A stretch of DNA of 64,000 nucleotides, from the NCBI GenBank assembly GCA_964357615.1, contig CAYHMC010000001.1:66602-130601 (forward strand), given 5' to 3'. Position 1 is the stretch's first letter. Each line of letters starts with the position of its first letter. The stretch is from an uncultured Candidatus Saccharibacteria bacterium. Its GTDB lineage: Bacteria > Patescibacteriota > Minisyncoccia > UBA6257 > JACOXY01. Below are positions 1-64,000 of the stretch, one piece after another. Made by a program: the position numbers and the translations under genes. A model generated the notes under the pieces. The model was not told the DNA's origin. It worked only from the letters and a program-made list of their open reading frames with translations, and made no database searches.

Positions 1-72
1 GAGAAAGGCGATGATGGGTTTTTAAGATCAAATATCGGTGTACATTCTTTTTTTCTCGTTTTTCAAGAAATT

Positions 73-780
73 TTGAAGAATTTTAGAAAATATGATGACA
101 ATCCAATCGACTCAGATGTTGAATACACAAAACAAATTCAAAAGTTGTTAAATACTATCAGGCCAAATTTAGAGAATTTAACTGAAGATGAAATTTCAGA
201 CTTTAAGAAAGGAAGCTCGGAGAGATGGTTTTCTGAGAACGCGAAGAAGATTTGTAGTTGGATCAAAGACAAAATTCCTGAATTTAGTCCAGAAATATTA
301 AATGGAGATGAAAACGAACAAGATGGTGGGTTGATTACAAATCCAAATCAAATGATAGATAAAGTAGAGGAAGAAATTAGAAATAAGATACATTCTATAT
401 TGTTAGAAGGATGTGGAATAAATTACTGGGGATATGCAGTCCCAGAAGACATTCGCATAGTTGTAGATAAAAAAATAAAAGATGAAATTTTTAAATTTCC
501 GATGAAATCTGAGTCTGACTATCTTAATGGAGAAAAAAGAATTCAATTCTGTGAGATAAATGACTATTCAAAAATTATTATTTCTAATCAAAATTGGAAA
601 TTTTTTGAAAAATTATTTAAATCTAAATCTTCAGTTGAGACAAGGTTTAAAAATCTTAATGAATTTAGAAAACGTATTAAACATGGAAGAAAAGATGAAA
701 ACATTGACTCAATAATTGGGAAAGACGGAGAGGCGGCAATTGATTGGTTTTCTAAAGTATTAGGTATAGACCAAAGCTAG
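73..780 (+). CDS. Hypothetical cytoplasmic protein with a C-terminal HEPN-like Rx4H motif (FRKRIKHGRK). The reading frame is open back to window position 1, so the gene may start upstream of the window.
   Basis: 235-aa ORF. Lys/Glu-rich with no TM segment. RKRIKH fits the HEPN Rx4-6H signature near the C-terminus. The frame has no stop between positions 1 and 72. Confidence 0.5.
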   Translation: MKNFRKYDDNPIDSDVEYTKQIQKLLNTIRPNLENLTEDEISDFKKGSSERWFSENAKKICSWIKDKIPEFSPEILNGDENEQDGGLITNPNQMIDKVEEEIRNKIHSILLEGCGINYWGYAVPEDIRIVVDKKIKDEIFKFPMKSESDYLNGEKRIQFCEINDYSKIIISNQNWKFFEKLFKSKSSVETRFKNLNEFRKRIKHGRKDENIDSIIGKDGEAAIDWFSKVLGIDQS

Positions 781-802
781 GAATTTTTTGATATAATATT
801 TT

Positions 803-1462
803 TTAAATTATCTGCCCATCATCTAACTTAATAGTTCTTTGTGCAATTTTGCCATATTCAGGTTCGTGGGTAACCATAATAATAGTTTGGCCTTTGCTGT
901 GCAGTTCTTTAAATATATCGATAACTGCATTTGAAGATTCATTATCTAGGTTTGCAGTTGGTTCATCTGCAAAAAGTATTTTTGGCTCGTGGGCTATGGC
1001 TCTTGCAATAGAAACTCTTTGCTGTTCACCACCAGAGAGCATTGATGGCAAATTACTTGGCCTATGATTTAGACCAACAAGTGAAAGTGAGTGAAGTGCT
1101 TTGTCATATGATTCGCTTTTGCTGTAACCCTGAGCAAGAAGGGGGAGTGCAACATTTTCTAGAGCAGTTAGATCTGGTAAAAGTGCATAGTCTTGAAAAA
1201 CATAACCAAATTTTACTAGCCTAAGCCAGGCTCTTTCTTTTGCATTCATTTTGCTTGCGGGTTCATTGTCTATAAACACTTCGCCCGAGCTTGGTTCATC
1301 AAGTAAGCTTATTTGATAAAGCAGTGTACTTTTGCCCGCACCAGAGCGACCCATTATTGTTACAAATTCGCCATTTTGAACTTTAAAATTAATTCCACGC
1401 AAAACTTCTGTTTCATGATCTCCGTTTTTGAATACTTTTTTAAGATTTTTTGTTTCTATCAT
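803..1462 (-). CDS. ABC transporter ATP-binding protein (LolD/MacB/FtsE-like)
   Basis: Walker A GRSGAGKST, ABC signature LSGGEQQRVSIARA, Walker B ILFADEPTANLD, and an H-loop MVTHE. Confidence 0.9.
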   Translation of the reverse strand: MIETKNLKKVFKNGDHETEVLRGINFKVQNGEFVTIMGRSGAGKSTLLYQISLLDEPSSGEVFIDNEPASKMNAKERAWLRLVKFGYVFQDYALLPDLTALENVALPLLAQGYSKSESYDKALHSLSLVGLNHRPSNLPSMLSGGEQQRVSIARAIAHEPKILFADEPTANLDNESSNAVIDIFKELHSKGQTIIMVTHEPEYGKIAQRTIKLDDGQII

Positions 1463-1642
1463 GTTTTTTGCTTTTTTAGTCTAAGATCTTTTATGCAATA
1501 TTTTTCATAACGAGATCTTTAAATTTCAGGCGAGACAAAGTGAAAATTATGATGCATATACAGAGTATACGCTGAAGAATTTTCACAAAGTCGAAGTCCA
1601 AATTTTAAAATTGTAGTAGAAAAGGTATTGCATGCAAGGTCT

Positions 1643-2893
1643 TTAATTACGGCCCAAAATAGAATCTAGGATATTCTTTTTTACAATCATTCTTGCTGGC
1701 AAGTAACCCGCTAAAATAGTTGTAACTATAAGTAGCAAAACTCTTATCGCTGTACCTCCGATTGGTGCGGCGAGTATTCCGTCGCCAAATGGAAAATCTA
1801 TTGGGTTTTTAAGAAAGTGAGGAACAAGAAAACCATAAATAAGCACTAGGCCAATACCAGAACCAGCAATTGCATAAAATAATGATTGGAACATGTATGA
1901 GATTTCTATTGCTCCACCACTAATGCCTATTCCACGCAAAATACCAATAAACTTTCGTCGCGTAATTGCATTTATAAAAACTACAATAAAAATAGTAATT
2001 GCCGCCACAACCAAACCAATTGAGCTTAGGCCATTGCCCAAAAGCGCAAAGGTTGTTGATATATCTTTCACATTGCTTGGGATGCCTTCTGCAAATGTTT
2101 GCACTTTGGTATCCGAAGTTGCATAAAACTTTAAATTATCACGAAATTCTTCTGGACTAACACCAGGTTTTAATTTCATAACTATTTGACTAACATTATT
2201 GTCGTCTCTATTTACTAGCGCACGAAGTTGTTTGTCGGTCATAAAAACACTCATACCCATTTCAATTTTGCTTTTTATTATTCCCTTAACAATAACCTCA
2301 CGGCGCACATCGTTGATTGAAAGTCTTATTCGCGAACCAATACCAACATTTCTTAAATTATCTTCTCCGGTAGGGGATTTCTCTTGATATTGTGTTAATA
2401 GATACCATCCAATAAGTACTTTATCAAAATCTTCAGGGTCTAAATAATTTCCCTCTATAACTTGCTCGGAAAGTTTTGAAAATTTATCTTCTAGGGTTGG
2501 ATCAATGCCTATTACTTGGGCTCCGACCGTGTTTGCTTTTTTATTTAAATCCGTTCTGGTTTTATAATTTGCTTCTACGCTACCGCCGGAAACATATCTC
2601 GCAGAGTATGACAAAATTTCTGATGAGTTTTCTATAATCGAAATAAGTTGAGAGCTATTTTCAATATAATTTTTATTTTCTCCAGCTGATATTGCCACAT
2701 CCCCAAATTGTTTAGATTGATAAATTGAATTAATGCCCTCCACGATTCCTACTAAAACTCCCGTTACAATTACAAGGTTTAAAAATGTAAGAAACATTAC
2801 AAAAACAATAAGACCAGTTGTCCATAAACTTGCGCGTCGTAGTTGTCGCCATGCAAGATACCAGCCTATGCGCATATTTGAAATTGAAAACAT
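1643..2893 (-). CDS. ABC transporter permease, FtsX/MacB-like (N-terminal TM, large extracytoplasmic loop, C-terminal 3 TM)
   Basis: 416 aa with MacB-like topology. It lies immediately upstream of and co-oriented with the ATPase gene. Confidence 0.8.
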   Translation of the reverse strand: MFSISNMRIGWYLAWRQLRRASLWTTGLIVFVMFLTFLNLVIVTGVLVGIVEGINSIYQSKQFGDVAISAGENKNYIENSSQLISIIENSSEILSYSARYVSGGSVEANYKTRTDLNKKANTVGAQVIGIDPTLEDKFSKLSEQVIEGNYLDPEDFDKVLIGWYLLTQYQEKSPTGEDNLRNVGIGSRIRLSINDVRREVIVKGIIKSKIEMGMSVFMTDKQLRALVNRDDNNVSQIVMKLKPGVSPEEFRDNLKFYATSDTKVQTFAEGIPSNVKDISTTFALLGNGLSSIGLVVAAITIFIVVFINAITRRKFIGILRGIGISGGAIEISYMFQSLFYAIAGSGIGLVLIYGFLVPHFLKNPIDFPFGDGILAAPIGGTAIRVLLLIVTTILAGYLPARMIVKKNILDSILGRN

Positions 2894-2911
2894 TTATTTA
2901 AGTTTATTTAA

Positions 2912-3655
2912 CTAATCGGACAGCAAAGCATTTATTCTTCCGTTATTTATATTCTTTTTTTCTTCAGCTGACAATAATTCAAAGACTTCTTTAAATTTAG
3001 CTCTTGCGTCTAAAAGTTTTTCTCCTAGTGATTTTTCAGCTTCAGTTATCATTTTTGCCATTTGGAAAAGAAAATAAGCATATTCGCTACTATGAGAACC
3101 ATATGTTGGGTCGACATCCACTAAGTAAATATGGTTTTCTGTTTCATTTTTTCTTTTTCCGTAAACAAATTGGACATTATCAAAGTCATTTAAAATGTCT
3201 TCATTTGTGGAGTGTTTATCTTCAAAGTATCTTAGTAAATTTATGTATAATTCTTCTAACTCTTCGATATATACATCATCATTTTCACCCGAAGTTCTTT
3301 CGTCAAGATTTTTTCCGTGAACACGTTCAATAATAGTGTATAAGGCTGGATAACCGTGTTCATCTTTTCCAATTACAAATTGTGTTTTTGGAATACGAAT
3401 ATTGTATTTTTCTTGCAATTCCGCAAAATACTTTTCTCCTTTTTTATAGTGTTCAATTCTATGCTTTTTTTCTTTTTCTGATTCACCAATATATGTGGAT
3501 ACTCTTATAACGATATCGTGGTTATTTTCTAAAGTTTTAATTTTGAATCCTTTTTCTGGCGCAAAGTCGGCGCCTTTTAAATTTCCTAAAAAAGGTAATT
3601 CTGGATTATCTCCTAGCGAGTCATAGTTTTTTTGTTCAAAGTTTTTTCTATCCAT
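2912..3655 (-). CDS. Hypothetical cytoplasmic protein (possible kinase-like fold, not assignable)
   Basis: 247-aa ORF, Glu/Lys-rich, with a YLVDVDP segment. I could not recall a confident family match. Confidence 0.55.
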   Translation of the reverse strand: MDRKNFEQKNYDSLGDNPELPFLGNLKGADFAPEKGFKIKTLENNHDIVIRVSTYIGESEKEKKHRIEHYKKGEKYFAELQEKYNIRIPKTQFVIGKDEHGYPALYTIIERVHGKNLDERTSGENDDVYIEELEELYINLLRYFEDKHSTNEDILNDFDNVQFVYGKRKNETENHIYLVDVDPTYGSHSSEYAYFLFQMAKMITEAEKSLGEKLLDARAKFKEVFELLSAEEKKNINNGRINALLSD

Positions 3656-3667
3656 AAAATTCCGCCA

Positions 3668-3717
3668 CGGGAAAATATATCTTTTCCCGACCCTGCCTGC
3701 GCAGGCAGGACCTTTTT
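3668..3717 (-). terminator. Two adjacent perfect hairpins between tRNA-Gln and the downstream CDS. They are CGGGAAAA-tatatc-TTTTCCCG (3668-3689) and CCTGCCTGC/GCAGGCAGG (3692-3709), followed by a T-run on the plus strand.
   Basis: Inverted repeats read directly from the sequence. They sit downstream of the tRNA-Gln 3' end and abut the start codon of the 2912-3655 gene. Confidence 0.4.
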
Positions 3718-3783
3718 AGTTCAAATCCAGCTCCTCAATTAGATACCAAAATAAACACCTAAAGATATTATTTTTGATATTTG

Positions 3784-3854
3784 CTGGGAGGCTTGGATTC
3801 GAACCAAGATAGCCGCCTTCAAAGGGCGGAGTCCTGCCATTAGACGATCTCCCA
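3784..3854 (-). tRNA. tRNA-Gln (anticodon UUG)
   Basis: The reverse complement gives UGGGAGAUCGUCUAAUGGCAGGACUCCGCCCUUUGAAGGCGGCUAUCUUGGUUCGAAUCCAAGCCUCCCAG. The anticodon stem is CCGCC/GGCGG with loop CUUUGAA. The T-loop is GGUUCGAAUCC. The U1:A72 pair is typical of bacterial tRNA-Gln. CCA is not encoded. Confidence 0.85.
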
Positions 3855-3914
3855 ATGATAATAATATTATAACAAAAAAAACGGAAAATCCAGTTTTTAA
3901 TGATATAATTATCT

Positions 3915-3952
3915 TATATCAAAATCACAAAATAAAACTGTAAAAACAAATG
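3915..3952. repeat. Direct repeat copy 1 (tatatcaaaatcacaaaataaaactgtaaaaacaaatg), 70 nt upstream of the EamA gene
   Basis: 36 of 38 nt identical to the copy at 4969-5006. The 30-nt core is exact. Confidence 0.8.
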
Positions 3953-4022
3953 AAAATAAAGAAAATATTGATAAAAGAAAAAAATCCTTTATTATTTCCT
4001 TAGTTAGTACGACTCAATTTAA

Positions 4023-4946
4023 ATGATGAACTCGACTATTTCAAATACGCGCTCAAATAAACAAGGCGTTTTATTAATTGTCCTTTCTACATTGGCGTTT
4101 GGTAGTTATGGTGTTTGGGCACGACTTATAGGGAATTCGCTTGGAATATTTTACCAAAGCTGGGCGCGATCTCTTTTAATTGCTCTTATACTTTTACCAA
4201 TGCTATTGTATAAAAAAGAATTTGTTTTTATTAAAATAAAATATTGGAGATGGCTTTTTGTGTTCCTTATATTTACTTCGCTAACACAAGCACCAATTTT
4301 CTATGCGTATAATCACATGGATATTGCAACAGCGTCATTGATTTATTTTGTTTCCACACTTTTAACAATGTATGCAGTTGGTTTTGCATTTCTAGAAGAA
4401 AAAGTTAATACGGTTAAGAGTATTTCATTTCTTGTTGCCTGTGTTGGACTGTTTTTTATATTCTCGGTATCAATAAAAGAATTTTCCTTGCTGGCTGCAT
4501 CTATGGCACTTTTAAATGGAATAGCTAGTGGTGGTGAGCTCGCTTTTTCTAAAAAATTGACCAATGTATATTCGCCACTATTTATTGTTTGGTTAAGCTG
4601 GATTATCATTGCGCTTACAAATGGACCAGTATCTCTTTTTATGGGAGAACATCAAGTTTTGCCTGAGTTGTCATTGCCTTGGTTATATCTAGGAGGTTAT
4701 GCTGTGGCAAGCATCTTTGGATTCTGGTTAGTGATAGCTGGTATGAAATATGTCGAGGCAAGCATCAGCGGTCTTCTTGGGTTATTGGAAATTGTTTTTA
4801 GTGTGGCATTTGGCATCTTTCTTTTTGGTGAAGCGCTTACCCTAAAAGTAGTGCTTGGAATGGGACTTATTTTAATTGCAGCAGCTTTACCGCACCTATT
4901 CAATTACTTCGACTCTTCTTATAAAAATTCCACCGTAGTTTTATAG
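4023..4946 (+). CDS. DMT-superfamily (EamA-like) membrane transporter, about 10 TM
   Basis: 307 aa. Two EamA-like 5-TM halves, hydrophobic throughout. Confidence 0.75.
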   Translation: MMNSTISNTRSNKQGVLLIVLSTLAFGSYGVWARLIGNSLGIFYQSWARSLLIALILLPMLLYKKEFVFIKIKYWRWLFVFLIFTSLTQAPIFYAYNHMDIATASLIYFVSTLLTMYAVGFAFLEEKVNTVKSISFLVACVGLFFIFSVSIKEFSLLAASMALLNGIASGGELAFSKKLTNVYSPLFIVWLSWIIIALTNGPVSLFMGEHQVLPELSLPWLYLGGYAVASIFGFWLVIAGMKYVEASISGLLGLLEIVFSVAFGIFLFGEALTLKVVLGMGLILIAAALPHLFNYFDSSYKNSTVVL

Positions 4947-4968
4947 GTATTTAGAATTAATTAAATAT

Positions 4969-5006
4969 TATGTCAAAATCACAAAATAAAACTGTAAAAA
5001 CATATG
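4969..5006. repeat. Direct repeat copy 2 (tatgtcaaaatcacaaaataaaactgtaaaaacatatg), about 20 nt downstream of the EamA stop
   Basis: Matches copy 1. It lies between the convergent gene ends at 4946 and 5061. Confidence 0.8.
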
Positions 5007-5060
5007 CAAGCGTTGCTGATTTTATTGAAAAAATATAAAGTGAAATAGTTTTTTCTGGTT

Positions 5061-6248
5061 TTAAAATAACTTTGGATTGATGCGAATTATTTTGTCGTCA
5101 TTTGGATCGAAACTGCCCCTACCATCTGTATTTGAAGTTGTTATGTAAAGTAAGTTATCTGGACCTAAGACTACTGCGCGTATGCGACCAAATTCTTTTC
5201 TTAAATGTGATTTAAGGGAAACTTTATTGCCCTCTAAAAGTTTTGCTTCGTAAATAGATTCACCCCGAAGACCAGCAAAGAAAAGTGAATTATTATAATA
5301 TGCAATTCCTGCTGGTGCCCAAGTTTCATTTGCTCCGGATTGCACAATTGGTGATACCATTCCTTCTTTTGATTCTGCTCCTCGAATAGTTGGCCAGCCA
5401 TAATTTTTACCAGATTCAATTAAATTTAATTCGTCGTGTCCAGACTCGGCTCCAGAGGGGCCATGCTCTGTTGCCCACATGCGACCTAGGTTGTCCCAAG
5501 TAATCCCTTGAACATTACGATGACCATATGACCACACTTCATTTTTGAATGGATTGTCTTTTGGAATAGAGCCGTCGTCTTTTATTCTAAGAATTTTACC
5601 ATCTAAAGATTTTGTATTTTGTGCTAATTCAGTTTTTCCTGCATCTCCTGCTGTAACATAAAGATAATTTCCATTTTCGCTTGATGGACCAAATGCAATT
5701 CTTCCACCGTCGTGGTTTGAAGCACCAGGAATATTATTTAAGATAACTTTTCTTTCTGATAGGCGATCATCGCCAAGCGTGTATCGCTCAACTCTATTTA
5801 TTAAGCCGTTATCGCTTTTGGTTGTAAGGTAGAGATAAATCCATTTATTATCTTTAAATTGTGGATGCATTGTGAGCCCAAGAAGGCCACCTTCGCCAGA
5901 ATGATTAACACCTTCGATTTTATAGGTGCGACCTTCTTTGCCTATTCTTTTTAGTGTTCCTGGGCGTTCGGTTACTAATAAATCACCATTAGGAAGAAAT
6001 GCTATCTCCCAAGGAATTTCAAGTTTTTCTGCAACTATTTCCCAGTCTTTTACTGTGCTTGTATTGGTCGTTGTTGTGCTGGTTTGAATTGGTGCTTTAC
6101 TTGTGCTTAACTTTAGACCTTCCTCTAAGGTTGTTTCAGTTGGTCTAAAGAAAAATTTAAAAATTTGATCGCGTAAAGAAAAAACGCTAATTATTACTAA
6201 AATAATTAGTGAAATTATTATTAAAATAAATTTTTTAAATTTCCCCAT
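5061..6248 (-). CDS. PQQ-dependent soluble sugar (glucose/sorbosone) dehydrogenase-like beta-propeller protein with an N-terminal membrane anchor
   Basis: The IAFLPNGDLLVTERPGTLKRI motif, the WSYGHRNVQGITWD and GPSGAESGHDELNLI segments, and a Thr-rich linker after the TM helix. Confidence 0.75.
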   Translation of the reverse strand: MGKFKKFILIIISLIILVIISVFSLRDQIFKFFFRPTETTLEEGLKLSTSKAPIQTSTTTTNTSTVKDWEIVAEKLEIPWEIAFLPNGDLLVTERPGTLKRIGKEGRTYKIEGVNHSGEGGLLGLTMHPQFKDNKWIYLYLTTKSDNGLINRVERYTLGDDRLSERKVILNNIPGASNHDGGRIAFGPSSENGNYLYVTAGDAGKTELAQNTKSLDGKILRIKDDGSIPKDNPFKNEVWSYGHRNVQGITWDNLGRMWATEHGPSGAESGHDELNLIESGKNYGWPTIRGAESKEGMVSPIVQSGANETWAPAGIAYYNNSLFFAGLRGESIYEAKLLEGNKVSLKSHLRKEFGRIRAVVLGPDNLLYITTSNTDGRGSFDPNDDKIIRINPKLF

Positions 6249-6249
6249 T

Positions 6250-6522
6250 TTATTTTATGAATCTATATTTATGCTCTACATAAATAACTCTCCACCAATA
6301 TTTTCCTTGCTTATAGCCCAAAACAATTCCTCCCATAAGAAGTATTAATGATCCTATGTGATGAATAAGGTACCAGTTGCTCCAGCTAAGACCAAGCCCG
6401 TATTTTCTAAAATCTTTAATAAGTAAATTGAGTATTGAGATTTCTAAAAATGCATGAATTAGAAAGCTGACAATGATTCCCAAAAGAGTAAAAAGAGAAA
6501 TATATAAAGTTTTTTTAGTCAT
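6250..6522 (-). CDS. Small integral membrane protein (2-3 TM), co-transcribed with the dehydrogenase
   Basis: 90-aa hydrophobic ORF. Its stop is 2 nt before the downstream gene start. Confidence 0.5.
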   Translation of the reverse strand: MTKKTLYISLFTLLGIIVSFLIHAFLEISILNLLIKDFRKYGLGLSWSNWYLIHHIGSLILLMGGIVLGYKQGKYWWRVIYVEHKYRFIK

Positions 6523-6655
6523 AATCTTTATTATACACGAAAAAAGAGGAATTTTTAGGACAGCATAATAAGATTGTTACATTTTCTTCCAAATCTCGTA
6601 TTATATATTATGAAAGTTCGTCGTATTAAAATTAATAATCATTTAAGTTAAAGAT

Positions 6656-7225
6656 ATGAAACAAAAAACAATTATGTTAGTAGGTTTGGCAGTAATTTTG
6701 ATAGTAGCAGGGGGATGTTATATTTTTTCAACAAAAAATAATGGTGATGTAGTTTTGGATTCAACTCCTAAAAATGTAACTCTTTCTGGGGAGTATGCTT
6801 GTTTGCCACATTTAAATCCAAGTGAAGACACAACAAAAGAATGTGCATTTGGATTAAAAACTGATGATGGTGTCTACTATGCGATTAATTTTGGTGAATC
6901 AGCGAACGCGATGGAATTATTTCAAAGTGGCGCACGCATTAGCGCAGAAGGATTTGTGGTAATAAAAGAAGCACTAAGCACAGACCAGTGGGCTAAATAT
7001 AATATGAAAGGAATATTTACAATTACTAAATTTATTGATGGACAGATACCCGTACAAGGCAAACTTAATATTAACGCAATATGTGAAGGAGCCCTTGCTT
7101 ATATGACATTTAAAGATGGGAAATCTGCAGATGCATTTGTTCTAGAATGCAAAGATGGAAAGCATCCTGAAGTAATCGAAAAATATAAAAAAGATATGGG
7201 GCTAGGGGATGGATCAACAATTTAA
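6656..7225 (+). CDS. Putative secreted lipoprotein (signal peptide, lipobox VAGGC)
   Basis: N-terminal hydrophobic segment followed by a Cys. 189 aa. Confidence 0.55.
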   Translation: MKQKTIMLVGLAVILIVAGGCYIFSTKNNGDVVLDSTPKNVTLSGEYACLPHLNPSEDTTKECAFGLKTDDGVYYAINFGESANAMELFQSGARISAEGFVVIKEALSTDQWAKYNMKGIFTITKFIDGQIPVQGKLNINAICEGALAYMTFKDGKSADAFVLECKDGKHPEVIEKYKKDMGLGDGSTI

Positions 7226-7295
7226 ACTTTTATCGCTCGTGCATTCATCTTAATGGTTTCGCACTTCATCATTTTAAAAAATTTGTTAATTAAAA

Positions 7296-7326
7296 TAAAA
7301 ACCGGCATTACTTTTGCCGGCTCACA
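7296..7326 (-). terminator. Rho-independent terminator hairpin CCGGCA-aaagtaat-GCCGG followed by a U-run (minus sense)
   Basis: aaaaaccggcattacttttgccggctcac. It is bidirectional in character and lies between the convergent genes 6656-7225 and 7328-7810. Confidence 0.6.
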
Positions 7327-7327
7327 T

Positions 7328-7810
7328 TTATTTTAATGGGTTCTTTTTCTGATCCATTAATTTTAGTTCTGGAATTGTTTTAGATATAAATAGCGCAAAA
7401 TATCTTAAAAATTGTTCTCCGCGCATTATGGTAATGAAACGAGAATTTTCTCTAAGAGCCATTGTTGGATTAAAAGTTAGCAATTGATACTCGCCTTTAG
7501 ATATATATAATTCGCGCTCATATATTTCGTTTAGAATTGGATTTGCAGATAAATTTAATGTTACGAAATTATCATTGGATTCTGGAGGTAGCCAACCAAT
7601 AGGCACGGGGATTATACATTCATATGGTTCGTTATGGGGTGGCGGGAATAATTCTTTACAATTAATTCCTCTTTCAATATATAATCGAAATGTTGAATTG
7701 GAAAGTTTTTTGCTGACGCCACCTCTCTTTAAACTTACACTACCAAAAAATGTTTCTCCGAACATTATTTTCCTTAGATTTGAATATGCTAAAGAAAATT
7801 TAACTAACAA
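7328..7810 (-). CDS. Hypothetical protein
   Basis: 160-aa ORF with no recognisable motif. Confidence 0.45.
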   Translation of the reverse strand: MLVKFSLAYSNLRKIMFGETFFGSVSLKRGGVSKKLSNSTFRLYIERGINCKELFPPPHNEPYECIIPVPIGWLPPESNDNFVTLNLSANPILNEIYERELYISKGEYQLLTFNPTMALRENSRFITIMRGEQFLRYFALFISKTIPELKLMDQKKNPLK

Positions 7811-7833
7811 TTAGTTCGATGTCAATTTAAAGT

Positions 7834-8094
7834 TTAGGTATTTCTACTTTTACCTACGCCATAGTGCATTTTAAAGATTGCAGATAATGCAATGACAAAC
7901 CAAATAACATTTATAAATGTCGAGGGCCAAGCTTTTTGAACAAATGAATTTGATGCAATTCCAATTGCTCCAACTAAATTCATAAAATGATATATGAACG
8001 AACTACTTTTAATTTTCTCAGTTGTAAGTAAATAGTAGGCAAGAAGAATTAAAACAGCACCAACCCAGCCGAAAATCTCTGTAAACACAATCAT
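7834..8094 (-). CDS. Small membrane protein (3 TM)
   Basis: 86-aa hydrophobic ORF. Confidence 0.45.
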   Translation of the reverse strand: MIVFTEIFGWVGAVLILLAYYLLTTEKIKSSSFIYHFMNLVGAIGIASNSFVQKAWPSTFINVIWFVIALSAIFKMHYGVGKSRNT

Positions 8095-8203
8095 ATAGAA
8101 TCCCTTTTGTGATAGCTAGGGTTAGAATAAGCTGATGATTTCGATTGTCAATAACTTTGATAATTTTAGTCCAGTATAATACAATTCCTCTCAGCAATTT
8201 GAG

Positions 8204-8482
8204 GTGAGAATAATGGAAAGCATAGACGAATTTGTTCAAAGAAAAAGAGACGAGATAATAAGTTATATAACTAGTTTTAGAAAAAGCTTAGTTAATGATT
8301 TTGAATTTTGGTCTATTCGGGAATTAAATGATGAAACTAAAAGAAAGTTAAAAGAAAAGCTCGAAGGTATACCATTTAGAAATGTTTTTGGTGAAACAAT
8401 TTATCCTAAAGTGGAATTTTATTTTCACCGTGTCTGGGGAACAATTATAAATATTTTTACAGAAGACAAACCGCAAAAATAA
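8204..8482 (+). CDS. Hypothetical small protein
   Basis: 92 aa. Followed by a hairpin terminator AAACCGC...GCGGTTT plus a T-run at 8466-8497. Confidence 0.45.
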   Translation: MRIMESIDEFVQRKRDEIISYITSFRKSLVNDFEFWSIRELNDETKRKLKEKLEGIPFRNVFGETIYPKVEFYFHRVWGTIINIFTEDKPQK

Positions 8483-8535
8483 TGCGGTTTTATTTTTTGT
8501 GTTTTTCTAATTCAATTTGTATACTTTAAGAGTAA

Positions 8536-9204
8536 ATGAGATTTGAAGAATATGAGGGAAAAACTAAAGATGAACGCCGGATTACTGCTTCAGAAGATGA
8601 ATCTCTTGAAGTAAAAAGATTTATACTTTCAAGAAACCCTGAAGTCCAAGAAAGACTCCGTGTATTAAGGGAGGTTTTTAAGGAACTTCAAGGAAAATAT
8701 CCCGAAATTATTTCACTAAGTTTATATGGATCACTTACAAAGGGTTACGCAACCGAAGACTCTGATATTGATGCATTTTTGCACATAAATGGAGAAATAG
8801 AAAAGCACGAATATTCCAAAGAAGAGTTGTATGAATTATTTGTGGATATAGTAAGAGAAAAATTGAAACTTAATAAAGCACAAGTTGAAAATATAAAATT
8901 TGATGCTCTAAATAAAAAAGAAATTGAAGAAGATTGCAGAAAGGGTTTTGTAGACGAGAGAACACCTATTTTTAGATTGTTTCTTTTATCAATAGACAGA
9001 GATATAAATGAATATAGAAGAGTAGTTTTTGATACTCTAGAATCTATGGGAAAGAAAGGGGAAAATCTTTGGATGACATTAATGACTAGTGTAAGTAGCT
9101 TTGAAAATCATGGTCTTGATGATGGGCTTGAGTCTAGGCGTGGAAAACTCTATCCACAAACATTAGCTGAAGGAAGAAAATATTTTTTAGGAAACTCAAA
9201 TTAA
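8536..9204 (+). CDS. Minimal polbeta-superfamily nucleotidyltransferase with a C-terminal helical domain
   Basis: GS-x9-DxD signature YGSLTKGYATEDSDIDAFLHI. 222 aa. Confidence 0.7.
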   Translation: MRFEEYEGKTKDERRITASEDESLEVKRFILSRNPEVQERLRVLREVFKELQGKYPEIISLSLYGSLTKGYATEDSDIDAFLHINGEIEKHEYSKEELYELFVDIVREKLKLNKAQVENIKFDALNKKEIEEDCRKGFVDERTPIFRLFLLSIDRDINEYRRVVFDTLESMGKKGENLWMTLMTSVSSFENHGLDDGLESRRGKLYPQTLAEGRKYFLGNSN

Positions 9205-9214
9205 TCAGAGTAAT

Positions 9215-9883
9215 TCAGTTTGTAACTTCTGGAATAAATAAATCATTCGGACTTGCAATTGGGTGCCAGAAACTCGCATAAACTATATTTATTGGAATTC
9301 GCTTTGCCATATTACCTATCATAGGAGATAAAATTTCTTCGTTATTTTTTCCATAAACTGTTGGTTCGTTAAAAATTTCTTTATTGGTTTTAAAGGGCCC
9401 ACAAACAGCTAGGGGATTTATAATGTCCATTGGTTTTTCAACTATACCAACCAAAAGCCCGTTATTTACTTCACAGTGCCCAAATTTACCAGGTTGATTC
9501 TCGATTTGTTTGACTAAAAGCGCATGCTCGTAGCTTAATAGTTTTTTAATATCTTCTTTTTTAAAAATGTCATCTGAAAACATTACTAGAAATTCATCGC
9601 GAATTATTGACTCAGCAAGTTTTACGGCATTAAAAGTTCCTTTCTGTTCTGTTTGTTCGATGTAGGTTATTTTACGACCAGCAAAAGTATTTCTTAGATA
9701 TTTTTTAATTTGCTCTCCTAAATATCCGACAATAACTATAACTTCGGTAACAGATTCTGGCAGAACTTCAAATGTATATTCAATCAACGCTTTACCATTT
9801 AATTTAACTAATGGTTTTGGAGTAGTAAGTGTAAGCGGTTGCATTCTTTCTCCTCGCCCTCCAGCCAAAATAATTGCTTGCAT
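9215..9883 (-). CDS. Sugar-phosphate nucleotidyltransferase (RmlA/GlmU N-terminal-domain-like)
   Basis: MQAIILAGGRGERMQPLTLTTPKPLV, the canonical NTP-transferase N-terminus. Confidence 0.8.
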   Translation of the reverse strand: MQAIILAGGRGERMQPLTLTTPKPLVKLNGKALIEYTFEVLPESVTEVIVIVGYLGEQIKKYLRNTFAGRKITYIEQTEQKGTFNAVKLAESIIRDEFLVMFSDDIFKKEDIKKLLSYEHALLVKQIENQPGKFGHCEVNNGLLVGIVEKPMDIINPLAVCGPFKTNKEIFNEPTVYGKNNEEILSPMIGNMAKRIPINIVYASFWHPIASPNDLFIPEVTN

Positions 9884-9891
9884 ATATTTTT

Positions 9892-11004
9892 TTAAGCACT
9901 AGTTTTTATAGATTCGATTATGGCAACTTCTAACGGAACCAAAGCAAAGGGGGAATACCGCATGTCGGTATATGCTCGAATTAGAGTTTTGATGAGTTTA
10001 ATAAAAAAATCTGGTGTATTTTTTGTTCCAATATTTTTGAGCGCTGTAATATCATCATTTGTTAAATCTGAACGGAATAATTCCTCTAAATCAGGATTCA
10101 TTTTAAGTGATAAAACACGCCTAAGATAATGAATTAAATCTTTTGTAAATTGCACCATATTTGTTCCGGAATCATTTAATTCATTTAGGAAAACTAATGC
10201 TTTGCTTAAATCTTTTAAAGCTAAGAGTTCAGAAAAATCTTTTAGTCTTTTAAAACCAACCCTTCCAATTGCTCGCTCTACCGTTTCGGAAGTAAGTTTT
10301 GGAGAATGCGAATGGACCTGCTCGAGCAATGATTCTGCATCACGAAGTCCACCATCCGATGCAACCGCAATAAGTTCAAGCGCATCTTCATCGAATTCGA
10401 TTTTTTCAGTTTTACAAATTGATTTAAGCTTTTGGACTATTGTTTGTCTATTTAATTTTTTAAATATAAATCTTTGAGTTCGTGATGTTATTGTGGCTGG
10501 CAATTTGTCGAATTCAGTTGTTGCAAGAATAAACATCACATGCTCGGGTGGTTCCTCAAGAGTTTTAAGTAGCGCATTAAAAGCTGGACCAGTTAACATA
10601 TGAACTTCATCAATGATAAATACTTTGCGAGCATACGACGCCGGAGCTGTTTGTGTTGCTTCTTTTAAATTTCGCATTTCATCTATACCACGATTTGAAG
10701 CGGCATCTATTTCTATAACGTCCAGTGCGCTTCCACTGTCTATTTCATTGCAAACGTGACATTTATTGCATGGCTCACCTTGACTATGAAATTTTTTGTC
10801 AGATGCCCTTAGTTCGCAGTTTACAATCTTTGCCACAAGACGGGCGGCAGTTGTTTTGCCCGTTCCTCTTGGACCAAAAAAAAGATAAGCGTGAGCAAAT
10901 TTATTTTGACGAGATGCATTTTGAAGAATTTGAACATTAATTTCTTGACCTAATAGATCAGAAAGTATTTTTGGGCGATATTTTCGATAAAGCGCGAGTG
11001 ACAT
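9892..11004 (-). CDS. dnaX: DNA polymerase III subunit gamma/tau (short form)
   Basis: HAYLFFGPRGTGKTT Walker A, a Zn module CNKCHVCNEIDSG, sensor motifs, and an N-terminal YRPK motif. Confidence 0.9.
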   Translation of the reverse strand: MSLALYRKYRPKILSDLLGQEINVQILQNASRQNKFAHAYLFFGPRGTGKTTAARLVAKIVNCELRASDKKFHSQGEPCNKCHVCNEIDSGSALDVIEIDAASNRGIDEMRNLKEATQTAPASYARKVFIIDEVHMLTGPAFNALLKTLEEPPEHVMFILATTEFDKLPATITSRTQRFIFKKLNRQTIVQKLKSICKTEKIEFDEDALELIAVASDGGLRDAESLLEQVHSHSPKLTSETVERAIGRVGFKRLKDFSELLALKDLSKALVFLNELNDSGTNMVQFTKDLIHYLRRVLSLKMNPDLEELFRSDLTNDDITALKNIGTKNTPDFFIKLIKTLIRAYTDMRYSPFALVPLEVAIIESIKTSA

Positions 11005-11117
11005 TTTTACTGTTAATTTAATATTTTTAACTCAAGTTTATAACCTAAGTATAATACTACAATTTTACTTAAGATACATTCCTTTCTTTTTTCGTCATAA
11101 TAATACATAATATTTTA

Positions 11118-12518
11118 ATGGATAAACGAACAATCTCTATAATTGGTTTGGTTGTCATATTTCTCGGAGCAATAATTTATTTTATTCCTGGTTCAAAAAT
11201 AGATCTTCAAACAAATTTAAGTGGAAAATCAGTCGCAAATTCAAACGCTTCACTTACTGATTCAGTCGATTCAGTTACGGATAGTATTTTAGCCGGTGCC
11301 CCAGAAGCTACTTCAAGCGATGTTATTGTTTCATCGGGCTCAGATTATAACGACATTGAACCGCAAAAGCCCTTACCAAATCCACCATCAGTAATTAAGG
11401 CAATTTATGCCACGAGTTGGTCAGCTGGTTCAGCGCGAAAGGTGGATTATTTAATTGATTTAATAAAAACAACAGAACTTAATGCCATAGTAATAGATTT
11501 AAAAGATTTTTCTGGCCATACTTTGTATGATAGCCAGCTTGAACTTGTAAAAAAATATAAAGCTAAAGATGTTCGAATTCCTAAAATTAATGCATTAATT
11601 AAAAAATTGCATGACGAAGGAATTTATGTGATAGGTAGACAGACTATTTTTCAAGATCCAGTTTTGGCAAAAGCTAGGCCAGATTTAGCAATTCAAAAAG
11701 ATATTTTAGATAAAACAGTTGAAATTCAAAACAGCACTTCAACTTCTGCTCAACAGGCGGTAACTAAAAGAGTGACTTGGTATGACAGCAAAGGTTTAGC
11801 TTGGATAGACCCAGGAGCTAAAGATGCTTGGGATTATAATATTGCAATTGCAAAAGAAGCTGTGTCGCGGGGTGTTGACGAAATAAACTTTGATTATATT
11901 AGATTTCCAACAGACGGGAAAATCAACGAAATGAAGTTTAGTCATTTCGATGCAAATAATATGCAGAAAGTTACGCAGATTAATAATTTTTTTAGATACC
12001 TAAAAGAAAATACAAATGGAATGAATACCTCGGCAGATCTTTTTGGTTTGGTAACAGTTAACAATGATGACTTAGGAATAGGACAAAACTTAAAATCAGC
12101 TGCGCCATATTTTTATGCAATTTCGCCGATGGTTTATCCATCACATTACGCCAAAGGATTTATTGGTTACAGTAACCCAGCCGAACACCCAGCCGAAGTA
12201 ATTACTTATTCTATGCAACAAGCTCTTAAAAAATTTATAACTGAAGAGATTTGTAATGATGAAGTTCTAGTTTCAACTTCAACAGATTCAATTGCTACTA
12301 CAACAAAAAAAGCATGTACCAAAAAAGAAGTTAAGTATATGGAAGCTAAACTTCGTCCGTGGTTACAAGATTTTAATTTGGGCGCACAATATGGAGTTGA
12401 AAAGGTAAGAGCTCAAATAAATGCAGTTGATAAAATATTGAAAAACACACCAGCTTATAATGGGTGGATGCTTTGGAACCCATCAAATGTTTACACCAAG
12501 GGTGCTCTAGAGTTATAA
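11118..12518 (+). CDS. Secreted TIM-barrel glycoside-hydrolase-like protein (GHL/DUF4015-like)
   Basis: Signal anchor with a Ser-rich linker. AIYATSWSAG...LNAIVIDLKDFSGH resembles putative glycosyl hydrolase-like families. Confidence 0.5.
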   Translation: MDKRTISIIGLVVIFLGAIIYFIPGSKIDLQTNLSGKSVANSNASLTDSVDSVTDSILAGAPEATSSDVIVSSGSDYNDIEPQKPLPNPPSVIKAIYATSWSAGSARKVDYLIDLIKTTELNAIVIDLKDFSGHTLYDSQLELVKKYKAKDVRIPKINALIKKLHDEGIYVIGRQTIFQDPVLAKARPDLAIQKDILDKTVEIQNSTSTSAQQAVTKRVTWYDSKGLAWIDPGAKDAWDYNIAIAKEAVSRGVDEINFDYIRFPTDGKINEMKFSHFDANNMQKVTQINNFFRYLKENTNGMNTSADLFGLVTVNNDDLGIGQNLKSAAPYFYAISPMVYPSHYAKGFIGYSNPAEHPAEVITYSMQQALKKFITEEICNDEVLVSTSTDSIATTTKKACTKKEVKYMEAKLRPWLQDFNLGAQYGVEKVRAQINAVDKILKNTPAYNGWMLWNPSNVYTKGALEL

Positions 12519-12542
12519 TAATTGAAATAAATTAAAATAAAT

Positions 12543-13799
12543 ATGTTTGCAAATCTTAGAGTTCGATGGAAAGTTGTAATTGGAATTATAGTTGAAATTA
12601 TTTTATTAGTCGGAGTTGGTTTCGGCGGTTTTTATGTTGGAACACTTTTTGCATCTGTTCAGCCACATACCATTACATTGTCCATGAATAATGTAACTGG
12701 AACTTCTACCACACCGGACTTCAATACATTTTGGCAAGCATGGGAAATTGTTAAAAAAGATGCACTTCACGGCAAAAATTTAACTGATAAAGATTTATTA
12801 TACGGTGCAATTAGAGGAGTTGTTGGATCGCTCAAAGACCCACACACGGTATTTATGCCTCCATCTGATGCAAAAAAGTTTTCAGATGAGATAAGAGGTA
12901 GTTTTGGTGGCGTGGGAATGGAAATTGGAAAGCGTGAAGGCAGGTTGCTCGTTATTTCTCCACTTAAAGATTCTCCAGCAGAAAAGGCAGGGTTAATGGC
13001 CAATGACTATATCATAAAGATTGGTGATATTTTTACTGAAGCATTAGATGTTGAGCAAGCGGTAGATTTAATTCGAGGTCCAAAAGGCACTCCTGTAAAG
13101 CTTGAGTATGTAAGATCTGGCTGGACAGAGCCGAAACAAATTTCAATTATTAGAGATACTATTGTTGTTCCAACGATCGAATATGTAAAGCTAGACAATA
13201 ATATTGCCCATATTAAGCTGTATAATTTTAATGAGAAGGCTGCGGATGGAATAATGGATGCGCTTCGGAGTGCAGAAAAAGATGGAGCAGAGCGTATAAT
13301 TTTAGATTTAAGAAATAATCCAGGAGGCTTTCTTGAAATATCAGTTCGTATTGCTGGGCTTTGGTTGCCTGAGGGGATGGTAGTTGTAAGTGAGGAATTT
13401 AGAGACGAAAGTAGCAATGAGAAATTTACATCGCCAGGAAATGGTGCGTTAAAAAATATTCCAACTGTTATTTTGATAAACGGTGGCTCCGCATCTGCAT
13501 CAGAAATTTTGGCTGGGGCACTTCGAGATAATCTTGGAATAAAATTAATTGGCACAAAAACTTTTGGCAAGGGGACTGTTCAAATATTAAAACAACTCAC
13601 GGATGGCTCAAATGTAAAGGTGACTGTTGCAAATTGGCTTTTACCCAAAGGAGAAACAATTGAAGGAAATGGCATAAAGCCCGACATTGAAGTTAAAATA
13701 ACCGAAGAACAAATTAAAAAAGAAATAGACCCGCAACTGAAACGCGCAATAGAAGAAGTTAATAAAATAAAACCAAATTTAACTATTGAAAAAATTTAA
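12543..13799 (+). CDS. ctpA: C-terminal processing (tail-specific) peptidase, S41 family with a PDZ domain
   Basis: PDZ segment GGVGMEIG...SPAEKAGL. S41 core ILDLRNNPGGFL. Includes the GSASASEI segment. Confidence 0.9.
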   Translation: MFANLRVRWKVVIGIIVEIILLVGVGFGGFYVGTLFASVQPHTITLSMNNVTGTSTTPDFNTFWQAWEIVKKDALHGKNLTDKDLLYGAIRGVVGSLKDPHTVFMPPSDAKKFSDEIRGSFGGVGMEIGKREGRLLVISPLKDSPAEKAGLMANDYIIKIGDIFTEALDVEQAVDLIRGPKGTPVKLEYVRSGWTEPKQISIIRDTIVVPTIEYVKLDNNIAHIKLYNFNEKAADGIMDALRSAEKDGAERIILDLRNNPGGFLEISVRIAGLWLPEGMVVVSEEFRDESSNEKFTSPGNGALKNIPTVILINGGSASASEILAGALRDNLGIKLIGTKTFGKGTVQILKQLTDGSNVKVTVANWLLPKGETIEGNGIKPDIEVKITEEQIKKEIDPQLKRAIEEVNKIKPNLTIEKI

Positions 13800-13801
13800 T
13801 A

Positions 13802-14242
13802 ATGGTTAAAGTTATATTAAAAAGAGACATTCCAAAACTTGGAAAAAAAAATGAAGTAAAAGAAGTTTCTGATGGCTATGCAAAGAATTTCTTAATCAAA
13901 AGGGGACTTGTAGAGTTTGCAACAATTGAAAAAATAAAAACACAGGAGTTAATTTCGAGTGCAGAAAGGACAAAACAGCAAGAAAAAAAATCTCAAGTTA
14001 CAATTCTAGCAAAAGAACTCAAAAATAAACTCATAATACTAAAAGTAAAAACTGGAAAAAAGGGTGAATTATTTGCCGCAATTGGCGAGAAAGAAATAGA
14101 AACTGAATTAAAAAAAGACGGAATAGTTGCTAAGGTAAACTTAGATCACAAATTAAAATCTACTGGTGAATATAATATTGAAATTGAGCTTGGTTTTGGA
14201 ATTAACTCAACGATTAAAGTTAAGCTAGAACCCCTTAGCTAA
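13802..14242 (+). CDS. rplI: 50S ribosomal protein L9
   Basis: MVKVILKRDIPKLGKKNEVKEVSDGYAKNFLI, the typical bL9 N-terminus. Confidence 0.9.
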   Translation: MVKVILKRDIPKLGKKNEVKEVSDGYAKNFLIKRGLVEFATIEKIKTQELISSAERTKQQEKKSQVTILAKELKNKLIILKVKTGKKGELFAAIGEKEIETELKKDGIVAKVNLDHKLKSTGEYNIEIELGFGINSTIKVKLEPLS

Positions 14243-14270
14243 AAGCATATATTGTATAATAATTGTATAT

Positions 14271-15497
14271 ATGAAAATCAAAAACTCTGGTTTCACACTT
14301 CTCGAACTGCTCATTGTTATTGGAATATTAGCAGTGCTTTCTACCGCAGCAGTTTTAGTTCTAAATCCCATAGAATTACTTAGACAAGCGAGGGATTCAA
14401 CTAGAATTTCAGATCTTCAAAATATTCATAAATCACTGGCTATATATCAAGCTAGTGTATCTTCTCCAAGTTTTGGAAATTCAAATACAATTTATATTTC
14501 TATTCCTGATTCGAGTGTCACTTGTAATAATGTTTCATCCACTCTTCCAACAGTGCCTCCCGGTTGGAGTTATAGTTGTGCGACAACTGCAAATTTTAGA
14601 AAAGTAAACGGAACTGGTTGGTTGCCAATTAATTATACAACGATGCCTCAGGGTTCATCATTTTCTATTTTGCCTATTGATCCAATAAATAGCGCCACAG
14701 CACAGCAATATTATGCTTATGTTCCGGGTGGTAGTTGGGTAATTACAGCTGCGCTTGAATCTCAAAAACTTTTAAATGGCGCAAAAACAGATCAGGGAGG
14801 CGATGACACAAGACTTGAGGTTGGTAATGATATTGAGCTTTGGACATCCGCATCTGGACTTGTTGGTTATTGGAAATTTGACGAAGGTTCTGGGTTAACT
14901 GCAATTGATAGTTCTGGTTTAGGGCATAATGGAGTTTTTAATGGAACGATAGCCGATTCGCATTCATCAACAAACTGTAAGCAAGGAGGTTGTATATTGC
15001 TTAGTGCATCTAGTTCGCAATATGTGCGTGTTCCAGGCGCCGCAAGTACAAGTATGGCAAATGGGCACACAATTGCCCTGTGGTTTAAGCCGTCGATTTT
15101 AGCTTTAAGTACGAATATACTAGTTAGCTCGCCTTCGTTGCCTTATATTTCAAATCATCTCTCACCATTTAAAACATATCACAGAGCTATAATAGGTGGA
15201 GTTCAAAACGCTGTACAGGGTCCGACTAACGCAACGGTTGGTACATGGGCTTTTCAGGTTGGAACATATGATGGCAGTAACTTGAGGGCCTATACAGATG
15301 GTGTTGCTGGTGCGCCCATGGCATTAAGCGGAGCAGATACTAGAGATATCCCTTCGTCTGATGTGCTGTGTATCGGAAGTTATGATTGTCGCACAACACC
15401 AACTTTTTTTACAAACGGTTCAATTGATGAAGTCCGTATTTATAACAGAGCCCTTACTGATACAGAGATTAAGGCATTATATAATTCGACTAAGTAG
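14271..15497 (+). CDS. Type IV pilin/pseudopilin-like protein (prepilin N-methylation motif GFTLLELLIV) with a C-terminal LamG/concanavalin-like domain
   Basis: Class III signal peptide. The C-terminal DEVRIYNRALTDTEIKALYN is a LamG hallmark. Confidence 0.8.
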   Translation: MKIKNSGFTLLELLIVIGILAVLSTAAVLVLNPIELLRQARDSTRISDLQNIHKSLAIYQASVSSPSFGNSNTIYISIPDSSVTCNNVSSTLPTVPPGWSYSCATTANFRKVNGTGWLPINYTTMPQGSSFSILPIDPINSATAQQYYAYVPGGSWVITAALESQKLLNGAKTDQGGDDTRLEVGNDIELWTSASGLVGYWKFDEGSGLTAIDSSGLGHNGVFNGTIADSHSSTNCKQGGCILLSASSSQYVRVPGAASTSMANGHTIALWFKPSILALSTNILVSSPSLPYISNHLSPFKTYHRAIIGGVQNAVQGPTNATVGTWAFQVGTYDGSNLRAYTDGVAGAPMALSGADTRDIPSSDVLCIGSYDCRTTPTFFTNGSIDEVRIYNRALTDTEIKALYNSTK

Positions 15498-15504
15498 TAT
15501 TTAA

Positions 15505-15533
15505 TAAAAAAGCCCTCATGGGGCTATTTTATA
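15505..15533. terminator. Bidirectional hairpin terminator (AGCCC-tcatg-GGGCT flanked by A- and T-runs) between the pilin gene and rpmA
   Basis: aaaaagccctcatggggctatttt. Confidence 0.6.
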
Positions 15534-15536
15534 GTT

Positions 15537-15824
15537 TTATTTTGTAACTTTTGCTACTACCTTTACAAATGTTTTCTTTATTTTATGACCGTCGAATCTA
15601 ATCTTAGATTTTTCGTAGTATTGAACTTTTCCGTGTTTTAGTGCGAGTAATGTGTCATCTCCAGCTCGTTTTACATTTAGCCCCGGTTCATAATGAGTAC
15701 CTCTTTGGCGAACAATAATCTCACCCGCGTTAGCGTGTGCACCATGATTAATTTTTATCCCAAGTCTTTTTGCGGCGGAATCTCTGCCCCATCTAGTAGA
15801 ACCGCCGGCTTTAGTATGTGCCAT
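15537..15824 (-). CDS. rpmA: 50S ribosomal protein L27
   Basis: [24 protein letters not shown]...IIVRQRGT, the bL27 signature. Confidence 0.9.
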
Positions 15825-15937
15825 AAATTAGTAAAATATTATAAATACTAGTATAGTATAAATTTTTAAAACATGCAATATCTGTTAATTACATTCAGTT
15901 TAAGGCTATGCGCTAATAAATAGGTATAAAAATTATA

Positions 15938-15995
15938 TTGACAAATCATAGTTAATTCTTTATAAGTAAATATAGAATATAATGCAATCAAGGAG
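15938..15995 (+). promoter_or_regulatory. Sigma70-like promoter TTGACA-17-TATAAG plus SD AAGGAG upstream of a TTG start
   Basis: ttgacaaatcatagttaattctttataag, and aaggag 6 nt before TTG at 16002. Confidence 0.5.
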
Positions 15996-16001
15996 TTTCT
16001 T

Positions 16002-16241
16002 TTGTCGATTAGCAAAAGTGATAGAAGGAAAATAAAGCGAAGTAAGACTATGGATGTTGTTCTTCATCTTAGTGAAGATTCAATAATTGGCCTTGATTTG
16101 GTTGCAAGAGACGACGAAGGTAGACGAATTATAAGTGATTTGATTAGTGGTAAAATATCTGGCTTGGGATATGATGCTGGAACGGTTATATATCCACATG
16201 CTGGTGGCCAAGGCTCCTATCATTTTAGTTTTCCAAAATAG
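16002..16241 (+). CDS. Hypothetical small protein (TTG start)
   Basis: 79-aa ORF with a good promoter and SD. Confidence 0.5.
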   Translation: MSISKSDRRKIKRSKTMDVVLHLSEDSIIGLDLVARDDEGRRIISDLISGKISGLGYDAGTVIYPHAGGQGSYHFSFPK

Positions 16242-16311
16242 TATAATTGCCCATCATTCGGGCATTTTTTATTACTTCAAAATATTTTAAATTAGAGTAT
16301 ACTTTTTAAAC

Positions 16312-16641
16312 ATGCCAAATAAATTGGAAAAAATAATTTTAATATTATTTTCGGTTTTTATAACTTTTTTGTCGTTATTTGTTCCACTTCTAGGCGATGA
16401 TTCTTGCAATCGTGGTGTTAGGGGTTTACCAATTTCATTTATCGAGGTGCAGGTTTTTTCTAGTAATGGCACGCCAGTAGCATGTTCTTCTATGAGCAAT
16501 GAACCAGTTTTATATTTACAAACACGATCTTTTTATGACAATACCGCCTCAACTAAGATTCGTTCCTTTGTTATAATCGTATTAGACACAATATTATGGT
16601 TTTATTTTTTTAAATTTATCTACAACAAATATGCCAAATAA
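16312..16641 (+). CDS. Possible small membrane protein. Its first 14 nt duplicate the start of the next gene.
   Basis: 109-aa ORF with an N-terminal TM. Weak support. Confidence 0.3.
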   Translation: MPNKLEKIILILFSVFITFLSLFVPLLGDDSCNRGVRGLPISFIEVQVFSSNGTPVACSSMSNEPVLYLQTRSFYDNTASTKIRSFVIIVLDTILWFYFFKFIYNKYAK

Positions 16642-17332
16642 ATTAGTTATTGATATAGAAACTGTAGGAGTAGATTTTGATTCACTTGATGAAACATCTC
16701 AAAAACAACTTGAGAATTATTTTGCTCGTAATAGCAAAGATGAGGAAGAAGCCGAAGAGCAAAAAGATAAACTTGGTTTTTGGCCACTTACGGGCGAAGT
16801 GATTGTTATTGGGTGCCTAAATCCTGATACTGGAAACGGAATTGTTTTTGCTAATTCTGGAAAAATTAAATTGCCTCGTGAAATTGAAGATGGAATTCAA
16901 GTTGAAACTGGAACTGAACGAGAAATATTGGAAAAGTTTTGGGAAACAGCAAAAAAATATAATACATTCATAACATTTAATGGCAGGGGAATGGACGCTC
17001 CATTTTTAATGATTCGCTCTGCAATCCACGGAATAAGACCAAGTAAAAATCTTTTAAAAAATAGATATTCGTCGTATCAGGATTTTGATGCGGTTCATTT
17101 AGATTTAGTAGACCAATTAACATTTTATGGTGCAATGCGAAAGACTTTCTCGTTGCATTTTTGGACTAGGGCTTTCGGTATAACTAGTCCAAAGGAAGCT
17201 GGTGTTTCTGGTGATGATGTAAAAAATTTATATAAGAATGGAAAAATTTTAGATATCGTTAAGTATAATGTTCGTGATATTAAGGCTACGGCAGAGCTAT
17301 ATAAGAGATGGGAAAAATATCTTAGTTTTTAA
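16631..17332 (+). CDS. DEDDy-type 3'-5' exonuclease (RNase H-like fold, PolB-exonuclease-like)
   Basis: Exo I LVIDIETVG, and a later YNVRDIKATAELY (YxxxD). Confidence 0.6.
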   Translation: MPNKLVIDIETVGVDFDSLDETSQKQLENYFARNSKDEEEAEEQKDKLGFWPLTGEVIVIGCLNPDTGNGIVFANSGKIKLPREIEDGIQVETGTEREILEKFWETAKKYNTFITFNGRGMDAPFLMIRSAIHGIRPSKNLLKNRYSSYQDFDAVHLDLVDQLTFYGAMRKTFSLHFWTRAFGITSPKEAGVSGDDVKNLYKNGKILDIVKYNVRDIKATAELYKRWEKYLSF

Positions 17333-17399
17333 CACTTTGAACTTTTATTTAGTTGTGATACCTTGAAGGTAGAAAATTTCGATATCCAAAGGAGGAAAA

Positions 17400-17714
17400 T
17401 TGACCGAATTTAAGGAGTATGTTTGTAGAAAAATCAGCGATGCATTATCAAGAATTATAGACGACGGAAAATTGGCGAGAAAAACTTTTAATAACAAAGG
17501 AATATTTATTTCAAATACAAACAGAGGTCCCTTTATTAAATTTATCGCAGATACTTTGTTGCACGACGGTGAATTTTTGGATAAAATTGATATGATTGAT
17601 TTAGAAAGAACTATCTTTGATGTGCTTTTAGAAACGCAGAGAAAAGCTAGTATGCAGGAAAGAGCGGCGGCAATTGCTAAGGCACTGACTGAAAAAAGAA
17701 ATTCCAGTTTATAA
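17400..17714 (+). CDS. Hypothetical protein
   Basis: 104-aa ORF followed by a strong terminator. Confidence 0.5.
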   Translation: MTEFKEYVCRKISDALSRIIDDGKLARKTFNNKGIFISNTNRGPFIKFIADTLLHDGEFLDKIDMIDLERTIFDVLLETQRKASMQERAAAIAKALTEKRNSSL

Positions 17715-17718
17715 TAAC

Positions 17719-17752
17719 GATCCTCCCTACTTAGGAGGTCGTTTTTGTTTTA
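17719..17752 (+). terminator. Rho-independent terminator GATCCTCCC-tactta-GGAGGTC plus a T-run
   Basis: gatcctccctacttaggaggtcgtttttgtttt. Confidence 0.7.
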
Positions 17753-17925
17753 GCTTTCGATAACTTATAAATTATTCGGATTAATTTTTTTAGTTGATAT
17801 AACGAGAGCTAAAACAATCCCGAACAATTTCTATTTTTATAAAGCGATGACCGAGCGGGAGTGAGGAAATGCTGAAGCCAGCAGGCTGAATGCACGAGGG
17901 ATAAATTCAATTTTCTTAAATAAAA

Positions 17926-17953
17926 AAACCACATTATTATGTGGATTTTTTTA
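17926..17953 (-). terminator. Bidirectional hairpin CCACAT-tatt-ATGTGG flanked by A- and T-runs
   Basis: aaaaaaaccacattattatgtggattttttt, immediately after the stop of the 17951-18640 gene. Confidence 0.6.
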
Positions 17954-18640
17954 GAGTGTTTTTTCTTTTAATACCAAAGAATGGTTTAAAACATCTATTC
18001 CGAGCGTTTCGTTGCTTCGTTTAAGCATTACTTCTATATGGCCAATAGATTTACCAGTATTATCTTCTACAGCTATAAGGCGAGTGTAATATGGCGCATC
18101 ATAGCAATCACCACTTTTTAGAATTTGCGCAGCTTCATAGGCCGTATTTACTCTGCGCTTATATTCGTCTTTAATATCTTCGAATACTCCACTAATTCCA
18201 ATTCCAGAATCTTTAAAGTCAACGGCTTTGCTTGTAAGCGCTTCTACTGTGCAAGCGTAGAGCCAATATCGTAATTCATCAGATTCTTCCCAGTCGCCAT
18301 TTGCAACTTTAATTTGTGGCACGCGTTGAATTAATCTTGTGATGGCATAATTTAATTCTCCCAAATACGCCCCTTCATAATTGTATCGCCTTGATACATC
18401 ATAAATTATTCTTGCTAGTTCAAAAGTAGGAGCATCAAATTTACGATTGGTGTCATTGTGGCTAACTAATTGAATAAGTCTAGTTCCAATTGTAGAAAAA
18501 ATTTTCTTATATATGACGATAAGCGAAAGATTTCTGGTGATTTGAGATGCTGCTTCAACTGCAACGGATTCAACTGCTAGGTCAAGAATTACACGATCGG
18601 TCGATTTGCCATCAGTCTTTATGCTTGGTACATACGGCAT
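17951..18640 (-). CDS. Hypothetical cytoplasmic protein (all-alpha, acidic)
   Basis: 229-aa ORF. I could not assign a family. Confidence 0.55.
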   Translation of the reverse strand: MPYVPSIKTDGKSTDRVILDLAVESVAVEAASQITRNLSLIVIYKKIFSTIGTRLIQLVSHNDTNRKFDAPTFELARIIYDVSRRYNYEGAYLGELNYAITRLIQRVPQIKVANGDWEESDELRYWLYACTVEALTSKAVDFKDSGIGISGVFEDIKDEYKRRVNTAYEAAQILKSGDCYDAPYYTRLIAVEDNTGKSIGHIEVMLKRSNETLGIDVLNHSLVLKEKTL

Positions 18641-18731
18641 TGTTATTTTTCCTTGATTTGAATCTCAAAAAGTCCTAAAGCAATAATATGTCAATATCCA
18701 AAAAAAACAAGCACTTGTATTCTTAAAATGA

Positions 18732-20363
18732 TTATTTCTTTGAAGATGCCTTTATAAATTGCACAAACAAAGGATGGGGTTCGAATGGTCTCGATTTAAA
18801 CTCTGGATGAAATTGTGTTCCAACAAAAAAAGGATGAATTGATTTTGGAAGCTCAATAATTTCCACAAGATTTTTTTCAGGATTAATGCCAGATACGATT
18901 AGGCCTGCCTTTGTAATTTGATCAAAATAATCGTTATTAAATTCATAGCGATGACGATGTCTTTCAGTTATTAAATTATCGCCATATGATTCTTTCGCAA
19001 TCGTTCCCTTTGTAAGTTTGCAGGGATAGCTACCAAGCCTCATTGACCCTCCAAGATTTTTATTGGTTTTAACATTCTGGGCTTGTTCTGGCAGAACATC
19101 TATAACTGGATGTTTCGTATCTTTATCAATTTCAGTAGTATTCGCATTTTTTAGCCCGCAAATATTTCTCGCAAATTCAACGGTTGCAAGTTGCATCCCA
19201 TAGCACAAGCCTAGGTATGGAATTTTATTTTCTCTAGCATATTTTATAACTTTAATTTTTCCCTCGATGCCACGAGAGCCAAAACCTCCAGGAACAATAA
19301 TGCCATCATAGATTTTTAGCTCCTTCAGTTTTTTTGGGTCTTTTTCATAACTTTCAGCGTCCAGCCAATGTATTTCAGGTTTAACTCCAATGTGAGCAGA
19401 GGCATGTCTGATTGCCTCAATTACTGAAATATATGAATCAGACAAAGTAAATGAACCAGTAGAAAAATATTTACCTGTAATTGCAATTTTCACAGGTTTT
19501 TTTGCAGATTTAATTTTGTCGTAAAAATTTTTCCATTTTAAATTGCCAGTCTTTTTTGGTTTTAAATTAAATTTTTGTAAAATTTGTGAAGATAGATTAT
19601 CTTTTTCAAAATTCAACGGAACTTCATAAATGCTTTTTACGTCTGGTGCAGAAATTATAAATTCTGGAGCAATGTTACAAAAAACAGATATTTTTTCTTT
19701 TCGAGGTTTATCTAGTGGCACAATTGACCTTGCAAGAATCATATCTGGTTGAATACCCGCGCTTTGAAGTGCGCGAACAGCATATTGCGTTGGTTTTGTT
19801 TTCATTTCTCCAATTTTTTGCGGAACGGGAAGATAACTAACAAGAACAAACATTACATCATTTGGATTTTTAAGTTTCATCATGCGTCCAGCTTCTAAGA
19901 AAAGCATATTTTGATATTCGCCAACTGTTCCACCAATTTCAATCATTACAAAATCTGCCTTAGCAATTTTTCCAGCTTTCTCAATTCTTTTAATAACTTC
20001 TTCTGGAATATGTGGAACAACCTCTACGCATTTGCCGTTATATTCTAAATTTCGTTCACGATTAATTACTGTCTGATAGACCAATCCGGTTGTCATGTAG
20101 TTGTCTCTATAAATATTTTTATGCAAAAACCTTTCATAATTACCAATGTCCTGATCAGTTTCCATTCCATCTTCAGTAACAAAAACCTCACCGTGTTCGG
20201 TGGGGTTCATTGTTCCAGCATCTACATTTATGTATGGGTCGATTTTGCAAGCAGTTACAGAAAAACCTCTATCTTCTAGAATTCGAGCAATGGAGGCAGT
20301 AGCGATTCCTTTTCCAACTCCAGACATTACTCCGCCTATAATAAAGATATAACGAGGTGTCAT
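18732..20363 (-). CDS. pyrG: CTP synthase
   Basis: N-terminal IFIIGGVMSGVGKGIATASI, and a C-terminal GATase with GLCYGMQ and HPEF. Confidence 0.95.
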   Translation of the reverse strand: MTPRYIFIIGGVMSGVGKGIATASIARILEDRGFSVTACKIDPYINVDAGTMNPTEHGEVFVTEDGMETDQDIGNYERFLHKNIYRDNYMTTGLVYQTVINRERNLEYNGKCVEVVPHIPEEVIKRIEKAGKIAKADFVMIEIGGTVGEYQNMLFLEAGRMMKLKNPNDVMFVLVSYLPVPQKIGEMKTKPTQYAVRALQSAGIQPDMILARSIVPLDKPRKEKISVFCNIAPEFIISAPDVKSIYEVPLNFEKDNLSSQILQKFNLKPKKTGNLKWKNFYDKIKSAKKPVKIAITGKYFSTGSFTLSDSYISVIEAIRHASAHIGVKPEIHWLDAESYEKDPKKLKELKIYDGIIVPGGFGSRGIEGKIKVIKYARENKIPYLGLCYGMQLATVEFARNICGLKNANTTEIDKDTKHPVIDVLPEQAQNVKTNKNLGGSMRLGSYPCKLTKGTIAKESYGDNLITERHRHRYEFNNDYFDQITKAGLIVSGINPEKNLVEIIELPKSIHPFFVGTQFHPEFKSRPFEPHPLFVQFIKASSKK

Positions 20364-20466
20364 AATTTAATTAGTATTAAAATTTTATACAGCAAACGCC
20401 AGACTCAAGTTTCAAGATATTAACTTAAGTATCCACAAATTTTTATGGTATAATTATATCACTATT

Positions 20467-20877
20467 ATGGAAGATAAATTTACGCCACAAGAAAGTTTTC
20501 CACAGAATGATATAGAGCGCATTCAAAAAGAAGTTGAGCGTATTAAAAATACACCAGAATTTGAAGGTGTTGATGACCGAGCTGTAATTAAGGAATCAAT
20601 AAAACAAGCCTATCCTCAAATAACCCCACAAAATGTTGCTTCTTCTGCTAGTCCTGTTACTGACCACAATGAGAATAATTTATTGCCTGCGTATATGCAA
20701 AATGATTCAGACGAAGATAAAGACGAAGTAGAAGAGTTAATTCATTTAGCGCTAACAGCTGGAATAGAAATTGCTATTGCGGAAGCTAGAAAAAGACGAA
20801 CTCGCATATTAGACGACCTTCACGATGCGTTAACGGATAAAGTAATGCCGCAGCTCGAAGACAGGAATAAACTTTAG
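20467..20877 (+). CDS. Hypothetical acidic protein
   Basis: 136-aa ORF. Confidence 0.5.
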   Translation: MEDKFTPQESFPQNDIERIQKEVERIKNTPEFEGVDDRAVIKESIKQAYPQITPQNVASSASPVTDHNENNLLPAYMQNDSDEDKDEVEELIHLALTAGIEIAIAEARKRRTRILDDLHDALTDKVMPQLEDRNKL

Positions 20878-20905
20878 CCTGAAAATCAAATTACAACTTG
20901 CAGAT

Positions 20906-21358
20906 ATGGAAACACTTATAAAAAAACAAGAAGAATCTCATGATGAAAAAATAAGATCTGGAGTTGAGGAGGTAATTAAAAAAAGATTTAATGCGGCTCT
21001 TTTGTTAGAAAAAGACAAAGAGGAATTACCCAATGATTTTCCAAGCATGATAGCTGAATATGTTGAGTTGATAACAAGGGAACTTAGGGATTTAAAATTA
21101 AGTTCAGACGAGGCATTTAGCAGTTTATTAGCCTTATGTGACCCAGAGCTTGGATGGAATTTAAATGAAAATGTAGAAGTTAAAAATTTTTTACGAAAAA
21201 AAGCCAAAGAAAAAGTTGATGATTTTATTGCTGGGCGTAGCTATCTCTATAAGACTTCTGCTAAGCAAGCTGCTTTAGAAATGGCCGAATATTACGCTGG
21301 TTTAGGAATTTTAAACTTGGATACTGATCACGATCTTTTCAACGAATTAACAAAATAA
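20906..21358 (+). CDS. Hypothetical acidic protein
   Basis: 150-aa ORF, co-oriented with and tightly spaced before the VirD4-like gene. Confidence 0.5.
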   Translation: METLIKKQEESHDEKIRSGVEEVIKKRFNAALLLEKDKEELPNDFPSMIAEYVELITRELRDLKLSSDEAFSSLLALCDPELGWNLNENVEVKNFLRKKAKEKVDDFIAGRSYLYKTSAKQAALEMAEYYAGLGILNLDTDHDLFNELTK

Positions 21359-21365
21359 TTTTCTA

Positions 21366-23792
21366 ATGTCAATTCTTTACATAATTCTCTTTATTATAAT
21401 CTCAACACTCCTTGGTTACGGAGGTTATTTTGTTTATAAAAAATCAAATTCAAAAAGGCTTTTTAAATCGTTAGAATTAGAATTATTTTCTGTCGAACTT
21501 CCGCAGTCAACAAAAAAAGAAGGGGAACCAAAAAATCTTAAAGAAGAGATTAATATGTCAGAGCAATTATTTTCTGCCCTTTCATCTCTTGAAGCACCCT
21601 TTGCGCTTGAGGCGTCAGTGAGCCATATAGGAGAAGATATAAACTTTTATATTGGAGTGCACAAAGACTATGCGCAAACAATCGTAAAACAAATTCAAAG
21701 CATTTGGCCGGGCGGACAGATAAAACCAGCAGAAGATTATAATATATTTAATCCAAGCGGAATAAGTTCTTCTGCTTATGTTACCCAAAAAGATTCCTAT
21801 GCACTGCCAATTCGTACATATCAAGAATTAGAGTCCGACACATTTTCACAAATAGTAGGCGGCCTTTCAAAGCTTGATGAAATAGGAGAAGGAGCAGCTA
21901 TTCAAATTTTAGTAACACCTGCACCAAAAAGCGCTAGAGTTGCAATTGGAAGCCGAATTAAAAGATTAAAAGAAGGAGAGTCTTTGAAAGAAGTTTTAAA
22001 TGCAATGCCTTCGCTTTCAAATATTGCGAAAACTCTTTCTACTACTAATAAAGATAAAGATATTCCAAAAATGAAAATTGTGGACGAACAAGCGGTGAAA
22101 GCTTTAGATATGAAGGCAGGTAAACCACTTTTTGGCGTAAACGCTCGTATTGTGGGTTCGGGACCAACACAAATGCATGCGGAAGCAATAGTAAACGGAA
22201 TTGTTACGGGATTTTCACAATTTAGTGCGCCATTTAGAAATAATTTTAAAGTTGTAAGACCAAGAAATTTAGATAAATTTAATTATCAGTTTGTTTTTAG
22301 AGAGTTTGATGAAAGTCAGATGCTAATAGTAAATAGTGAAGAACTTGCAAGTTTTTTTCATTTGCCAACTACTTCAACAAACATTCCACGCATTAAGTGG
22401 CTTAAATCAAAGGAGGCAAACCCTCCTTCAAATTTGCCAGAATCTGGTGTGTTTATTGGAGAAACATCTTATAGGGGAGAGAAAAAACCAGTTTATATTT
22501 CCGAAGCAGACAGACGTCGTCATGTTTATGTTGTTGGTCAAACTGGAACAGGTAAATCCACTTTAATTTACAATATGGCAGTAAATGATATTCGAGATGG
22601 AAAGGGCGTATGTGTAATTGATCCAAATGGAGATTTGATTGAAATTTTAATTCAGGCAATTCCAAAAGAACGAGTTGATGATTTAATAATATTTGACCCA
22701 GGAGACTTATCGAGGCCATTGGGGCTCAATATGCTTGAATATGACATAACGAAGCCAGAGCAAAAATCTTTTATCAGTGACGAGCTGATGCTAATTTTTG
22801 ATAGATTGTTTGACATGAAAACAGTTGGTGGGCCAATGTTTTTACGCTATGCATCTAATGCCCTTATGCTTTTGATGGACGACCCAGACGAAGGTGGAAC
22901 TTTAGCAGATGTGCCAAGAATATTTACCGACCACGAGTTTAGAAACAAATTAGTTAATAAATGTAAAAATCCACTAGTGCAAGATTTTTGGGTTAAAGAA
23001 GCTTCAAAAGTTAAAGGTGAGTATTCACTTGAAAATACCGCGCCATATTTCACTTCTAAGTTTAATAGCTTTATTGCAAATGATTATGTTAGGCCAATTA
23101 TTGCGCAACCTAAATCCGCATTTAATTTTAGACAAGTTATGGACGAGGGAAAAATATTGCTTGTCAATTTATCAAAAGGAAAAATTGGGGAATTAAACGC
23201 ATCACTTTTGGGTATGATAATTGTTGGCAAATTACAGCTCGCAGCATTTGGAAGAGCTGATATCGTAGATCAAAATGCGCGTAAAGATTTTTATTTATAT
23301 ATCGACGAGTTTCAAAATTTTACAACAGATTCAATTTCAACTATTTTATCAGAAGCTAGAAAATATAGGTTGAATTTAATTATTGCTCATCAATTTATCG
23401 CGCAACTTACAGATAAAATTAGAAATGCAGTATTTGGTAATGTGGGTTCAGTTATTGCCTTAAGAGTCGGAATACAAGATGCAGAAACTTTAGTTAAGCA
23501 ATTTGAGCCTGTATTTAACCAAAATGATTTGATTAATATAGACAACCTTAATGCTTATGTGAGATTGCTTATTAATGGGGAAACTTCGAGACCATTTAAT
23601 ATAAAAGTGCCACTTATGTATATTAATAATCTTGAATATGGCGCTAAATTAAAAGAAATAAATGCGCTAAAATATGGTCGCCCAAGAGCAGAAGTAGAAG
23701 CAAGAGTTTACGAGCGACTTCGTGGTCCAATTGCACCAGTATCACCAGCTGCACCACCAAGCACACCTCCTGTTGTGCCTCCCGATAAATAA
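21366..23792 (+). CDS. VirD4/TraG/TraD-like type IV coupling protein ATPase (FtsK/HerA superfamily) with an N-terminal TM and a Pro-rich C-terminal tail
   Basis: Walker A VVGQTGTGKST. Walker B LYIDEFQNF. A TraG/VirD4-type ARKYRLNLIIAHQ motif. N-terminal hydrophobic helix. Confidence 0.75.
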   Translation: MSILYIILFIIISTLLGYGGYFVYKKSNSKRLFKSLELELFSVELPQSTKKEGEPKNLKEEINMSEQLFSALSSLEAPFALEASVSHIGEDINFYIGVHKDYAQTIVKQIQSIWPGGQIKPAEDYNIFNPSGISSSAYVTQKDSYALPIRTYQELESDTFSQIVGGLSKLDEIGEGAAIQILVTPAPKSARVAIGSRIKRLKEGESLKEVLNAMPSLSNIAKTLSTTNKDKDIPKMKIVDEQAVKALDMKAGKPLFGVNARIVGSGPTQMHAEAIVNGIVTGFSQFSAPFRNNFKVVRPRNLDKFNYQFVFREFDESQMLIVNSEELASFFHLPTTSTNIPRIKWLKSKEANPPSNLPESGVFIGETSYRGEKKPVYISEADRRRHVYVVGQTGTGKSTLIYNMAVNDIRDGKGVCVIDPNGDLIEILIQAIPKERVDDLIIFDPGDLSRPLGLNMLEYDITKPEQKSFISDELMLIFDRLFDMKTVGGPMFLRYASNALMLLMDDPDEGGTLADVPRIFTDHEFRNKLVNKCKNPLVQDFWVKEASKVKGEYSLENTAPYFTSKFNSFIANDYVRPIIAQPKSAFNFRQVMDEGKILLVNLSKGKIGELNASLLGMIIVGKLQLAAFGRADIVDQNARKDFYLYIDEFQNFTTDSISTILSEARKYRLNLIIAHQFIAQLTDKIRNAVFGNVGSVIALRVGIQDAETLVKQFEPVFNQNDLINIDNLNAYVRLLINGETSRPFNIKVPLMYINNLEYGAKLKEINALKYGRPRAEVEARVYERLRGPIAPVSPAAPPSTPPVVPPDK

Positions 23793-23806
23793 ACGAAAAA
23801 AAATTT

Positions 23807-24355
23807 GTGATAGATGACAAAATATTTATTGCAGAAGTAAAAACAAAATCTCCCTTTGGGTATAGCTCCTCAAATTTTTTTGAGGAGCTATTTGATTTAG
23901 CAAATACTTATGGGGATGTGATTTCAATCCATACAGACAAAAGGTGGGGAGGATCGTTTGAGTTGCTTCAAGAAGCAAGAAAACTAACAAGCAAACCAAT
24001 TTTAGCAAAGGGGATTCATAAAACCGACGAAGAAATAAATAGGGCGCTTTCTTGTGGGGCAAACTTTGTTTTAGTTGTTGGCAGAATACCAAAAGATATA
24101 TCCCCAGAGTTCCTTCTAATTGAGCCAGTCTCTTTAGAAGAGCTCAGAGCAATTCCAAAAAATTATAAAGTTGTTTGGAATGCAAGAAATTTAGAAACTG
24201 GTAATCCAAAGTTTGAAACATTCGCAGAGGCGCGTAAAATTTTTGATGGTTGGCTCTGTCAGGCAAGTTTTATTAAAATAAAAAATGATATAGAAAAAAG
24301 TGCCAATGCAATTCTTGTAGGGGAAAATTTGAAAGAATTTACATCATCTCTTTAG
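23807..24355 (+). CDS. Compact indole-3-glycerol-phosphate-synthase-like (TrpC-like) TIM-barrel protein
   Basis: IAEVKTKSPFGY matches the TrpC IAEIKraSPSkG motif. ISIHTDKRWGGSFE, VWNARNLETG and ILVGENL segments align with the IGPS core. 182 aa, shorter than typical TrpC. Confidence 0.5.
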   Translation: MIDDKIFIAEVKTKSPFGYSSSNFFEELFDLANTYGDVISIHTDKRWGGSFELLQEARKLTSKPILAKGIHKTDEEINRALSCGANFVLVVGRIPKDISPEFLLIEPVSLEELRAIPKNYKVVWNARNLETGNPKFETFAEARKIFDGWLCQASFIKIKNDIEKSANAILVGENLKEFTSSL

Positions 24356-24436
24356 CTGCGGTTTAGATAATTTTGCTATGTAGTGGTATAATTCAATAGT
24401 TGGTTAAAACTTAGTAAATTTTTTTTTGCTAAAATT

Positions 24437-24754
24437 ATGGATCTACTAGTATTTTTAATTATCGTTGTACCTATTTTTGTGATTTTTGTCTATTTTGATA
24501 TTGAAAAAAAATATTATGCTCTGTCACTTTCCTGGAAAGGAGCTCTCGGCGGGTTATTGGTTGGTTTCTGTTTGATGTTAAGTAAGTCACTTATTTTAAA
24601 TTCCCCTCAACAGCTTTATTTGGCGTATACAAATTTATCTTCATATTTACCCTCCTTAATTTTATCTGTGCTAATTTTTATTATACCGTCCTGTATTCTT
24701 GGATTTTTAATTGGTATGATGATTGAAAGGATTATTTCAAAAACTAGAAAATAG
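24437..24754 (+). CDS. Small membrane protein (3 TM)
   Basis: 105-aa hydrophobic ORF. Confidence 0.45.
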   Translation: MDLLVFLIIVVPIFVIFVYFDIEKKYYALSLSWKGALGGLLVGFCLMLSKSLILNSPQQLYLAYTNLSSYLPSLILSVLIFIIPSCILGFLIGMMIERIISKTRK

Positions 24755-25853
24755 TTTAATTAAATCAATGATTAAGTACTTAAGTAAAACAAATTCGAAT
24801 AAATTAACTTGTGTCGCAATTGTGCGACTTGATTTTAATACTGAAGATGATTGGAGACTGCGAGCCTCAATACCAACACTAGAACTACTTTTAAAGCATT
24901 CAAAGGCTTTAGTGATACTTAGCCACAAGGGCAGGCCACTAGGGTTTCAGAAACAATATACCTTGCGTAATGACGCTCAAAAACTCTCACAGTTACTAAA
25001 TAAAAATGTAAACTTTATTGATAATTTTAATTTTGATGAGATAAGACATAAGATTGCAGATTCAATTCCAAAATCTATTTTCGTCCTCGAAAATCTTCGT
25101 TTTGTCTCTATGGAAAAAGGTAACGATGATTCTTTTGCTAAAAACTTAGCGTCACTTGGAGATTATTTTGTTAACGAAGCATTTGCAGTAAGCCATAGAG
25201 CAGAGGCTTCTGTTGTTGGAATCACAAAATTTCTTCCATCTTATGCAGGGCTTGGGTTAGAAAAAGAAATTAAAAACTTATCAAGAGTGATGACAAAACC
25301 AAAAAGTCCACTAATCATGATTTTTGGCGGTGCGAAAAGTGCCGATAAATTAGCTGTTATTAAATATTTTAGAAAAAAAGCTAAATATTTTTTGATTGGC
25401 GGAGCACTTGCAAATACATTACTTTATTTAAAAGGAACGGATATTGGCACTTCGCTTTTTGAACCAGATGTAAATAAAATGATTAAAAATTTAAGCAATG
25501 ACAAAGCAATAATTTTACCAACAGATTTTAGAAAGCAAGGCTCAAAAATACTAGACATTGGACCTAAAAGTACCTCACTTTTTGCAAAAAAAATTAAAGA
25601 GGCAAAAACAATTGTTTGGAATGGTCCGCTAGGATTAATAGAACGAGAAGCATTTAGGGCTGGTACAATTGGCATAATGAAAGCTATTGCTATGAACAAA
25701 AACGCATTTAGCGTTGTTGGAGGTGGTGAGACTGTAATGATATTAAAAGAGAAGGGTTTTTATGATAAAATAAGTTTTGTTTCAACTGGTGGTGGTGCAA
25801 TGTTAGATTTTTTAGCTGGTAAAAAACTTCCAGGTATTGAAGCGCTAAAGTAA
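24723..25853 (+). CDS. pgk: Phosphoglycerate kinase. The true start is probably internal (Met16 at about 24768), which would remove the overlap with the upstream ORF.
   Basis: LSHKGRP, FVNEAFAVSHRAEAS, FGGAKSADKL, WNGPLGL, VVGGGET and STGGGAMLDFLAGK motifs. Confidence 0.9.
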   Translation: MKGLFQKLENSLIKSMIKYLSKTNSNKLTCVAIVRLDFNTEDDWRLRASIPTLELLLKHSKALVILSHKGRPLGFQKQYTLRNDAQKLSQLLNKNVNFIDNFNFDEIRHKIADSIPKSIFVLENLRFVSMEKGNDDSFAKNLASLGDYFVNEAFAVSHRAEASVVGITKFLPSYAGLGLEKEIKNLSRVMTKPKSPLIMIFGGAKSADKLAVIKYFRKKAKYFLIGGALANTLLYLKGTDIGTSLFEPDVNKMIKNLSNDKAIILPTDFRKQGSKILDIGPKSTSLFAKKIKEAKTIVWNGPLGLIEREAFRAGTIGIMKAIAMNKNAFSVVGGGETVMILKEKGFYDKISFVSTGGGAMLDFLAGKKLPGIEALK

Positions 25854-25973
25854 ACCCGTACGAAATAACTGATAAATTTGTTTAACAAACAAAGAAAATA
25901 ATAATGAAGAAATGTCGACTTACAATATTTATAAATTAATTACGATCATCCTTGATGATCTAATTCATACGGG

Positions 25974-26798
25974 ATGAAAAATATAGTTATCTTATACCAT
26001 GCTGATTGTTCAGACGGCATTGCTGCTGCTTGGGCTACTTGGAAATATTTTGGTGAAAATGCAAGTTACATTCCAATAGGGAATCAGGTAGAGCCACCAA
26101 AGGGCTTAATCGACAAAGAGATTTATACAGTTGATTTTGCTTTTCCTAAAGACATTGCAAGAAAAATTATAAAATCGAATAAACGACTTACGGCAATAGA
26201 TCACCACATTTCAAATAAATCCGCCATAGCCATCACTTATAAACCCCTCTATGCACTAAAGCATTCAGGCGCAACACTCGCATGGAAATATTTTCACGGA
26301 AATAAAAAAACGCCAATATATCTAAGATATATTGAGGATGCTGATTTGTGGAAATTGAAAATGCCTCATGCAAAAGAATTTGTTGCAGCGAGACAATTAC
26401 CAGAAAAGGAAATTCAAACAATTGACGATTTAGTTAAGAAGTTCGAAAGTGCTAATTTTAGAAAAAAATATTTTGCATTTGGTAGAGTACTGCTTAAATA
26501 TCAAAAAATATTAATTTATAATATTTTAAATAACAAAGAAGAAGTTAAAATTCACGGCAAAAAGGCCTTGGTAGTTAATTCACCGGTTTTTATTGACCAA
26601 CTCGCTACAATTATGTACCAAAAAGTTCCTGTTGCAATAATTTGGCATCACAAAAAAAATTCTATTAAAGTGTCACTCAGGTCAAACGGAACCGTGGATG
26701 TTTCAAAAATTGCATCTAAATATGGAGGAGGAGGGCATAAAAGCGCCTCAGCTTTTAAATTACCAAAAAATTCAAAATTACCGTGGCTAAAAAAATAA
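25974..26798 (+). CDS. DHH/DHHA1 phosphoesterase (NrnA-like oligoribonuclease / pAp phosphatase)
   Basis: N-terminal HADCSDGIAAA, a DHH motif AIDHH, and a C-terminal GGGGHKSAS (DHHA1). Confidence 0.75.
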   Translation: MKNIVILYHADCSDGIAAAWATWKYFGENASYIPIGNQVEPPKGLIDKEIYTVDFAFPKDIARKIIKSNKRLTAIDHHISNKSAIAITYKPLYALKHSGATLAWKYFHGNKKTPIYLRYIEDADLWKLKMPHAKEFVAARQLPEKEIQTIDDLVKKFESANFRKKYFAFGRVLLKYQKILIYNILNNKEEVKIHGKKALVVNSPVFIDQLATIMYQKVPVAIIWHHKKNSIKVSLRSNGTVDVSKIASKYGGGGHKSASAFKLPKNSKLPWLKK

Positions 26799-27241
26799 AC
26801 TCAGTTAAAAATTCTTTATTTCAAACCACAAATGATATAGTGGTTTTTATTGATGGCGGAGCGAGAGGAAATCCAGGTCATTCAGCTATTGGGGTTGTAA
26901 TAGCGATTAATGGAGCAAAGAAAAAATACGGAGAATATATTGGTATTAATACTAATAATGTTGCAGAGTATTCCGCATTAGTTTTTGCGCTTAAAAAAAT
27001 TAAACAATTATTTGGAAAAGAAAAATGCAAAGAACTTAAGATTCAAATAATGAGTGATAGCGAACTTCTTGTAAGGCAAATGACCGGAATATATAAAATT
27101 GAAGAACCAAAACTTCGTGATTTATTTATGGATATTTGGAATCTTAGATTGGATTTTGATGATGTGTCATTTCAGCATATCCCACGGGAAAAAAACAAAG
27201 AAGCAGATGAACAAGTGAATATTGCTCTAGACAATAACTAA
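26783..27241 (+). CDS. rnhA: Ribonuclease HI
   Basis: FIDGGARGNPG, the EYSALVFAL segment and the C-terminal KNKEAD, consistent with the RNase H catalytic D-E-D-D. Confidence 0.8.
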   Translation: MAKKINSVKNSLFQTTNDIVVFIDGGARGNPGHSAIGVVIAINGAKKKYGEYIGINTNNVAEYSALVFALKKIKQLFGKEKCKELKIQIMSDSELLVRQMTGIYKIEEPKLRDLFMDIWNLRLDFDDVSFQHIPREKNKEADEQVNIALDNN

Positions 27242-27404
27242 TTTTAAAATGTTATCCCTCATGCATTTTGCATGCTGACTTTCGCATTTCATCGCTCTAT
27301 AAAAGTGGAGCTCGCTTCCACCCATTACTCTTGGGACAGGGAGGATCGTTTTAGTTATCTTTGTAACCGCAGAGCTCTATATTAAACAAAGAATTTTATG
27401 GTTT

Positions 27405-27428
27405 GTTAGCTAAAATAAAAAACCGCCT
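27405..27428 (-). terminator. Hairpin CCCCGCCCC-taag-GCGGTT plus a U-run (minus sense)
   Basis: The plus strand reads aaaaaaccgccttaggggcgggg just past the stop of the 27428-27628 ORF. Confidence 0.6.
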
Positions 27429-27628
27429 TAGGGGCGGGGAAATCCATTCAGAAGAACGCGCTTCCAGCCAGCAAATCTTATTGCCAACTTGGAAATTTTT
27501 CTACGTTTTTTGTGTGGCTTAGATATGATCACAGGCACATCTTCTCCAATATTTGGAACAAAAATTATCGAGTTTCTTTTTTCGAATCCTCGTCGATTAA
27601 AGACTCTAATTCGTCGTCTAAGTCTCAT
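27428..27628 (-). CDS. Small basic hypothetical protein. Its ATG directly follows the in-frame TAA of the upstream ORF.
   Basis: 66-aa Arg/Lys-rich ORF. Confidence 0.3.
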   Translation of the reverse strand: MRLRRRIRVFNRRGFEKRNSIIFVPNIGEDVPVIISKPHKKRRKISKLAIRFAGWKRVLLNGFPRP

Positions 27629-27838
27629 TTATCTCGGCCTCATATCAATTCCATTTATTCGGTTTAATATTTCACTAGAGCAGATTGTTATTTTATGATT
27701 TGCAATATCAGAGACGGAAGATGCGCCGGCTTTTTTTGAAACTTGTACTAATTCAACTATAAGCTCATTATCATTAAACATTTTGATTCTAGTTTCATAT
27801 CCAACAAGCTGACTTAAAACAAACTCACTATCTTCCAT
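27629..27838 (-). CDS. Small hypothetical protein
   Basis: 69-aa ORF in the same frame as the 27428-27628 ORF, separated from it only by TAA. Confidence 0.3.
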   Translation of the reverse strand: MEDSEFVLSQLVGYETRIKMFNDNELIVELVQVSKKAGASSVSDIANHKITICSSEILNRINGIDMRPR

Positions 27839-27933
27839 TTTTATCTCGGCTCTTAAAAAACTAAATAAAACATTATCATATAATAGACCTTCTGCACAAT
27901 AAGGTTGTCGTGTAGAATATTTAAATTACAAAA

Positions 27934-27962
27934 ATAAAACTGCCAAATATGTGGCAGTTTAA
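27934..27962 (-). terminator. Hairpin AAACTGCCA-aatatg-TGGCAGTTT plus a U-run (minus sense)
   Basis: aaaactgccaaatatgtggcagttt after the 27972-28196 ORF. Confidence 0.55.
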
Positions 27963-27971
27963 GGTAAGTAG

Positions 27972-28196
27972 CTACCTTGTTTTTAGTCTATTAAAAAGTT
28001 GTTCTTTGCAAAATTTCAATTTAGTGTGAGAGAAATTTCTCGATGATTTTGCGAGTGCACTTTCCTTTGCAGATTTTACTAGTTCCTCAACCAATAATTC
28101 ATCTGGCAATTGGCGAATTTTGTATAAGATAAGACCGCGGTCGGCTTCGCGTGATACACAATTTTTTACTTTTGTCATTTCTCGGCTCACTTTCAA
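27972..28196 (-). CDS. Small hypothetical protein. The likely true start is the internal ATG (MTKVKN...), giving about 68 aa.
   Basis: ORF with its own terminator. No recognised family. Confidence 0.3.
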   Translation of the reverse strand: MKVSREMTKVKNCVSREADRGLILYKIRQLPDELLVEELVKSAKESALAKSSRNFSHTKLKFCKEQLFNRLKTR

Positions 28197-28227
28197 AACT
28201 AACTATTCCTAAATTAGCATAAATAGT

Positions 28228-28260
28228 AAGAAAATCAAAATCGCCCGTTAGGGCGATTTT
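28228..28260 (-). terminator. rnpB terminator hairpin ATCGCCC-uaac-GGGCGAU plus UUUUGAUUUU
   Basis: The plus strand reads aaaatcaaaatcgcccgttagggcgatttt. Confidence 0.65.
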
Positions 28261-28289
28261 GTGACAAGCCATTGCATAAAGCTATGGCT

Positions 28290-28697
28290 TGTAGGTTGGT
28301 TACGCGTAAGCCGGATTCTGTTATATAAACGATAAAGCTTATATGATAGCGATTTATCTGGGCTAAAGATTACTCCTTAGCTCTGGCGACTCCCCAAAAT
28401 GTAAAATATTTACACATGGTGCGGTCTTGCACTCTGTAAGGATTTAGCCGTTTCACTTCCGTTTTTTTGTCCTTATGGCGGAATTAGACCAACAAGCTTA
28501 GGATTGGGTCTCTTTAATTTTTTCAAATTAAAGCGTCACTGCTCGCACCTCTATTCTTACGAACGACGGCTGTTAGCCGCTACATTTTTTCACCTCGGCG
28601 GGTGCTTGCGCTCCGAAGCCTTGGCGAAGGAGTGTCCGGACTTTCCTCTCCCTTAATCTATTGATTTAGAGAGTAGCTATCTCAATAACCAACCTTC
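28290..28697 (-). ncRNA. rnpB: RNase P RNA (bacterial type A-like), about 405 nt
   Basis: Minus-strand read. The P4 5' strand GAGGAAAGUCCGGACAC lies at plus 28637-28653. The P4 3' strand ACAGAAUCCGGCUUA lies at plus 28307-28321. P1 pairs 5' AGGUUGGUUA (ending at 28696) with 3' UAACCAACCU (28293-28302). The region is GC-enriched. Its own TTGTCA-17-TATAAT promoter sits upstream. Confidence 0.85.
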
Positions 28698-28701
28698 TGA
28701 T

Positions 28702-28752
28702 ATTATACCATAATTCAATGAAATTGACAATATGATAAAAATAGTGTATAAT
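28702..28752. promoter_or_regulatory. Overlapping divergent consensus sigma70 promoters sharing the near-palindromic -35 TTGACAA. The minus-strand promoter is TTGTCA(28730-28725)-17-TATAAT(28707-28702) for rnpB. The plus-strand promoter is TTGACA(28724-28729)-17-TATAAT(28747-28752) for the GC-rich cassette.
   Basis: Read directly. Both spacers are exactly 17 nt and both -10 boxes are perfect TATAAT. The predicted rnpB transcription start coincides with the P1 5' end. Confidence 0.65.
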
Positions 28753-28796
28753 TATGGCAGTTATTCACCATCTGTTCTGGCTAAATGGAGGCTGTG

Positions 28797-29102
28797 ATGC
28801 CGACTGGACTTCGAACTAATACGAGCTTTGCAGGGCTTGTGGCAAACCTGAAGGAGAATTGTCACATCATACATCACACAGGTTCAAAGGAGGCTAAGGC
28901 ATATCTCGTGATTTCTTACGGGAAATACACCGTTTCAGTTGCTCCTCATGAGGGGGGGGTAATGTATGTAACTCCACATCATGTTTTGGAGGAAATACAC
29001 TCTGGGGCACTTCGCATAGCATATGCGGAAATTATCGCCGAGCATGCGAAGCTGTGGGGGGTTAGCTTCGACTTAGGTAATCCGAGGATACTTCCGGCAT
29101 AA
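28797..29102 (+). CDS. His-rich small protein of unknown family (101 aa from Met5; the track ORF starts at 28785). It lies in the GC-rich island.
   Basis: SD GGAGG (28787-28791) lies 5 nt before ATG 28797. Ten His residues (HIIHH, APHEGG, TPHHV, EEIHSG, AEHAKLW). Local GC is about 48% against a genome value of about 35%. Confidence 0.5.
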   Translation: MPTGLRTNTSFAGLVANLKENCHIIHHTGSKEAKAYLVISYGKYTVSVAPHEGGVMYVTPHHVLEEIHSGALRIAYAEIIAEHAKLWGVSFDLGNPRILPA

Positions 29103-29120
29103 GTGAGGGGAGGGTAAAAA

Positions 29121-29318
29121 ATGAAGCCAAGAAGTTTTGTTTCTCCGCGTGCTTGCTATCAAAAAAGTGAGCGGTGTACAGGCAAGATTACCATGTGTTT
29201 TAGGTTGCTCAGTGGCAAATGGCTAAGGCATCCTATGTGCTGGTTGCACACTTGCAAGACAAACAATAAGCAATGTATATCGCATTGCAGAACTTGCGGG
29301 AGTCATGAGACTTACTGA
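29121..29318 (+). CDS. Cationic Cys-rich small protein (65 aa, 8 Cys). Possible Zn-binding peptide.
   Basis: SD GGAGGG lies 6 nt before ATG 29121. Cys spacing is C-x6-C-x6-C-x13-C-x4-C-x6-C-x3-C-x2-C. A strong terminator follows. Confidence 0.4.
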   Translation: MKPRSFVSPRACYQKSERCTGKITMCFRLLSGKWLRHPMCWLHTCKTNNKQCISHCRTCGSHETY

Positions 29319-29323
29319 AAGTG

Positions 29324-29360
29324 ATCGGGTTTAGGTGAGAGTCCTAGGCCCGATTTTTTA
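29324..29360 (+). terminator. Strong rho-independent terminator. The 12-bp stem ATCGGGTTTAGG/CCTAGGCCCGAT is followed by TTTTTTATTT.
   Basis: Read directly. It closes the plus-strand GC-rich cassette. Confidence 0.7.
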
Positions 29361-29371
29361 TTTGGATTGAT

Positions 29372-31297
29372 TTAGTAATCAATTTTTTTTACTTTTTGAT
29401 TCCGTATGCGAAATGTTATTACAAGAATTCCAGCTAGAGTAATCAGAATTACATACAAAATCATAAAAAATCTAAACCAAGAAAAATTACTTTCTTCACC
29501 AATGAATAAAGATGCAAACATTGAATTTTTAGAAGTAATATTAGTACTAGAGCCAATCATATTTGAGCTAGATGCAACTGATGTATTATTTTCAGTGTTT
29601 CCTGCAGATGCAATATCATTCAAATTATAAACGCGTCCATCACTACACATTACAATATTTGTTAATTCACAACTACCAGAAACCGATAAAATTTCTCCAT
29701 TTGGTAGAGTTATTTTTGACGAAGTAGTTGAATTATTGTTATGAATTTCATCTGAGTTTTGTGCCGAAGGGGTAATTGAAGTAGTTGGCTTACCAATTCC
29801 ATTTAATGACCTTGGTAATATTTTTGTAGCACAATTTACAAAAGCCCTCTTTCCCAAATTATCAGATATAGTTAGAGTAACAATTTTTGTTCCAACGGTT
29901 CTAAAACTAATTTTTTGCGAATCACCAATTTTTGAGATTGCACCTGCCCAAACATATGAATATGGTGCTGTTCCACCAATTGCTCTTGCACTAAATAAAA
30001 CTTCCTCACCAACTTCTGCAGTATTTTTGTTTACATCACAAATGGCATTAAAATAAGTTCCCGAATTTGCTCCGGAAGAACCAATCGGTGTTTTTGTAGG
30101 TGTTGGTGAAGTTTTTGGAAGATTAGAAACAGACCCATCTGTTGCTGTTTTTTCAATTGATACTAAAGCAGATGCATAAGTCGAACCAGTTTCGCCGTAG
30201 CAAGTTAATGTGTAATTTGTTTGGGAATTTGGCCAAACATATTCCACTCCGTTTGCTGGTTTAACACCTTGCCAGCCACCAGTTGCTATACAAGAAGTTG
30301 TGTTGTTTGACTGCCATTTTAGCGTAGAGGTATATCCACTTTTAATAATTGCAGGTGATGCAGAAAAAACTAAAGATGTTTTATTTTGTAAATTATTATA
30401 ACCAGTCTGCGAATTTGGTGTTGGTGTTGGGTAGTATGCAGAGGAGTTTGATACTGTGACTGTAGCGGTAACAGTTTTGATATTGTTTCCATTTGAACAT
30501 GTAAGTGTGTAGTTTGTTGAATTAGTCGGTGAAACAAATTCATTTCCATAAGCTGGTTTAGTTCCTGTCCAAGCACCACCTCCATAACAGGCGCTCACAT
30601 TAACAGCTCCCCAACTTATTTTTGCGCTTTGTCCAGGAAATATAATTTGTGGATTGGCTGAAATTGTAATATCAATTGCGCCGTTTAGAGTATTAGAATT
30701 TATATTTGAGGAAGTACTGGTTTGACCAACACCATTTATTACAAAAACAGTTATACTTTTGCTAGTTTTATAAAGAGAATTTGAACAGCTTAGAGTATAG
30801 CTAGTAGTATTTTGTGGAGCTACAGAAATTGAGCCAGAAGAAAGATAGTTTCCAGCAAAGCCCCCACTTGCAATACAGCGATCTGTATCGGTTGAGCTCC
30901 AAGTAATAAGTGATGAATCGCCTTTATTTATAGATGTCTGACTTGCAGATATATTTAGTTGAGGCATTTGTATTTGTCCTACTGATACAAATATACTTTC
31001 CGTGGTGAGCAAACCAGCGGAGTTCCAGCATTTTAATGTAAATTTAGCAGAAAAAGGTGGTTTTGAAGTATAGGAACCAGAAGTATTTCTGTGCCCGCTC
31101 CAGTTGTCGTGTGCTGAACAAGTAGAAGTGTTAGTGGTAGACCAAGTTACAGTTACGCTTTCGCCAGATATTACTTGATATTTATCAGCGCTTAGGCTGA
31201 TTGTAGGTGCGCCAATTTGAGCATACGAAATAGGCGCTACAAATAAACTAATAAATATAACGAGACAAAGGGTGTATAAAAAAGATATTTTTGTCAT
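29372..31297 (-). CDS. Cell-surface protein with a signal peptide, about five tandem Ig-like repeats of about 95 aa, a Ser/Thr-rich stalk and a C-terminal TM anchor
   Basis: Repeated pattern W(S/Q)(S/T)TN(T/A)x(S/T)C...GGWxGxK...YTLTCxN. C-terminal FRFFMILYVILITLAGILVITF followed by basic residues. Confidence 0.8.
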   Translation of the reverse strand: MTKISFLYTLCLVIFISLFVAPISYAQIGAPTISLSADKYQVISGESVTVTWSTTNTSTCSAHDNWSGHRNTSGSYTSKPPFSAKFTLKCWNSAGLLTTESIFVSVGQIQMPQLNISASQTSINKGDSSLITWSSTDTDRCIASGGFAGNYLSSGSISVAPQNTTSYTLSCSNSLYKTSKSITVFVINGVGQTSTSSNINSNTLNGAIDITISANPQIIFPGQSAKISWGAVNVSACYGGGAWTGTKPAYGNEFVSPTNSTNYTLTCSNGNNIKTVTATVTVSNSSAYYPTPTPNSQTGYNNLQNKTSLVFSASPAIIKSGYTSTLKWQSNNTTSCIATGGWQGVKPANGVEYVWPNSQTNYTLTCYGETGSTYASALVSIEKTATDGSVSNLPKTSPTPTKTPIGSSGANSGTYFNAICDVNKNTAEVGEEVLFSARAIGGTAPYSYVWAGAISKIGDSQKISFRTVGTKIVTLTISDNLGKRAFVNCATKILPRSLNGIGKPTTSITPSAQNSDEIHNNNSTTSSKITLPNGEILSVSGSCELTNIVMCSDGRVYNLNDIASAGNTENNTSVASSSNMIGSSTNITSKNSMFASLFIGEESNFSWFRFFMILYVILITLAGILVITFRIRNQKVKKIDY

Positions 31298-31464
31298 ATT
31301 GTTTATGTATAAAAATAGGAAAATACTTCACTTTTAAGACTATATTGTAACATATTTTAGCCAAAAAGTCAATATAAAAGCCTTTTATATCTAAGTATAA
31401 TAATAAAATAACCCTACTTACAATAAGCAGAGTTTGTGTGTAATAATAAATCATCAGAAAGGCT

Positions 31465-31722
31465 TTAGTGATGATGTTTATGATGGTGGAATCTCTGGTG
31501 ATGTTTATATTTGTATCGCGGAAAAGTATGGTGATAATATGGAGGAATATAATGTACTCTTGGACTAACAATGCCGTATCCGTAATTACAAACTAAGTTA
31601 CCAAGAAAATCATAATAACAATTTGAAGCAGTTCGTCTCCCAACAACCAAACAAGACGAAAAAGTTAATGAAGTAAAAATTGATGTAAGAATTACTAAAA
31701 CTAGTTTCCTAGATTTGATCAT
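31465..31722 (-). CDS. Small secreted protein or lipoprotein with a His/Tyr-rich C-terminus (HHTFPRYKYKHHQRFHHHKHHH)
   Basis: 85-aa ORF with a signal peptide and a Cys after LTFSS. The poly-His tail suggests metal binding. Confidence 0.5.
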   Translation of the reverse strand: MIKSRKLVLVILTSIFTSLTFSSCLVVGRRTASNCYYDFLGNLVCNYGYGIVSPRVHYIPPYYHHTFPRYKYKHHQRFHHHKHHH

Positions 31723-31783
31723 TTTTACCTCGCTTCCAATTTGCTTTTTTTATTATAACACGAAATAATTATTATATCAAGAT

Positions 31784-32506
31784 ATGAAAATACATAGATT
31801 TTATATAGAAACAGATTATAGCAACAAAAAAATCAAATTTGATGATGGTGAGTTATTAAATCAATTAAAAAAAGTTCTAAGATTGAGAATTGGTGATAGT
31901 GTAGTTTTGTTTAATAAAGAAGGTAAAGAATTTAAAGCCAGCATCGAGTCATATACTTCCAAGGGTTGTGTATTTAATATTACTAAAATTAAAGAAAATA
32001 ACAGAGAAATAAAAAATACTGTACTTTTATATTGCAGTATATTAAAGCGTGATAATTTTGAATTTGTAGTCCAAAAAGCTACAGAGATTGGAATTGATAG
32101 AATAACGCCGATTGTTACCAGTAGAACAATTAAATTTGATTTGAGAAGTGATCGATTGGGCAAAATTATAAAAGAGGCCTCTGAGCAATCCGGAAGAGTT
32201 AAATTGCCAATTTTATCTGATAAAATCTCACTTAAGGAATCAATGGATAGCGCTAAAAAAAATAACGCTATTAATATATTTTTCGATTCAGCAGGTAAAA
32301 ATATTAATGAATTAATGGGAAAAAACAAAATTGGAAACAAAAAAAATCAAATAGGAATTTTTATTGGACCAGAGGGGGGTTGGACTAATGAAGAACTTGA
32401 GCTTGCAAAAAAATCAAATTTTAAAATAATTTCACTTGGAGAAACAACGCTCCGAGCCGAAACAGCGGCAATAATTTCTACTTATATTTCAGTAAATTTG
32501 ATTTAG
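31784..32506 (+). CDS. rsmE: 16S rRNA (uracil1498-N3)-methyltransferase
   Basis: The C-terminal IFIGPEGGWTNEELELA...LGETTLRAETAAI is the RsmE signature. Confidence 0.85.
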   Translation: MKIHRFYIETDYSNKKIKFDDGELLNQLKKVLRLRIGDSVVLFNKEGKEFKASIESYTSKGCVFNITKIKENNREIKNTVLLYCSILKRDNFEFVVQKATEIGIDRITPIVTSRTIKFDLRSDRLGKIIKEASEQSGRVKLPILSDKISLKESMDSAKKNNAINIFFDSAGKNINELMGKNKIGNKKNQIGIFIGPEGGWTNEELELAKKSNFKIISLGETTLRAETAAIISTYISVNLI

Positions 32507-32526
32507 GTTATTGAATCACAATAAAA

Positions 32527-32555
32527 TAAAACCGCCGTAAAGGGCGGTTTTATTT
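32527..32555. terminator. Bidirectional terminator AAAACCGCC-gtaaag-GGCGGTTTT
   Basis: Read directly. It lies between rsmE and the convergent 32571-33449 gene. Confidence 0.7.
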
Positions 32556-32570
32556 TATTCATTGCAGAAA

Positions 32571-32800
32571 TTATGGAGTTGGTGTTGGCGATGGAGTTAC
32601 TGTCGGTGTCGGAGTTGGACTTGGTGTCGGAGTTGCTGTTGGAGATGGGCTGGGTGTCGGTGATGGGGTTGGTGTTGGTGTCGGAGTAGCTGATGGCGTT
32701 GGTGTTACTGCTGGAGTTGATGTCGGGGACGGAGTTGGCGTTACTGATGGCGTAGGAGTCACTGATGGCGTTGAAGTTGGGGATACAGTTGGTTTTGGAG
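32571..32800. repeat. Imperfect tandem DNA repeats (ggagttggtgttgg / gatggcgttgg units) encoding the PT-rich tail
   Basis: Visible periodicity in the sequence. Confidence 0.6.
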
Positions 32801-33449
32801 TTTCGTTAATTTTTTTCCAAATTCCAGGTGGTAGAACTTGGCACTCAGGGACTACCGGTTGGTCGCCATTTTTCTTTTTCCAGCCAGGTGCAACTAGGTG
32901 CCCAGGTGGGATTATCGCACATAATTTTTTACCCCTTGAAACTGACGGTGTTCCTTCCGTTGAAGTTGCATTATCTTCAAAATGAACTGGGTTTTTTCTT
33001 AGAAGTTCATTTAGTACTTTTAGAGTTTGAGGGCCGACTCTGCCAACTCCTGGTAGTCCATGTTTTTTCTGTAATCGCTTTATTGCTTCTTTTGTAAGAT
33101 TGCCGAAGTTCCCAGTTATTAATCCTTCTGGATAAATTTCAGAATCAGAAGCAAGCAAAGCCTGAATTATTAGAACATCTTCGTTTTTATCTCCAGGGTT
33201 TAGTTGCTTTTTAAGATCACTCACAACTTCTTTAAGTTCCGTATTGATTGTTTGTTGTTTTGTTTTTAATGCATTAATTTGTTCGTTTAATGTTTGCATT
33301 TGTTTCATTAGTGCGCTTATTTGGTCGAGAAGCGATTGGGTTCCGCTACTAACTGTACTTGTAGTTACTGCAAAGCCCTCTCCTGGCAAAACAGCGATTC
33401 CTAATCCGAGCACACTAATAATTAATGCTATGAAAATTGAATTACGCAT
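32571..33449 (-). CDS. Secreted protein with a coiled-coil segment, a peptidoglycan-binding (PG_binding_1-like) domain and a C-terminal Pro/Thr/Ser-rich repeat tail
   Basis: [38 protein letters not shown]. Tail [10 protein letters not shown]... Confidence 0.7.
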
Positions 33450-33632
33450 ATATGTTTAAATTTATGTTTTATTAGATTATTAATTGTAAATATCGACCCT
33501 TTATACATCCAATTATATATTTGACGCATTAAATTACAAGCTCTTACAATTAATTCTTCATAAAAATATTGTGTATTTGAAACCTTAGGTGTATTCTATT
33601 TTTAGTATTTTAAAATAGAAAGGTGTAAATCT

Positions 33633-35045
33633 ATGTGTGGTGTGGTTGGAGTTTTTGGAAAAGAAAATGCAACCGAGCTAACACTAGATATGATGGAGGC
33701 CCTGCAACACAGAGGTCATCAAAGTTCTGGATGCGTACTCATAGGCAACGATGGTGAAGTAATCTTTGAAAGAGAACTTGGAATAATACTTAATTTACTT
33801 AAACAGCTTAAAGAAATTGATGTTCCACTGGACACTTTTAGTGGCATTGGACAGCTTAGATACGGAACTGCTGGAAGTAGAGATAAGATGGAAAATGCTC
33901 AACCGCTTTATGTTGGAAGGCGGAATGCTGAAATTTATTTAGCTCACAATGGCGACACTCCATATGACAAAGAAATGCGCGAAGAGTTATTGGCTATGGG
34001 AGCAAAATTTAGCATTACAAGCGATACCGAGCTTATTTGCCAGTATATTGCAAAAAGCAGAGAAGAAGACTCAATTGATGCTATTTTGGATGGACTTAGT
34101 TCATATAGAGGAACATACGCAATCACTATGCTTTTAAAAGATGACGATGGCTCCAAATTGATTGTAGCTAGAGATCATTCTGGCAACAGGCCTTTGTGGC
34201 TTGGAAAAAAAGACGATAGTTGGCTTGTGGCATCTGAAGACATTGCATTCGAGGCGATAGAAGGAAAATCAATTAGAGAAATTTTACCAGGAGAAATGTT
34301 AGTTATTTCTAATGATGGATTATCAACTAGAATTATTCCTAATAAAAATGAATTGAAAAGTGGGTCACAACATTGTGTTTTTGAAAATATCTATTTTTCA
34401 TTCCCCAATTCATTAAGCTTTGGAGTTCCAGTTGGTAAATTTCAAGAAGAATTAGGTAAAATTGTAGCAAGAAAATTAAGAAATTTAGTTTTGGATAGTG
34501 ATGTTATTACAAATATTCCTGATTCATCCAATTTATTTATGGATGGATTTTCTAGTGAGTTAAACAAATTTCCAACTAGAGCAATAATTCGAAAGCATAA
34601 TTATCGTAGTTTTACAGAGTCTAGTAAATTAAGAAGAGAAAGTGTTGTTCGTAAAAAGCATAGTTTTAATGGAGAAAAAGTTTCCGGTAAAAGGGTTTGG
34701 GTTTTGGATGATTCGATTGTTCGTGGTAGTACATCTAGAAAAATAATTAGAGCACTTAGAAAACATGGTGCAACTTGGGTAGGAATGATATCCAGCGCCC
34801 CTCCTGTTATTGGACAATGTCGAAAGGGGATTGATTTTGAGGAAGATTTGGTTGCCGGAAAATATCTTGATTCTGGAACGCAAAACTATTTTCTTGATGA
34901 AATCAGAAAAGAGATTGAAGCTGATTTTCTGTTCTATACCAGTATAGAAGACTTAAGAGAATCACTTAGAGTATGTAATGCAAATCCTAGTTCATTTTGT
35001 TTCGGATGTTTCACGGGCAAAGAACCCGTGTTTGGAGCGTGGTAG
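33633..35045 (+). CDS. purF: Amidophosphoribosyltransferase-like protein (class II Ntn glutamine amidotransferase plus PRTase domain)
   Basis: N-terminal MCGVVGV with Cys2. PRPP-binding loop VWVLDDSIVRGSTS. Confidence 0.8.
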   Translation: MCGVVGVFGKENATELTLDMMEALQHRGHQSSGCVLIGNDGEVIFERELGIILNLLKQLKEIDVPLDTFSGIGQLRYGTAGSRDKMENAQPLYVGRRNAEIYLAHNGDTPYDKEMREELLAMGAKFSITSDTELICQYIAKSREEDSIDAILDGLSSYRGTYAITMLLKDDDGSKLIVARDHSGNRPLWLGKKDDSWLVASEDIAFEAIEGKSIREILPGEMLVISNDGLSTRIIPNKNELKSGSQHCVFENIYFSFPNSLSFGVPVGKFQEELGKIVARKLRNLVLDSDVITNIPDSSNLFMDGFSSELNKFPTRAIIRKHNYRSFTESSKLRRESVVRKKHSFNGEKVSGKRVWVLDDSIVRGSTSRKIIRALRKHGATWVGMISSAPPVIGQCRKGIDFEEDLVAGKYLDSGTQNYFLDEIRKEIEADFLFYTSIEDLRESLRVCNANPSSFCFGCFTGKEPVFGAW

Positions 35046-35061
35046 AATTTTAAATAAAAAA

Positions 35062-35090
35062 ATAAGCACCGAAATTTCGGTGCTTTTATA
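35062..35090. terminator. Bidirectional terminator AAGCACCGAAATTTCGGTGCTT
   Basis: Perfect palindrome with A- and T-runs, between purF and the convergent 35093-35308 gene. Confidence 0.7.
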
Positions 35091-35092
35091 AT

Positions 35093-35308
35093 TCAGAATT
35101 TTGTACATTTTCGACAAAGTAAAAATGGAGCGCCCAACCAAGTCATGGTATCAACGCTGTGTTTATCTAGTTCTTCTCCACAACCACGGCAATGAGTTTT
35201 GTCATTTGGATGCTCATTCCTGCAAGAAAGTGGCACGCTAAATATTGACCTTGAATGTTTAGTGTCTTTTTTGCAAACACCACAATATTTAATCCGGTCT
35301 TCTGACAC
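35093..35308 (-). CDS. Small zinc-ribbon protein (three CxxC pairs)
   Basis: CGVCKK...CRGCGEEL...CRKCTKF. Confidence 0.5.
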   Translation of the reverse strand: MSEDRIKYCGVCKKDTKHSRSIFSVPLSCRNEHPNDKTHCRGCGEELDKHSVDTMTWLGAPFLLCRKCTKF

Positions 35309-35422
35309 AGGTCATTCCTCGTTAAAATTCTATTTATAGACTAATTTATAAAAATATATTTTGCAAACATAATGCATACTTATTAACAGCTCAGATGCAC
35401 CTTAGAATGTTATACTAGTTAC

Positions 35423-36433
35423 ATGCGCAAATTGAAAATTGCAATTTTAATGGGTGGACCTTCATCTGAGCATGAAGTTTCTATAAAAAGTGGTTTAAAC
35501 GCTTTAAAAAATTTAAATTCTAAAAAATATAAAGCAGTACCAGTATTTATTGATACTAGAGGTTATTGGCTTTTTCCTGGAAAGCACGAGCATCCGCTAA
35601 CTGAGCCAGAAGCAATTTTAAATTTAGAGCAACTTAAAGTAAAAGCTGTTTTAATTGCGCTTCACGGAGAATACGGAGAAGATGGGGGAGTGCAAAGCGT
35701 GCTAAGTGCCGGAAAAATTCCTTTTACCGGATCGAAATCACTTCCGAGTGCCCTTTCAATGCACAAAGTTTTAGCTGGCAATGTATTTGTGAGGGCTGGA
35801 CTCTTGGTTCCCGAGTCTTACGAGATTAAAAAAAGTGATTGGAAATCAAAATCTCAAGTAGTTTTGAAACACATATATAATACATTTGGAAATATCGTTG
35901 TTATAAAACCAACAAATCGTGGCTCAAGCATTGGTGTAAGTTTAGTTAGAATTTTCAAAAATAATTTGCATCCATTAGACCTCGCAATTCAAAAAGCATT
36001 TTCTGTAAGCCGACATGTAATTGCGCAAAAATATATCTCTGGAAGGGAAGTTACTTGCGGTGTTTTAGATGTCTCTGGAACTGCTGAAGCATTGATGCCA
36101 ACCGAAATTATTCCAATAGAAAGTTCATTTTTTGATTTCAAGGCAAAGTACGAAGGCGCCTCAAAAGAAATTACACCTCCAAAAAAAATGTCATTAAAAC
36201 TTATAAAAAGAATAGAAGGCGTGGCATTAGTAGCGCACAAAGCTTTGGGGCTAAAGGGTGTAACTAGAACCGATATGATAATTGACAATGATAATAATAT
36301 TTATGTTTTAGAAACTAATACGATACCAGGGCTTACAGAGGCTAGTTTAATTCCTAAGCAAGCTAAAACATGCGGAATATCTTTCCCGAAGCTTTTGGAT
36401 TTGATGATTAAAGACGCACTTCACGAAGCTTAA
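35423..36433 (+). CDS. ddl: D-alanine--D-alanine ligase
   Basis: KIAILMGGPSSEHEVSIKSG. ATP-grasp motifs. C-terminal LETNTIPGLTEASLIP. Confidence 0.9.
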   Translation: MRKLKIAILMGGPSSEHEVSIKSGLNALKNLNSKKYKAVPVFIDTRGYWLFPGKHEHPLTEPEAILNLEQLKVKAVLIALHGEYGEDGGVQSVLSAGKIPFTGSKSLPSALSMHKVLAGNVFVRAGLLVPESYEIKKSDWKSKSQVVLKHIYNTFGNIVVIKPTNRGSSIGVSLVRIFKNNLHPLDLAIQKAFSVSRHVIAQKYISGREVTCGVLDVSGTAEALMPTEIIPIESSFFDFKAKYEGASKEITPPKKMSLKLIKRIEGVALVAHKALGLKGVTRTDMIIDNDNNIYVLETNTIPGLTEASLIPKQAKTCGISFPKLLDLMIKDALHEA

Positions 36434-36467
36434 AGGACAAAATTAAAAATCTTAAGTACTTAAGTAA

Positions 36468-37244
36468 TTAAATATACTTAACTTTTTTTAACCAATTTTC
36501 ATTTTCCCATTCCCATAATTTTTTTGCACCGAGAAATGCGTCGAAATCATTTTGCCAATTTGGAAATTCTTTAACTTCAATAATTCCCTTAAGTTCGCCC
36601 CATTCGTGTGTGTCGTCCGCACAAACAGAACCTTTTCTGGGCCACGGCTTTCTAACTTTTTTCCTATCTCCTTTGGGTCGCATTGTTGTGGGACAATTTA
36701 GACAAGTATGAATTTGGTCAATGCGCATAATCCACCTCGTTTGTAAATTTTTAAATTCTTTTGAAAGTGATGCCATATAGGCGCTTGTTTGTAAGTTATA
36801 ATCGCGGTAAATTCCCTGTGAAGTTTTAATATCCATCACACCAAACTTGCCGTCCATCAAAACCATTGCGTCTATTGTGCCAGCATAGCGCTCGTCTTTA
36901 TTGCAAATTCTTCTTTCTACTAATTCAGGTGAAGTTTGAATATTGTTGCGTTCTAAATAATCAATGAATGCCGAAATTGCTGGTTTTATAACAGGAGGTA
37001 CTTCTGGATTTTTGCCAAGAAGTATAGCTTCCGATATTTCATGAATCATAGTGCCTTCTTCGGCTGCTTTTTTTGTTGAGTCTTGCGCCGCTTTGTAGCT
37101 TGTCGCTTCTCCGTAGTAAAAATAAAGCGCAGGTTTTGATTTTATATCTATAATTTTGGTTACGCGAGGATACCAAGCGCCATCTATTTCATATCCGCAC
37201 TTTTCTTTAAAATCATTTTCGTCTTTGTAATCCCATAGTGACAT
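36468..37244 (-). CDS. PD-(D/E)XK nuclease of the Cas4/RecB-like family with Cys residues consistent with an Fe-S cluster
   Basis: Motif II IDAMVLMDG, motif III GVMDIKTS, QxxxY as QTSAY, and Cys residues at KCGYE and C-LNC...C-ADD. Confidence 0.65.
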   Translation of the reverse strand: MSLWDYKDENDFKEKCGYEIDGAWYPRVTKIIDIKSKPALYFYYGEATSYKAAQDSTKKAAEEGTMIHEISEAILLGKNPEVPPVIKPAISAFIDYLERNNIQTSPELVERRICNKDERYAGTIDAMVLMDGKFGVMDIKTSQGIYRDYNLQTSAYMASLSKEFKNLQTRWIMRIDQIHTCLNCPTTMRPKGDRKKVRKPWPRKGSVCADDTHEWGELKGIIEVKEFPNWQNDFDAFLGAKKLWEWENENWLKKVKYI

Positions 37245-37245
37245 A

Positions 37246-37440
37246 TTATATTATTGGAGCTTCTTTAATTGAACAACCGATATTGTTTTGTTTTCTGGGG
37301 TCACTGCCAGTAACTTCCATATATTTTTTATCTGCCTCTAAAATATCTTCCGCCACGCATTCAAAAACAATTTCTTTACTCTTATAATCAAAATAAGAAT
37401 AGCTATAAAATTCTTTTTCTGTTTTCCCCTGCTCATTCAT
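37246..37440 (-). CDS. Hypothetical small protein immediately upstream of and co-oriented with the nuclease
   Basis: 64-aa ORF. Its stop is 2 nt from the nuclease start. Confidence 0.4.
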   Translation of the reverse strand: MNEQGKTEKEFYSYSYFDYKSKEIVFECVAEDILEADKKYMEVTGSDPRKQNNIGCSIKEAPII

Positions 37441-37875
37441 TTTTTTAAAATCCTAATATTAATACTTGTATTCTACATCACTATATGATAATTAAAAAAT
37501 AGTACCAAAAAAGAAAGAGATACTCATGAGGCACGAGTCCTGCACAATCTGCCAAGCTGATGGGTATTTGGTAAGATTTTTTACCGAAGTAGTTTGTTTA
37601 ACTTGTTCGGAAGGATTAAAAAAAATAAACAAGAATGAATTATGTTGGAATAGAGATATTGTTATTTTTTACATCAAAATTTATGCTCAATTTTTATATA
37701 AAGGAAACTGTTTGCCGGACTCTGATCTATTAAACATACTAATGCTAGACCAATTAAATAAATTGGCACACTGGATTCACAAAATGACTAGAACGAATTT
37801 TTAACTCATGCCTCTAGTGAAACATTTTATATTTTAAAAAATAATAACCCAGAATATTTTGGGTTATTTTATTTA

Positions 37876-38214
37876 TTATTTTACAAACTCTATTTGTAGC
37901 TCGGGAAAATCAAATGCATCTTTAAGCTTATCTTTCAGTATTGCTTTTGTAATATTAAGTACATCCTCAGTTATCTCGCTTGAAATAATATTGGCATCTA
38001 TTTGTTTGTGATTTGGTTTAAACGATATCTCTATTTTAAATTCACCAGCTAATAAGCTGGCTTTTTCTCTTAGAAATATTTTCTTAGTCTTTCTCCTAAA
38101 TGCATTGAAGCGAATTTCATGTACTTGTTCTATGTGTGTAGCTTTAAACCATCGCTGTTTTTTACGCATTTTGAACCTCCAAAAAATTCTTTTTAGATTA
38201 AAGCACGCTATCAC
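37876..38214 (-). CDS. Hypothetical basic protein
   Basis: 112-aa ORF. Confidence 0.4.
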   Translation of the reverse strand: MIACFNLKRIFWRFKMRKKQRWFKATHIEQVHEIRFNAFRRKTKKIFLREKASLLAGEFKIEISFKPNHKQIDANIISSEITEDVLNITKAILKDKLKDAFDFPELQIEFVK

Positions 38215-38298
38215 CTTCCTGTCAAAAACTCTTCCATTTTCTAATAATTTGTTGTAATGTTTTCTATATTAGATTCCTATTTCTTATGCATTTATAAA

Positions 38299-40695
38299 AT
38301 GTACAATTTTAAATCAATAGAAAATAAGTGGAAGAAGGTTTGGAAAAGCAAGAAATTATATCAAGTTAATGACAAAGAAGCGGATAAGAAAAACTTTTAT
38401 CAACTTACGATGTTTCCATACCCTTCGGGAGATCTTCATGTTGGGCATTGGAAAAATTTTGCTCCACCCGATGTTTTTGTAAGATATAAGCGAATGCAAG
38501 GCTACAATATACTTAGTCCAATTGGCTTTGATGCGTTTGGATTGCCTGCTGAAAACGCAGCATTAAAGAACGGAATTCATCCTGAAAAATGGACTTTGAA
38601 TAATATCAAAACAATGACTAAACAGCTCGAATCAATGGGCAATAGCTATGATTGGTCAAAATTGATTGTTACATGTTTGCCAGAATATTATAAATGGAAT
38701 CAGTTATTTTTTATTAAGCTTTTTAATAAGGGTTTAGCGTATAGAAAAAAAGCGCCAGCAAATTGGTGTCCCTCTTGCAAAACAGTCTTAGCAAACGAAC
38801 AAGTTATTGATGGTAAATGCGAAAGATGTGATAGCGTTGTTATTCAAAAAGAAATTGATCAATGGTTGTTTAAAATAACTGATTATGCAGAAAGACTTTT
38901 GGCTGGCTTGGAAAAGCTTGACTGGCCTGAACAAACGAAACAAATGCAAAAAAACTGGATTGGCAAATCAGAAGGCGCACTAATTAAATTTTGTGTCGTT
39001 GGACTAGATTTAGGATTAGAAGTTTTTACAACAAGACCAGATACAATTCTTGGAGCAACTTATATGGTTTTGGCACCGGAGCACGAATTAATTACTAAGT
39101 TAAAAGCACGAATTAAAAATTGGCAACCAGTTTCAAAATATATTGAAAATGCAAAATTAAAATCTGAAAAAGAAAGAATTGATGAGGGCAGAGAAAAAAC
39201 CGGCATTGAGTTGACTGGCTTGAATGTAATTAATCCAGCGACAAAAAAAGTGATACCAGTGTGGGTATCCGATTATGTTGTCGGTTCTTATGGAACTGGC
39301 GCAATTATGGCAGTTCCACAACATGACGAAAGAGACAGAGAGTTTGCTGTTAAGTACGAGTTACCAATTATAGACGAACCACTTCTTGACGAAAACGAAG
39401 CAATTAAACTTGTAAATGGCAAAAAAACACAAAAATATAGATTAAGAGATTGGTTAATTTCTAGACAAAGATATTGGGGAACACCAATACCTATAATTTA
39501 TTGTAAAAATTGTGGAATTATGACTGTGTCTGAAGATGAGTTGCCTGTTAAGCTTCCTAAGCTCAAAGACTTCAAGCCAGCGGATGATGGTAGATCGCCT
39601 CTCGCAAGAGATAAAAAATTTTTAGAAGTTAAATGTCCGAAGTGTAAAAAAATTGCCGAGAGAGAAACTGACACTATGGATACATTCGTAGATTCTTCGT
39701 GGTATTTTTTAAGATATCCATCTTCAAAATTTAAGCAGGGTCCATTTCAAAAAGAAACAACTGAAAGTTGGCTTCCAGTTTCAATGTATAATGGTGGCGC
39801 GGAACACACAGTTTTACATCTTTTGTATTCAAGATTTTTTACAAAATTTTTAAATGACGAAGGTTTAATAGGGTTTGACGAGCCATTTTTGGCGTTGCGT
39901 CATCAAGGAACAATATTGGGTCCTGATGGGCAGAAAATGTCGAAATCAAAGGGAAATGTTATAGATCCCGATAAATTAGTAAGTGAATTTGGCGCTGATG
40001 CTGTAAGGCTCTACATTTATTTTATGGGCGAGTATTCGCAGGCAACGACATGGGACCCAAATGGTATTTTGGGAGTTGTTCGTTTTCTTCAAAGGGTTTA
40101 TGCGCTCAAAAATAGAATTGAAAAAGCAGAGACTAGTGAATTGAATGAAGGTAAATACTCACAAGAAAAAAATTCTTTAAAAGATGATAGTTTACTAATT
40201 AAAAAACTTCATAAAACAATTAAAAAAGTTGGCGAGGATATTGAATTGATGAAGTTTAATACTGCAGTTTCGGCACTAATGATTTTACTTAATGATATTG
40301 AAAAAGAGAAAACAATTTCATTAGATATATTTGAGGCATTCATTAAATTGCTTGCACCATTCGCGCCATATCTGTCCGAAGAACTATTTCAGGAAGTGCT
40401 TAAGTTAGATTCAGAAAAAAAGAACTCACAAACTAGAAGTATACACTTTGAATATTGGCCAAAATACAATCAAAAATTTATTAAAGATGAAACTTTTGAA
40501 TTAGTAATTCAGGTGAATGGAAGAGTTCGCGATACCATAAGCATTAGCGCTGATTTAACTCGGGATAATATTGAGACTCTAGCCCTTAAAAACAATTCAG
40601 TGCAAAAATATTTAGAGGGCAAAAAACCAGACAGAATAATATATATTCCTGAGACCCTTATTAATTTTGTAATTTCTAACGGAGATTCAAAATAA
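38299..40695 (+). CDS. leuS: Leucyl-tRNA synthetase. The track ORF starts at 38257; the conserved N-terminus begins MYNFKSIENKW at 38299.
   Basis: HIGH-type HVGH motif, KMSKS, and CP1/editing and anticodon-binding regions. Confidence 0.95.
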   Translation: MYNFKSIENKWKKVWKSKKLYQVNDKEADKKNFYQLTMFPYPSGDLHVGHWKNFAPPDVFVRYKRMQGYNILSPIGFDAFGLPAENAALKNGIHPEKWTLNNIKTMTKQLESMGNSYDWSKLIVTCLPEYYKWNQLFFIKLFNKGLAYRKKAPANWCPSCKTVLANEQVIDGKCERCDSVVIQKEIDQWLFKITDYAERLLAGLEKLDWPEQTKQMQKNWIGKSEGALIKFCVVGLDLGLEVFTTRPDTILGATYMVLAPEHELITKLKARIKNWQPVSKYIENAKLKSEKERIDEGREKTGIELTGLNVINPATKKVIPVWVSDYVVGSYGTGAIMAVPQHDERDREFAVKYELPIIDEPLLDENEAIKLVNGKKTQKYRLRDWLISRQRYWGTPIPIIYCKNCGIMTVSEDELPVKLPKLKDFKPADDGRSPLARDKKFLEVKCPKCKKIAERETDTMDTFVDSSWYFLRYPSSKFKQGPFQKETTESWLPVSMYNGGAEHTVLHLLYSRFFTKFLNDEGLIGFDEPFLALRHQGTILGPDGQKMSKSKGNVIDPDKLVSEFGADAVRLYIYFMGEYSQATTWDPNGILGVVRFLQRVYALKNRIEKAETSELNEGKYSQEKNSLKDDSLLIKKLHKTIKKVGEDIELMKFNTAVSALMILLNDIEKEKTISLDIFEAFIKLLAPFAPYLSEELFQEVLKLDSEKKNSQTRSIHFEYWPKYNQKFIKDETFELVIQVNGRVRDTISISADLTRDNIETLALKNNSVQKYLEGKKPDRIIYIPETLINFVISNGDSK

Positions 40696-40765
40696 ATTTG
40701 ACTTTTTAAAATATATTGATTCTAATAAGATTAGTATTTTAATAAGCGCAAAGGTTAGTTATTGT

Positions 40766-41002
40766 ATGGAATTTGTTGTTGCATTTAGTGCTGTCTGCGG
40801 GCTAATAATTGTGGCTACTCTATTTGTATTTTTAGCACCAAGAACATTAATTTCTTTTATTGTTAGTTTAGTTATTTATACGGTATTAACGAGACATTAT
40901 TTCCAAAACCAATATTCTTCGGCTATACTGTTGATTGCACTTTTTGTAATTTGTATCATTTCACTTTCTGAAGACATTAAAGCAATCGTTAAGCCAAAGT
41001 AA
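40766..41002 (+). CDS. Small membrane protein (2 TM)
   Basis: 78-aa hydrophobic ORF. A CAGGGT-cata-CCCTG terminator follows at 41018-41042. Confidence 0.4.
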   Translation: MEFVVAFSAVCGLIIVATLFVFLAPRTLISFIVSLVIYTVLTRHYFQNQYSSAILLIALFVICIISLSEDIKAIVKPK

Positions 41003-41100
41003 TATTTAAATTATCAGGGTCATACCCTGTTTTTATTTATGATTTCACAACTTGTGGAATTACAGTTATACTTTAGTTACAGTATAAAAAATATTTAATT

Positions 41101-42984
41101 ATGTGTGGCATTGTTGGTTACATTGGCAAAAAAAATGCTTTATCGATTTTAATTGACGGAATTAAAAATCTTGAATATCGAGGATATGATTCTTCTGGGC
41201 TTGTGATTGCTGTAAAATCGAATGAGGTTAATGTTTTTTTTGAAAAATCAGTTGGTAAGGTTAGTAATTTAGAATCCAAAGTTAAAAAAACAATAAAACC
41301 GAAAATTAATCAGTTATCAAAAAATAGTATTCAATCAGGTATTTGCCACAGTAGATGGGCTACTCATGGAATACCTAGCGAAGAAAATGCCCACCCACAT
41401 TTTGATTGCAAAAAAGAAATATATTTGGTGCACAATGGAATTATAGAAAATTATTCCGAACTAAAATCAACTTTAATAAAAAACGGGCATATATTCACCT
41501 CCGAAACTGATTCAGAGGTAATTGCGCACTTAATTGAAGAAGAGAAAAAAAATATATCAGGTAAGCCGAAAATTGAGAAAGCCGTAAAAAATGCACTTTT
41601 AAAAATTAAGGGAACATATGGATTAGTAGTTATAGACACGAAAGAACCAGAGAAACTGATTGCGGCCAGAAATTTCAGTCCTTTGCTTATTGGAATTGGA
41701 AAAGGGGAGTATTTTGTGGCATCAGACGCAACAGCAATTTTAAAACTTACTCGAAAAGTTGTTTATCTTGAAGATGGGGATTTGGCTGTTTTAAACATTA
41801 AAGGATATAAAATAACGGGACTTTCTGAAAAACGAAAACATCATATCCCACAAATTATTGATTGGAGTGCAGAAAAAATTAGAAAGGGCAACTACCCCCA
41901 CTTTATGCTGAAAGAGATTAATGAACAGCCAGAGTCAATCGCAGATTCTATTCGAGGCAGGATTGATTTTAAAAATGGCATTCCAGTTTTGGGAGGTTTA
42001 CTGAATATTAAAAAACAGTTAAAAAATAAAACTCGAGTTATTATATCTGGAATGGGAACGGCATATTACGCTGGACTTATAACAAAAAATTATATTGAGG
42101 AACTTGCCAAAATTTCTGTAGTTGCCGAGCCAGCATCAGAACTCCACAGTAGAAAACAGATTTATTTCCCTAGCAGTGATATTTTTTTATGTTTTTCTCA
42201 ATCTGGAGAAACTGCCGATACATTATCTGCACTACGAGACGCTAAAATTAATAATTTATTATCGCTTGGAGTGGTAAATGTAGTTGGTTCTTCAATTTCA
42301 AGGGGGACAGACGCTGGAGTTTATCAGCATATTGGTCCAGAAATAGGAGTTGCATCAACTAAGGCGTTTACCTCTCAGGTTACTATTGGAGCACTAATCG
42401 CAATTCTATTAGGTCTTGAACTTAAAACATTGAAGTCGGTTGATGCTAAAAATATTTTAAGTGAAATAAAAAAACTTCCAACAAAAATTGGACAAATTCT
42501 TTTGCAATCAGAAAAAATTAAACAAATTTCAAAAAATTATCAGGAGCATAATAATTTTCTTTTTTTGGGTCGTAAATACAACTTCCCAACAGCCCTTGAA
42601 GGTGCCCTAAAATTAAAAGAAATTTCTTATGTTCACGCCGAGGGAATGTCGACTGGCGAAATGAAACACGGTCCGATAGCTATGATTGATGCAAAATTTC
42701 CTAGTATTATGATTATGCCAAGCGATTCAGTTTATAAAAAAAACCTAGGAAGCGCAGAAGAAATTAAGGCTCGCAGGGGACCAATAATTGCTGTAGCAAC
42801 CGAAGGGGATTCACAAGTTTTAAAAATAGCAAATGATACAATATTTATACCAAAAACAATAGAATTATTTACACCAATTCTCGTAACTGTTGCCTTGCAA
42901 CTTTTCGCGTACCATTTCGCGGTAGAAAGAGGTTGTGATATAGATAAGCCGAGAAATTTGGCAAAAAGTGTTACTGTAGAATAG
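41101..42984 (+). CDS. glmS: Glutamine--fructose-6-phosphate aminotransferase
   Basis: N-terminal MCGIVGY, two SIS domains, C-terminal ...KSVTVE. Confidence 0.95.
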   Translation: MCGIVGYIGKKNALSILIDGIKNLEYRGYDSSGLVIAVKSNEVNVFFEKSVGKVSNLESKVKKTIKPKINQLSKNSIQSGICHSRWATHGIPSEENAHPHFDCKKEIYLVHNGIIENYSELKSTLIKNGHIFTSETDSEVIAHLIEEEKKNISGKPKIEKAVKNALLKIKGTYGLVVIDTKEPEKLIAARNFSPLLIGIGKGEYFVASDATAILKLTRKVVYLEDGDLAVLNIKGYKITGLSEKRKHHIPQIIDWSAEKIRKGNYPHFMLKEINEQPESIADSIRGRIDFKNGIPVLGGLLNIKKQLKNKTRVIISGMGTAYYAGLITKNYIEELAKISVVAEPASELHSRKQIYFPSSDIFLCFSQSGETADTLSALRDAKINNLLSLGVVNVVGSSISRGTDAGVYQHIGPEIGVASTKAFTSQVTIGALIAILLGLELKTLKSVDAKNILSEIKKLPTKIGQILLQSEKIKQISKNYQEHNNFLFLGRKYNFPTALEGALKLKEISYVHAEGMSTGEMKHGPIAMIDAKFPSIMIMPSDSVYKKNLGSAEEIKARRGPIIAVATEGDSQVLKIANDTIFIPKTIELFTPILVTVALQLFAYHFAVERGCDIDKPRNLAKSVTVE

Positions 42985-43046
42985 TTTTTGTGTTAATATA
43001 AGTAAATGCGCGAATGGTCGTCGCGAAATAAATCAAAAATATTTAT

Positions 43047-43283
43047 ATGGCAAATATAACAATATATACCACGCCAACTTGCGTTTACTGCAAAATGGCT
43101 AAGGCATTCTTTCATGAGAATAATATTTCTTATGTTGAAAAAAATGTAATAACAGATGACGAAGCAAGAGATGCGATGATTAAAAAATCTGGACAAATGG
43201 GGGTTCCAGTTATTGATATTGATGATAAAATTGTGGTTGGATTTGATAAACAGGGCTTAAAGAATTTGCTTGGCATCAAGTAA
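43047..43283 (+). CDS. Glutaredoxin/NrdH-like small redoxin (CVYC active site)
   Basis: TTPTCVYCKMAK...GVPVIDID. Confidence 0.8.
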   Translation: MANITIYTTPTCVYCKMAKAFFHENNISYVEKNVITDDEARDAMIKKSGQMGVPVIDIDDKIVVGFDKQGLKNLLGIK

Positions 43284-43366
43284 AATTTTTAGGAGTTTTA
43301 TTTTCAGTATGCTACAATTCTCATAAGTTTTAGCTTTCTAAAAATTATTATTTATACTATAAAAAT

Positions 43367-43483
43367 GAATCCCGTTTAGAGACCGCGGTCGCCAAATTTT
43401 CAATACGGGATTATAATCAAGTCTATATTTATTAAAATTAATTAGACAGTGTTAGGTCTTCTGGACCGCGACCTGTCTCTAAC
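43367..43483 (+). promoter_or_regulatory. Structured 5' leader or MITE-like element. Imperfect 17-20 nt inverted repeats GTTTAGAGACCGCGGTC (43374-43390) and GACCGCGACCTGTCTCTAAC (43464-43483) flank about 70 nt. A competing hairpin AATCCCGT/ACGGGATT spans 43368-43412.
   Basis: Read directly. The downstream arm ends 3 nt before the DsbA-like start codon. Confidence 0.45.
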
Positions 43484-44161
43484 GTGATGAACAAAGAAAA
43501 TATTTTTTTACCCGCATCGATATTAATAGCCGGAGTATTAATCTCTGGTTCTGTTATTTATAGCACAACAATGAGTGGGGATGGCAGAGCCAATCAAAAT
43601 GGCCAGGATGTAAATGCCGATATTAAAGTAAATCCAATAACCGCGACAGACCATATTAAAGGCAACCCTAAAGCAAAAGTAAAAATAATTGAATTTTCTG
43701 ATTATGAATGTCCGTTTTGTGGAAGATTCCACCCAACAATGGAAAAAATTTCAAAAGAATATGGTGATAAAGTTGTTTGGGTCTTCAGGCATTATCCACT
43801 AGAATCAATTCATCCAGACGCAAGAAAAGCAGCAGTTGCAAGTGAGTGCGCAACGGAACAGGGTGGTAATGATAAGTTTTGGGCATTTACAGACGCTGTT
43901 TTTGCCGATCAACAAAAATCTCTTGCCGATCTTTCTAAGGTTGCAACTTCAATCGGATTAAATGCAACCGCATTTAATACATGTCTAAATAGTTCAAAAT
44001 ATGATGAGCTTATAAATAGTCATATTGCGGACGCAACTAATTCGGGAGGGCAGGGAACTCCTTGGACAGTTGTTTTGAATGCAAAAAATAAAGCTTTTCC
44101 AATAAATGGAGCTCAACCATACGAGCAAGTGAAAGCAATCATCGAGCAGGCTCTAAAATAG
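43484..44161 (+). CDS. DsbA-like thiol:disulfide oxidoreductase (thioredoxin fold, CPFC), membrane-anchored
   Basis: N-terminal TM. EFSDYECPFCGRFHP. The likely start is ATG 43487. Confidence 0.8.
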   Translation: MMNKENIFLPASILIAGVLISGSVIYSTTMSGDGRANQNGQDVNADIKVNPITATDHIKGNPKAKVKIIEFSDYECPFCGRFHPTMEKISKEYGDKVVWVFRHYPLESIHPDARKAAVASECATEQGGNDKFWAFTDAVFADQQKSLADLSKVATSIGLNATAFNTCLNSSKYDELINSHIADATNSGGQGTPWTVVLNAKNKAFPINGAQPYEQVKAIIEQALK

Positions 44162-44178
44162 GCAAAATCTAACTATTT

Positions 44179-45147
44179 ATGATGAAAGACGCCATAATAA
44201 ATTTTCCTGCACAGTTTTCTTGGCAACCTAAAATACTTGGCGTAAATGAGTTACCAAAATACAAGCGTTTTATTCTTTCTGGAATGGGGGGTTCACATCT
44301 CGGAGGTGATATTTTAAAGCTTCTTAGACCAGATTTAGATATGGTAATTCATTCGAGTTATGGATTACCAAAATTAAGTAAACAAAATTTCAAAAAGCGT
44401 TTATTTATTGCAAATTCATATTCAGGAAATACAGAAGAGGTTTTATCGGGACTTAGTGATGCAGAAAAAGCTGGACTTCCAATTCTGATTATCGCAACAG
44501 GCGGAGAGCTTTTAGCTTTTGCAAAAAATAAGAATTATCCATGTATAGAATTACCAAATACTGGGATTCAGCCTAGGATGTCTTCAGGATTTGGCATTCG
44601 TGCACTAGCTCTTGCCGTCGGCGATAAAAAACTTTTAAAAAATAGCGAAAAATTATCTAAGAAATTGAAACCATTAAAAATTGAAGCTCATGGTAAAAAT
44701 TTAGCATTCCGATTAAAAAATAAAATACCCCTAGTCTATTCTTCTGCAAATAATTACTCCATTGCATATAATTGGAAAATTAAATTTAACGAAACAGCTA
44801 AGTCTCCAGCATTTTGCAATGTAATTCCAGAATTGAATCATAACGAAATGACAGGATTTGATTTAAGTGAAGCAAATCGACATTTAGCAAGTCCATTTTG
44901 TGTAATATTAATTAAAGACAGTGAGGATGTGGCAGAAATTAATAAAAGAATGTTAGTTTTGGAAAAACTTTATAAGGATAGGGGTATAGGGATAGAAATA
45001 GTTGAGTTAAGCGGTAAAAATAAACTTGATAAGGTATTTTCTTCGTTAATTTTGGCAGACTGGACGGCTCTTAATTTGGGTGAATTATATGGAAATGATA
45101 CCGAAAATGTTCCAATGGTTGAAGAATTTAAAAAACTAATGAAATAA
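44179..45147 (+). CDS. Bifunctional phosphoglucose/phosphomannose isomerase-like SIS-domain protein
   Basis: SGMGGSHLGG motif, about 320 aa, typical of the archaeal-type PGI/PMI family. Confidence 0.6.
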   Translation: MMKDAIINFPAQFSWQPKILGVNELPKYKRFILSGMGGSHLGGDILKLLRPDLDMVIHSSYGLPKLSKQNFKKRLFIANSYSGNTEEVLSGLSDAEKAGLPILIIATGGELLAFAKNKNYPCIELPNTGIQPRMSSGFGIRALALAVGDKKLLKNSEKLSKKLKPLKIEAHGKNLAFRLKNKIPLVYSSANNYSIAYNWKIKFNETAKSPAFCNVIPELNHNEMTGFDLSEANRHLASPFCVILIKDSEDVAEINKRMLVLEKLYKDRGIGIEIVELSGKNKLDKVFSSLILADWTALNLGELYGNDTENVPMVEEFKKLMK

Positions 45148-45148
45148 A

Positions 45149-45994
45149 ATGTATCTAGTATTTGATATTGGCGGAAGCAAAATGCGAATTGCCAGAACGA
45201 GTAATTTTAAAAAGCTTGAAGAAATAATTATTCTCAAAACACCCAATGATTTTAATGAGGGTATTTTGGAATTTTGTAGAGCGTCTAATAAGTTAAGTGG
45301 AGGAAAAAAAATTAAAGCTATAGCCGGTGGCATAGCAGGTCCACTCGATAAGAATTACACAAAAGTTATTAATGCGCCCAATCTTAAATCGTGGAATAAT
45401 AAGCCTTTTAAAGCTTCTCTAGAAAAAAAACTTAAGACCAAAGTAATGCTTCAAAATGACACTGCGATGGTTGCGCTTGGCGAAACACATTTTGGCGCAG
45501 GAAAATTATTTAGAAAAAATGGTATAGTAGCTTATGTAACAGTATCAACTGGCGTTGGTGGGGCTAGAATTGTAGATGGTAAAATTGATAGAAACATTTA
45601 TGGCTTTGAAATAGGTAGTCAAACAATCGATGCCGATGGAACTATACTTCCAAAATATAAATCACCGGGAATTTTAGAAGACTATATTTCTGGTAAGAGC
45701 GTATATAAAAACACTGGAAAGAATCCAGTTTTAATTAAAGATGATAAATTTTGGAGCGATATGGCAAAACTGCTTGCATATGGATTAAATAACACGATAG
45801 TTCATTGGTCTCCATCTATAGTAATCCTTGGTGGTTCAATGATGAATAAAATTGGAATACCTATAAGCGAAGTTATAAGAAATGTAAATAGTTTTTTAAA
45901 AATATTTCCTAAAAAACCCAAAATTGTCCATGCAAAGCTTGGTGACCTTGGCGGATTATACGGAAGTATGGTATATTTAGAAAAAATATTATAA
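45149..45994 (+). CDS. ASKHA-fold sugar kinase (ROK/BadF-type glucokinase-like)
   Basis: N-terminal LVFDIGGSKMRIA. GxGxG-type VSTGVGGA. Confidence 0.6.
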   Translation: MYLVFDIGGSKMRIARTSNFKKLEEIIILKTPNDFNEGILEFCRASNKLSGGKKIKAIAGGIAGPLDKNYTKVINAPNLKSWNNKPFKASLEKKLKTKVMLQNDTAMVALGETHFGAGKLFRKNGIVAYVTVSTGVGGARIVDGKIDRNIYGFEIGSQTIDADGTILPKYKSPGILEDYISGKSVYKNTGKNPVLIKDDKFWSDMAKLLAYGLNNTIVHWSPSIVILGGSMMNKIGIPISEVIRNVNSFLKIFPKKPKIVHAKLGDLGGLYGSMVYLEKIL

Positions 45995-45998
45995 TAAT

Positions 45999-46517
45999 AT
46001 GGAAAACAAAATTCACAAGTTACCATACGCAACTTATTTAATGTTTGCGATATTGGTTACATTATTATTCATTGGTGCAAAGTACATTGATCCAAGTTTG
46101 ATTGGGCTTGAAGTTAAAAATGAAAGCGAGAAATCAAATTTAGAAATTGAAAATGCATCTACATCAAAAATTATGAGCGAAACTAAAGAAGGTAATGATT
46201 TGAAAGTAGAAGATGTTTTAGTTGGAACTGGCACAGAAGCAAAGCCAGGAACGAAAGTCTCGGTTCATTATACTGGTACATTTACAGATGGGAAAAAATT
46301 CGATAGCTCAAGAGATAGGGGTACTCCTTTTGAATTCACCTTGGGTGCTGGACAAGTAATTAGAGGCTGGGATTTGGGTATCGCTGGTATGAAAGTCGGT
46401 GGAAAAAGAAAGCTTACTATACCACCAGAACTTGGTTATGGAGTAGATGGAATGCCAGGAGCAATACCGGGAAATGCAACACTGCTTTTTGATGTCGAGC
46501 TTTTAGGTGTAAAATAA
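45999..46517 (+). CDS. FKBP-type peptidyl-prolyl cis-trans isomerase with an N-terminal membrane anchor
   Basis: VHYTGTFTDGKKFDSSRDRGTPFEFTLGAGQVIRGWDLGIAGMKVGGKRKLTIPPELGYG. Confidence 0.85.
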   Translation: MENKIHKLPYATYLMFAILVTLLFIGAKYIDPSLIGLEVKNESEKSNLEIENASTSKIMSETKEGNDLKVEDVLVGTGTEAKPGTKVSVHYTGTFTDGKKFDSSRDRGTPFEFTLGAGQVIRGWDLGIAGMKVGGKRKLTIPPELGYGVDGMPGAIPGNATLLFDVELLGVK

Positions 46518-46524
46518 AATTGCA

Positions 46525-46782
46525 ATGCTTTCAGACTATCATTTAATATCGCAAATAATTTTCAATTTAACTTTTTCTCTGGTTTTTATTGCTCTCGGAA
46601 TTATTCTAATTTCCCTGCTTTATTATTTACTTAAGCTTGTTAGGAATTTAGAAAATATTTCAAAAAACCTTGAAAAAGTGTCGGGTGAAGTAAGAAAAAA
46701 TATCGTATTAATAATTGAACAAATTTCAAAATTGCCAATTATTTCTAAATTTTTTAAAAAAAATCATCGTAAAGGTCGCTAA
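46525..46782 (+). CDS. Small membrane protein
   Basis: 85-aa ORF with one TM. Confidence 0.4.
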   Translation: MLSDYHLISQIIFNLTFSLVFIALGIILISLLYYLLKLVRNLENISKNLEKVSGEVRKNIVLIIEQISKLPIISKFFKKNHRKGR

Positions 46783-46800
46783 TCATATTTAAATTATAAA

Positions 46801-47121
46801 ATGAAAAAAAATCATAAATTTGCAAGTGGTGCCGCAGTGGGTGCTGCGCTTGGTGTTGCAGCTGGAGTCGCATTGTCGTTATTAGATGAGAAAAAAATAA
46901 AAAAAGGTATAAGTAATGCAAAACGAGAGGCAGCAATTATTTATAAAAAGGCCTCCCCAGAACTTAAGAAATATAAAAAAATTGGTGAAGCACAATTTAA
47001 TAAATTGATGGAAAAAGCCGTTTTAGATTTTTCAAAGGCTCGTAAGATTTCTAAATCAGAAACCAATTCGATTATTAAGGAAGCCAAAAAATATTGGCAA
47101 ACTGTCAAAAAGCACCTATAA
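46801..47121 (+). CDS. Small protein with a Gly/Ala-rich N-terminal helix (YtxH/DUF948-like)
   Basis: 106 aa. A ACAATTGAGTGCACTCAATTGT palindrome plus T-run terminator follows at 47131-47160. Confidence 0.5.
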   Translation: MKKNHKFASGAAVGAALGVAAGVALSLLDEKKIKKGISNAKREAAIIYKKASPELKKYKKIGEAQFNKLMEKAVLDFSKARKISKSETNSIIKEAKKYWQTVKKHL

Positions 47122-47188
47122 TTATTAACAATTGAGTGCACTCAATTGTTTTGTTTGCAAAAAGATTTGTGCCTTGTTTGTTTTAATC

Positions 47189-47284
47189 ATGTCAAAAAAA
47201 GCAATAAAAATATTAACTTGGATTCTTGTAATAATGATGCTTATTAGCTTGGTTGGTTCAACTTTCCTTTTGTCTTTTTAGAAT
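47189..47284 (+). CDS. Unannotated 31-aa single-TM micro-ORF (MSKKAIKILTWILVIMMLISLVGSTFLLSF)
   Basis: An ATG-initiated ORF in the 170-bp gap before rseP. It is below the ORF-track size cutoff and speculative. Confidence 0.2.
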
Positions 47285-47295
47285 AACAAGAATTT

Positions 47296-48354
47296 ATGTT
47301 TATCTTATTAACAATTATTGGCTTATCGCTCTTGATTATAGTTCATGAGTTTGGTCATTTTATTACAGCAAAGTTATTTGGACTTAGGGTAGATGAGTTC
47401 GGATTTGGTTTGCCACCAAGAGCCTTAGGTAAAAAATTTGGAGAAACAATTTATAGCTTAAATTGGTTGCCGTTTGGTGGATTTGTAAAAATCTACGGCG
47501 AAGACACTGCAGGTGAGCAGGTTACAATGGCAAGAAAACAAAAAGAAGTATCTGACGATTTACAAAATCGTTCTTTTGCATATCAATCAGCGTGGAAAAG
47601 ATCCGTTGTAATACTCTCCGGCGTAACAATGAATTTTATTTTAGGATGGATTTTAATTTCGACTGTTTTGATGATTGGCAGGGAGGCCGGAATATATATA
47701 TCACAAATCGACCCAAGTGGTCCTGCTGTAGGTGCAGGAATAATGCTTGGAGACCGCATTATCGGATATACTAAGGCAGAAGAGTTTATTAAATATGTGA
47801 ATGATAATCGTGGCGCAGAAATTAAATTCACTGTTTTAAGGGCTGGCAATAATGAAGTTATTTCTGTTGTTCCAAGACTAAGCCCACCACCCAATCAAGG
47901 CGCGCTTGGCATTGCACTTGATGAAGAAGATGGAATAAAGCTTGGTTTTTTCGAAGCTTTTTATAGTGGTGCAGTTGCGACATATAATTTAATATGGCTA
48001 ATTTTATCTGCATTTTTTGGTTTTATTTCAAGTCTTTTTACACAAGGTGCGAATCTCTCGGATGTTTCAGGACCAATTGGTATATTTAAAATAGCAGGAA
48101 CTGCCGGAGCTCTTGGAATTGCTACATTTTTAAATTTTTTCGCATTAATTTCTATAAATCTTGGTGTTATCAATGCATTACCGTTTCCAGCACTAGACGG
48201 CGGAAGATTTTTATTTATTTTGATTGAAAAGATAAAGGGTAGTCCTTTGCCAGTTAAGTTTGAACGCATTGCAAACGGCATTGGTTTTGCGCTCTTAATC
48301 GTACTTATGATTCTTGTTACAATAAGAGATATTCAAAATATTGTAACTGGGTAA
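47296..48354 (+). CDS. rseP: Site-2 (RIP) zinc metalloprotease RseP-like
   Basis: HEFGHF (HExxH), a PDZ segment, and NALPFPALDGG (the LDG motif). Confidence 0.85.
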   Translation: MFILLTIIGLSLLIIVHEFGHFITAKLFGLRVDEFGFGLPPRALGKKFGETIYSLNWLPFGGFVKIYGEDTAGEQVTMARKQKEVSDDLQNRSFAYQSAWKRSVVILSGVTMNFILGWILISTVLMIGREAGIYISQIDPSGPAVGAGIMLGDRIIGYTKAEEFIKYVNDNRGAEIKFTVLRAGNNEVISVVPRLSPPPNQGALGIALDEEDGIKLGFFEAFYSGAVATYNLIWLILSAFFGFISSLFTQGANLSDVSGPIGIFKIAGTAGALGIATFLNFFALISINLGVINALPFPALDGGRFLFILIEKIKGSPLPVKFERIANGIGFALLIVLMILVTIRDIQNIVTG

Positions 48355-48416
48355 CAAATATTCGAATATGTTATAATTTAATAAAGAGAGATTTTAATTT
48401 CTCGTGTTGTTATTTT

Positions 48417-51400
48417 ATGGCAGATTCTTTTAATATAAATAGTTTTAAGTTAGTAGTAAAATTTTTTTTTATTATCAGCCTAATTATTGGCGCCACCTTA
48501 TCATTATTTGTTTATTTAAATTATTCCAAGCCAATTCTGTCAGCAAATGCATCTATTGCAGACGATTTTAAAATTCAAAGGAATTGCACTTCGTCAACAG
48601 AAAGCTCGGTAACACTAGTTGCTGGAACAGCCTATATTGCCCCAACAGCTACTAATAATGCATTTATAAGGCTTACTAGCACTAAATTAACAGGAGCGGG
48701 TAAATTGGGTAGTGGTGGTTCTCAGTCACCAAACCAATACACTTGGTATATAAGCGACCCAGATTTCTCTGGAAATTCAGTTACTTTTACTAGAGATTCT
48801 TCGGCTAATAACCAATTTTTTTGCTGGGAAATAATAGAATATATTGGTCCAACCGGAGGACCAAATGAATTTATTGTTTCTAAATTTGGCACAGTCACAT
48901 ATACAAATGGTACAGACTTAACATACTCTGCTCTAACGCCTGTTGATCCAACTTCTGTTAGTAAATCAGTAATTTTTATAACTGGTCAAAATAGCATAAG
49001 TGGAACTGCGGCTAATATTGCCTCGGCCCAAAATACTGCGGAATGGTCAAGTAGCACACCTATTTTTAGAAGAGGTATAGCCACTAACAATGCAAATAGC
49101 ATAAGTTACGCGGTTGTACATTTTAGAGGAACAAACTGGTCAGTTCAGAGAACTGAGCATCAGTTTTTAATAGCTGGATTTACAGAAATGCAACCAATAT
49201 CAAGTGTTGGCAATATATCCCAAGCTTTTACTCACGCACAGTTTAGAAGAAGTGATTCAAATACTAATACATATGATGGAGGTGCCGAGATGTGGTTATC
49301 TTCTACAACTCAGGCCAGTTTTAAGTTGCATCCAGGTGCGCAAGCTTCTGGTAAATACGGAGTTCTTTGGATTGTGAGTAACTCAGAATCAAGCCCAACA
49401 ACCAAATTGAAAGTCCAACACATTATTGGCGCAAGACCTGCTGGCCCAGGTAATTTTGATTCTTGGTCCCACGCCATTCCAACTCCTGTAGCAAGTTTAG
49501 AAAGTACTTCAATTATGGGAGAATCGAATAGCACCGAAGGAAGTACAAGTAGGTTTCCTGGAGGTTGGATTAGTATTACTGCATCAACCACCTCGTATGT
49601 TCAGCTTTATCAATCTGATGATTTGCGAGCCAATTATTATCGTTTTCAAGTAGTCGAATGGCCAAAAAGTAACCCTGTAGTTATTAGTCAAAGTGCCTAT
49701 AGATTTTTTAATAATTTAGACAGCACAAGCGTTGGTACCGCACTTGCAAGCACAAGTGTAGCGGCCACTTTGCCAAGTTCGGGAGCGTCCTTTAGATTGA
49801 GGTTGTTGCTTCACGCAAGTAGTTCGCAGATGAGCGTTAGTGCAAATACATTCAGGCTTCAGTATGCGCAGTCAACAGATGCAGGATGCATTGGATATAC
49901 CGATATTAGCACTTCAACCCCAATCGCATTTATAAATAACGCTAGTGTTTCAGATCATGTTGCACTAACGGTATCATCTGATGACCCAAGCCATGGAAAT
50001 GATCCAGTAATCGTCCAAACATATAACGAATCAAATAATTTTACGAATTCTATCGGAATGGTACCGGTCGGCCAAGATGGAATTTTTGATTTTGCTTTGC
50101 GCGATAATGGCGCAGAGCCAAGCACACCCTATTGTCTAAAAGCTGAATATAATTTTAATGAAGATATTGGGAATCATATATATGACAATATAAAATATAC
50201 TGAATATTCCCCCGCTTCCCTAATGGCAACAGGAGTTGGGTTTGCGTTTAGTCCAGATGGACAAGCAGCATACTATTTAGATACTTATAATAATATACAT
50301 ATATATAGCTTAGGTACTGCGTGGGATGTAAGTACCATGTCTCAAGGTGGAAGTTACGCCTTAGACGATGGCTCATTTGATCCTGACAATCTGGACATAA
50401 AAGATTTTGCAATTAAAGCCGATGGAACAAAATTATATGCACTAAGAACTGATAGAAAAGAAATAATGCAATATTCATTTGCAGTTCCATGGGATTTTAA
50501 CACTTTAACTCATGATGTTGGGGTGAAACTAACTCTAAATAGTCATAACGGAAGCACTCCTTGGTCACTTGCAGTTAGTAATGACGCTAAAAGATTTTAT
50601 ATAGGATATTTTCATCCACCTCATAATATTTATCAGTATTCATTGGCGGGAGAAGAATTAAACACAGGAACATATGATAATAAATATATCTATGTTGGTG
50701 AAGGTAGCCAAGCAATGGGATTATTTTTTAGCGGTGATGGCTCAAAAATATATATTGCTGGCGGTGGCGGAAGTGGCGCCGGCGGTTTTATTGGTTCATT
50801 ATACAACGATATCAAATCTTGGTTTTATAATAAATTAGCTTGGTTCAAAACTGATATCGCATATGGTTTTGGCGCCGGCGGTGCAGCTGGTGGTGGGCAA
50901 TGTACGCTCACAACTCCATGGGATATATCGACCGCAACATGTGATACGGTAAAATATTTGTCCGGTGACGACAGCGATGGGACGCCCGCTGGTATAGAAG
51001 CTATGGTTTTAGGAGATAATCACACAAAGTTATATCTTTTTGGTATTAAAACAGACGAATTTGCACCCTATGCACAATTTGGTGTTGTTTATCAGCATTC
51101 ACTTGCAGAGTCACCGCTTACAACAATGTCATATAATTTAATACCTCAACTTACAACTTCAGCGACATCAACTACTTTTTCATCGCTTATACAAAATAGT
51201 TATAGATGGTATGGAGATGTAAACTCTAAAGACCCTACAAATAATGACGCAATTGCATTAGAAAATACTAAAATTAATAATTTAGCTACAAATAGAAATC
51301 GCCATTTAAGGATTAGTGTTAAATCACCAGATGGAGATTTTCCAGTAAATAATTCTTTTAAACTTCAATACCAAAAAGCCACAACAACAGGTTCGTGGAC

Positions 51401-52055
51401 GACGGTTGGTTCGGGTGGAAGTCCTGCTTTTAGTGGTAATAATTATGGGTGTTGTGTAAGTGGTGAAAATATTAATTCGCTCTTACTCATTGGTTCAAGT
51501 ATAAAAGAAACATATGAAGAGGGTGGAACAACCGGAACAACCACAAACATAATAACAACCGGTAACATAGCGGAATGGGATTTTGGAATACACAGCAACG
51601 CAAGTGCCGAGCTAGGTGCTACTTATTATTTTAGAATGATAGGGTCTAATGATGTTGTTTTTAATAGCTATCTAAACTATCCATCACTTTCAGTTTCTCC
51701 GGATGGTGCAACTTCAGCTGGCGAAGTTAAGTCAATTATTTATGACACACAAAGCTTAGGAAGCGCACAACTCAATTCATTTTTATGGGAAGGTACGCAA
51801 CCCGACGCAAGTTCAATTGTTAAGTTGCAATTTGCTTCCGCAACTTCTAGTTCACCTTCTGGTGGCTGGGATTCACTGTTTAGTGGCCCCCAAGGAACAC
51901 TCAGTTGGTATACTTCATCAGGCCCGAACATTCAGACTGTTTTAAATCCTAGCCATCATAAAGGTATTCGGTATTTTAGATATAAAGTTAGGCTAGAATC
52001 ATCTTCTGGAATTAGTCCGGTAGTTAAAAGAGTGATAGTTAATTGGTCGCCATAA
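48417..52055 (+). CDS. Giant (1212 aa) Ser/Thr/Asn-rich secreted or surface protein with an N-terminal signal anchor and internal beta-propeller-like repeats
   Basis: Recurrent about 50-aa units (DG..LY...I..YS...PWD.ST). Low-complexity regions. No enzymatic motif. Confidence 0.75.
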   Translation: MADSFNINSFKLVVKFFFIISLIIGATLSLFVYLNYSKPILSANASIADDFKIQRNCTSSTESSVTLVAGTAYIAPTATNNAFIRLTSTKLTGAGKLGSGGSQSPNQYTWYISDPDFSGNSVTFTRDSSANNQFFCWEIIEYIGPTGGPNEFIVSKFGTVTYTNGTDLTYSALTPVDPTSVSKSVIFITGQNSISGTAANIASAQNTAEWSSSTPIFRRGIATNNANSISYAVVHFRGTNWSVQRTEHQFLIAGFTEMQPISSVGNISQAFTHAQFRRSDSNTNTYDGGAEMWLSSTTQASFKLHPGAQASGKYGVLWIVSNSESSPTTKLKVQHIIGARPAGPGNFDSWSHAIPTPVASLESTSIMGESNSTEGSTSRFPGGWISITASTTSYVQLYQSDDLRANYYRFQVVEWPKSNPVVISQSAYRFFNNLDSTSVGTALASTSVAATLPSSGASFRLRLLLHASSSQMSVSANTFRLQYAQSTDAGCIGYTDISTSTPIAFINNASVSDHVALTVSSDDPSHGNDPVIVQTYNESNNFTNSIGMVPVGQDGIFDFALRDNGAEPSTPYCLKAEYNFNEDIGNHIYDNIKYTEYSPASLMATGVGFAFSPDGQAAYYLDTYNNIHIYSLGTAWDVSTMSQGGSYALDDGSFDPDNLDIKDFAIKADGTKLYALRTDRKEIMQYSFAVPWDFNTLTHDVGVKLTLNSHNGSTPWSLAVSNDAKRFYIGYFHPPHNIYQYSLAGEELNTGTYDNKYIYVGEGSQAMGLFFSGDGSKIYIAGGGGSGAGGFIGSLYNDIKSWFYNKLAWFKTDIAYGFGAGGAAGGGQCTLTTPWDISTATCDTVKYLSGDDSDGTPAGIEAMVLGDNHTKLYLFGIKTDEFAPYAQFGVVYQHSLAESPLTTMSYNLIPQLTTSATSTTFSSLIQNSYRWYGDVNSKDPTNNDAIALENTKINNLATNRNRHLRISVKSPDGDFPVNNSFKLQYQKATTTGSWTTVGSGGSPAFSGNNYGCCVSGENINSLLLIGSSIKETYEEGGTTGTTTNIITTGNIAEWDFGIHSNASAELGATYYFRMIGSNDVVFNSYLNYPSLSVSPDGATSAGEVKSIIYDTQSLGSAQLNSFLWEGTQPDASSIVKLQFASATSSSPSGGWDSLFSGPQGTLSWYTSSGPNIQTVLNPSHHKGIRYFRYKVRLESSSGISPVVKRVIVNWSP

Positions 52056-52096
52056 ATATATGTTGCGTAGTTATAAAATAAATATATAATGAGTGA

Positions 52097-53329
52097 ATGT
52101 TAGTAACAGATTTATTTTCAAAAACTGCAAAAGAATTTCCTAAAGATGAAGAATCTTTAAATGCAAAATTTCTAATAAAGGCAGGTTTTATTAGAAAATT
52201 ATCATCTGGTGTTTATTCATACCTACCGCTTGGATTAAAAGTTATTAAAAAAATTGAGCAAATTGTAAGAGAAGAAATGAATGTGCTTCCATCTGAAGAG
52301 CTATTGATGCCTAGCTTGATAACGAAAAGTATTTGGGAAAAAAGTGGCAGATGGGATGTTGATGTTGTTTATAAAATAAATGAAGATGGAGTTGGAGAGT
52401 TTGGACTAGGGTGGACTCACGAAGAAGTTATTACTGATATCGCAACGCATTTTATATTTTCTTACGAGGATTTACCAAAATCCGTTTATCAAATTCAAAC
52501 AAAATTTAGAAGAGAGCCGAGGGCTAAGTCAGGACTTCTTCGTGGCCGTGAGTTTATAATGAAAGATTTATATAGCTTTCATAAAAGCGAAGAAGACTTA
52601 AATAGTTACTATCAAAAAATTATAGATTCGTATTCTAAAGTATTTAAAAGGCTAGACTTAGATGCCAAAGTCGTTACTGCTGGCGGAGGACTCTTTACTA
52701 AAAATACTACCCATGAATTTCAAGTGTTTGCTGAGTCGGGCGAAGATATTATTTTTTATTGTTCTGAATGTGATTTTGCGGTAAATAAGGAAATTGCTAA
52801 AAATGAAAAGGGAGATAAGTGTCCAAATTGCACTGATGGAGAAATAGAGGTAAAAAATGCGATAGAGGTTGCGAATGTATTTAGACAGGGAACAAAATAT
52901 AGTGAGGCATTTGGTCTTAATTTTAAAGATTCTGATGGTGTTTCGAAGCCAGTTTGGCATGGGTCGTATGGAATTGGAATCTCGCGCATTATGGGTACTT
53001 TGGCTGAAATTAAGAACGATAAAAATGGAATTATATGGCCAGATTCTGTCTCTCCATTTAAAGTGTACTTAATTGACTTAAATGGTGAATCATCTGATAA
53101 ATGTGATAAATTATATAAGGCTTTACAAGAAAATGCCCTCGAGGTAATATACGACAAAAGAAATAATGTTTCTGCTGGTGAGAAATTTGCAAATGCGGAT
53201 CTTCTTGGTATTCCTTGGAGAGCAGTTATGAGTAAAAAAACTGGTGATAAAGTTGAGATTAAAAAAAGAACAGGTGATGAAGTGAAAATTGTTGATGTGA
53301 ATGAGTTTATTCAAATTCTGAAGGGCTAG
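52097..53329 (+). CDS. proS: Prolyl-tRNA synthetase (compact form with a Zn-ribbon insert in place of an editing domain)
   Basis: ProRS N-terminus LFSKTAKEFPKDEESLNAKFLIKAGFIR. Class II motif 2 FRREPRAKSGLLRGREFIMKDLYSFH. Insert CSECDF...CPNC. C-terminal anticodon-binding domain. Confidence 0.8.
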   Translation: MLVTDLFSKTAKEFPKDEESLNAKFLIKAGFIRKLSSGVYSYLPLGLKVIKKIEQIVREEMNVLPSEELLMPSLITKSIWEKSGRWDVDVVYKINEDGVGEFGLGWTHEEVITDIATHFIFSYEDLPKSVYQIQTKFRREPRAKSGLLRGREFIMKDLYSFHKSEEDLNSYYQKIIDSYSKVFKRLDLDAKVVTAGGGLFTKNTTHEFQVFAESGEDIIFYCSECDFAVNKEIAKNEKGDKCPNCTDGEIEVKNAIEVANVFRQGTKYSEAFGLNFKDSDGVSKPVWHGSYGIGISRIMGTLAEIKNDKNGIIWPDSVSPFKVYLIDLNGESSDKCDKLYKALQENALEVIYDKRNNVSAGEKFANADLLGIPWRAVMSKKTGDKVEIKKRTGDEVKIVDVNEFIQILKG

Positions 53330-53377
53330 TAGACTAATTTATTTTTAAACATATTAGTTATTAGCTATTAATAAAAA

Positions 53378-54421
53378 ATGGCCTTATTTAAATATTATTC
53401 AAAAAATATCGGGATTGATTTAGGTACTGCAAATCTACTTATTTATCTTGCACACAAAGGAATTGTTGTTAACCAGCCGTCTGTGGCAGCCGTTAACGCA
53501 AAAACTATGAATATTCTTTCGGTTGGGGATGAGGCAAAAAAAATGATATCTCGAACCCCCACGCATATAAATGTAATCAGACCATTGGTTAACGGAGTTA
53601 TTTCTGATTTTGAAGTAACGCAGGAATTGTTAAAACATTTTTTCAATCTTTCTGGAGGTGGTAGATTTTTTGGCTTTGGAAAAGCAGTACTGGGAGTTCC
53701 AAGCAATCTAACTGAAGTGGAGAGAAAATCAGTAGAAGATGCCGCTATTGGAGCAGGTGCAAGACGCGCTTATGTAATAGAAGAAACTGTGGCCGCCACT
53801 ATTGGCGCCGGACTTCCAATTAATGAACCAACTTCAAATATGATTGTTGATATTGGTGGTGGAACCACTGATATTGCTATTATCTCGCTTGGTGGCTCTG
53901 TTGTGTCTCGTAGCTTAAAAATAGCAGGTGATCATTTTAATCAAGATATAATTAATTTTGTTCGTGATGAATTTAAATTATTAATAGGTGAGCCAACGGC
54001 AGAGGAAATTAAAATTGCAGTTGGGTCAGCAGTGCCTCTTTCTGAAAAACTTGAACTTTATATCCGTGGTAGAGACTTGGTAAGCGGTTTGCCACGAGAA
54101 ATAGTAATAAAAAATACTCATGCGAGAGTTGCGCTCGCTCGCTCATTAAAATATATCGTGGAAGCTATTCGAGAAGTTATCGAAACTGCACCACCAGAAC
54201 TAGCAGGAGATATTTACAAAAACGGTCTTTACCTTTGTGGTGGCGGTAGCTTGCTTCGAGGTATTGCAGAATTAATTAGCAGAGAACTTTCTGTAAAATG
54301 TTATATAATTGATGAACCTCTCACATGTGTTGTAAGGGGCATCGGAAAGGTTATTGAAAACTTTGAGACGCATAAAAAATTCTTGGATAATCCTGTGCGA
54401 CCAAAAGACATCAGTCTTTAA
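53378..54421 (+). CDS. mreB: Rod-shape-determining actin homologue MreB
   Basis: IGIDLGTANL...NQPSVAA and DIGGGTTDIAIISLGG. Confidence 0.9.
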   Translation: MALFKYYSKNIGIDLGTANLLIYLAHKGIVVNQPSVAAVNAKTMNILSVGDEAKKMISRTPTHINVIRPLVNGVISDFEVTQELLKHFFNLSGGGRFFGFGKAVLGVPSNLTEVERKSVEDAAIGAGARRAYVIEETVAATIGAGLPINEPTSNMIVDIGGGTTDIAIISLGGSVVSRSLKIAGDHFNQDIINFVRDEFKLLIGEPTAEEIKIAVGSAVPLSEKLELYIRGRDLVSGLPREIVIKNTHARVALARSLKYIVEAIREVIETAPPELAGDIYKNGLYLCGGGSLLRGIAELISRELSVKCYIIDEPLTCVVRGIGKVIENFETHKKFLDNPVRPKDISL

Positions 54422-54458
54422 TTTTGCAAAGTTATAGGTACTAAGTTTATGCAAAAAA

Positions 54459-56378
54459 ATGCATAAATATGTAACAATGAAAAAAGCAGAAGACTTAAAT
54501 CTCGAAGAGATATTTCATGAAAGCAGGGGACAACAAAGATCATTAGAGATGTCGCTTACGCGTAGCGTATTTTATGGTTTTTATGCATTCTTTATAATAC
54601 TAGTCTTTATTTTTTCTTTCCGAATTTTTATTCTCGCTGGTTATAATGGAAAATTTTATTCAAAACGAGCCTTAGCAAATGTTAATAAAGAAGTATATAT
54701 TCCGGCTCCACGCGGTATTATATATGACAGAAATAATATAATCTTAGCAGATAATAAACCAAGTTTTTCAGTCTCTATAAAATTATCAGAGTTTCGAAAA
54801 AATCAGGCAGAAATTACCACATTTTTAAAGGATAAAATAAATATTTCCGAGGCTGAAATATTAAGTACAATTAAAAACTCTAAACTGGAAGAAAGTGATT
54901 TAGTTATCATTAGTAATACAATAAATGAAGATGAGTTGATTAAGCTTAAGGCCGTTGATATTAAAGGACTTTATATAGAAGATAATTATCTAAGAAATTA
55001 TCCACATAAAGATTCATTTTCCCATGTTGTTGGATATGTGGATACCGAAAATATTGGACGAACTGGTTTGGAATCTTTTTATGAAACAAACTTAGATGGC
55101 ACAGATGGCGCTTTGGTTAAACAGTATAATGCGAAAGGGGACTTGCTAGATTCAAGAGAGTTGAGAAAATCTATACCAGGGATTGACCTCGCAACAACAA
55201 TTGATGCCGAATTACAAATTTATTTAAAAAACCAGTTACTTGAAAGAATTAGAATTTTAGGAAGGTCGGGTGGAGTCGGCGTTGCTATAAATCCTAAAAA
55301 TGGTGAAGTTTTAGCATTGGTAAGCGCGCCAACATTTGATGCAAATTTATTTTCAACCAACAGCACCAAAGAAACTTCAAGTATTAGAAAAGAAATTCTG
55401 CAATCTAAAGCTAGACCACTTTTCGATAGGGCAATTTCTGGAATATACAACCCTGGTTCAACTATCAAACCACTAGTTGCCGTAGCGGCGCTTTCTGAAA
55501 ATATTATAACTACACAAAAAACAATACATTCAAAGGGGTTTGTTGAAATTCCAAATATTTACAACCCAGAATTGCCGAGCAGGTTTCTCGATTGGAAACC
55601 AAATGGCTGGGTGGATTTGTATTCAGCTTTAGCAAAGTCATCAAACATATATTTTTATGCTGTTGGTGGTGGATTTCCATCTGGTGGTGGCGCAGAAGTT
55701 GGAGCAGACAAAATGGTTGGTCTTGGAATAGATAGGCTAATAAAATGGTGGAAAATATTTGGTTTTGGAGAGAAAACAGGAATCGATTTAAATGGTGAAA
55801 ATAAAGGCTTTTTGCCCAACCCGACTGAAAAAGAGTTGCGTACTGGTACGCCTTGGAGAATTGGAGATACCTACAATGTCTCTATTGGACAAGGGGATTT
55901 GCTCATAAGCCCATTACAGCTTGTAAATTATATTGGCGCCATTGCAAATAATGGAAAACTTTATGAATTACATTTAAATAAACTGCTCGAACCAAAATTA
56001 ATTCGCACTATTGATGCCGAAGAAAATCAGATAAATGAAGTGAGAAAGGGTATGCGTGATGTAGTTAAAATGCCATACGGCACGGCACATTCATTAAATA
56101 CACTTCCATTTGATGTTGCCGCAAAAACTGGAACCGCACAGGTTCAAAATAATTTTAAAACAAATGCATTTACTGTTGCGTTTGCGCCTTATGACAATCC
56201 CGAAATTGCAATTATAATTCTTATTGAAGATGCCAGAGACGGCAGCGTTAACTCAATACCCGTGGCGCACAATGTTTTGGAATGGTATTATTGGAATAGA
56301 ATAGTAAAACAACCTAAGTTAAGCGTGTCTAATCCTCTTTCATCAACAAGCACAGTTCCTACTTCCACAATTGAATAA
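54459..56378 (+). CDS. mrdA: Penicillin-binding protein 2-like class B transpeptidase
   Basis: SxxK as STIKP, SxN, KTG as KTGTAQV, and an N-terminal TM. Confidence 0.9.
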   Translation: MHKYVTMKKAEDLNLEEIFHESRGQQRSLEMSLTRSVFYGFYAFFIILVFIFSFRIFILAGYNGKFYSKRALANVNKEVYIPAPRGIIYDRNNIILADNKPSFSVSIKLSEFRKNQAEITTFLKDKINISEAEILSTIKNSKLEESDLVIISNTINEDELIKLKAVDIKGLYIEDNYLRNYPHKDSFSHVVGYVDTENIGRTGLESFYETNLDGTDGALVKQYNAKGDLLDSRELRKSIPGIDLATTIDAELQIYLKNQLLERIRILGRSGGVGVAINPKNGEVLALVSAPTFDANLFSTNSTKETSSIRKEILQSKARPLFDRAISGIYNPGSTIKPLVAVAALSENIITTQKTIHSKGFVEIPNIYNPELPSRFLDWKPNGWVDLYSALAKSSNIYFYAVGGGFPSGGGAEVGADKMVGLGIDRLIKWWKIFGFGEKTGIDLNGENKGFLPNPTEKELRTGTPWRIGDTYNVSIGQGDLLISPLQLVNYIGAIANNGKLYELHLNKLLEPKLIRTIDAEENQINEVRKGMRDVVKMPYGTAHSLNTLPFDVAAKTGTAQVQNNFKTNAFTVAFAPYDNPEIAIIILIEDARDGSVNSIPVAHNVLEWYYWNRIVKQPKLSVSNPLSSTSTVPTSTIE

Positions 56379-56745
56379 TCTAGATACTATGATTGGAATT
56401 TATTTTAAACAAGTTTTCAAACGATATTCGATAAACATACTGTTTTCTATCAGCTTATTATTGTTATGTTTTAGCGCTTCGATCGTGTATGTTCATTTTG
56501 CGACCATATCAGAATCGAACATCATTCTTTATATTAATGAGCACAAAGATTTAGTAACAAACGGGTCAATAGGGGATTTATATGCATTCATTATCCTTGG
56601 TTTTGTATTTGTTCTTACAAATTACTTTATTACACAAGAACTCATTTCAAAAAATACATATTTAGTTAATGTAACGACTTATGGCTCAATATTTCTTTCA
56701 TTCTTGATTTTATTAGCTATCAATGCTATAATCAAACTCAATTAG
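56371..56745 (+). CDS. Membrane protein (4 TM), hypothetical
   Basis: 124-aa hydrophobic ORF overlapping the PBP2 stop. Confidence 0.45.
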   Translation: MNNLDTMIGIYFKQVFKRYSINILFSISLLLLCFSASIVYVHFATISESNIILYINEHKDLVTNGSIGDLYAFIILGFVFVLTNYFITQELISKNTYLVNVTTYGSIFLSFLILLAINAIIKLN

Positions 56746-56768
56746 TTTTAATTAGCAGTATCAAAAAT

Positions 56769-57074
56769 ATGAATTTCGCAGTAATAAAAACAGGAGGTAA
56801 GCAATACTTAGTTAAAAAAGGTTCAAAATTAAAAATCGAAAAACTCGCAAATACTGAAGGTGATATCAGTTTTGACAATGTTTTGCTTAAGGTTGATGGT
56901 GATGAATTTAAAATTGGAACTCCAAAAATTGAGGGGGCTGTGGTTTTGGCAAAACTAGTTAGGTCAGGACGAGAATCAAAGAAAATCGTTTTTAAGTATA
57001 GTTCAAAAACGAGATATCATAAAAAGAAAGGACACAGACAGAATTTTACTGAAATAGAAATTACTAAAATTTAA
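56769..57074 (+). CDS. rplU: 50S ribosomal protein L21
   Basis: MNFAVIKTGGKQYLVKKGSKLKIEKL. An AACCGC-tcaaaag-GCGGTT terminator follows at 57080-57112. Confidence 0.9.
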   Translation: MNFAVIKTGGKQYLVKKGSKLKIEKLANTEGDISFDNVLLKVDGDEFKIGTPKIEGAVVLAKLVRSGRESKKIVFKYSSKTRYHKKKGHRQNFTEIEITKI

Positions 57075-57133
57075 TAAATAAAAGAACCGCTCAAAAGGCG
57101 GTTTTTAAATTTGCAGTAAAACAATTTAATCAA

Positions 57134-57406
57134 TTATTCATCTAAGTTATAAAAATCTACTTTATTATTAATTCTTTTTACTGTTACGGTGCAGTCGCGA
57201 ACCTTAAACTGAGCTGCATTAGACAATCCATCATCATCAACTATAATCTTCGGTCCTAGAATTTGATGTCGTTTTGCTACCAATTTAGCGATTTTGGCAA
57301 CATCATAACATTTTTCCGAATATATTATCTCTGGGGCAAAGGGGAGATGACTAAATGTTACCACAAAAAAATATGTATGCTGTTTAATCATTTCCATCAC
57401 ATCCAT
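57134..57406 (-). CDS. Hypothetical protein downstream of recR
   Basis: 90-aa ORF. Confidence 0.45.
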   Translation of the reverse strand: MDVMEMIKQHTYFFVVTFSHLPFAPEIIYSEKCYDVAKIAKLVAKRHQILGPKIIVDDDGLSNAAQFKVRDCTVTVKRINNKVDFYNLDE

Positions 57407-57483
57407 TTCAGAACTCCGTTCGGTTACTTGAACTGAAATTAGATTACTCTTATGCGTTTTTTTTGTAAAGACCTATAAAAAGC

Positions 57484-58083
57484 TTAAACACGCCTATCAA
57501 TTGCAGCGCCCAAGGTTTCTTCGTCAGCAAATTCAATTTCACCACCAGTTGGAATGCCTCTACCAAGCCTAGTTAATTTTTTAGTAAGCGTACTTAGCTC
57601 TCTGTGAAGCATTGAGGCATTTAAGTCTCCATAACTAGTTGGGCTTACTGCTAAAACTATTTCTTCTGCTTCTCCACCAAATTCTTTCGTAATGTATTTT
57701 TTAAGTGTATCTAGGCGTAATTTTTGCTCTGGTTCCATAATTCCATTTTTGCCTAAATCTCCAAGAACCAAATATCTACCATTAAAGCGTTTTGTTTTTT
57801 CAATCGACATAAGGTCAGTTGCTTTTTCAACAATTGCAATAATATTTTTCATACGCGCTGGGCTTTCGCAAATCGAACATAGTTTATTCTTATTTGTATG
57901 CGGATAGAAACAATCGCTACATAATTTTACTTGTGACATTGCCGATATTGCAGAATCAATTTCAAAGATTAGATTCCTTTCTTCTCCAGATAAATAAAAT
58001 GCTAGTCTAAGCGCCTGCCTAGGACCAATGCCAGGTAGTTTTGCAAGAACTGTTGCGAGTTGTTTTAGTGGTTCGGGTAGCAT
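57484..58083 (-). CDS. recR: Recombination protein RecR
   Basis: HhH LPGIGPRQALRLAFYL, a C4 zinc finger CSDC...CSIC, and a Toprim domain. Confidence 0.9.
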   Translation of the reverse strand: MLPEPLKQLATVLAKLPGIGPRQALRLAFYLSGEERNLIFEIDSAISAMSQVKLCSDCFYPHTNKNKLCSICESPARMKNIIAIVEKATDLMSIEKTKRFNGRYLVLGDLGKNGIMEPEQKLRLDTLKKYITKEFGGEAEEIVLAVSPTSYGDLNASMLHRELSTLTKKLTRLGRGIPTGGEIEFADEETLGAAIDRRV

Positions 58084-58084
58084 A

Positions 58085-59446
58085 TTAGTATTCTGAAGTG
58101 TGATGCTGATCTATATTTTTAAAAGATACTTTCTCTGGATCCCATTTAAGCTTAACTGTCCCAAGGGGTCCATTTCTGTGTTTTGCTATTATAATTTCAG
58201 CAATATTTTGTTCCTCTGGTGGAAGAGTAGCTATGTCTCGGTCTTTTCTATATATAAACATAACTAAATCAGCATCCTGTTCAATTGAGCCGGAGTCTCG
58301 CAAGTCAGCCAGTTTCGGCACCTTTATTTCTCTGTGTTCAACAGTTCTGGATAGCTGTGATAATGCTATTATCGGGACATTTAATTCTCTTGCTAAAGTT
58401 TTTAAACCTCTTGATACTTCGGTTATTTGAGCAACGACATTATCAGAGTTTGTTCGCGGAGTAATTAATTGTAGATAATCAACGATAATTAAACCTAACC
58501 CATGTTCAATTTGCATTCGTCTAGCCATAGACCTCATTTGTAATATATTTGGAGAGGCTGAATCGTCAATAAAAATTGGTGCGTTTGAAAGTCTATCCAA
58601 TGCCTCTTGAATCATTTGAAAATCAACATCGTCTGTAATGCGTCCAGTTCGGAGCTTCCACAATGGCACATCTGATTCGGCCGCTATAAAACGATCTATA
58701 ACCTGTTCTTTTGCCATTTCTAACGAAAATATGCCAACAGGTATAGCTGATTTTGATGCAACGCTTCTTGCTATGTCGAGCGCCAAAGATGTTTTACCAA
58801 GTGATGGTCTAGCACCTAAAACTATAAAGTCGGATGGTTGTAAGCCAGATGTGATATTATCTAATCCAGAAAAACCGGTTGATATTCCACGAAGTCTACC
58901 TTCTCCTTGATGCAGTCGTTCAATTCGTTCGTAGGCGCCCTGCAGTTCTTCTCTAATATGAGAAAACTTTTTTGTTATTGATTTTTGAGAAATTGCTAAA
59001 ACTCTTTGTTCGATGTCGTCTAAAAATTGAGCTGTTTCTCCAGAAAAACCAAAAGCATGTTCTGCAATTTCAGATGAAGTACTGATAAGATCTCGTAGCA
59101 CTTTTTTTTCACGAACAATATTAGCGTAGTGAACTGCGTGAGCTGCCGTTGCCACTCCATTAACTAATTCTGCTAAATAAGAAGTGCCACCAACATCGCT
59201 TAATGTTCCTTTTTCTCGCAAAAATGTTGTTAGACTAAGGAGGTCGATAGGTTGATTTTTTTGATAGAGCTCAAGTATCGCTCCATATATTTTCTCATGA
59301 GATGGCTTATAAAAATCAGATGGTGTTATAAGGTCAGCAACATTAACAATCGTTACTTTATCAATTAAAAGTGAGCCCAACACAGATTGCTCAGCTTCAA
59401 GATTTTGAGGAGGTAATTTAAGTTTTTCTTTTGTTGATTTTGCCAT
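58085..59446 (-). CDS. dnaB: Replicative DNA helicase DnaB
   Basis: N-terminal EAEQSVLGSLLID, Walker A GARPSLGKTS, and RecA-like fold motifs. Confidence 0.95.
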   Translation of the reverse strand: MAKSTKEKLKLPPQNLEAEQSVLGSLLIDKVTIVNVADLITPSDFYKPSHEKIYGAILELYQKNQPIDLLSLTTFLREKGTLSDVGGTSYLAELVNGVATAAHAVHYANIVREKKVLRDLISTSSEIAEHAFGFSGETAQFLDDIEQRVLAISQKSITKKFSHIREELQGAYERIERLHQGEGRLRGISTGFSGLDNITSGLQPSDFIVLGARPSLGKTSLALDIARSVASKSAIPVGIFSLEMAKEQVIDRFIAAESDVPLWKLRTGRITDDVDFQMIQEALDRLSNAPIFIDDSASPNILQMRSMARRMQIEHGLGLIIVDYLQLITPRTNSDNVVAQITEVSRGLKTLARELNVPIIALSQLSRTVEHREIKVPKLADLRDSGSIEQDADLVMFIYRKDRDIATLPPEEQNIAEIIIAKHRNGPLGTVKLKWDPEKVSFKNIDQHHTSEY

Positions 59447-59451
59447 CTAAA

Positions 59452-60849
59452 TTATTTTGGCCATAATAAAGGTCCAAAAGGTGTGTCGTCTACTGTATAT
59501 CCTAACCCATCCAATTCTTTTCTCAATAGGTCAGATTTCGCAAATTGTTTATTACCTCTGAATAACTCACGGCGAACCCCCAATTTTATAACCTTACTGG
59601 GTATTTCTGGTAATTTAGTCTTAAAACCTAACAATTTAAGGTGATTCGTGATAAATTTAGCGAGATTTTTACCATCTTCTCGATTTATTGTAAAAACCTT
59701 AGCTTGGTATTTGTTGATTAAAAGATGCAAAGAGGCTATGGCTTTGGGAGTGTTAAAGTCATTCTGTAGGGATTCATTGAAATCATTTTTAGTAAACAAT
59801 ATATCTTCTCGTATTTGATTTATTGGTTTATTACTTAGGCTTGATTTTGAATTACTTTTTTTGATATTTAGTTTTGCAAGAAATTGGAGCAAATTTGACC
59901 ACTGTTCTTTAGTTTGAAAAACTAATTCATCACTGTACTCAATAGGGGAGCGATAATGATGGTTTAACGATATAAGACGCAAGATATTTGGATCATTAGT
60001 CTTTAAAAAATCTTTAACAGTTAAAAAAGCTCCATTACTTTTTGACATTTTATTACCTTTTGAATTTAAAAATCCTGAGTGCATCCAAATTTTTACAAAA
60101 GGCTTTTTTTCTGATGCTGCTTCCTGTTGTGCTAACTCGGCTTCATGGTGCGGAAATATTAAATCGATTGCAGCTCCGTGAATGTCATATTGGGGACCAA
60201 AAAATTTCTCTGTTATAGCAGTGTCTTCAATGTGCCATCCGGGGCGACCATTTCCTAAAGCAGTTTTCCAAAATGGCTCTCCATCTTTATAAAATTTCCA
60301 TAATGCAAAATCACCTCTATTTTTTTTACCAACCGATTCATCAATTCTGCTTACTGAATCTTCCGCCTGAAGAACTGTTCTCTTCGAAAGCTTTCCGTAA
60401 TCTGCAAATTTTGTGATATCAAAATAATAACCATCATTTTCAATTTTATAAGCATAATTTTTTTCTATAAGAGTCTGAATTTGCTTAACTATCTCCTTTA
60501 TATGGGCAGTGGCTCTAATGTGTTTTGTTACTGAGTTAATACCAAGCGATTTTTCATCCAATAGATATTCTTTTTCAAATTTGCGAGCAATTTGCTTAAC
60601 ATTCATACCACTTTCTTTGGCCCTACTTATAATTTTATCATCAATGTCTGTGATATTTTGTAAATAATAAACTTTATATCCAACGGCACGCAAATAACGA
60701 GCAAAAGCATCGAATATTAGATATGTTCGAGCGTTACCTATGTGAATATAATCATAAACGGTTGGTCCACAAACAAACAGTTTTATATTTTGTTTGTTTA
60801 GTAATTCTAATTCCTCTTTTTGATTTGATAATGTATTGAAAATTTTCAT
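59452..60849 (-). CDS. cysS: Cysteinyl-tRNA synthetase
   Basis: CGPTVYDYIHIGN (HIGH), KMSKS, and the Zn-binding Cys. Confidence 0.95.
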   Translation of the reverse strand: MKIFNTLSNQKEELELLNKQNIKLFVCGPTVYDYIHIGNARTYLIFDAFARYLRAVGYKVYYLQNITDIDDKIISRAKESGMNVKQIARKFEKEYLLDEKSLGINSVTKHIRATAHIKEIVKQIQTLIEKNYAYKIENDGYYFDITKFADYGKLSKRTVLQAEDSVSRIDESVGKKNRGDFALWKFYKDGEPFWKTALGNGRPGWHIEDTAITEKFFGPQYDIHGAAIDLIFPHHEAELAQQEAASEKKPFVKIWMHSGFLNSKGNKMSKSNGAFLTVKDFLKTNDPNILRLISLNHHYRSPIEYSDELVFQTKEQWSNLLQFLAKLNIKKSNSKSSLSNKPINQIREDILFTKNDFNESLQNDFNTPKAIASLHLLINKYQAKVFTINREDGKNLAKFITNHLKLLGFKTKLPEIPSKVIKLGVRRELFRGNKQFAKSDLLRKELDGLGYTVDDTPFGPLLWPK

Positions 60850-60915
60850 TTGAGACAGTCAATTATTATATTATGTAAGTATATATCATATTTATGATAT
60901 AATTAAACAAATATT

Positions 60916-61359
60916 ATGACATTAGAAAGTTCAGAATTTTTTAATAATGAAAAAATGCCATCAAGGTTCACTTGTGACAATGCGAATGTTAGTCCACCAC
61001 TTACGATAATTGAACCACCCCCAGAAGCCCAAAGCCTAGTTCTTTTAATGGAAGATTTGGATTCCGAGGGTTCACCATGGTTGCATTGGTTAGTTTGGGA
61101 TATAAATCCCTTAATTTCGGAAATTCAAGAAGATGAAGCGCCTGACGGTGCAGTGGAAGGAATGACTAGTTTTGGAACAACTGGTTATGGTGGTCCATGT
61201 CCTAAAACTGGAACCCATCGATATGTTTTTCGTCTTATTGCGATTGATACAGTTCTTGGCCTTACATCAGAGTCTCAACTCGATGAAGTTCATGTAGCAA
61301 TGGACGGCCATATCATAGAAGAAGCGGAACCATTAGTTGTGTATTATACAAGAGAATAA
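60916..61359 (+). CDS. PEBP-family YbhB/YbcL-like protein
   Basis: GGPCPKTGTHRYVFRLIAID, a PEBP hallmark. Confidence 0.85.
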   Translation: MTLESSEFFNNEKMPSRFTCDNANVSPPLTIIEPPPEAQSLVLLMEDLDSEGSPWLHWLVWDINPLISEIQEDEAPDGAVEGMTSFGTTGYGGPCPKTGTHRYVFRLIAIDTVLGLTSESQLDEVHVAMDGHIIEEAEPLVVYYTRE

Positions 61360-61377
61360 TAGAACTTTTTACTACTT

Positions 61378-62838
61378 TTACTTTATATCAATATCCAAAT
61401 TTACATCTATAATACCTTCAGAAGTATTTTTTAACCTAAGTCCATTTGGAATAATCAACTTTGAAATAGTTGATGTTGATTTGTTGCCTCTAATTATAAT
61501 CGCTTCGGTAGATAGAGTGGTTTTTCCATTGTAAGTTTCAGGTACTAAAACATCCACAACTTCTGGATTAATATTTATTCGAACTATATCGTATCCAGGC
61601 AAAAGATTTTTGATTATATTGGGAACAACTCGCATCTCAATACTTTTAACGGGTCGCGCAATTATATTAATTTCGCGTGGATCAATATTCACTACCGAAA
61701 AATTTCTCGGTATTGCTATTTCTTTATCTGTAACAACAATGTCTTGAGAGCCAGTAATTAATTTTGACGCATCTATAACGACAGACAAAGATTTTGTGTC
61801 CAATAAATCAAATGCGTGTAAACCTCTGGCTTCAAGTGTAATTGTAGAGGTTTCTGGGTATGTTGACTCTATAAGTATATTTTCTCCAATATTTTGATAT
61901 GTAATTGGAACTGTGAATTCCCTTTGAGTTGTTGCAGCTTGAAACGAAAAGAAAAACCAGAATACTACGGCGAGTGAAAGCGATAATAATTTTTCAGGTG
62001 AGTTATATTTAATTAAACCCTCCGCTGTTGTATAACTTTGTTTTGGGAATGTTTCGGAAAGAAACTGACTAAGCGGTTCGCTTAAATCCTTTGATTTTTT
62101 GAGAGTTTTAAGAATACCTTTATGCACATAAGAAACTTCACCTCTTTCTTCTGAAACCACAATAACAAAAGCATCTGAAACCTCTGACAAACCAAGAGCT
62201 GCGCTGTGTCTTGTGCCTCTTTTACCAATCTGAGCAAAATCATGTGATAAAGGAAGATGTCCACCAAAAATTGCTGCACGATTACCACTTATAACTAAGG
62301 CGCCATCATGACCAATACTTGCCGGATCAAATAAGCTTAGTAGCAATTCTTCTGACACTACTCCATCTAACACTCTTCCACCATTAATATATTTTGTAAC
62401 TGGGTCGTGCCCTTGCATTACAATTAGTGCGCCAATTTTATCCATCGCCATTTTTCCTACCGCATCTAAAATATCCTTTACACTGGATGATCCAGTGGTT
62501 TGAGTTCCACCCTTAATTTGTCTTGTACTCCAGATCGCTAATTGTTCAAAAAAACGCCTAAGCTCTTCTTGAAATATTACAACTAATGCAATAAAAAAGA
62601 CGCCCCAAAATGCCTGAAAAACAATTGAGGTTAAATAAAGTCCGAATGTTTGTGCAATTGGATAAAGCGCAATAATAATTCCGAAACCCGCAGCTACATA
62701 GAAAGAGCGAGTTTGTTTAAAAAGAAAAATTATAAAATAAATAAGCATTGCAATAATAAGCACATCAAAAAAATCTGCAATAAAAAGATTGCTTAATAAT
62801 TTTGTGGCGAAACTAAGTTGAGCAAAAAGGTTCGGCAT
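61378..62838 (-). CDS. cdaA: Diadenylate cyclase CdaA (3 TM plus DAC domain) fused to a C-terminal CdaR/YbbR-like repeat region via an extra TM
   Basis: DAC motifs DGALVISGNRAAIFGGHLPLS and GTRHSAALG. The 486-aa length is about 200 aa longer than standalone CdaA. The C-terminus carries YbbR-like beta repeats. Confidence 0.75.
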   Translation of the reverse strand: MPNLFAQLSFATKLLSNLFIADFFDVLIIAMLIYFIIFLFKQTRSFYVAAGFGIIIALYPIAQTFGLYLTSIVFQAFWGVFFIALVVIFQEELRRFFEQLAIWSTRQIKGGTQTTGSSSVKDILDAVGKMAMDKIGALIVMQGHDPVTKYINGGRVLDGVVSEELLLSLFDPASIGHDGALVISGNRAAIFGGHLPLSHDFAQIGKRGTRHSAALGLSEVSDAFVIVVSEERGEVSYVHKGILKTLKKSKDLSEPLSQFLSETFPKQSYTTAEGLIKYNSPEKLLSLSLAVVFWFFFSFQAATTQREFTVPITYQNIGENILIESTYPETSTITLEARGLHAFDLLDTKSLSVVIDASKLITGSQDIVVTDKEIAIPRNFSVVNIDPREINIIARPVKSIEMRVVPNIIKNLLPGYDIVRININPEVVDVLVPETYNGKTTLSTEAIIIRGNKSTSTISKLIIPNGLRLKNTSEGIIDVNLDIDIK

Positions 62839-62916
62839 TGAAATATTTGTTAATTCTTATATAAATTTTAACATATTATGATATAATTATTAAATAATAA
62901 TTACTTCAATTAAAAT

Positions 62917-64000
62917 ATGAATTTAGCCGATGAACTTAAAAAAATTATAAAGGGAGAAGTTGTGACAGATGAAAAAATCCTAGACGAAATGAGTCGAGAC
63001 GCTGGTCTTCTTGTTGTAAAACCAGCCGTGGTTGTGTACCCAAAAGATGTAAATGATTTAAAAAATTTAGTTAAATTTGTAGGTGAGAATAAAAAATCAA
63101 ACAAAGAACTTTCCTTAACTTCAAGGTCAGCTGGAACCGATATGTCTGGCGGTCCACTAAACGAATCAATTATTGTAAATTTCACTAAATACTTTACAAA
63201 CTTTAGAATGAAAGATTCAAATAGTGTTATTGCTGAACCTGGGCTATATTATCGAATTTTTGAAAAAGAAATGCTTAGGTACGGATTAATTTTCCCATCT
63301 TATCCAGCATCAAAATCTATCTGTGCTATTGGTGGAATTGTGAACAACAATTCTGGAGGGGAAAAAACACTTAAATACGGAAAAACAGAAAATTTTATTG
63401 AGGGAATTAGCATGGTGTTAAGCGATGGGAATGAATATAATTTCCATGCTTTAAATGAAGAAGGATTGAAATCTAAAATGAAGCAGAAGGATTTTGAAGG
63501 AGAAATTTACAAAAATATGTATAAGCTTATAACAAAAAACTATAAACTTATAACAGAAGCGAAGCCCGATGTTACTAAAAATTCTGCTGGATATTTACTT
63601 TGGAATGTTTATAACAAAGAAGAGGGAATTTTTGATTTAACACAAATTTTTGTTGGCGCACAAGGCACTCTAGGAATTATGAAAGACGCAACAATTAGAT
63701 TAGTCCCAATTAAAAAGAGAGCTAGAATGTTAGTGATATTTTTGAACGATGTAAAAAAACTTAAAGATTTAATACCGATAATACTTAAAACTAACCCAGA
63801 AAGTTTTGAGACATATGACGATAACACTCTTAAGCTAGCCATGCGTTTTTTTCCGTCATTTGCAAAAATTCTTGGCGCCAAAAATCTTGTAAGAATTGCG
63901 TTCAGTTTTTTGCCAGAGTTTTTTATGTTACTTCGTGGCGGATTACCTAAACTAATTTTGCAAGTTGAATTTTCTGGAGATGATAATGGGGAGTTAGATG
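62917..64000 (+). CDS. FAD-linked oxidoreductase (GlcD/D-lactate dehydrogenase-like, FAD_binding_4). 3'-partial: it runs off the window end.
   Basis: My own translation from ATG 62917 gives MNLADELKKIIKGEVVTDEKILDEMSRDAGLL...LTSRSAGTDMSGGPLNESIIV with no stop before 64000. It is absent from the ORF track because it has no in-window stop. Confidence 0.75.
   Translation, partial: MNLADELKKIIKGEVVTDEKILDEMSRDAGLLVVKPAVVVYPKDVNDLKNLVKFVGENKKSNKELSLTSRSAGTDMSGGPLNESIIVNFTKYFTNFRMKDSNSVIAEPGLYYRIFEKEMLRYGLIFPSYPASKSICAIGGIVNNNSGGEKTLKYGKTENFIEGISMVLSDGNEYNFHALNEEGLKSKMKQKDFEGEIYKNMYKLITKNYKLITEAKPDVTKNSAGYLLWNVYNKEEGIFDLTQIFVGAQGTLGIMKDATIRLVPIKKRARMLVIFLNDVKKLKDLIPIILKTNPESFETYDDNTLKLAMRFFPSFAKILGAKNLVRIAFSFLPEFFMLLRGGLPKLILQVEFSGDDNGELD

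Follow-up and report, generated by a model that had tools for sequence, protein, structure and literature searches.

In the DNA analysed here, the genes of a small acidic protein (ORF A) and, after it, of an 808-aa ATPase form a conserved unit that belongs to the core chromosome of Patescibacteria; the ATPase gene is a core gene on the chromosome of a CPR bacterium from groundwater. A putative ORF lying between them (ORF B) is a strain-specific insertion. With a probability of about 60%, we read the unit as a hybrid translocation or coupling motor with its adaptor, which probably serves a type IV secretion system (T4SS) encoded elsewhere or has been exapted. What is shown are the domain architecture, the intact motifs, the linkage of the partner to the ATPase and the chromosomal setting. 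The initial annotation had described three co-oriented ORFs, and all are found at its coordinates, on the + strand. Positions below are those of the window, that is the whole 64-kb stretch that was analysed.

20445–20453, + strand: extended −10-like element TGgTATAAT, candidate promoter of the unit, read from the sequence
20467–20877, + strand: ORF A, 136 aa, pI 4.58, acidic, soluble and helical, conserved partner or adaptor of the ATPase
20906–21358, + strand: ORF B, putative, 150 aa, pI 4.86, acidic, strain-specific orphan between ORF A and the ATPase
21366–23792 (stop codon included), + strand: gene of the 808-aa protein, DUF8128 plus T4CP-type ATPase (ORF, Pfam, homologues, model)
21372–21437, + strand: single N-terminal TM helix, aa 3–24, followed by KKSNSKR (hydropathy, AlphaFold model)
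21477–22355, + strand: DUF8128 (PF26449) alpha/beta domain, aa 38–330 (Pfam name; predicted VirB4 N-terminal-domain-like fold)
22434–23615, + strand: T4CP-type nucleotide-binding domain, aa 357–750 (Pfam, hhalign, Foldseek)
22536–22562, + strand: Walker A GQTGTGKST, aa 391–399, aligning to the P-loop of TrwB
22758–23075, + strand: all-helical insertion separating the two Walker motifs, aa 465–570, six helices (model)
23292–23321, + strand: Walker B YLYIDEFQNF, aa 643–652, aligning to LWLFIDELASL of TrwB
23358–23393, + strand: RKYRLNLIIAHQ, aa 665–676, arginine-finger/sensor motif common with TrwB RKAGLRVVAGLQ (TrwB alignment)
23724–23789, + strand: disordered Pro-rich tail, aa 787–808, lineage-specific (pLDDT, 78 loci)

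Judged by sequence, the ATPase half is coupling-protein-like (VirD4/TraG/TrwB) and not of the FtsK or HerA type. Four Pfam families associated with T4CPs score above their gathering cut-offs in the 808-aa protein: T4SS-DNA_transf (29.3 bits, cut-off 20.1), TrwB_AAD_bind (26.4, cut-off 20.5), TraG-D_C (24.7, cut-off 22) and DUF87 (27.8, cut-off 23.2), the last with a match limited to aa 364–446 around the P-loop. Because these four families pass and the protein has more than 4,300 homologues, the assignment is not due to chance. FtsK_SpoIIIE (15.1 bits against 24, P-loop only) and HerA_C (15.7 against 22) stay under their Pfam cut-offs, and there is no FtsK chain among the PDB sequence matches. 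The two top matches in the profile search of the PDB are TrwB (E 3.6e-7) and DotL (E 3.6e-4). The family profile aligns to TrwB by hhalign at 95.5% (E 1.6e-8, 321 columns, running through the all-alpha region) versus 5.4% and the P-loop only for TrwK/VirB4. For the VirD4/TraG-like ATPase that it proposed, the initial annotation had suggested structural alignment to TrwB, and Foldseek aligns the AlphaFold model to TrwB with TMt 0.62–0.67 and an rmsd of ~5 Å; the match to HerA (E 1.8e-12, rmsd ~17 Å) is weaker than those to VirB4 and TrwB. TrwB and DotL thus lead, FtsK and HerA fall below cut-off and TraG-D_C passes, in agreement with that proposal. Unlike the curated T4CPs, the protein scores far below the NCBIfam equivalog cut-offs, with SXT_TraD on top (53.6 bits, cut-off 366) and CD1115 at 34.4 against 250.

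The motor is catalytically intact. The N-terminal TM helix, Walker A, Walker B and the RKYR..IIAHQ-type motif pointed out earlier are all present, and none of the catalytic residues (G391–K397, D647, E648, R665, K666 and Q676) varies among 64 homologues. As in TrwB, a helical insertion separates the two Walker motifs, and in the model it is the equivalent of the coupling-protein all-alpha domain; D540, F541, W542, E545, G551, N557, Y561, S564, K565 and F569 within it are invariant in the same 64 homologues. The motor domain is homologous to those of TrwB/VirD4 T4CPs (R388 TrwB, 1E9R/1GKI; DotL, 6SZ9; Cag-beta, 8DOL), DotL of Legionella being a match in both sequence and fold, and members of the family share with TrwB the NCBI name [quoted passage not shown]. 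Several features set the protein apart from TrwB. Where TrwB has a two-helix membrane domain, the ATPase has one TM helix (hydropathy 2.17 at residue 1; a helix at residues 2–36 with pLDDT ~90 in the AlphaFold model). One such helix is found in 68 of 78 loci and none in a lineage in which the ATPase is fused to its partner. By the positive-inside rule, the part behind the helix would be cytoplasmic. Between anchor and motor lies the additional DUF8128 domain of ~300 aa; the gene is chromosomal and apparently vertically inherited, with no adjoining relaxase or T4SS; and the family is far more conserved than plasmid T4CPs.

The DUF8128 match is precomputed on the identical protein P0001 and on all of the best 120 of the >4,300 homologues, and a UniRef member carries the name "DUF8128 domain-containing protein". 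The initial annotation had seen the N-terminal TM helix alone and passed over this domain. A full-text literature search for "DUF8128" found no paper. The AlphaFold model of the isolated domain (pLDDT 80, pTM 0.81) gave 13 Foldseek matches in the PDB at E ≤ 5e-5, every one of them TrwK/VirB4 (E 9e-7 to 5e-5, TMq 0.44–0.54), and the next PDB match has E 4.7e-3. The region is therefore predicted to fold like the VirB4 N-terminal domain, and with hhalign the DUF8128 profile gave 0.4% against the TrwK N-terminal domain, a sequence-profile signal being absent. The VirB4-like fold predicted for this domain, combined with the TrwB-like motor, would make the protein a hybrid with a VirB4 front and a VirD4 engine on one TM helix. 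No paper describing this architecture or the conserved ORF A partner was found in the literature.

How far does the likeness to VirB4 reach? One could suppose that the protein is a divergent second VirB4-like assembly ATPase which works in pilus or channel biogenesis and not in substrate coupling. Like VirB4 (R388 TrwK, 7O43/8RTD) it has two domains and about 800 aa, a layout of TM helix, N-domain and C-domain that matches VirB3-VirB4 fusions; the full-length model is colinear with TrwK over ~890 columns, VirB4/TrwK giving the best full-length Foldseek E-values (2e-16), and within the PDB the N-terminal model matches VirB4 only. The small upstream gene, sometimes fused to the N-terminus, also recalls the virB3-virB4 arrangement. 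The motor itself points the other way. Its profile sides with TrwB, as the hhalign values given above show, and resembles VirB4 ATPases only at the P-loop. TIGR00929 (VirB4_CagE), the sole VirB4-family model to match in NCBIfam, reaches 22 bits against a cut-off of 643, CagE_TrbE_VirB of Pfam does not match the 808-aa protein, and the plasmid matches listed bear T4CP-type or generic names, none being annotated VirB4. Unlike VirB3, which is a membrane protein, ORF A is soluble and acidic, and no homologue of VirB3, VirB6 or VirB8 turned up in the window, in its ~10-kb flanks or among the recurrent neighbours in 78 related loci. Moreover, Patescibacteria have a separate VirB4, reported as a distinct monophyletic clade located beside other T4SS genes (PMC12102498). 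We consider an assembly ATPase very unlikely.

The second member of the unit is ORF A. The initial annotation had proposed two acidic partner proteins, of which this one stands: in 47 other loci a member of its family immediately precedes the ATPase, the stop and start codons abutting or overlapping, and at least 23 representative clusters have the complete ORF A module fused to the N-terminus of the ATPase. From this linkage and the fusions we conclude that ORF A is one conserved small acidic partner of the ATPase. The fusion proteins have no TM helix. In at least 65 of the ~71 loci with enough upstream sequence the −1 position is taken by a small ORF on the same strand, which belongs to either of two families; between the second of these (cluster 2, 20 loci) and ORF A no homology is detectable (hhalign 13%), and the same holds for a 108-aa ORF found upstream of the fused form. 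ORF A carries the C-terminal motif LDxxHDaLxDK, with D116 and H119 invariant. It has no match in Pfam, NCBIfam or the PDB, a profile search of PDB and Pfam gave nothing credible, and the named members of its family that were found are all called "hypothetical protein". IcmS and IcmW are small acidic helical adaptors of DotL, and ORF A may be likened to them by analogy, having no homology to any PDB protein. The binding site of IcmS/IcmW is the C-terminal tail of DotL; the link of ORF A is with the opposite end of its ATPase, the N-terminus. The candidate promoter element precedes the start codon of ORF A by 13 nt; a consensus scan found no −35/−10 pair there, and the counts of the promoter and terminator scan, promoter-like sites included, did not exceed those in shuffled sequence.

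The surroundings of the unit are those of a housekeeping region. The neighbours of the ATPase are pyrG, pgk, an RNase H-family gene, dnaX, L9, leuS, mreB and PBP2, synteny with pyrG and pgk is kept in relatives, dnaX is at +2/+3 of the ATPase in 26 loci, and the fused lineage has the spc operon, secY, adk and ndk around it. A 100%-identical protein (P0001) is encoded on an NCBI contig of 143,628 bp. As noted initially, there is no VirB4, relaxase or integrase among the ORFs of the window that were scanned or read; the ~10 kb past each window end, for which a different assembly of this organism was used, likewise hold no T4SS, relaxase or integrase gene, which makes ~84 kb surveyed altogether. 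Relaxase and mating-pair-formation genes are also missing from the recurrent neighbours in the 78 loci. The GC content of the locus is unremarkable and there is no compositional anomaly. A mobile-element or prophage origin of the ATPase is rejected on context and composition.

These data bear on the idea that the ATPase is a coupling protein left over from a conjugative element or prophage that had integrated, or that it belongs to an anti-phage defence system (mad8 of MADS, HerA-like). Similarity does exist on that side: PADLOC reports mad8 at E 3.6e-17 over aa 362–732 besides weak HerA matches, phrog_5156 matches over the full length (E 5.5e-78), and Bacillus phages have homologues. Since the mad8 and HerA matches come without partner genes, no other mad gene or other defence gene being adjacent to the ATPase, the defence version is rejected. 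The absence of integrase, relaxase, transposase and compositional anomaly and the retained pyrG/pgk synteny speak against both versions, and an apparent vertical inheritance with very strong conservation is the opposite of decay or of the patchy occurrence of a defence island. Both versions are largely refuted and we regard them as highly improbable. Partner pairing and core-gene status speak for a widespread repurposed family and not for an orphan plasmid leftover.

The family comprises more than 4,300 homologues in over 2,100 clusters at 50% identity, and the best 120 of these homologues are 55–60% identical to the ATPase over the full length. It appears to be vertically inherited and is very strongly conserved. 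T4CP homologues far from virB4 were reported from Patescibacteria in 2025 by Quinonero-Coronel et al. (PMC12102498), who counted 5,713 of them in 2,918 of 3,035 genomes (96%), only 148 near virB4, and VirB4 itself in 2,417 genomes (80%), fewer than have T4CP homologues. These homologues, near-universal in the phylum, far from virB4 and without relaxase, are almost certainly the set of DUF8128 ATPases or largely so. Being about two per genome, they may include the DUF8128 proteins as one of two paralogous groups. The orphan status considered in the initial annotation is correct in that no T4SS component is nearby, and it is the normal, published state of the phylum. Possible exaptation was raised by the same authors; the portion of their text available to us describes neither a DUF8128 or VirB4-like domain, nor an upstream partner or fusion, nor relatives in phages and haloarchaea.

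Outside the phylum, the family reaches Bacillus phages and haloarchaeal plasmids. The phrog_5156 proteins of lytic Bacillus phages (phage G gp156, SPO1-like, CP-51, D6E ORF23) are 22–25% identical full-length relatives that include the N-terminal domain, whose Foldseek match to the DUF8128 model has E 6.9e-19 and TMq 0.66. Their hosts are Firmicutes, no ORF A-like gene is annotated in the two loci viewed, and the neighbourhoods in phages D6E and SP8 are uninformative. On haloarchaeal megaplasmids (for instance Haladaptatus salinisoli CP085328) a DUF8128 protein, 21–24% identical, stands directly upstream of a T4CP-like ATPase; unlike in Patescibacteria each module has a gene of its own, of 350 aa and 930 aa respectively. 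The pair is clustered with two large hypothetical proteins, and the plasmids are typed non-mobilizable. Among the matches listed, the motor domain has its closest relative outside the CPR on a Sulfitobacter plasmid; it is a stand-alone ATPase, and within 7 kb of it no T4SS gene is annotated. This ATPase and the relatives in lytic Bacillus phages suggest that the motor type can work outside secretion systems.

That leads to a further alternative, in which ORF A and the ATPase are a self-contained membrane motor, a nucleic-acid translocase independent of any T4SS and unconnected to VirB4, and act in DNA or RNA uptake, export or segregation in these nucleotide scavengers. It would suit the phage and plasmid relatives without an annotated T4SS nearby, a context that is always housekeeping (dnaX, or the ribosomal-protein and secY region in the fused lineage) and the weak matches in NCBIfam to CedD, an archaeal DNA-translocating ATPase. 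It would also suit the excess of T4CP homologues over VirB4 and the situation in Southlakia, where a T4CP homologue, perhaps a DUF8128 member, was reported as non-essential although the T4SS is essential (PMC12102498). On the other hand, the protein has no DNA-binding motif or gamma-like domain, the loci examined have no comEC/comF linkage, and a single TM helix, missing in fused forms, cannot alone form a membrane channel. FtsK is named in titles on transcriptomes of TM7x, a saccharibacterium, so that a replacement for FtsK may be unnecessary, and docking to membrane subunits of the T4SS is a known function of VirB4-type N-terminal domains. A motor of this kind is unlikely but deserves consideration. 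An extension of it, which we find quite unlikely, takes the DUF8128-T4CP ATPases with their N-terminal adaptor as an ancient third lineage beside VirB4 and VirD4, which would have kept a VirB4-like front on a VirD4-like engine and become a phylum-wide, T4SS-independent nucleic-acid motor of Patescibacteria for uptake or hand-over of host-derived DNA or RNA.

We therefore return to the hybrid motor with its adaptor as the preferred reading. The one N-terminal helix anchors the ATPase in the membrane and is followed by the DUF8128 module, a flexible linker and the VirD4/TrwB-type motor. By analogy with TrwB, VirB4 and HerA the protein most likely forms a hexameric ring, and this ring would use ATP to move or hand over a macromolecule, nucleic acid or protein, at the inner membrane face. 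ORF A would be an adaptor for docking or regulation that acts on the N-terminal end of the motor, and certain lineages have it covalently fused there, where it replaces the membrane helix. The unit is then probably the coupling or second ATPase of the relaxase-less chromosomal T4SS which most Patescibacteria encode elsewhere, or has an exapted role. Hexamer formation, substrate and the T4SS connection are what we infer. The prevalence of both T4CP homologues and VirB4 in Patescibacteria, rarely side by side (PMC12102498), and a Southlakia T4SS cluster lacking a coupling protein (PMC10633639) speak for this reading. The lack of any T4SS gene within the ~84 kb, the higher frequency of T4CP homologues than of VirB4 and the non-essential T4CP homologue of Southlakia (PMC12102498), together with the Sulfitobacter and phage relatives, count against it.

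A large part of bacterial diversity belongs to the Patescibacteria, which rely on hosts for nucleotides, amino acids and lipids. A protein that unites traits of the two T4SS ATPases and has its own partner, not described before, offers a concrete handle on how macromolecular traffic is energised in these cells. If the third-lineage interpretation were true, the motor would be a candidate for the missing cytoplasmic engine of patescibacterial nucleotide scavenging. A VirB4-like front on a VirD4-like engine also bears on the origin of coupling proteins from VirB4-like ancestors, the same combination of modules being present in haloarchaea as separate genes and in Bacillus phages as full-length homologues. 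In Southlakia, the one species tested genetically, the patescibacterial T4SS is essential and its gene cluster has no recognisable coupling protein (PMC10633639). The annotation "conjugative DNA transfer family protein" is misleading, as it wrongly implies mobile DNA.

Two local peculiarities belong to this strain or its close lineage. ORF B, proposed initially as the second acidic partner, is rejected in that role as it is not co-conserved: it is absent from all 80 related loci, including relatives whose ATPase is 74–81% identical, is matched by no family of Pfam, NCBIfam, PADLOC or PHROG, and has one match, 99% identical, among 5.8 billion proteins. At the place where ORF B would stand, one relative (L083) has a 113-nt spacer; another (L081) has a non-coding spacer of ~1 kb with a duplicated fragment of the ATPase N-terminus. 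The unusual Pro-rich tail of the ATPase is real, with 36% Pro in the last 25 aa and pLDDT <50 at residues 789–808 of the AlphaFold model; it is not a feature of the family, comparable tails occurring in only 2 of the 78 related loci.

The three co-oriented open reading frames lie exactly at the positions first read from the sequence:

20467-20877, + strand: ORF A, acidic protein, pI 4.58
20906-21358, + strand: ORF B, acidic protein, pI 4.86
21366-23792, + strand: ATPase, 808 aa
13 nt 5' of the ORF A start codon: TGgTATAAT element, candidate promoter

The spacers are 28 nt (ORF A/ORF B) and 7 nt (ORF B/ATPase) long, neither contains a terminator, and the TGgTATAAT element would be the promoter of the whole ORF A-ORF B-ATPase unit. 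The window belongs to the ordinary core chromosome of a Patescibacteria genome with low GC and carries the genes for LeuRS, GlmS, PBP2, MreB, DnaX, L9, Ddl, PyrG, Pgk, DnaB, RecR and a type IV pilin-LamG protein. Among the matches listed, the nearest named relatives of the ATPase are labelled Candidatus Liptonbacteria. The initial annotation had noticed no VirB4, relaxase or integrase; none was found in the window or in about 10 kb past each end, these flanks being read from an assembly of this organism from Hainich groundwater. A 182-aa ORF with a GTG start (23807-24355, +) begins 14 nt past the ATPase stop codon. It has a partial match to Pfam IGPS (indole-3-glycerol-phosphate synthase; E 5e-10, profile positions 49-242 of 254); a truncated TrpC-like barrel is unusual for an organism presumed unable to make tryptophan. 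It is 76% identical in the nearest relative (L081), and other genes occupy this place in the related locus L083. On the other side, a 229-aa protein with a DUF6899 match (17951-18640, -; E 5e-10) is encoded between a small hypothetical ORF (17400-17714) and pyrG.

Regarding the motor, the ATPase carries the motifs that had been recognised by eye: Walker A, GQTGTGKST (aa 391-399), Walker B, YLYIDEFQNF (aa 643-652), and the TraG/VirD4-type motif RKYRLNLIIAHQ (aa 665-676). The catalytic residues are all invariant across the family. Pfam T4SS-DNA_transf, TrwB_AAD_bind, TraG-D_C and DUF87 match above their gathering scores, though weakly, and FtsK_SpoIIIE and HerA_C stay below theirs. TraD/VirD4 models rank best in NCBIfam, all far under the equivalog cut-offs. 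When a family profile of 64 sequences is compared with the PDB, the two top-ranking matches are TrwB and DotL. For a head-to-head comparison the R388 sequence was retrieved: the alignment of the profile to TrwB reaches 95.5% probability and extends over 321 columns, taking in the entire nucleotide-binding and all-alpha region, versus 5.4% for TrwK/VirB4, at the P-loop alone. A tblastn search of 72,556 plasmids matched 670 records, and the genes in the 40 matches listed have T4CP-type or generic names, none VirB4. As judged from sequence, the ATPase domain is coupling-protein-like. The best match is thus to coupling proteins and not to FtsK or HerA.

The first ~300 residues give a different picture. 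The hydrophobic N-terminal helix is present as first described, and the positive-inside segment KKSNSKR predicts a single membrane anchor with cytoplasmic topology. Homologues of the ATPase carry Pfam PF26449 (DUF8128). The full-length AlphaFold model is confident (mean pLDDT 84). In a Foldseek search of the PDB it matches full-length TrwK/VirB4 chains best (E 2e-16, about 890 colinear columns); TrwB aligns only to the C-terminal ~420 residues, yet superposes better there (TMt 0.62-0.67). When the N-domain was modelled in isolation (residues 30-352; pLDDT 80, pTM 0.81), all 13 PDB matches at E <= 5e-5 were TrwK/VirB4 chains (TMq 0.44-0.54), and the next match was an unrelated fold (E 4.7e-3). 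There is no sequence-profile signal between the TrwK N-terminal domain and DUF8128. The models suggest the order one TM helix, VirB4-N-terminal-domain-like module, linker, T4CP-type motor and short tail. Canonical T4CPs have two TM helices straight before the motor, whereas the ATPase has one TM helix and a domain of ~300 residues in between. The Pro-rich tail noted earlier is present and disordered; it is lineage-specific (2 of 78 loci) and not a family-wide trait.

Both upstream ORFs are acidic, as proposed; co-conservation and fusion identify ORF A as a partner and not ORF B. Our comparison set consisted of 80 related loci from many Patescibacteria lineages. ORF A matches were found by tblastn directly upstream of the ATPase in 25 loci, and an iterated HMM raises this to 47 loci besides the window, with stop and start codons at the ORF A/ATPase junction typically abutting or overlapping. 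The N-terminal half of the family is acidic and of low complexity, and its C-terminal helix, lDaFHDaL.dkLy.eL, is strongly conserved, D116 and H119 being invariant. ORF A has no relatives in Pfam, NCBIfam or PDB, and all named members found are called 'hypothetical protein'. A search of 1.84 billion representative proteins with the DUF8128 profile gave 2,149 clusters. At least 23 of the top 150 are fusions in which the DUF8128-ATPase has a complete ORF A module at its N-terminus in place of the TM helix; full-length fusions have 909-932 aa. In one lineage the fused gene is positioned after the spc operon, secY, adk and map. These fusions are independent evidence for ORF A as a partner.

A different conserved small protein abuts the ATPase gene at position -1 in 20 more divergent loci (within L052-L080, e.g. 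L068, 5306-5839). This family has the motif IPGVNkfFLEQEAKIKtD, is basic (median pI 8.6) and shows no detectable homology to ORF A. The ATPases beside it are ~43% identical and ~50 aa longer, with DUF8128 starting ~20 residues later. It may be an analogous, non-orthologous adaptor. Altogether, a recognised small partner is present at -1 in at least 65 of the ~71 loci with enough upstream sequence. In locus L087, whose lineage has ORF A fused to the ATPase, a small acidic helical ORF unrelated to the other partners (5668-5994; 108 aa, pI 5.5) is separated by 6 nt from the fused gene downstream of it. Small acidic proteins beside these ATPases seem to be a recurring, fast-evolving theme.

For ORF B, neither tblastn nor the iterated HMM found a counterpart in any of the 80 related loci, and among 5.8 billion proteins it has one match, 99% identical. 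It is absent from relatives whose ATPase is 74-81% identical, where its site holds a 113-nt spacer or ~1 kb of apparently non-coding sequence. The latter is seen in the closest relative, L081 (ATPase 81% identical; spacer at 3936-5000), where codons 1-30 of the ATPase gene recur within the spacer as a 50%-identical duplicate (4310-4399). The ORF A/ATPase spacer looks like a hotspot of insertion and rearrangement, with ORF B in the same spot. On these sequence comparisons ORF B is a putative strain-specific orphan within a variable spacer; with no counterpart at related loci or in close relatives, it is ruled out as a partner.

Relatives are also found beyond Patescibacteria. Bacillus phages have full-length homologues (phrog_5156, E 5.5e-78; phage G gp156, SPO1-like phages, CP-51 and D6E), and a BFVD match (E 6.9e-19) confirms that the phage proteins share the predicted N-domain fold. 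Among plasmids, 29 have a DUF8128 match, and nearly all of these are haloarchaeal. On the haloarchaeal megaplasmids the domain forms an ORF of its own (350 aa), with a 930-aa T4CP-like ATPase directly downstream. A Sulfitobacter plasmid has the motor alone (34% identity); its annotation shows no T4SS gene within 7 kb of the motor. The association of DUF8128 with the motor is therefore old, occurring both split and fused, and the motor subtype is not confined to secretion-system contexts. In the Haladaptatus salinisoli plasmid CP085328, typed as non-mobilizable, a four-gene same-strand cluster (4253-12690) encodes hypothetical proteins of 410 aa and 1,072 aa, the DUF8128 protein (350 aa) and the T4CP-like ATPase (930 aa). 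This cluster may represent a so far undescribed module for transfer or secretion in archaea.

According to a recent survey, 2,918 of 3,035 Patescibacteria genomes hold 5,713 VirD4-like T4CP homologues, only 148 of them near virB4, and VirB4 is present in 2,417 genomes; the Southlakia T4CP homologue is not essential, and the authors consider exaptation a possibility (Quinonero-Coronel et al. 2025, PMC12102498). The Southlakia T4SS is essential and has no recognisable coupling or relaxase proteins (Wang et al. 2023, PMC10633639). Because of these reports, the orphan T4CP observation is already known. A full-text literature search gave no paper mentioning DUF8128, and in the literature consulted neither the N-terminal domain of VirB4 type nor the partner, conserved or fused, nor the relatives in phages and archaea were found described. 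The ATPase gene typifies a very large family that is already annotated but uncharacterised, and the family as a whole is a hitherto unrecognised hybrid form of VirB4/VirD4 ATPases that has its own dedicated partner. The initial observation is borne out, and its interpretation as an orphan translocase is supported in part only.

The TrwB-type P-loop motor is intact, the N-terminal domain is predicted to be well-folded, and ORF A is tightly linked to the ATPase both genetically and by fusion. Most likely the ATPase is the coupling or second ATPase of a relaxase-less chromosomal T4SS encoded elsewhere, or has a derived function. The main rival is a T4SS-independent nucleic-acid motor, which is favoured by a distribution wider than that of VirB4, relatives in contexts without any T4SS, and housekeeping neighbourhoods, e.g. 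dnaX on the same strand two to three genes downstream (+2/+3) in 26 of 78 related loci. In the window dnaX (9892-11004) is on the opposite strand, ~10 kb from the ATPase. Its recurrence may simply reflect synteny within lineages, or it may point to a connection with DNA metabolism. By analogy with TrwB, VirB4 and HerA, the ATPase would assemble into a hexameric ring; DUF8128 could be a platform for membrane partners, as is the VirB4 N-terminal domain, and ORF A would dock at or near it as adaptor or regulator.

Several other features were noticed. Rickettsia sRNA47 (RF02800) matches at 13308-13617 (-) over the full model length (66.7 bits, gathering score 60), antisense within an S41 peptidase/CtpA-like gene (12543-13799), and is probably a coding-sequence artefact of the Rfam family and not a real sRNA. 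The gene at 48417-52055 (+) encodes a large surface or secreted protein of 1,212 aa, which has a signal or anchor helix at its N-terminus and no Pfam match at E <= 1e-3. The 641-aa protein at 29372-31297 (-), also without a Pfam match, has a signal peptide, a C-terminal TM anchor and, between them, several Cys-containing repeats of ~90 aa that resemble one another (type SxxTxCxA...GxxxxxPxxTTxYTLxC); it is a possible adhesin for interaction with a host. At 14271-15497 (+), a type IV pilin-like protein with the N_methyl motif has a lectin-like domain (Laminin_G_3/LamG) fused to it, consistent with pilus-mediated host attachment of an episymbiont. Just past the left end of the window, in the same organism (L092, 4749-9193), the gene for a 669-aa DndB-like protein precedes Hypoth_Ymh and Imm5-like genes; together they may make up a small island for defence or immunity.

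Follow-up and report, generated by a model that had tools for sequence, protein, structure and literature searches.

A putative clade-restricted operon beside rnpB in groundwater Parcubacteria, encoding two previously undescribed small-protein families, one of them probably metal-binding

Several described systems come close, in one respect or another, to the locus considered here. Type II toxin–antitoxin operons place two small, translationally coupled genes, acidic and then basic, behind a strong promoter; the [4Fe-4S] ferredoxins of the Fer4 clan are short and dominated by metal ligands; and the WhiB-like (Wbl) Fe-S factors of Actinobacteria are marked by the Cys spacing C-x14-22-C-x2-C-x5-C and a G[VI]WGG turn. 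Back-to-back divergent promoters with overlapping -35 boxes are likewise known, and mini-GNAT proteins (e.g., AcrVA5 and YjdJ), together with the GNAT core, are also counted among the closest known systems. The locus itself is a two-gene cassette adjoining rnpB (Table 1) in a 64-kb stretch of DNA, hereafter the window, which an initial sequence-only reading had singled out. On balance, and with moderate confidence, it is best explained as a vertically inherited, clade-restricted and highly expressed bicistronic operon that encodes an acidic partner protein, ORF1, and a basic metalloprotein, ORF2.

Table 1. Features of the cassette and its rnpB neighbour, in window coordinates
Feature	Coordinates	Strand	Description
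rnpB, bacterial type A RNase P RNA	28291..28693	-	RF00010 87.7 bits, E 7.5e-27; neighbour, outside operon
Divergent rnpB promoter	28702..28730	-	TTGTCA-17-TATAAT with TG extension
Cassette promoter	28724..28752	+	TTGACA-17-TATAAT, 12/12 consensus, sigma-70-type
5' UTR (putative)	28759..28796	+	Transcription start placed by reference to the -10 box
ORF1 Shine-Dalgarno GGAGG	28787-28791	+	5 nt before ATG 28797
ORF1	28797..29102 (stop included)	+	101 aa; small protein, predicted α-β4-α, previously undescribed family
ORF2 Shine-Dalgarno GGAGGG	29109..29114	+	6 nt before ATG 29121
ORF2	29121..29318 (stop included)	+	65 aa; basic, Cys/His-rich, unannotated in public records
Intrinsic terminator	29323..29362	+	13-pair stem at 29323-29355, 7-nt loop, T run

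The expression signals described by the sequence-only reading hold up throughout. The promoter it had called perfect is indeed so at all 12 positions, is the sole perfect TTGACA-17-TATAAT match in the 64-kb window and has been kept before ORF1 in 6/6 lineages (the window and the loci L008, L009, L010, L013 and L014/15). Both of the textbook starts it had pointed out are present at the distances given for them; 5/6 lineages have GGAGG or something close to it ahead of ORF1, and before ORF2 the corresponding site reads AAGGAG or AAGGAGG in L008, L009, L010 and L014. The terminator, which it had placed at 29324-29360 with a 12-bp stem, likewise closes the cassette, with a stem measured at 13 pairs, and hairpins followed by a T run also lie 3' of ORF2 in L008, L009 and L010. 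The operon appears, from these signals, to be built for very high expression, as had been surmised. Transcription from the promoter would yield an mRNA of ~600 nt ending at the intrinsic terminator, and ribosomes loading at the consensus Shine-Dalgarno sites would translate ORF1 and then ORF2. As signals of this kind are the strongest possible in the reduced CPR genomes, the products of ORF1 and ORF2 are likely to be abundant, and important to the cells that make them.

The same reading had the cassette promoter share its -35 with the divergent rnpB promoter, and the two boxes (28724-28729 and 28730-28725, respectively) do overlap by 5 nt; the overlapping divergent arrangement is found in 4/6 lineages (the window, L008, L009 and L013). 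Because the -35 boxes overlap, RNA polymerase binding at the two promoters should be mutually exclusive: a polymerase at one would shut out the other, such that rnpB and the operon would compete for initiation. No regulator site is evident in the shared promoter region. The RF00010 match to rnpB is full-length (403 nt) and scores 87.7, short of the gathering score of 100. That a -35 common to a ribozyme gene and a protein operon has been conserved is worth following up.

ORF1 and ORF2, so far as their sequence relatives extend, occur only in a small clade comprising a few related Parcubacteria from groundwater, with the family known from six lineages in >5 billion protein clusters; comparative power is low because only these six are known. 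Five homologues of ORF1, full length and at 35-45% identity, were recovered among 1.84 billion representative proteins (E-values of 1.6e-18, 8.8e-10, 8.3e-5 and 2e-4, with P0126 as a further homologue); these relatives needed an exhaustive HMMER search, a word-indexed protein search having returned the query alone. ORF2 is missing from the gene calls and the protein collection; gene callers skipped it or took another frame. Its homologues lie 3' of ORF1 in L008, L009, L010 and L014, i.e., at every locus reaching far enough (BLASTP matches of 2e-23 and 3e-12). The GTDB representative genomes hold no match to the ORF2 pattern or to a clade-specific rnpB DNA pattern, and the JGI metagenomes match only in the window's own organism and L010. 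A match in IMG/VR (L018) is a chance one, in the wrong frame and on a contig of about 60% GC. RsmE was also tried as an anchor for related loci; its homologues are at most 54% identical, and the loci so reached (L004-L007) are non-syntenic and lack both rnpB and the cassette. Searches of Pfam, NCBIfam, PHROGs, PADLOC and PDB sequences gave no significant function-bearing homology for either protein, in keeping with the earlier impression that both are unfamiliar, and the literature on small Cys-rich proteins of Parcubacteria and Patescibacteria yielded nothing relevant. Measured against these collections, ORF1 and ORF2 are two previously undescribed small-protein families.

The six ORF1 sequences suffice for a confident AF2 model of α-β4-α topology (pLDDT 82.9, pTM 0.74) that finds no significant structural match. 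A HicA or dsRBD-like fold receives no Pfam match, and the dsRBD matches returned by Foldseek stand at E 1.3-1.9 and TM 0.22-0.26; a GNAT acetyltransferase, as defined by a complete GNAT fold with an acetyl-CoA-binding β4-α3 motif and a Pfam match, is not supported either. The protein is acidic in 5/6 lineages, with a pI of 4.7-5.6 in the relatives and 7.1 in the window. Its His residues, which had been counted as 10, number 8 in the window copy and 2-3 in the homologues, and none is invariant. Thus, of the Ni/Zn binding proposed earlier, the part concerning ORF1 is not supported, and metal binding is plausible for ORF2 instead.

The ORF2 family spans 64-80 aa with a pI of 9.3-9.8, and its five sequences align with 13 invariant residues (12 without the initiator Met) and one in-frame 10-residue insertion. 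The Cys spacing of the window copy is exactly as first read, C-x6-C-x6-C-x13-C-x4-C-x6-C-x3-C-x2-C; seven of these Cys are invariant (12, 19, 26, 40, 45, 52 and 56), a further one varies in position by lineage, and three to four His are conserved (37, 43, 55 and 62). A single-sequence structure model is unusable (pLDDT 52). From this pattern ORF2 is probably a metal-binding protein, which might fold around two or three tetrahedral centres containing either Zn or an Fe-S cluster, with the seven invariant Cys, the conserved His and the position-shifting Cys as candidate ligands. The Lys/Arg-rich N-terminal tail and the net positive charge would, in turn, suit binding to nucleic acid or to the acidic ORF1.

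Two alternatives concern what kind of element the cassette is. The sequence-only reading had left room for a structured non-coding RNA, either an atypical tmRNA or a large ncRNA, in which the ORFs would be accidental; the segment has raised GC in an AT-rich genome, as does the adjoining rnpB, forms a clean promoter-to-terminator unit, has an MFE at z = -2.6 against dinucleotide shuffles and is mildly negative against synonymous-codon shuffles in five lineages (z -0.4 to -2.4). However, between L009 and L010 dN/dS is 0.08 for ORF1 and 0.24 for ORF2, as against about 1-3 in the other reading frames, and 38/54 and 25/45 of the respective differences fall at codon position 3. The proteins are conserved at 35-50% identity, no lineage has either ORF interrupted, indels being in frame, and the Shine-Dalgarno sites and start codons are conserved. 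The ORF1 frame is also the one that scores best against host codon usage; the ORF2 frame departs from the usual codon-position composition (GC1 0.31 < GC2 0.54). An Rfam cmscan of 28756-29362 (+), at the gathering score and at E<=10, returned no family, and ARAGORN found no tmRNA on the segment. Because the frames are conserved as proteins and the segment matches neither Rfam nor a tmRNA, the RNA reading is rejected; as the sole explanation it is effectively refuted, its chance being very small. By these comparative measures both ORFs are genuine protein-coding genes under purifying selection, as the proposal of a two-gene coding cassette had it, and an ambiguous GC-rich island is settled as protein-coding, with ORF2 added as a gene that public gene calls had missed. 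As for the GC anomaly itself, put earlier at ~48% in a ~35% genome, it is real; the figure for 28724-29360 is 44.9%, with 46.4% in the coding part and 48% only in ORF1, against 34.2% for the window. A second GC-rich island, at 32.5-32.9 kb, corresponds to the Pro/Thr-rich tail of a protein. The composition is also what would speak for a recent horizontal insertion beside rnpB, the origin first proposed for the cassette: the GC3 of ORF1 and ORF2 is the highest among the 73 window ORFs (0.46-0.48 vs 0.242 +/- 0.041, >5 SD off), in L010 and L014/15 the cassette has DDE transposase genes immediately 5' of it, and the family is extremely rare. Yet the cassette occupies the same site, with the same neighbours, in five lineages (the window, L008, L009, L010 and L013), the common order being rnpB / ORF1-ORF2 / 615-647-aa protein / RsmE / GATase / Ddl, such that in the window it lies between rnpB and a 641-aa surface-protein gene, followed by RsmE. 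Its divergence parallels that of the flanking protein, which is 53% identical between the window and L008 (ORF1 45%, ORF2 50%) and 41% between the window and L009 (ORF1 35-36%, ORF2 46%). The IS of L010 sits between rnpB and the cassette without carrying the latter, and the phage, plasmid and IMG/VR collections hold no genuine match. Moreover, all six lineages have retained the raised synonymous G/C even though synonymous sites are near saturation in the closest pair (dS between L009 and L010 of 1.14 for ORF1 and 0.60 for ORF2). Recent acquisition is therefore unsupported, given a position kept in relatives and a divergence that tracks the neighbours, and insertion is quite improbable; judged by gene order and divergence, the cassette is vertically inherited. 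Recent transfer cannot account for a lineage-wide synonymous G/C excess, which may instead reflect selection on the mRNA or a transcription-linked mutation bias; its persistence across lineages of an AT-rich genome is worth following up.

The remaining alternatives concern what the two proteins do. A type II toxin–antitoxin-like module, in which ORF1 would be the acidic antitoxin and ORF2 the basic toxin downstream, is unlikely, its likeness to such operons consisting in two small adjacent or overlapping genes (their translational coupling being presumed), acidic upstream and basic downstream, behind a strong promoter, with IS elements sometimes adjoining. Unlike those operons, the cassette has no toxin, antitoxin or defence domain recognisable in Pfam, NCBIfam or PADLOC in any of the six family members, is a single syntenic locus and not scattered in multiple copies, and has in the ORF1 model no RHH, HTH or AbrB DNA-binding fold; a Cys7His4 mini-protein is, to our knowledge, not a known toxin type. 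There is also little likelihood that the two proteins assist or regulate RNase P, or tRNA or RNA processing, as lineage-specific cofactors co-controlled with rnpB through the shared -35. This would fit the adjacency to rnpB in five lineages with overlapping divergent promoters in four, the very basic ORF2 and an rnpB so atypical that it misses the Rfam gathering score. Were it true, the shared -35 would keep the ribozyme RNA and its protein partners in fixed balance, and bacteria would here have RNase P-associated proteins in addition to RnpA. Adjacency among close relatives may, however, be plain synteny; the rnpB RNA is full length and not minimal; similar rnpB genes occur widely, the proteins only in a tiny clade; and the L010 IS parts rnpB from the shared -35 with neither gene lost. 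Neither protein resembles RnpA, archaeal Pop5, Rpp21, Rpp29 or Rpp30, or any RNA-binding domain, and identity with RnpA or an archaeal RNase P protein finds no sequence or fold match to Ribonuclease_P, Pop5, Rpp21 or Rpp29; a motif search for rpmH/rnpA found none in the window, which is uninformative for a 64-kb piece. Least of these three in probability, and very doubtful in its own right, is the RiPP-like or antimicrobial pair of the earlier reading, with ORF2 as RiPP precursor or secreted antimicrobial peptide and ORF1 as partner or immunity protein. ORF2 is indeed small and Cys-rich, with a CxxxCxxC stretch in the window copy, but this stretch is not conserved, and conservation extends over the entire Cys/His core, which is the pattern of a folded metalloprotein and not that of a leader ahead of a variable core. 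The protein has no signal peptide or leader-cleavage motif, and the conserved neighbourhood (rnpB, the 615-647-aa surface protein, RsmE, GATase and Ddl) contains no radical-SAM, YcaO, lanthipeptide or transporter gene, hence no adjoining modifying enzyme or export protein.

In three loci 18-19 nt separate ORF1 from ORF2, and in the other three the two overlap by 11-23 nt, an arrangement in which their translation would be coupled, and the low pI of ORF1 is complementary to the high pI of ORF2. From charge and gene order, ORF1 might be a stoichiometric partner of ORF2; complex formation, metal binding and nucleic-acid binding are all inferred from sequence pattern, charge and arrangement. If ORF2 turned out to be a novel Fe-S or Zn mini-protein with RNA or the transcription machinery as its binding target, it would represent a new type of regulator for the Patescibacteria.

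In terms of known systems, ORF2 may be compared with the Fer4-clan ferredoxins, which it resembles in being short, at 64-80 residues, and dominated by metal ligands, with an exact CxxCxxCxxxC in L009 and L010 and an initial CxxC in L014 before the contig ends. It differs from them in having neither a second ferredoxin motif nor the trailing Pro, and in its four further Cys in C-x6-C-x6-C spacing, its conserved His and its strongly basic tail, all of them foreign to ferredoxins. A 4Fe-4S ferredoxin domain is accordingly not assigned: the motif is incomplete, missing its second Cys, in the window and L008, the relatives give weak Fer4 matches in Pfam that stay below threshold (E about 0.09-0.4, best 0.086) besides a weak PsaC match, and the window's own copy gives no Pfam match. 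With the Wbl factors the parallel is one of functional analogy only: ORF2 is likewise small, basic and Cys-ligated and could act on nucleic acid or the transcription machinery, but its alignment contains neither of the Wbl hallmarks, there is no Pfam hit, and the phylum is another. Similarly, the promoter region conforms to the known back-to-back type, with 5/6 hexamer bases common to two near-consensus promoters, and departs from it in that one arm serves the gene of a ribozyme RNA, while the second serves an orphan protein operon.

The GC-rich segment beside rnpB is organized as a single unit, in which a promoter is followed by a Shine-Dalgarno site and ORF1, a second Shine-Dalgarno site and ORF2, and then a terminator. 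The sequence-only reading had described the perfect promoter, the overlapping -35 hexamers, the Shine-Dalgarno sites, the terminator and the Cys spacing of ORF2 correctly, the last of these matching exactly on re-reading, but its GC figure was too high (about 48%, against a computed 44.9% for 28724-29360) and it gave ORF1 10 His where 8 are counted. The adjoining RNase P RNA scores below the Rfam gathering score of 100, which is why a default scan misses it; it was found in E-value mode only.

Features of the cassette and its rnpB neighbor (window positions)
Feature	Coordinates	Strand	Remark
ORF1	28797-29102	+	
ORF2	29121-29318	+	
Cassette promoter, TTGACA-17-TATAAT	28724-28752	+	sole 12/12 match within 64 kb
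Divergent rnpB promoter, TTGTCA-17-TATAAT	28730-28702	-	-35 hexamer overlaps cassette -35 by 5 bases
RNase P RNA (bacterial type A), full-length	28291-28693	-	Rfam match 87.7 bits, E 7.5e-27
Shine-Dalgarno GGAGG (ORF1)			5 nt 5' of ATG 28797
Shine-Dalgarno GGAGGG (ORF2)			6 nt 5' of ATG 29121
13-pair hairpin and T run closing the unit	29323-29362	+	

Homologues, the conservation of ORF2, third-position bias, dN/dS and, for ORF1, codon usage all indicate that ORF1 and ORF2 are real genes, with both frames under purifying selection. When 1.84 billion representative proteins were scanned exhaustively with HMMER, four ORF1 homologues of 94-110 aa emerged at 35-45% identity (E = 1.6e-18, 8.8e-10, 8.3e-5 and 2e-4), and a profile search added a fifth; a word index of 5.8 billion protein clusters had returned nothing but the query itself. 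A Cys-rich ORF lies downstream of ORF1 in every locus of sufficient length, i.e., the contigs L008, L009, L010 and L014/15 of relatives, and in BLASTP the window ORF2 matches that of L008 at 2e-23 and that of L009 at 3e-12. Thirteen ORF2 residues are identical in 5/5 sequences (M1, A11, C12, S16, C19, T20, G21, C26, W34, H37, C40, H43 and C45), C52, H55 and C56 are also kept wherever the sequence extends that far, and a single 10-residue insertion, shared by L009 and L010, is in frame. Between these two contigs, which are 81% identical in DNA, third positions account for 38/54 differences in ORF1 and 25/45 in ORF2, and dN/dS is 0.08 and 0.24, respectively, vs. about 1-3 in the other two frames. 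On host codon usage, the ORF1 frame beats five alternative frames by far, with the usual G1-rich, G2-poor pattern. Neither the public annotation of the source contig nor a 15-billion-protein collection includes ORF2; for L008, another, non-conserved frame (718-864) was called instead of ORF2 (630-824).

The sequence-only reading had also allowed for a structured RNA. The minimum free energies of the cassette relative to synonymous-codon shuffles, which preserve protein sequence and codon usage, are all negative in five lineages (z = -1.3, -0.8, -0.4, -2.4 and -1.7), which hints, weakly but consistently, at additional mRNA structure. However, even a scan with relaxed filters and E<=10 placed no Rfam family on the segment, and ARAGORN found no tmRNA there; together with the conservation of both frames as protein, this rules out an RNA gene as the main explanation and leaves it barely credible. 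Elsewhere in the window, a match to Rickettsia sRNA47 at 13308-13617 (-), 66.7 bits against a gathering score of 60, runs antisense within a 418-aa ORF (12543-13799, +) that resembles C-terminal processing peptidases of the S41 type; the match probably reflects conserved protein-coding sequence and no sRNA gene. A second GC-rich, G-skewed island at 32560-32800 (-) was considered as an RNA or foreign element and rejected, being the C-terminal tail, rich in Pro, Thr and Ser, of a 292-aa ORF (32571-33449, -).

The composition of the cassette had been taken as a sign of recent acquisition, and it does stand out: GC is 34.2% in the window, 46.4% in the coding part of the segment and 48% in ORF1, and the GC3 of ORF1 and ORF2 (0.47-0.48) is the top among 73 window ORFs (0.242 +/- 0.041; 0.26 for the gene of ribosomal protein L27). 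However, the synonymous G/C excess is conserved in every lineage (cassette 0.33-0.56 vs. 0.18-0.27 in neighboring genes), and recent transfer cannot explain it. The surroundings point the same way. In the window organism, a Hainich groundwater bacterium of Paceibacteria type (Parcubacteria), and in L009 the gene order is the same, with ORF1-ORF2 followed by a convergent surface-protein gene (615 aa in L009), RsmE, a 303-aa protein, GATase and Ddl; L008 shares the cassette and a 647-aa counterpart of the surface protein. The position beside rnpB is likewise conserved, with rnpB, recognized by its GAGGAAAGTCCGGAC box, 5' of the cassette in the window, L008, L009, L010 and L013. The flanking 641-aa protein of the window is 53% identical to that of L008 and 41% to that of L009, ORF1 45% and 35-36%, and ORF2 50% and 46%; no relative of the window RsmE exceeds 54% identity. 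This divergence in step with the neighbors argues for vertical inheritance without recent insertion, and a recent island appears quite improbable. In L010 a DDE (rve-type) transposase gene (357-1405) separates the shared -35 from the -10 box of rnpB, leaving the 12/12 promoter intact, and another in L014/15 (L014 1-295; L015 1-270) stops 18 nt 5' of the -35; these are insertions adjoining the cassette and not its vehicles. No relatives turned up in GTDB representative genomes or in phage and plasmid collections, and JGI metagenomes yielded none beyond the loci already known. The single IMG/VR match to ORF2 (L018 4998-5114) was discarded: it falls in a non-coding frame of a viral contig (about 60% GC), where the pattern agrees by chance.

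A 12/12 consensus promoter lies 32-51 nt 5' of the ORF1 start in 6/6 lineages, though synonymous sites are near saturation even in the closest pair (L009 vs. L010 dS 1.14 for ORF1 and 0.60 for ORF2), which argues for selection for maximal transcription. A GGAGG-type Shine-Dalgarno site is kept in 5/6 lineages, hairpin and T-run terminators follow ORF2 in L008, L009 and L010, and expression of the operon is probably very high. The 18-19-nt gap between the ORF1 stop and the ORF2 start in the window, L009 and L010, and the 11-23-nt overlap of ORF2 with the ORF1 end in L008, L013 and L014, are typical of translational coupling, and the two may thus be translated together. The third-position excess is chiefly a shift from A to G: a final G is found in 48% of NNR codons (vs. 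21% in neighbors) and at 23% of four-fold sites (vs. 10%), and a final C in 39% of NNY codons (vs. 24%). In heavily transcribed DNA, the exposed non-template strand gains A>G and C>T changes; mutation bias of this kind in a very heavily transcribed unit may, as an alternative to mRNA structure, be the source of the excess, and would yield the G+T-rich third positions (62-65%) seen in the cassette of the window.

In all four lineages where rnpB directly abuts the cassette, the divergent TTGTCA-17-TATAAT overlaps its promoter. Given this overlap of the -35 hexamers, polymerase at one promoter would exclude the other direction, and the rnpB and operon promoters would compete. That the two proteins are RNase P cofactors is decidedly unlikely. 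The distance from the RNA 5' end to the GAGGAAAGTCCGGAC box of rnpB is about 170 nt in L009 (100-330, -), vs. about 60 nt in the window, L008 and L013, pointing to a large insertion close to helix P3 in L009. The window also has three consecutive small ORFs of 66, 69 and 74 aa (27428-28196, -), flanked by the RNase H gene and rnpB and with no Pfam match; the contigs of the relatives stop inside rnpB, short of the syntenic region.

The two protein families are undescribed and very rare (six lineages), and no search placed either in a known family; the sequence-only reading had recognized neither. For ORF1, Pfam, NCBIfam, PHROGs, PADLOC and PDB sequences gave nothing or only insignificant matches. 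Across the aligned family 13 positions are invariant, none of them a His of the window copy, and the hydrophobic pattern is clear. An AlphaFold2 model from six sequences (pLDDT 82.9, pTM 0.74) predicts an α1-β1-β2-β3-β4-α2 topology, a confident fold without a significant Foldseek match in PDB or BFVD, and ORF1 is accordingly placed in no known fold family. Family members have a pI of 4.7-5.6 (7.1 in the window copy), and ORF2, with a Lys/Arg-rich N-terminal tail, 9.3-9.75, such that the two may act as an acidic/basic pair, with ORF2 possibly contacting nucleic acid. A toxin-antitoxin pair is unlikely, and a RiPP or antimicrobial very much more so; we infer instead that ORF2 is a small Cys/His metalloprotein and ORF1 its partner. 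In CPR genomes, small orphan proteins are commonplace, and the cassette demonstrates no new mechanism; its most noteworthy features are a perfect promoter that is conserved and shares its -35 with that of rnpB, and the persistent anomaly at synonymous sites.

The ligand-type residues of ORF2 form a conserved Cys/His pattern (Cys 12, 19, 26, 40, 45, 52 and 56; His 37, 43, 55 and 62) that would suit a compact metalloprotein with two or three Zn or Fe-S centers; a single-sequence structure model was unusable, and matches to Fer4 families and PsaC were not significant (E 0.09-0.4). Another small Cys-rich ORF of the window (71 aa; 35093-35308, -), with CxxC...CxxC pairs and no obvious kinship to ORF2, looks like a zinc ribbon. 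ORF2 of L009 and L010 has C-x2-C-x2-C-x3-C, the classical spacing of ferredoxins, and the L014 contig stops after the first C-x2-C. The window and L008 proteins lack the second Cys of this stretch; they have an additional Cys 2-3 residues past C56, and the pattern as a whole would fit a four-ligand site in which one ligand can move.
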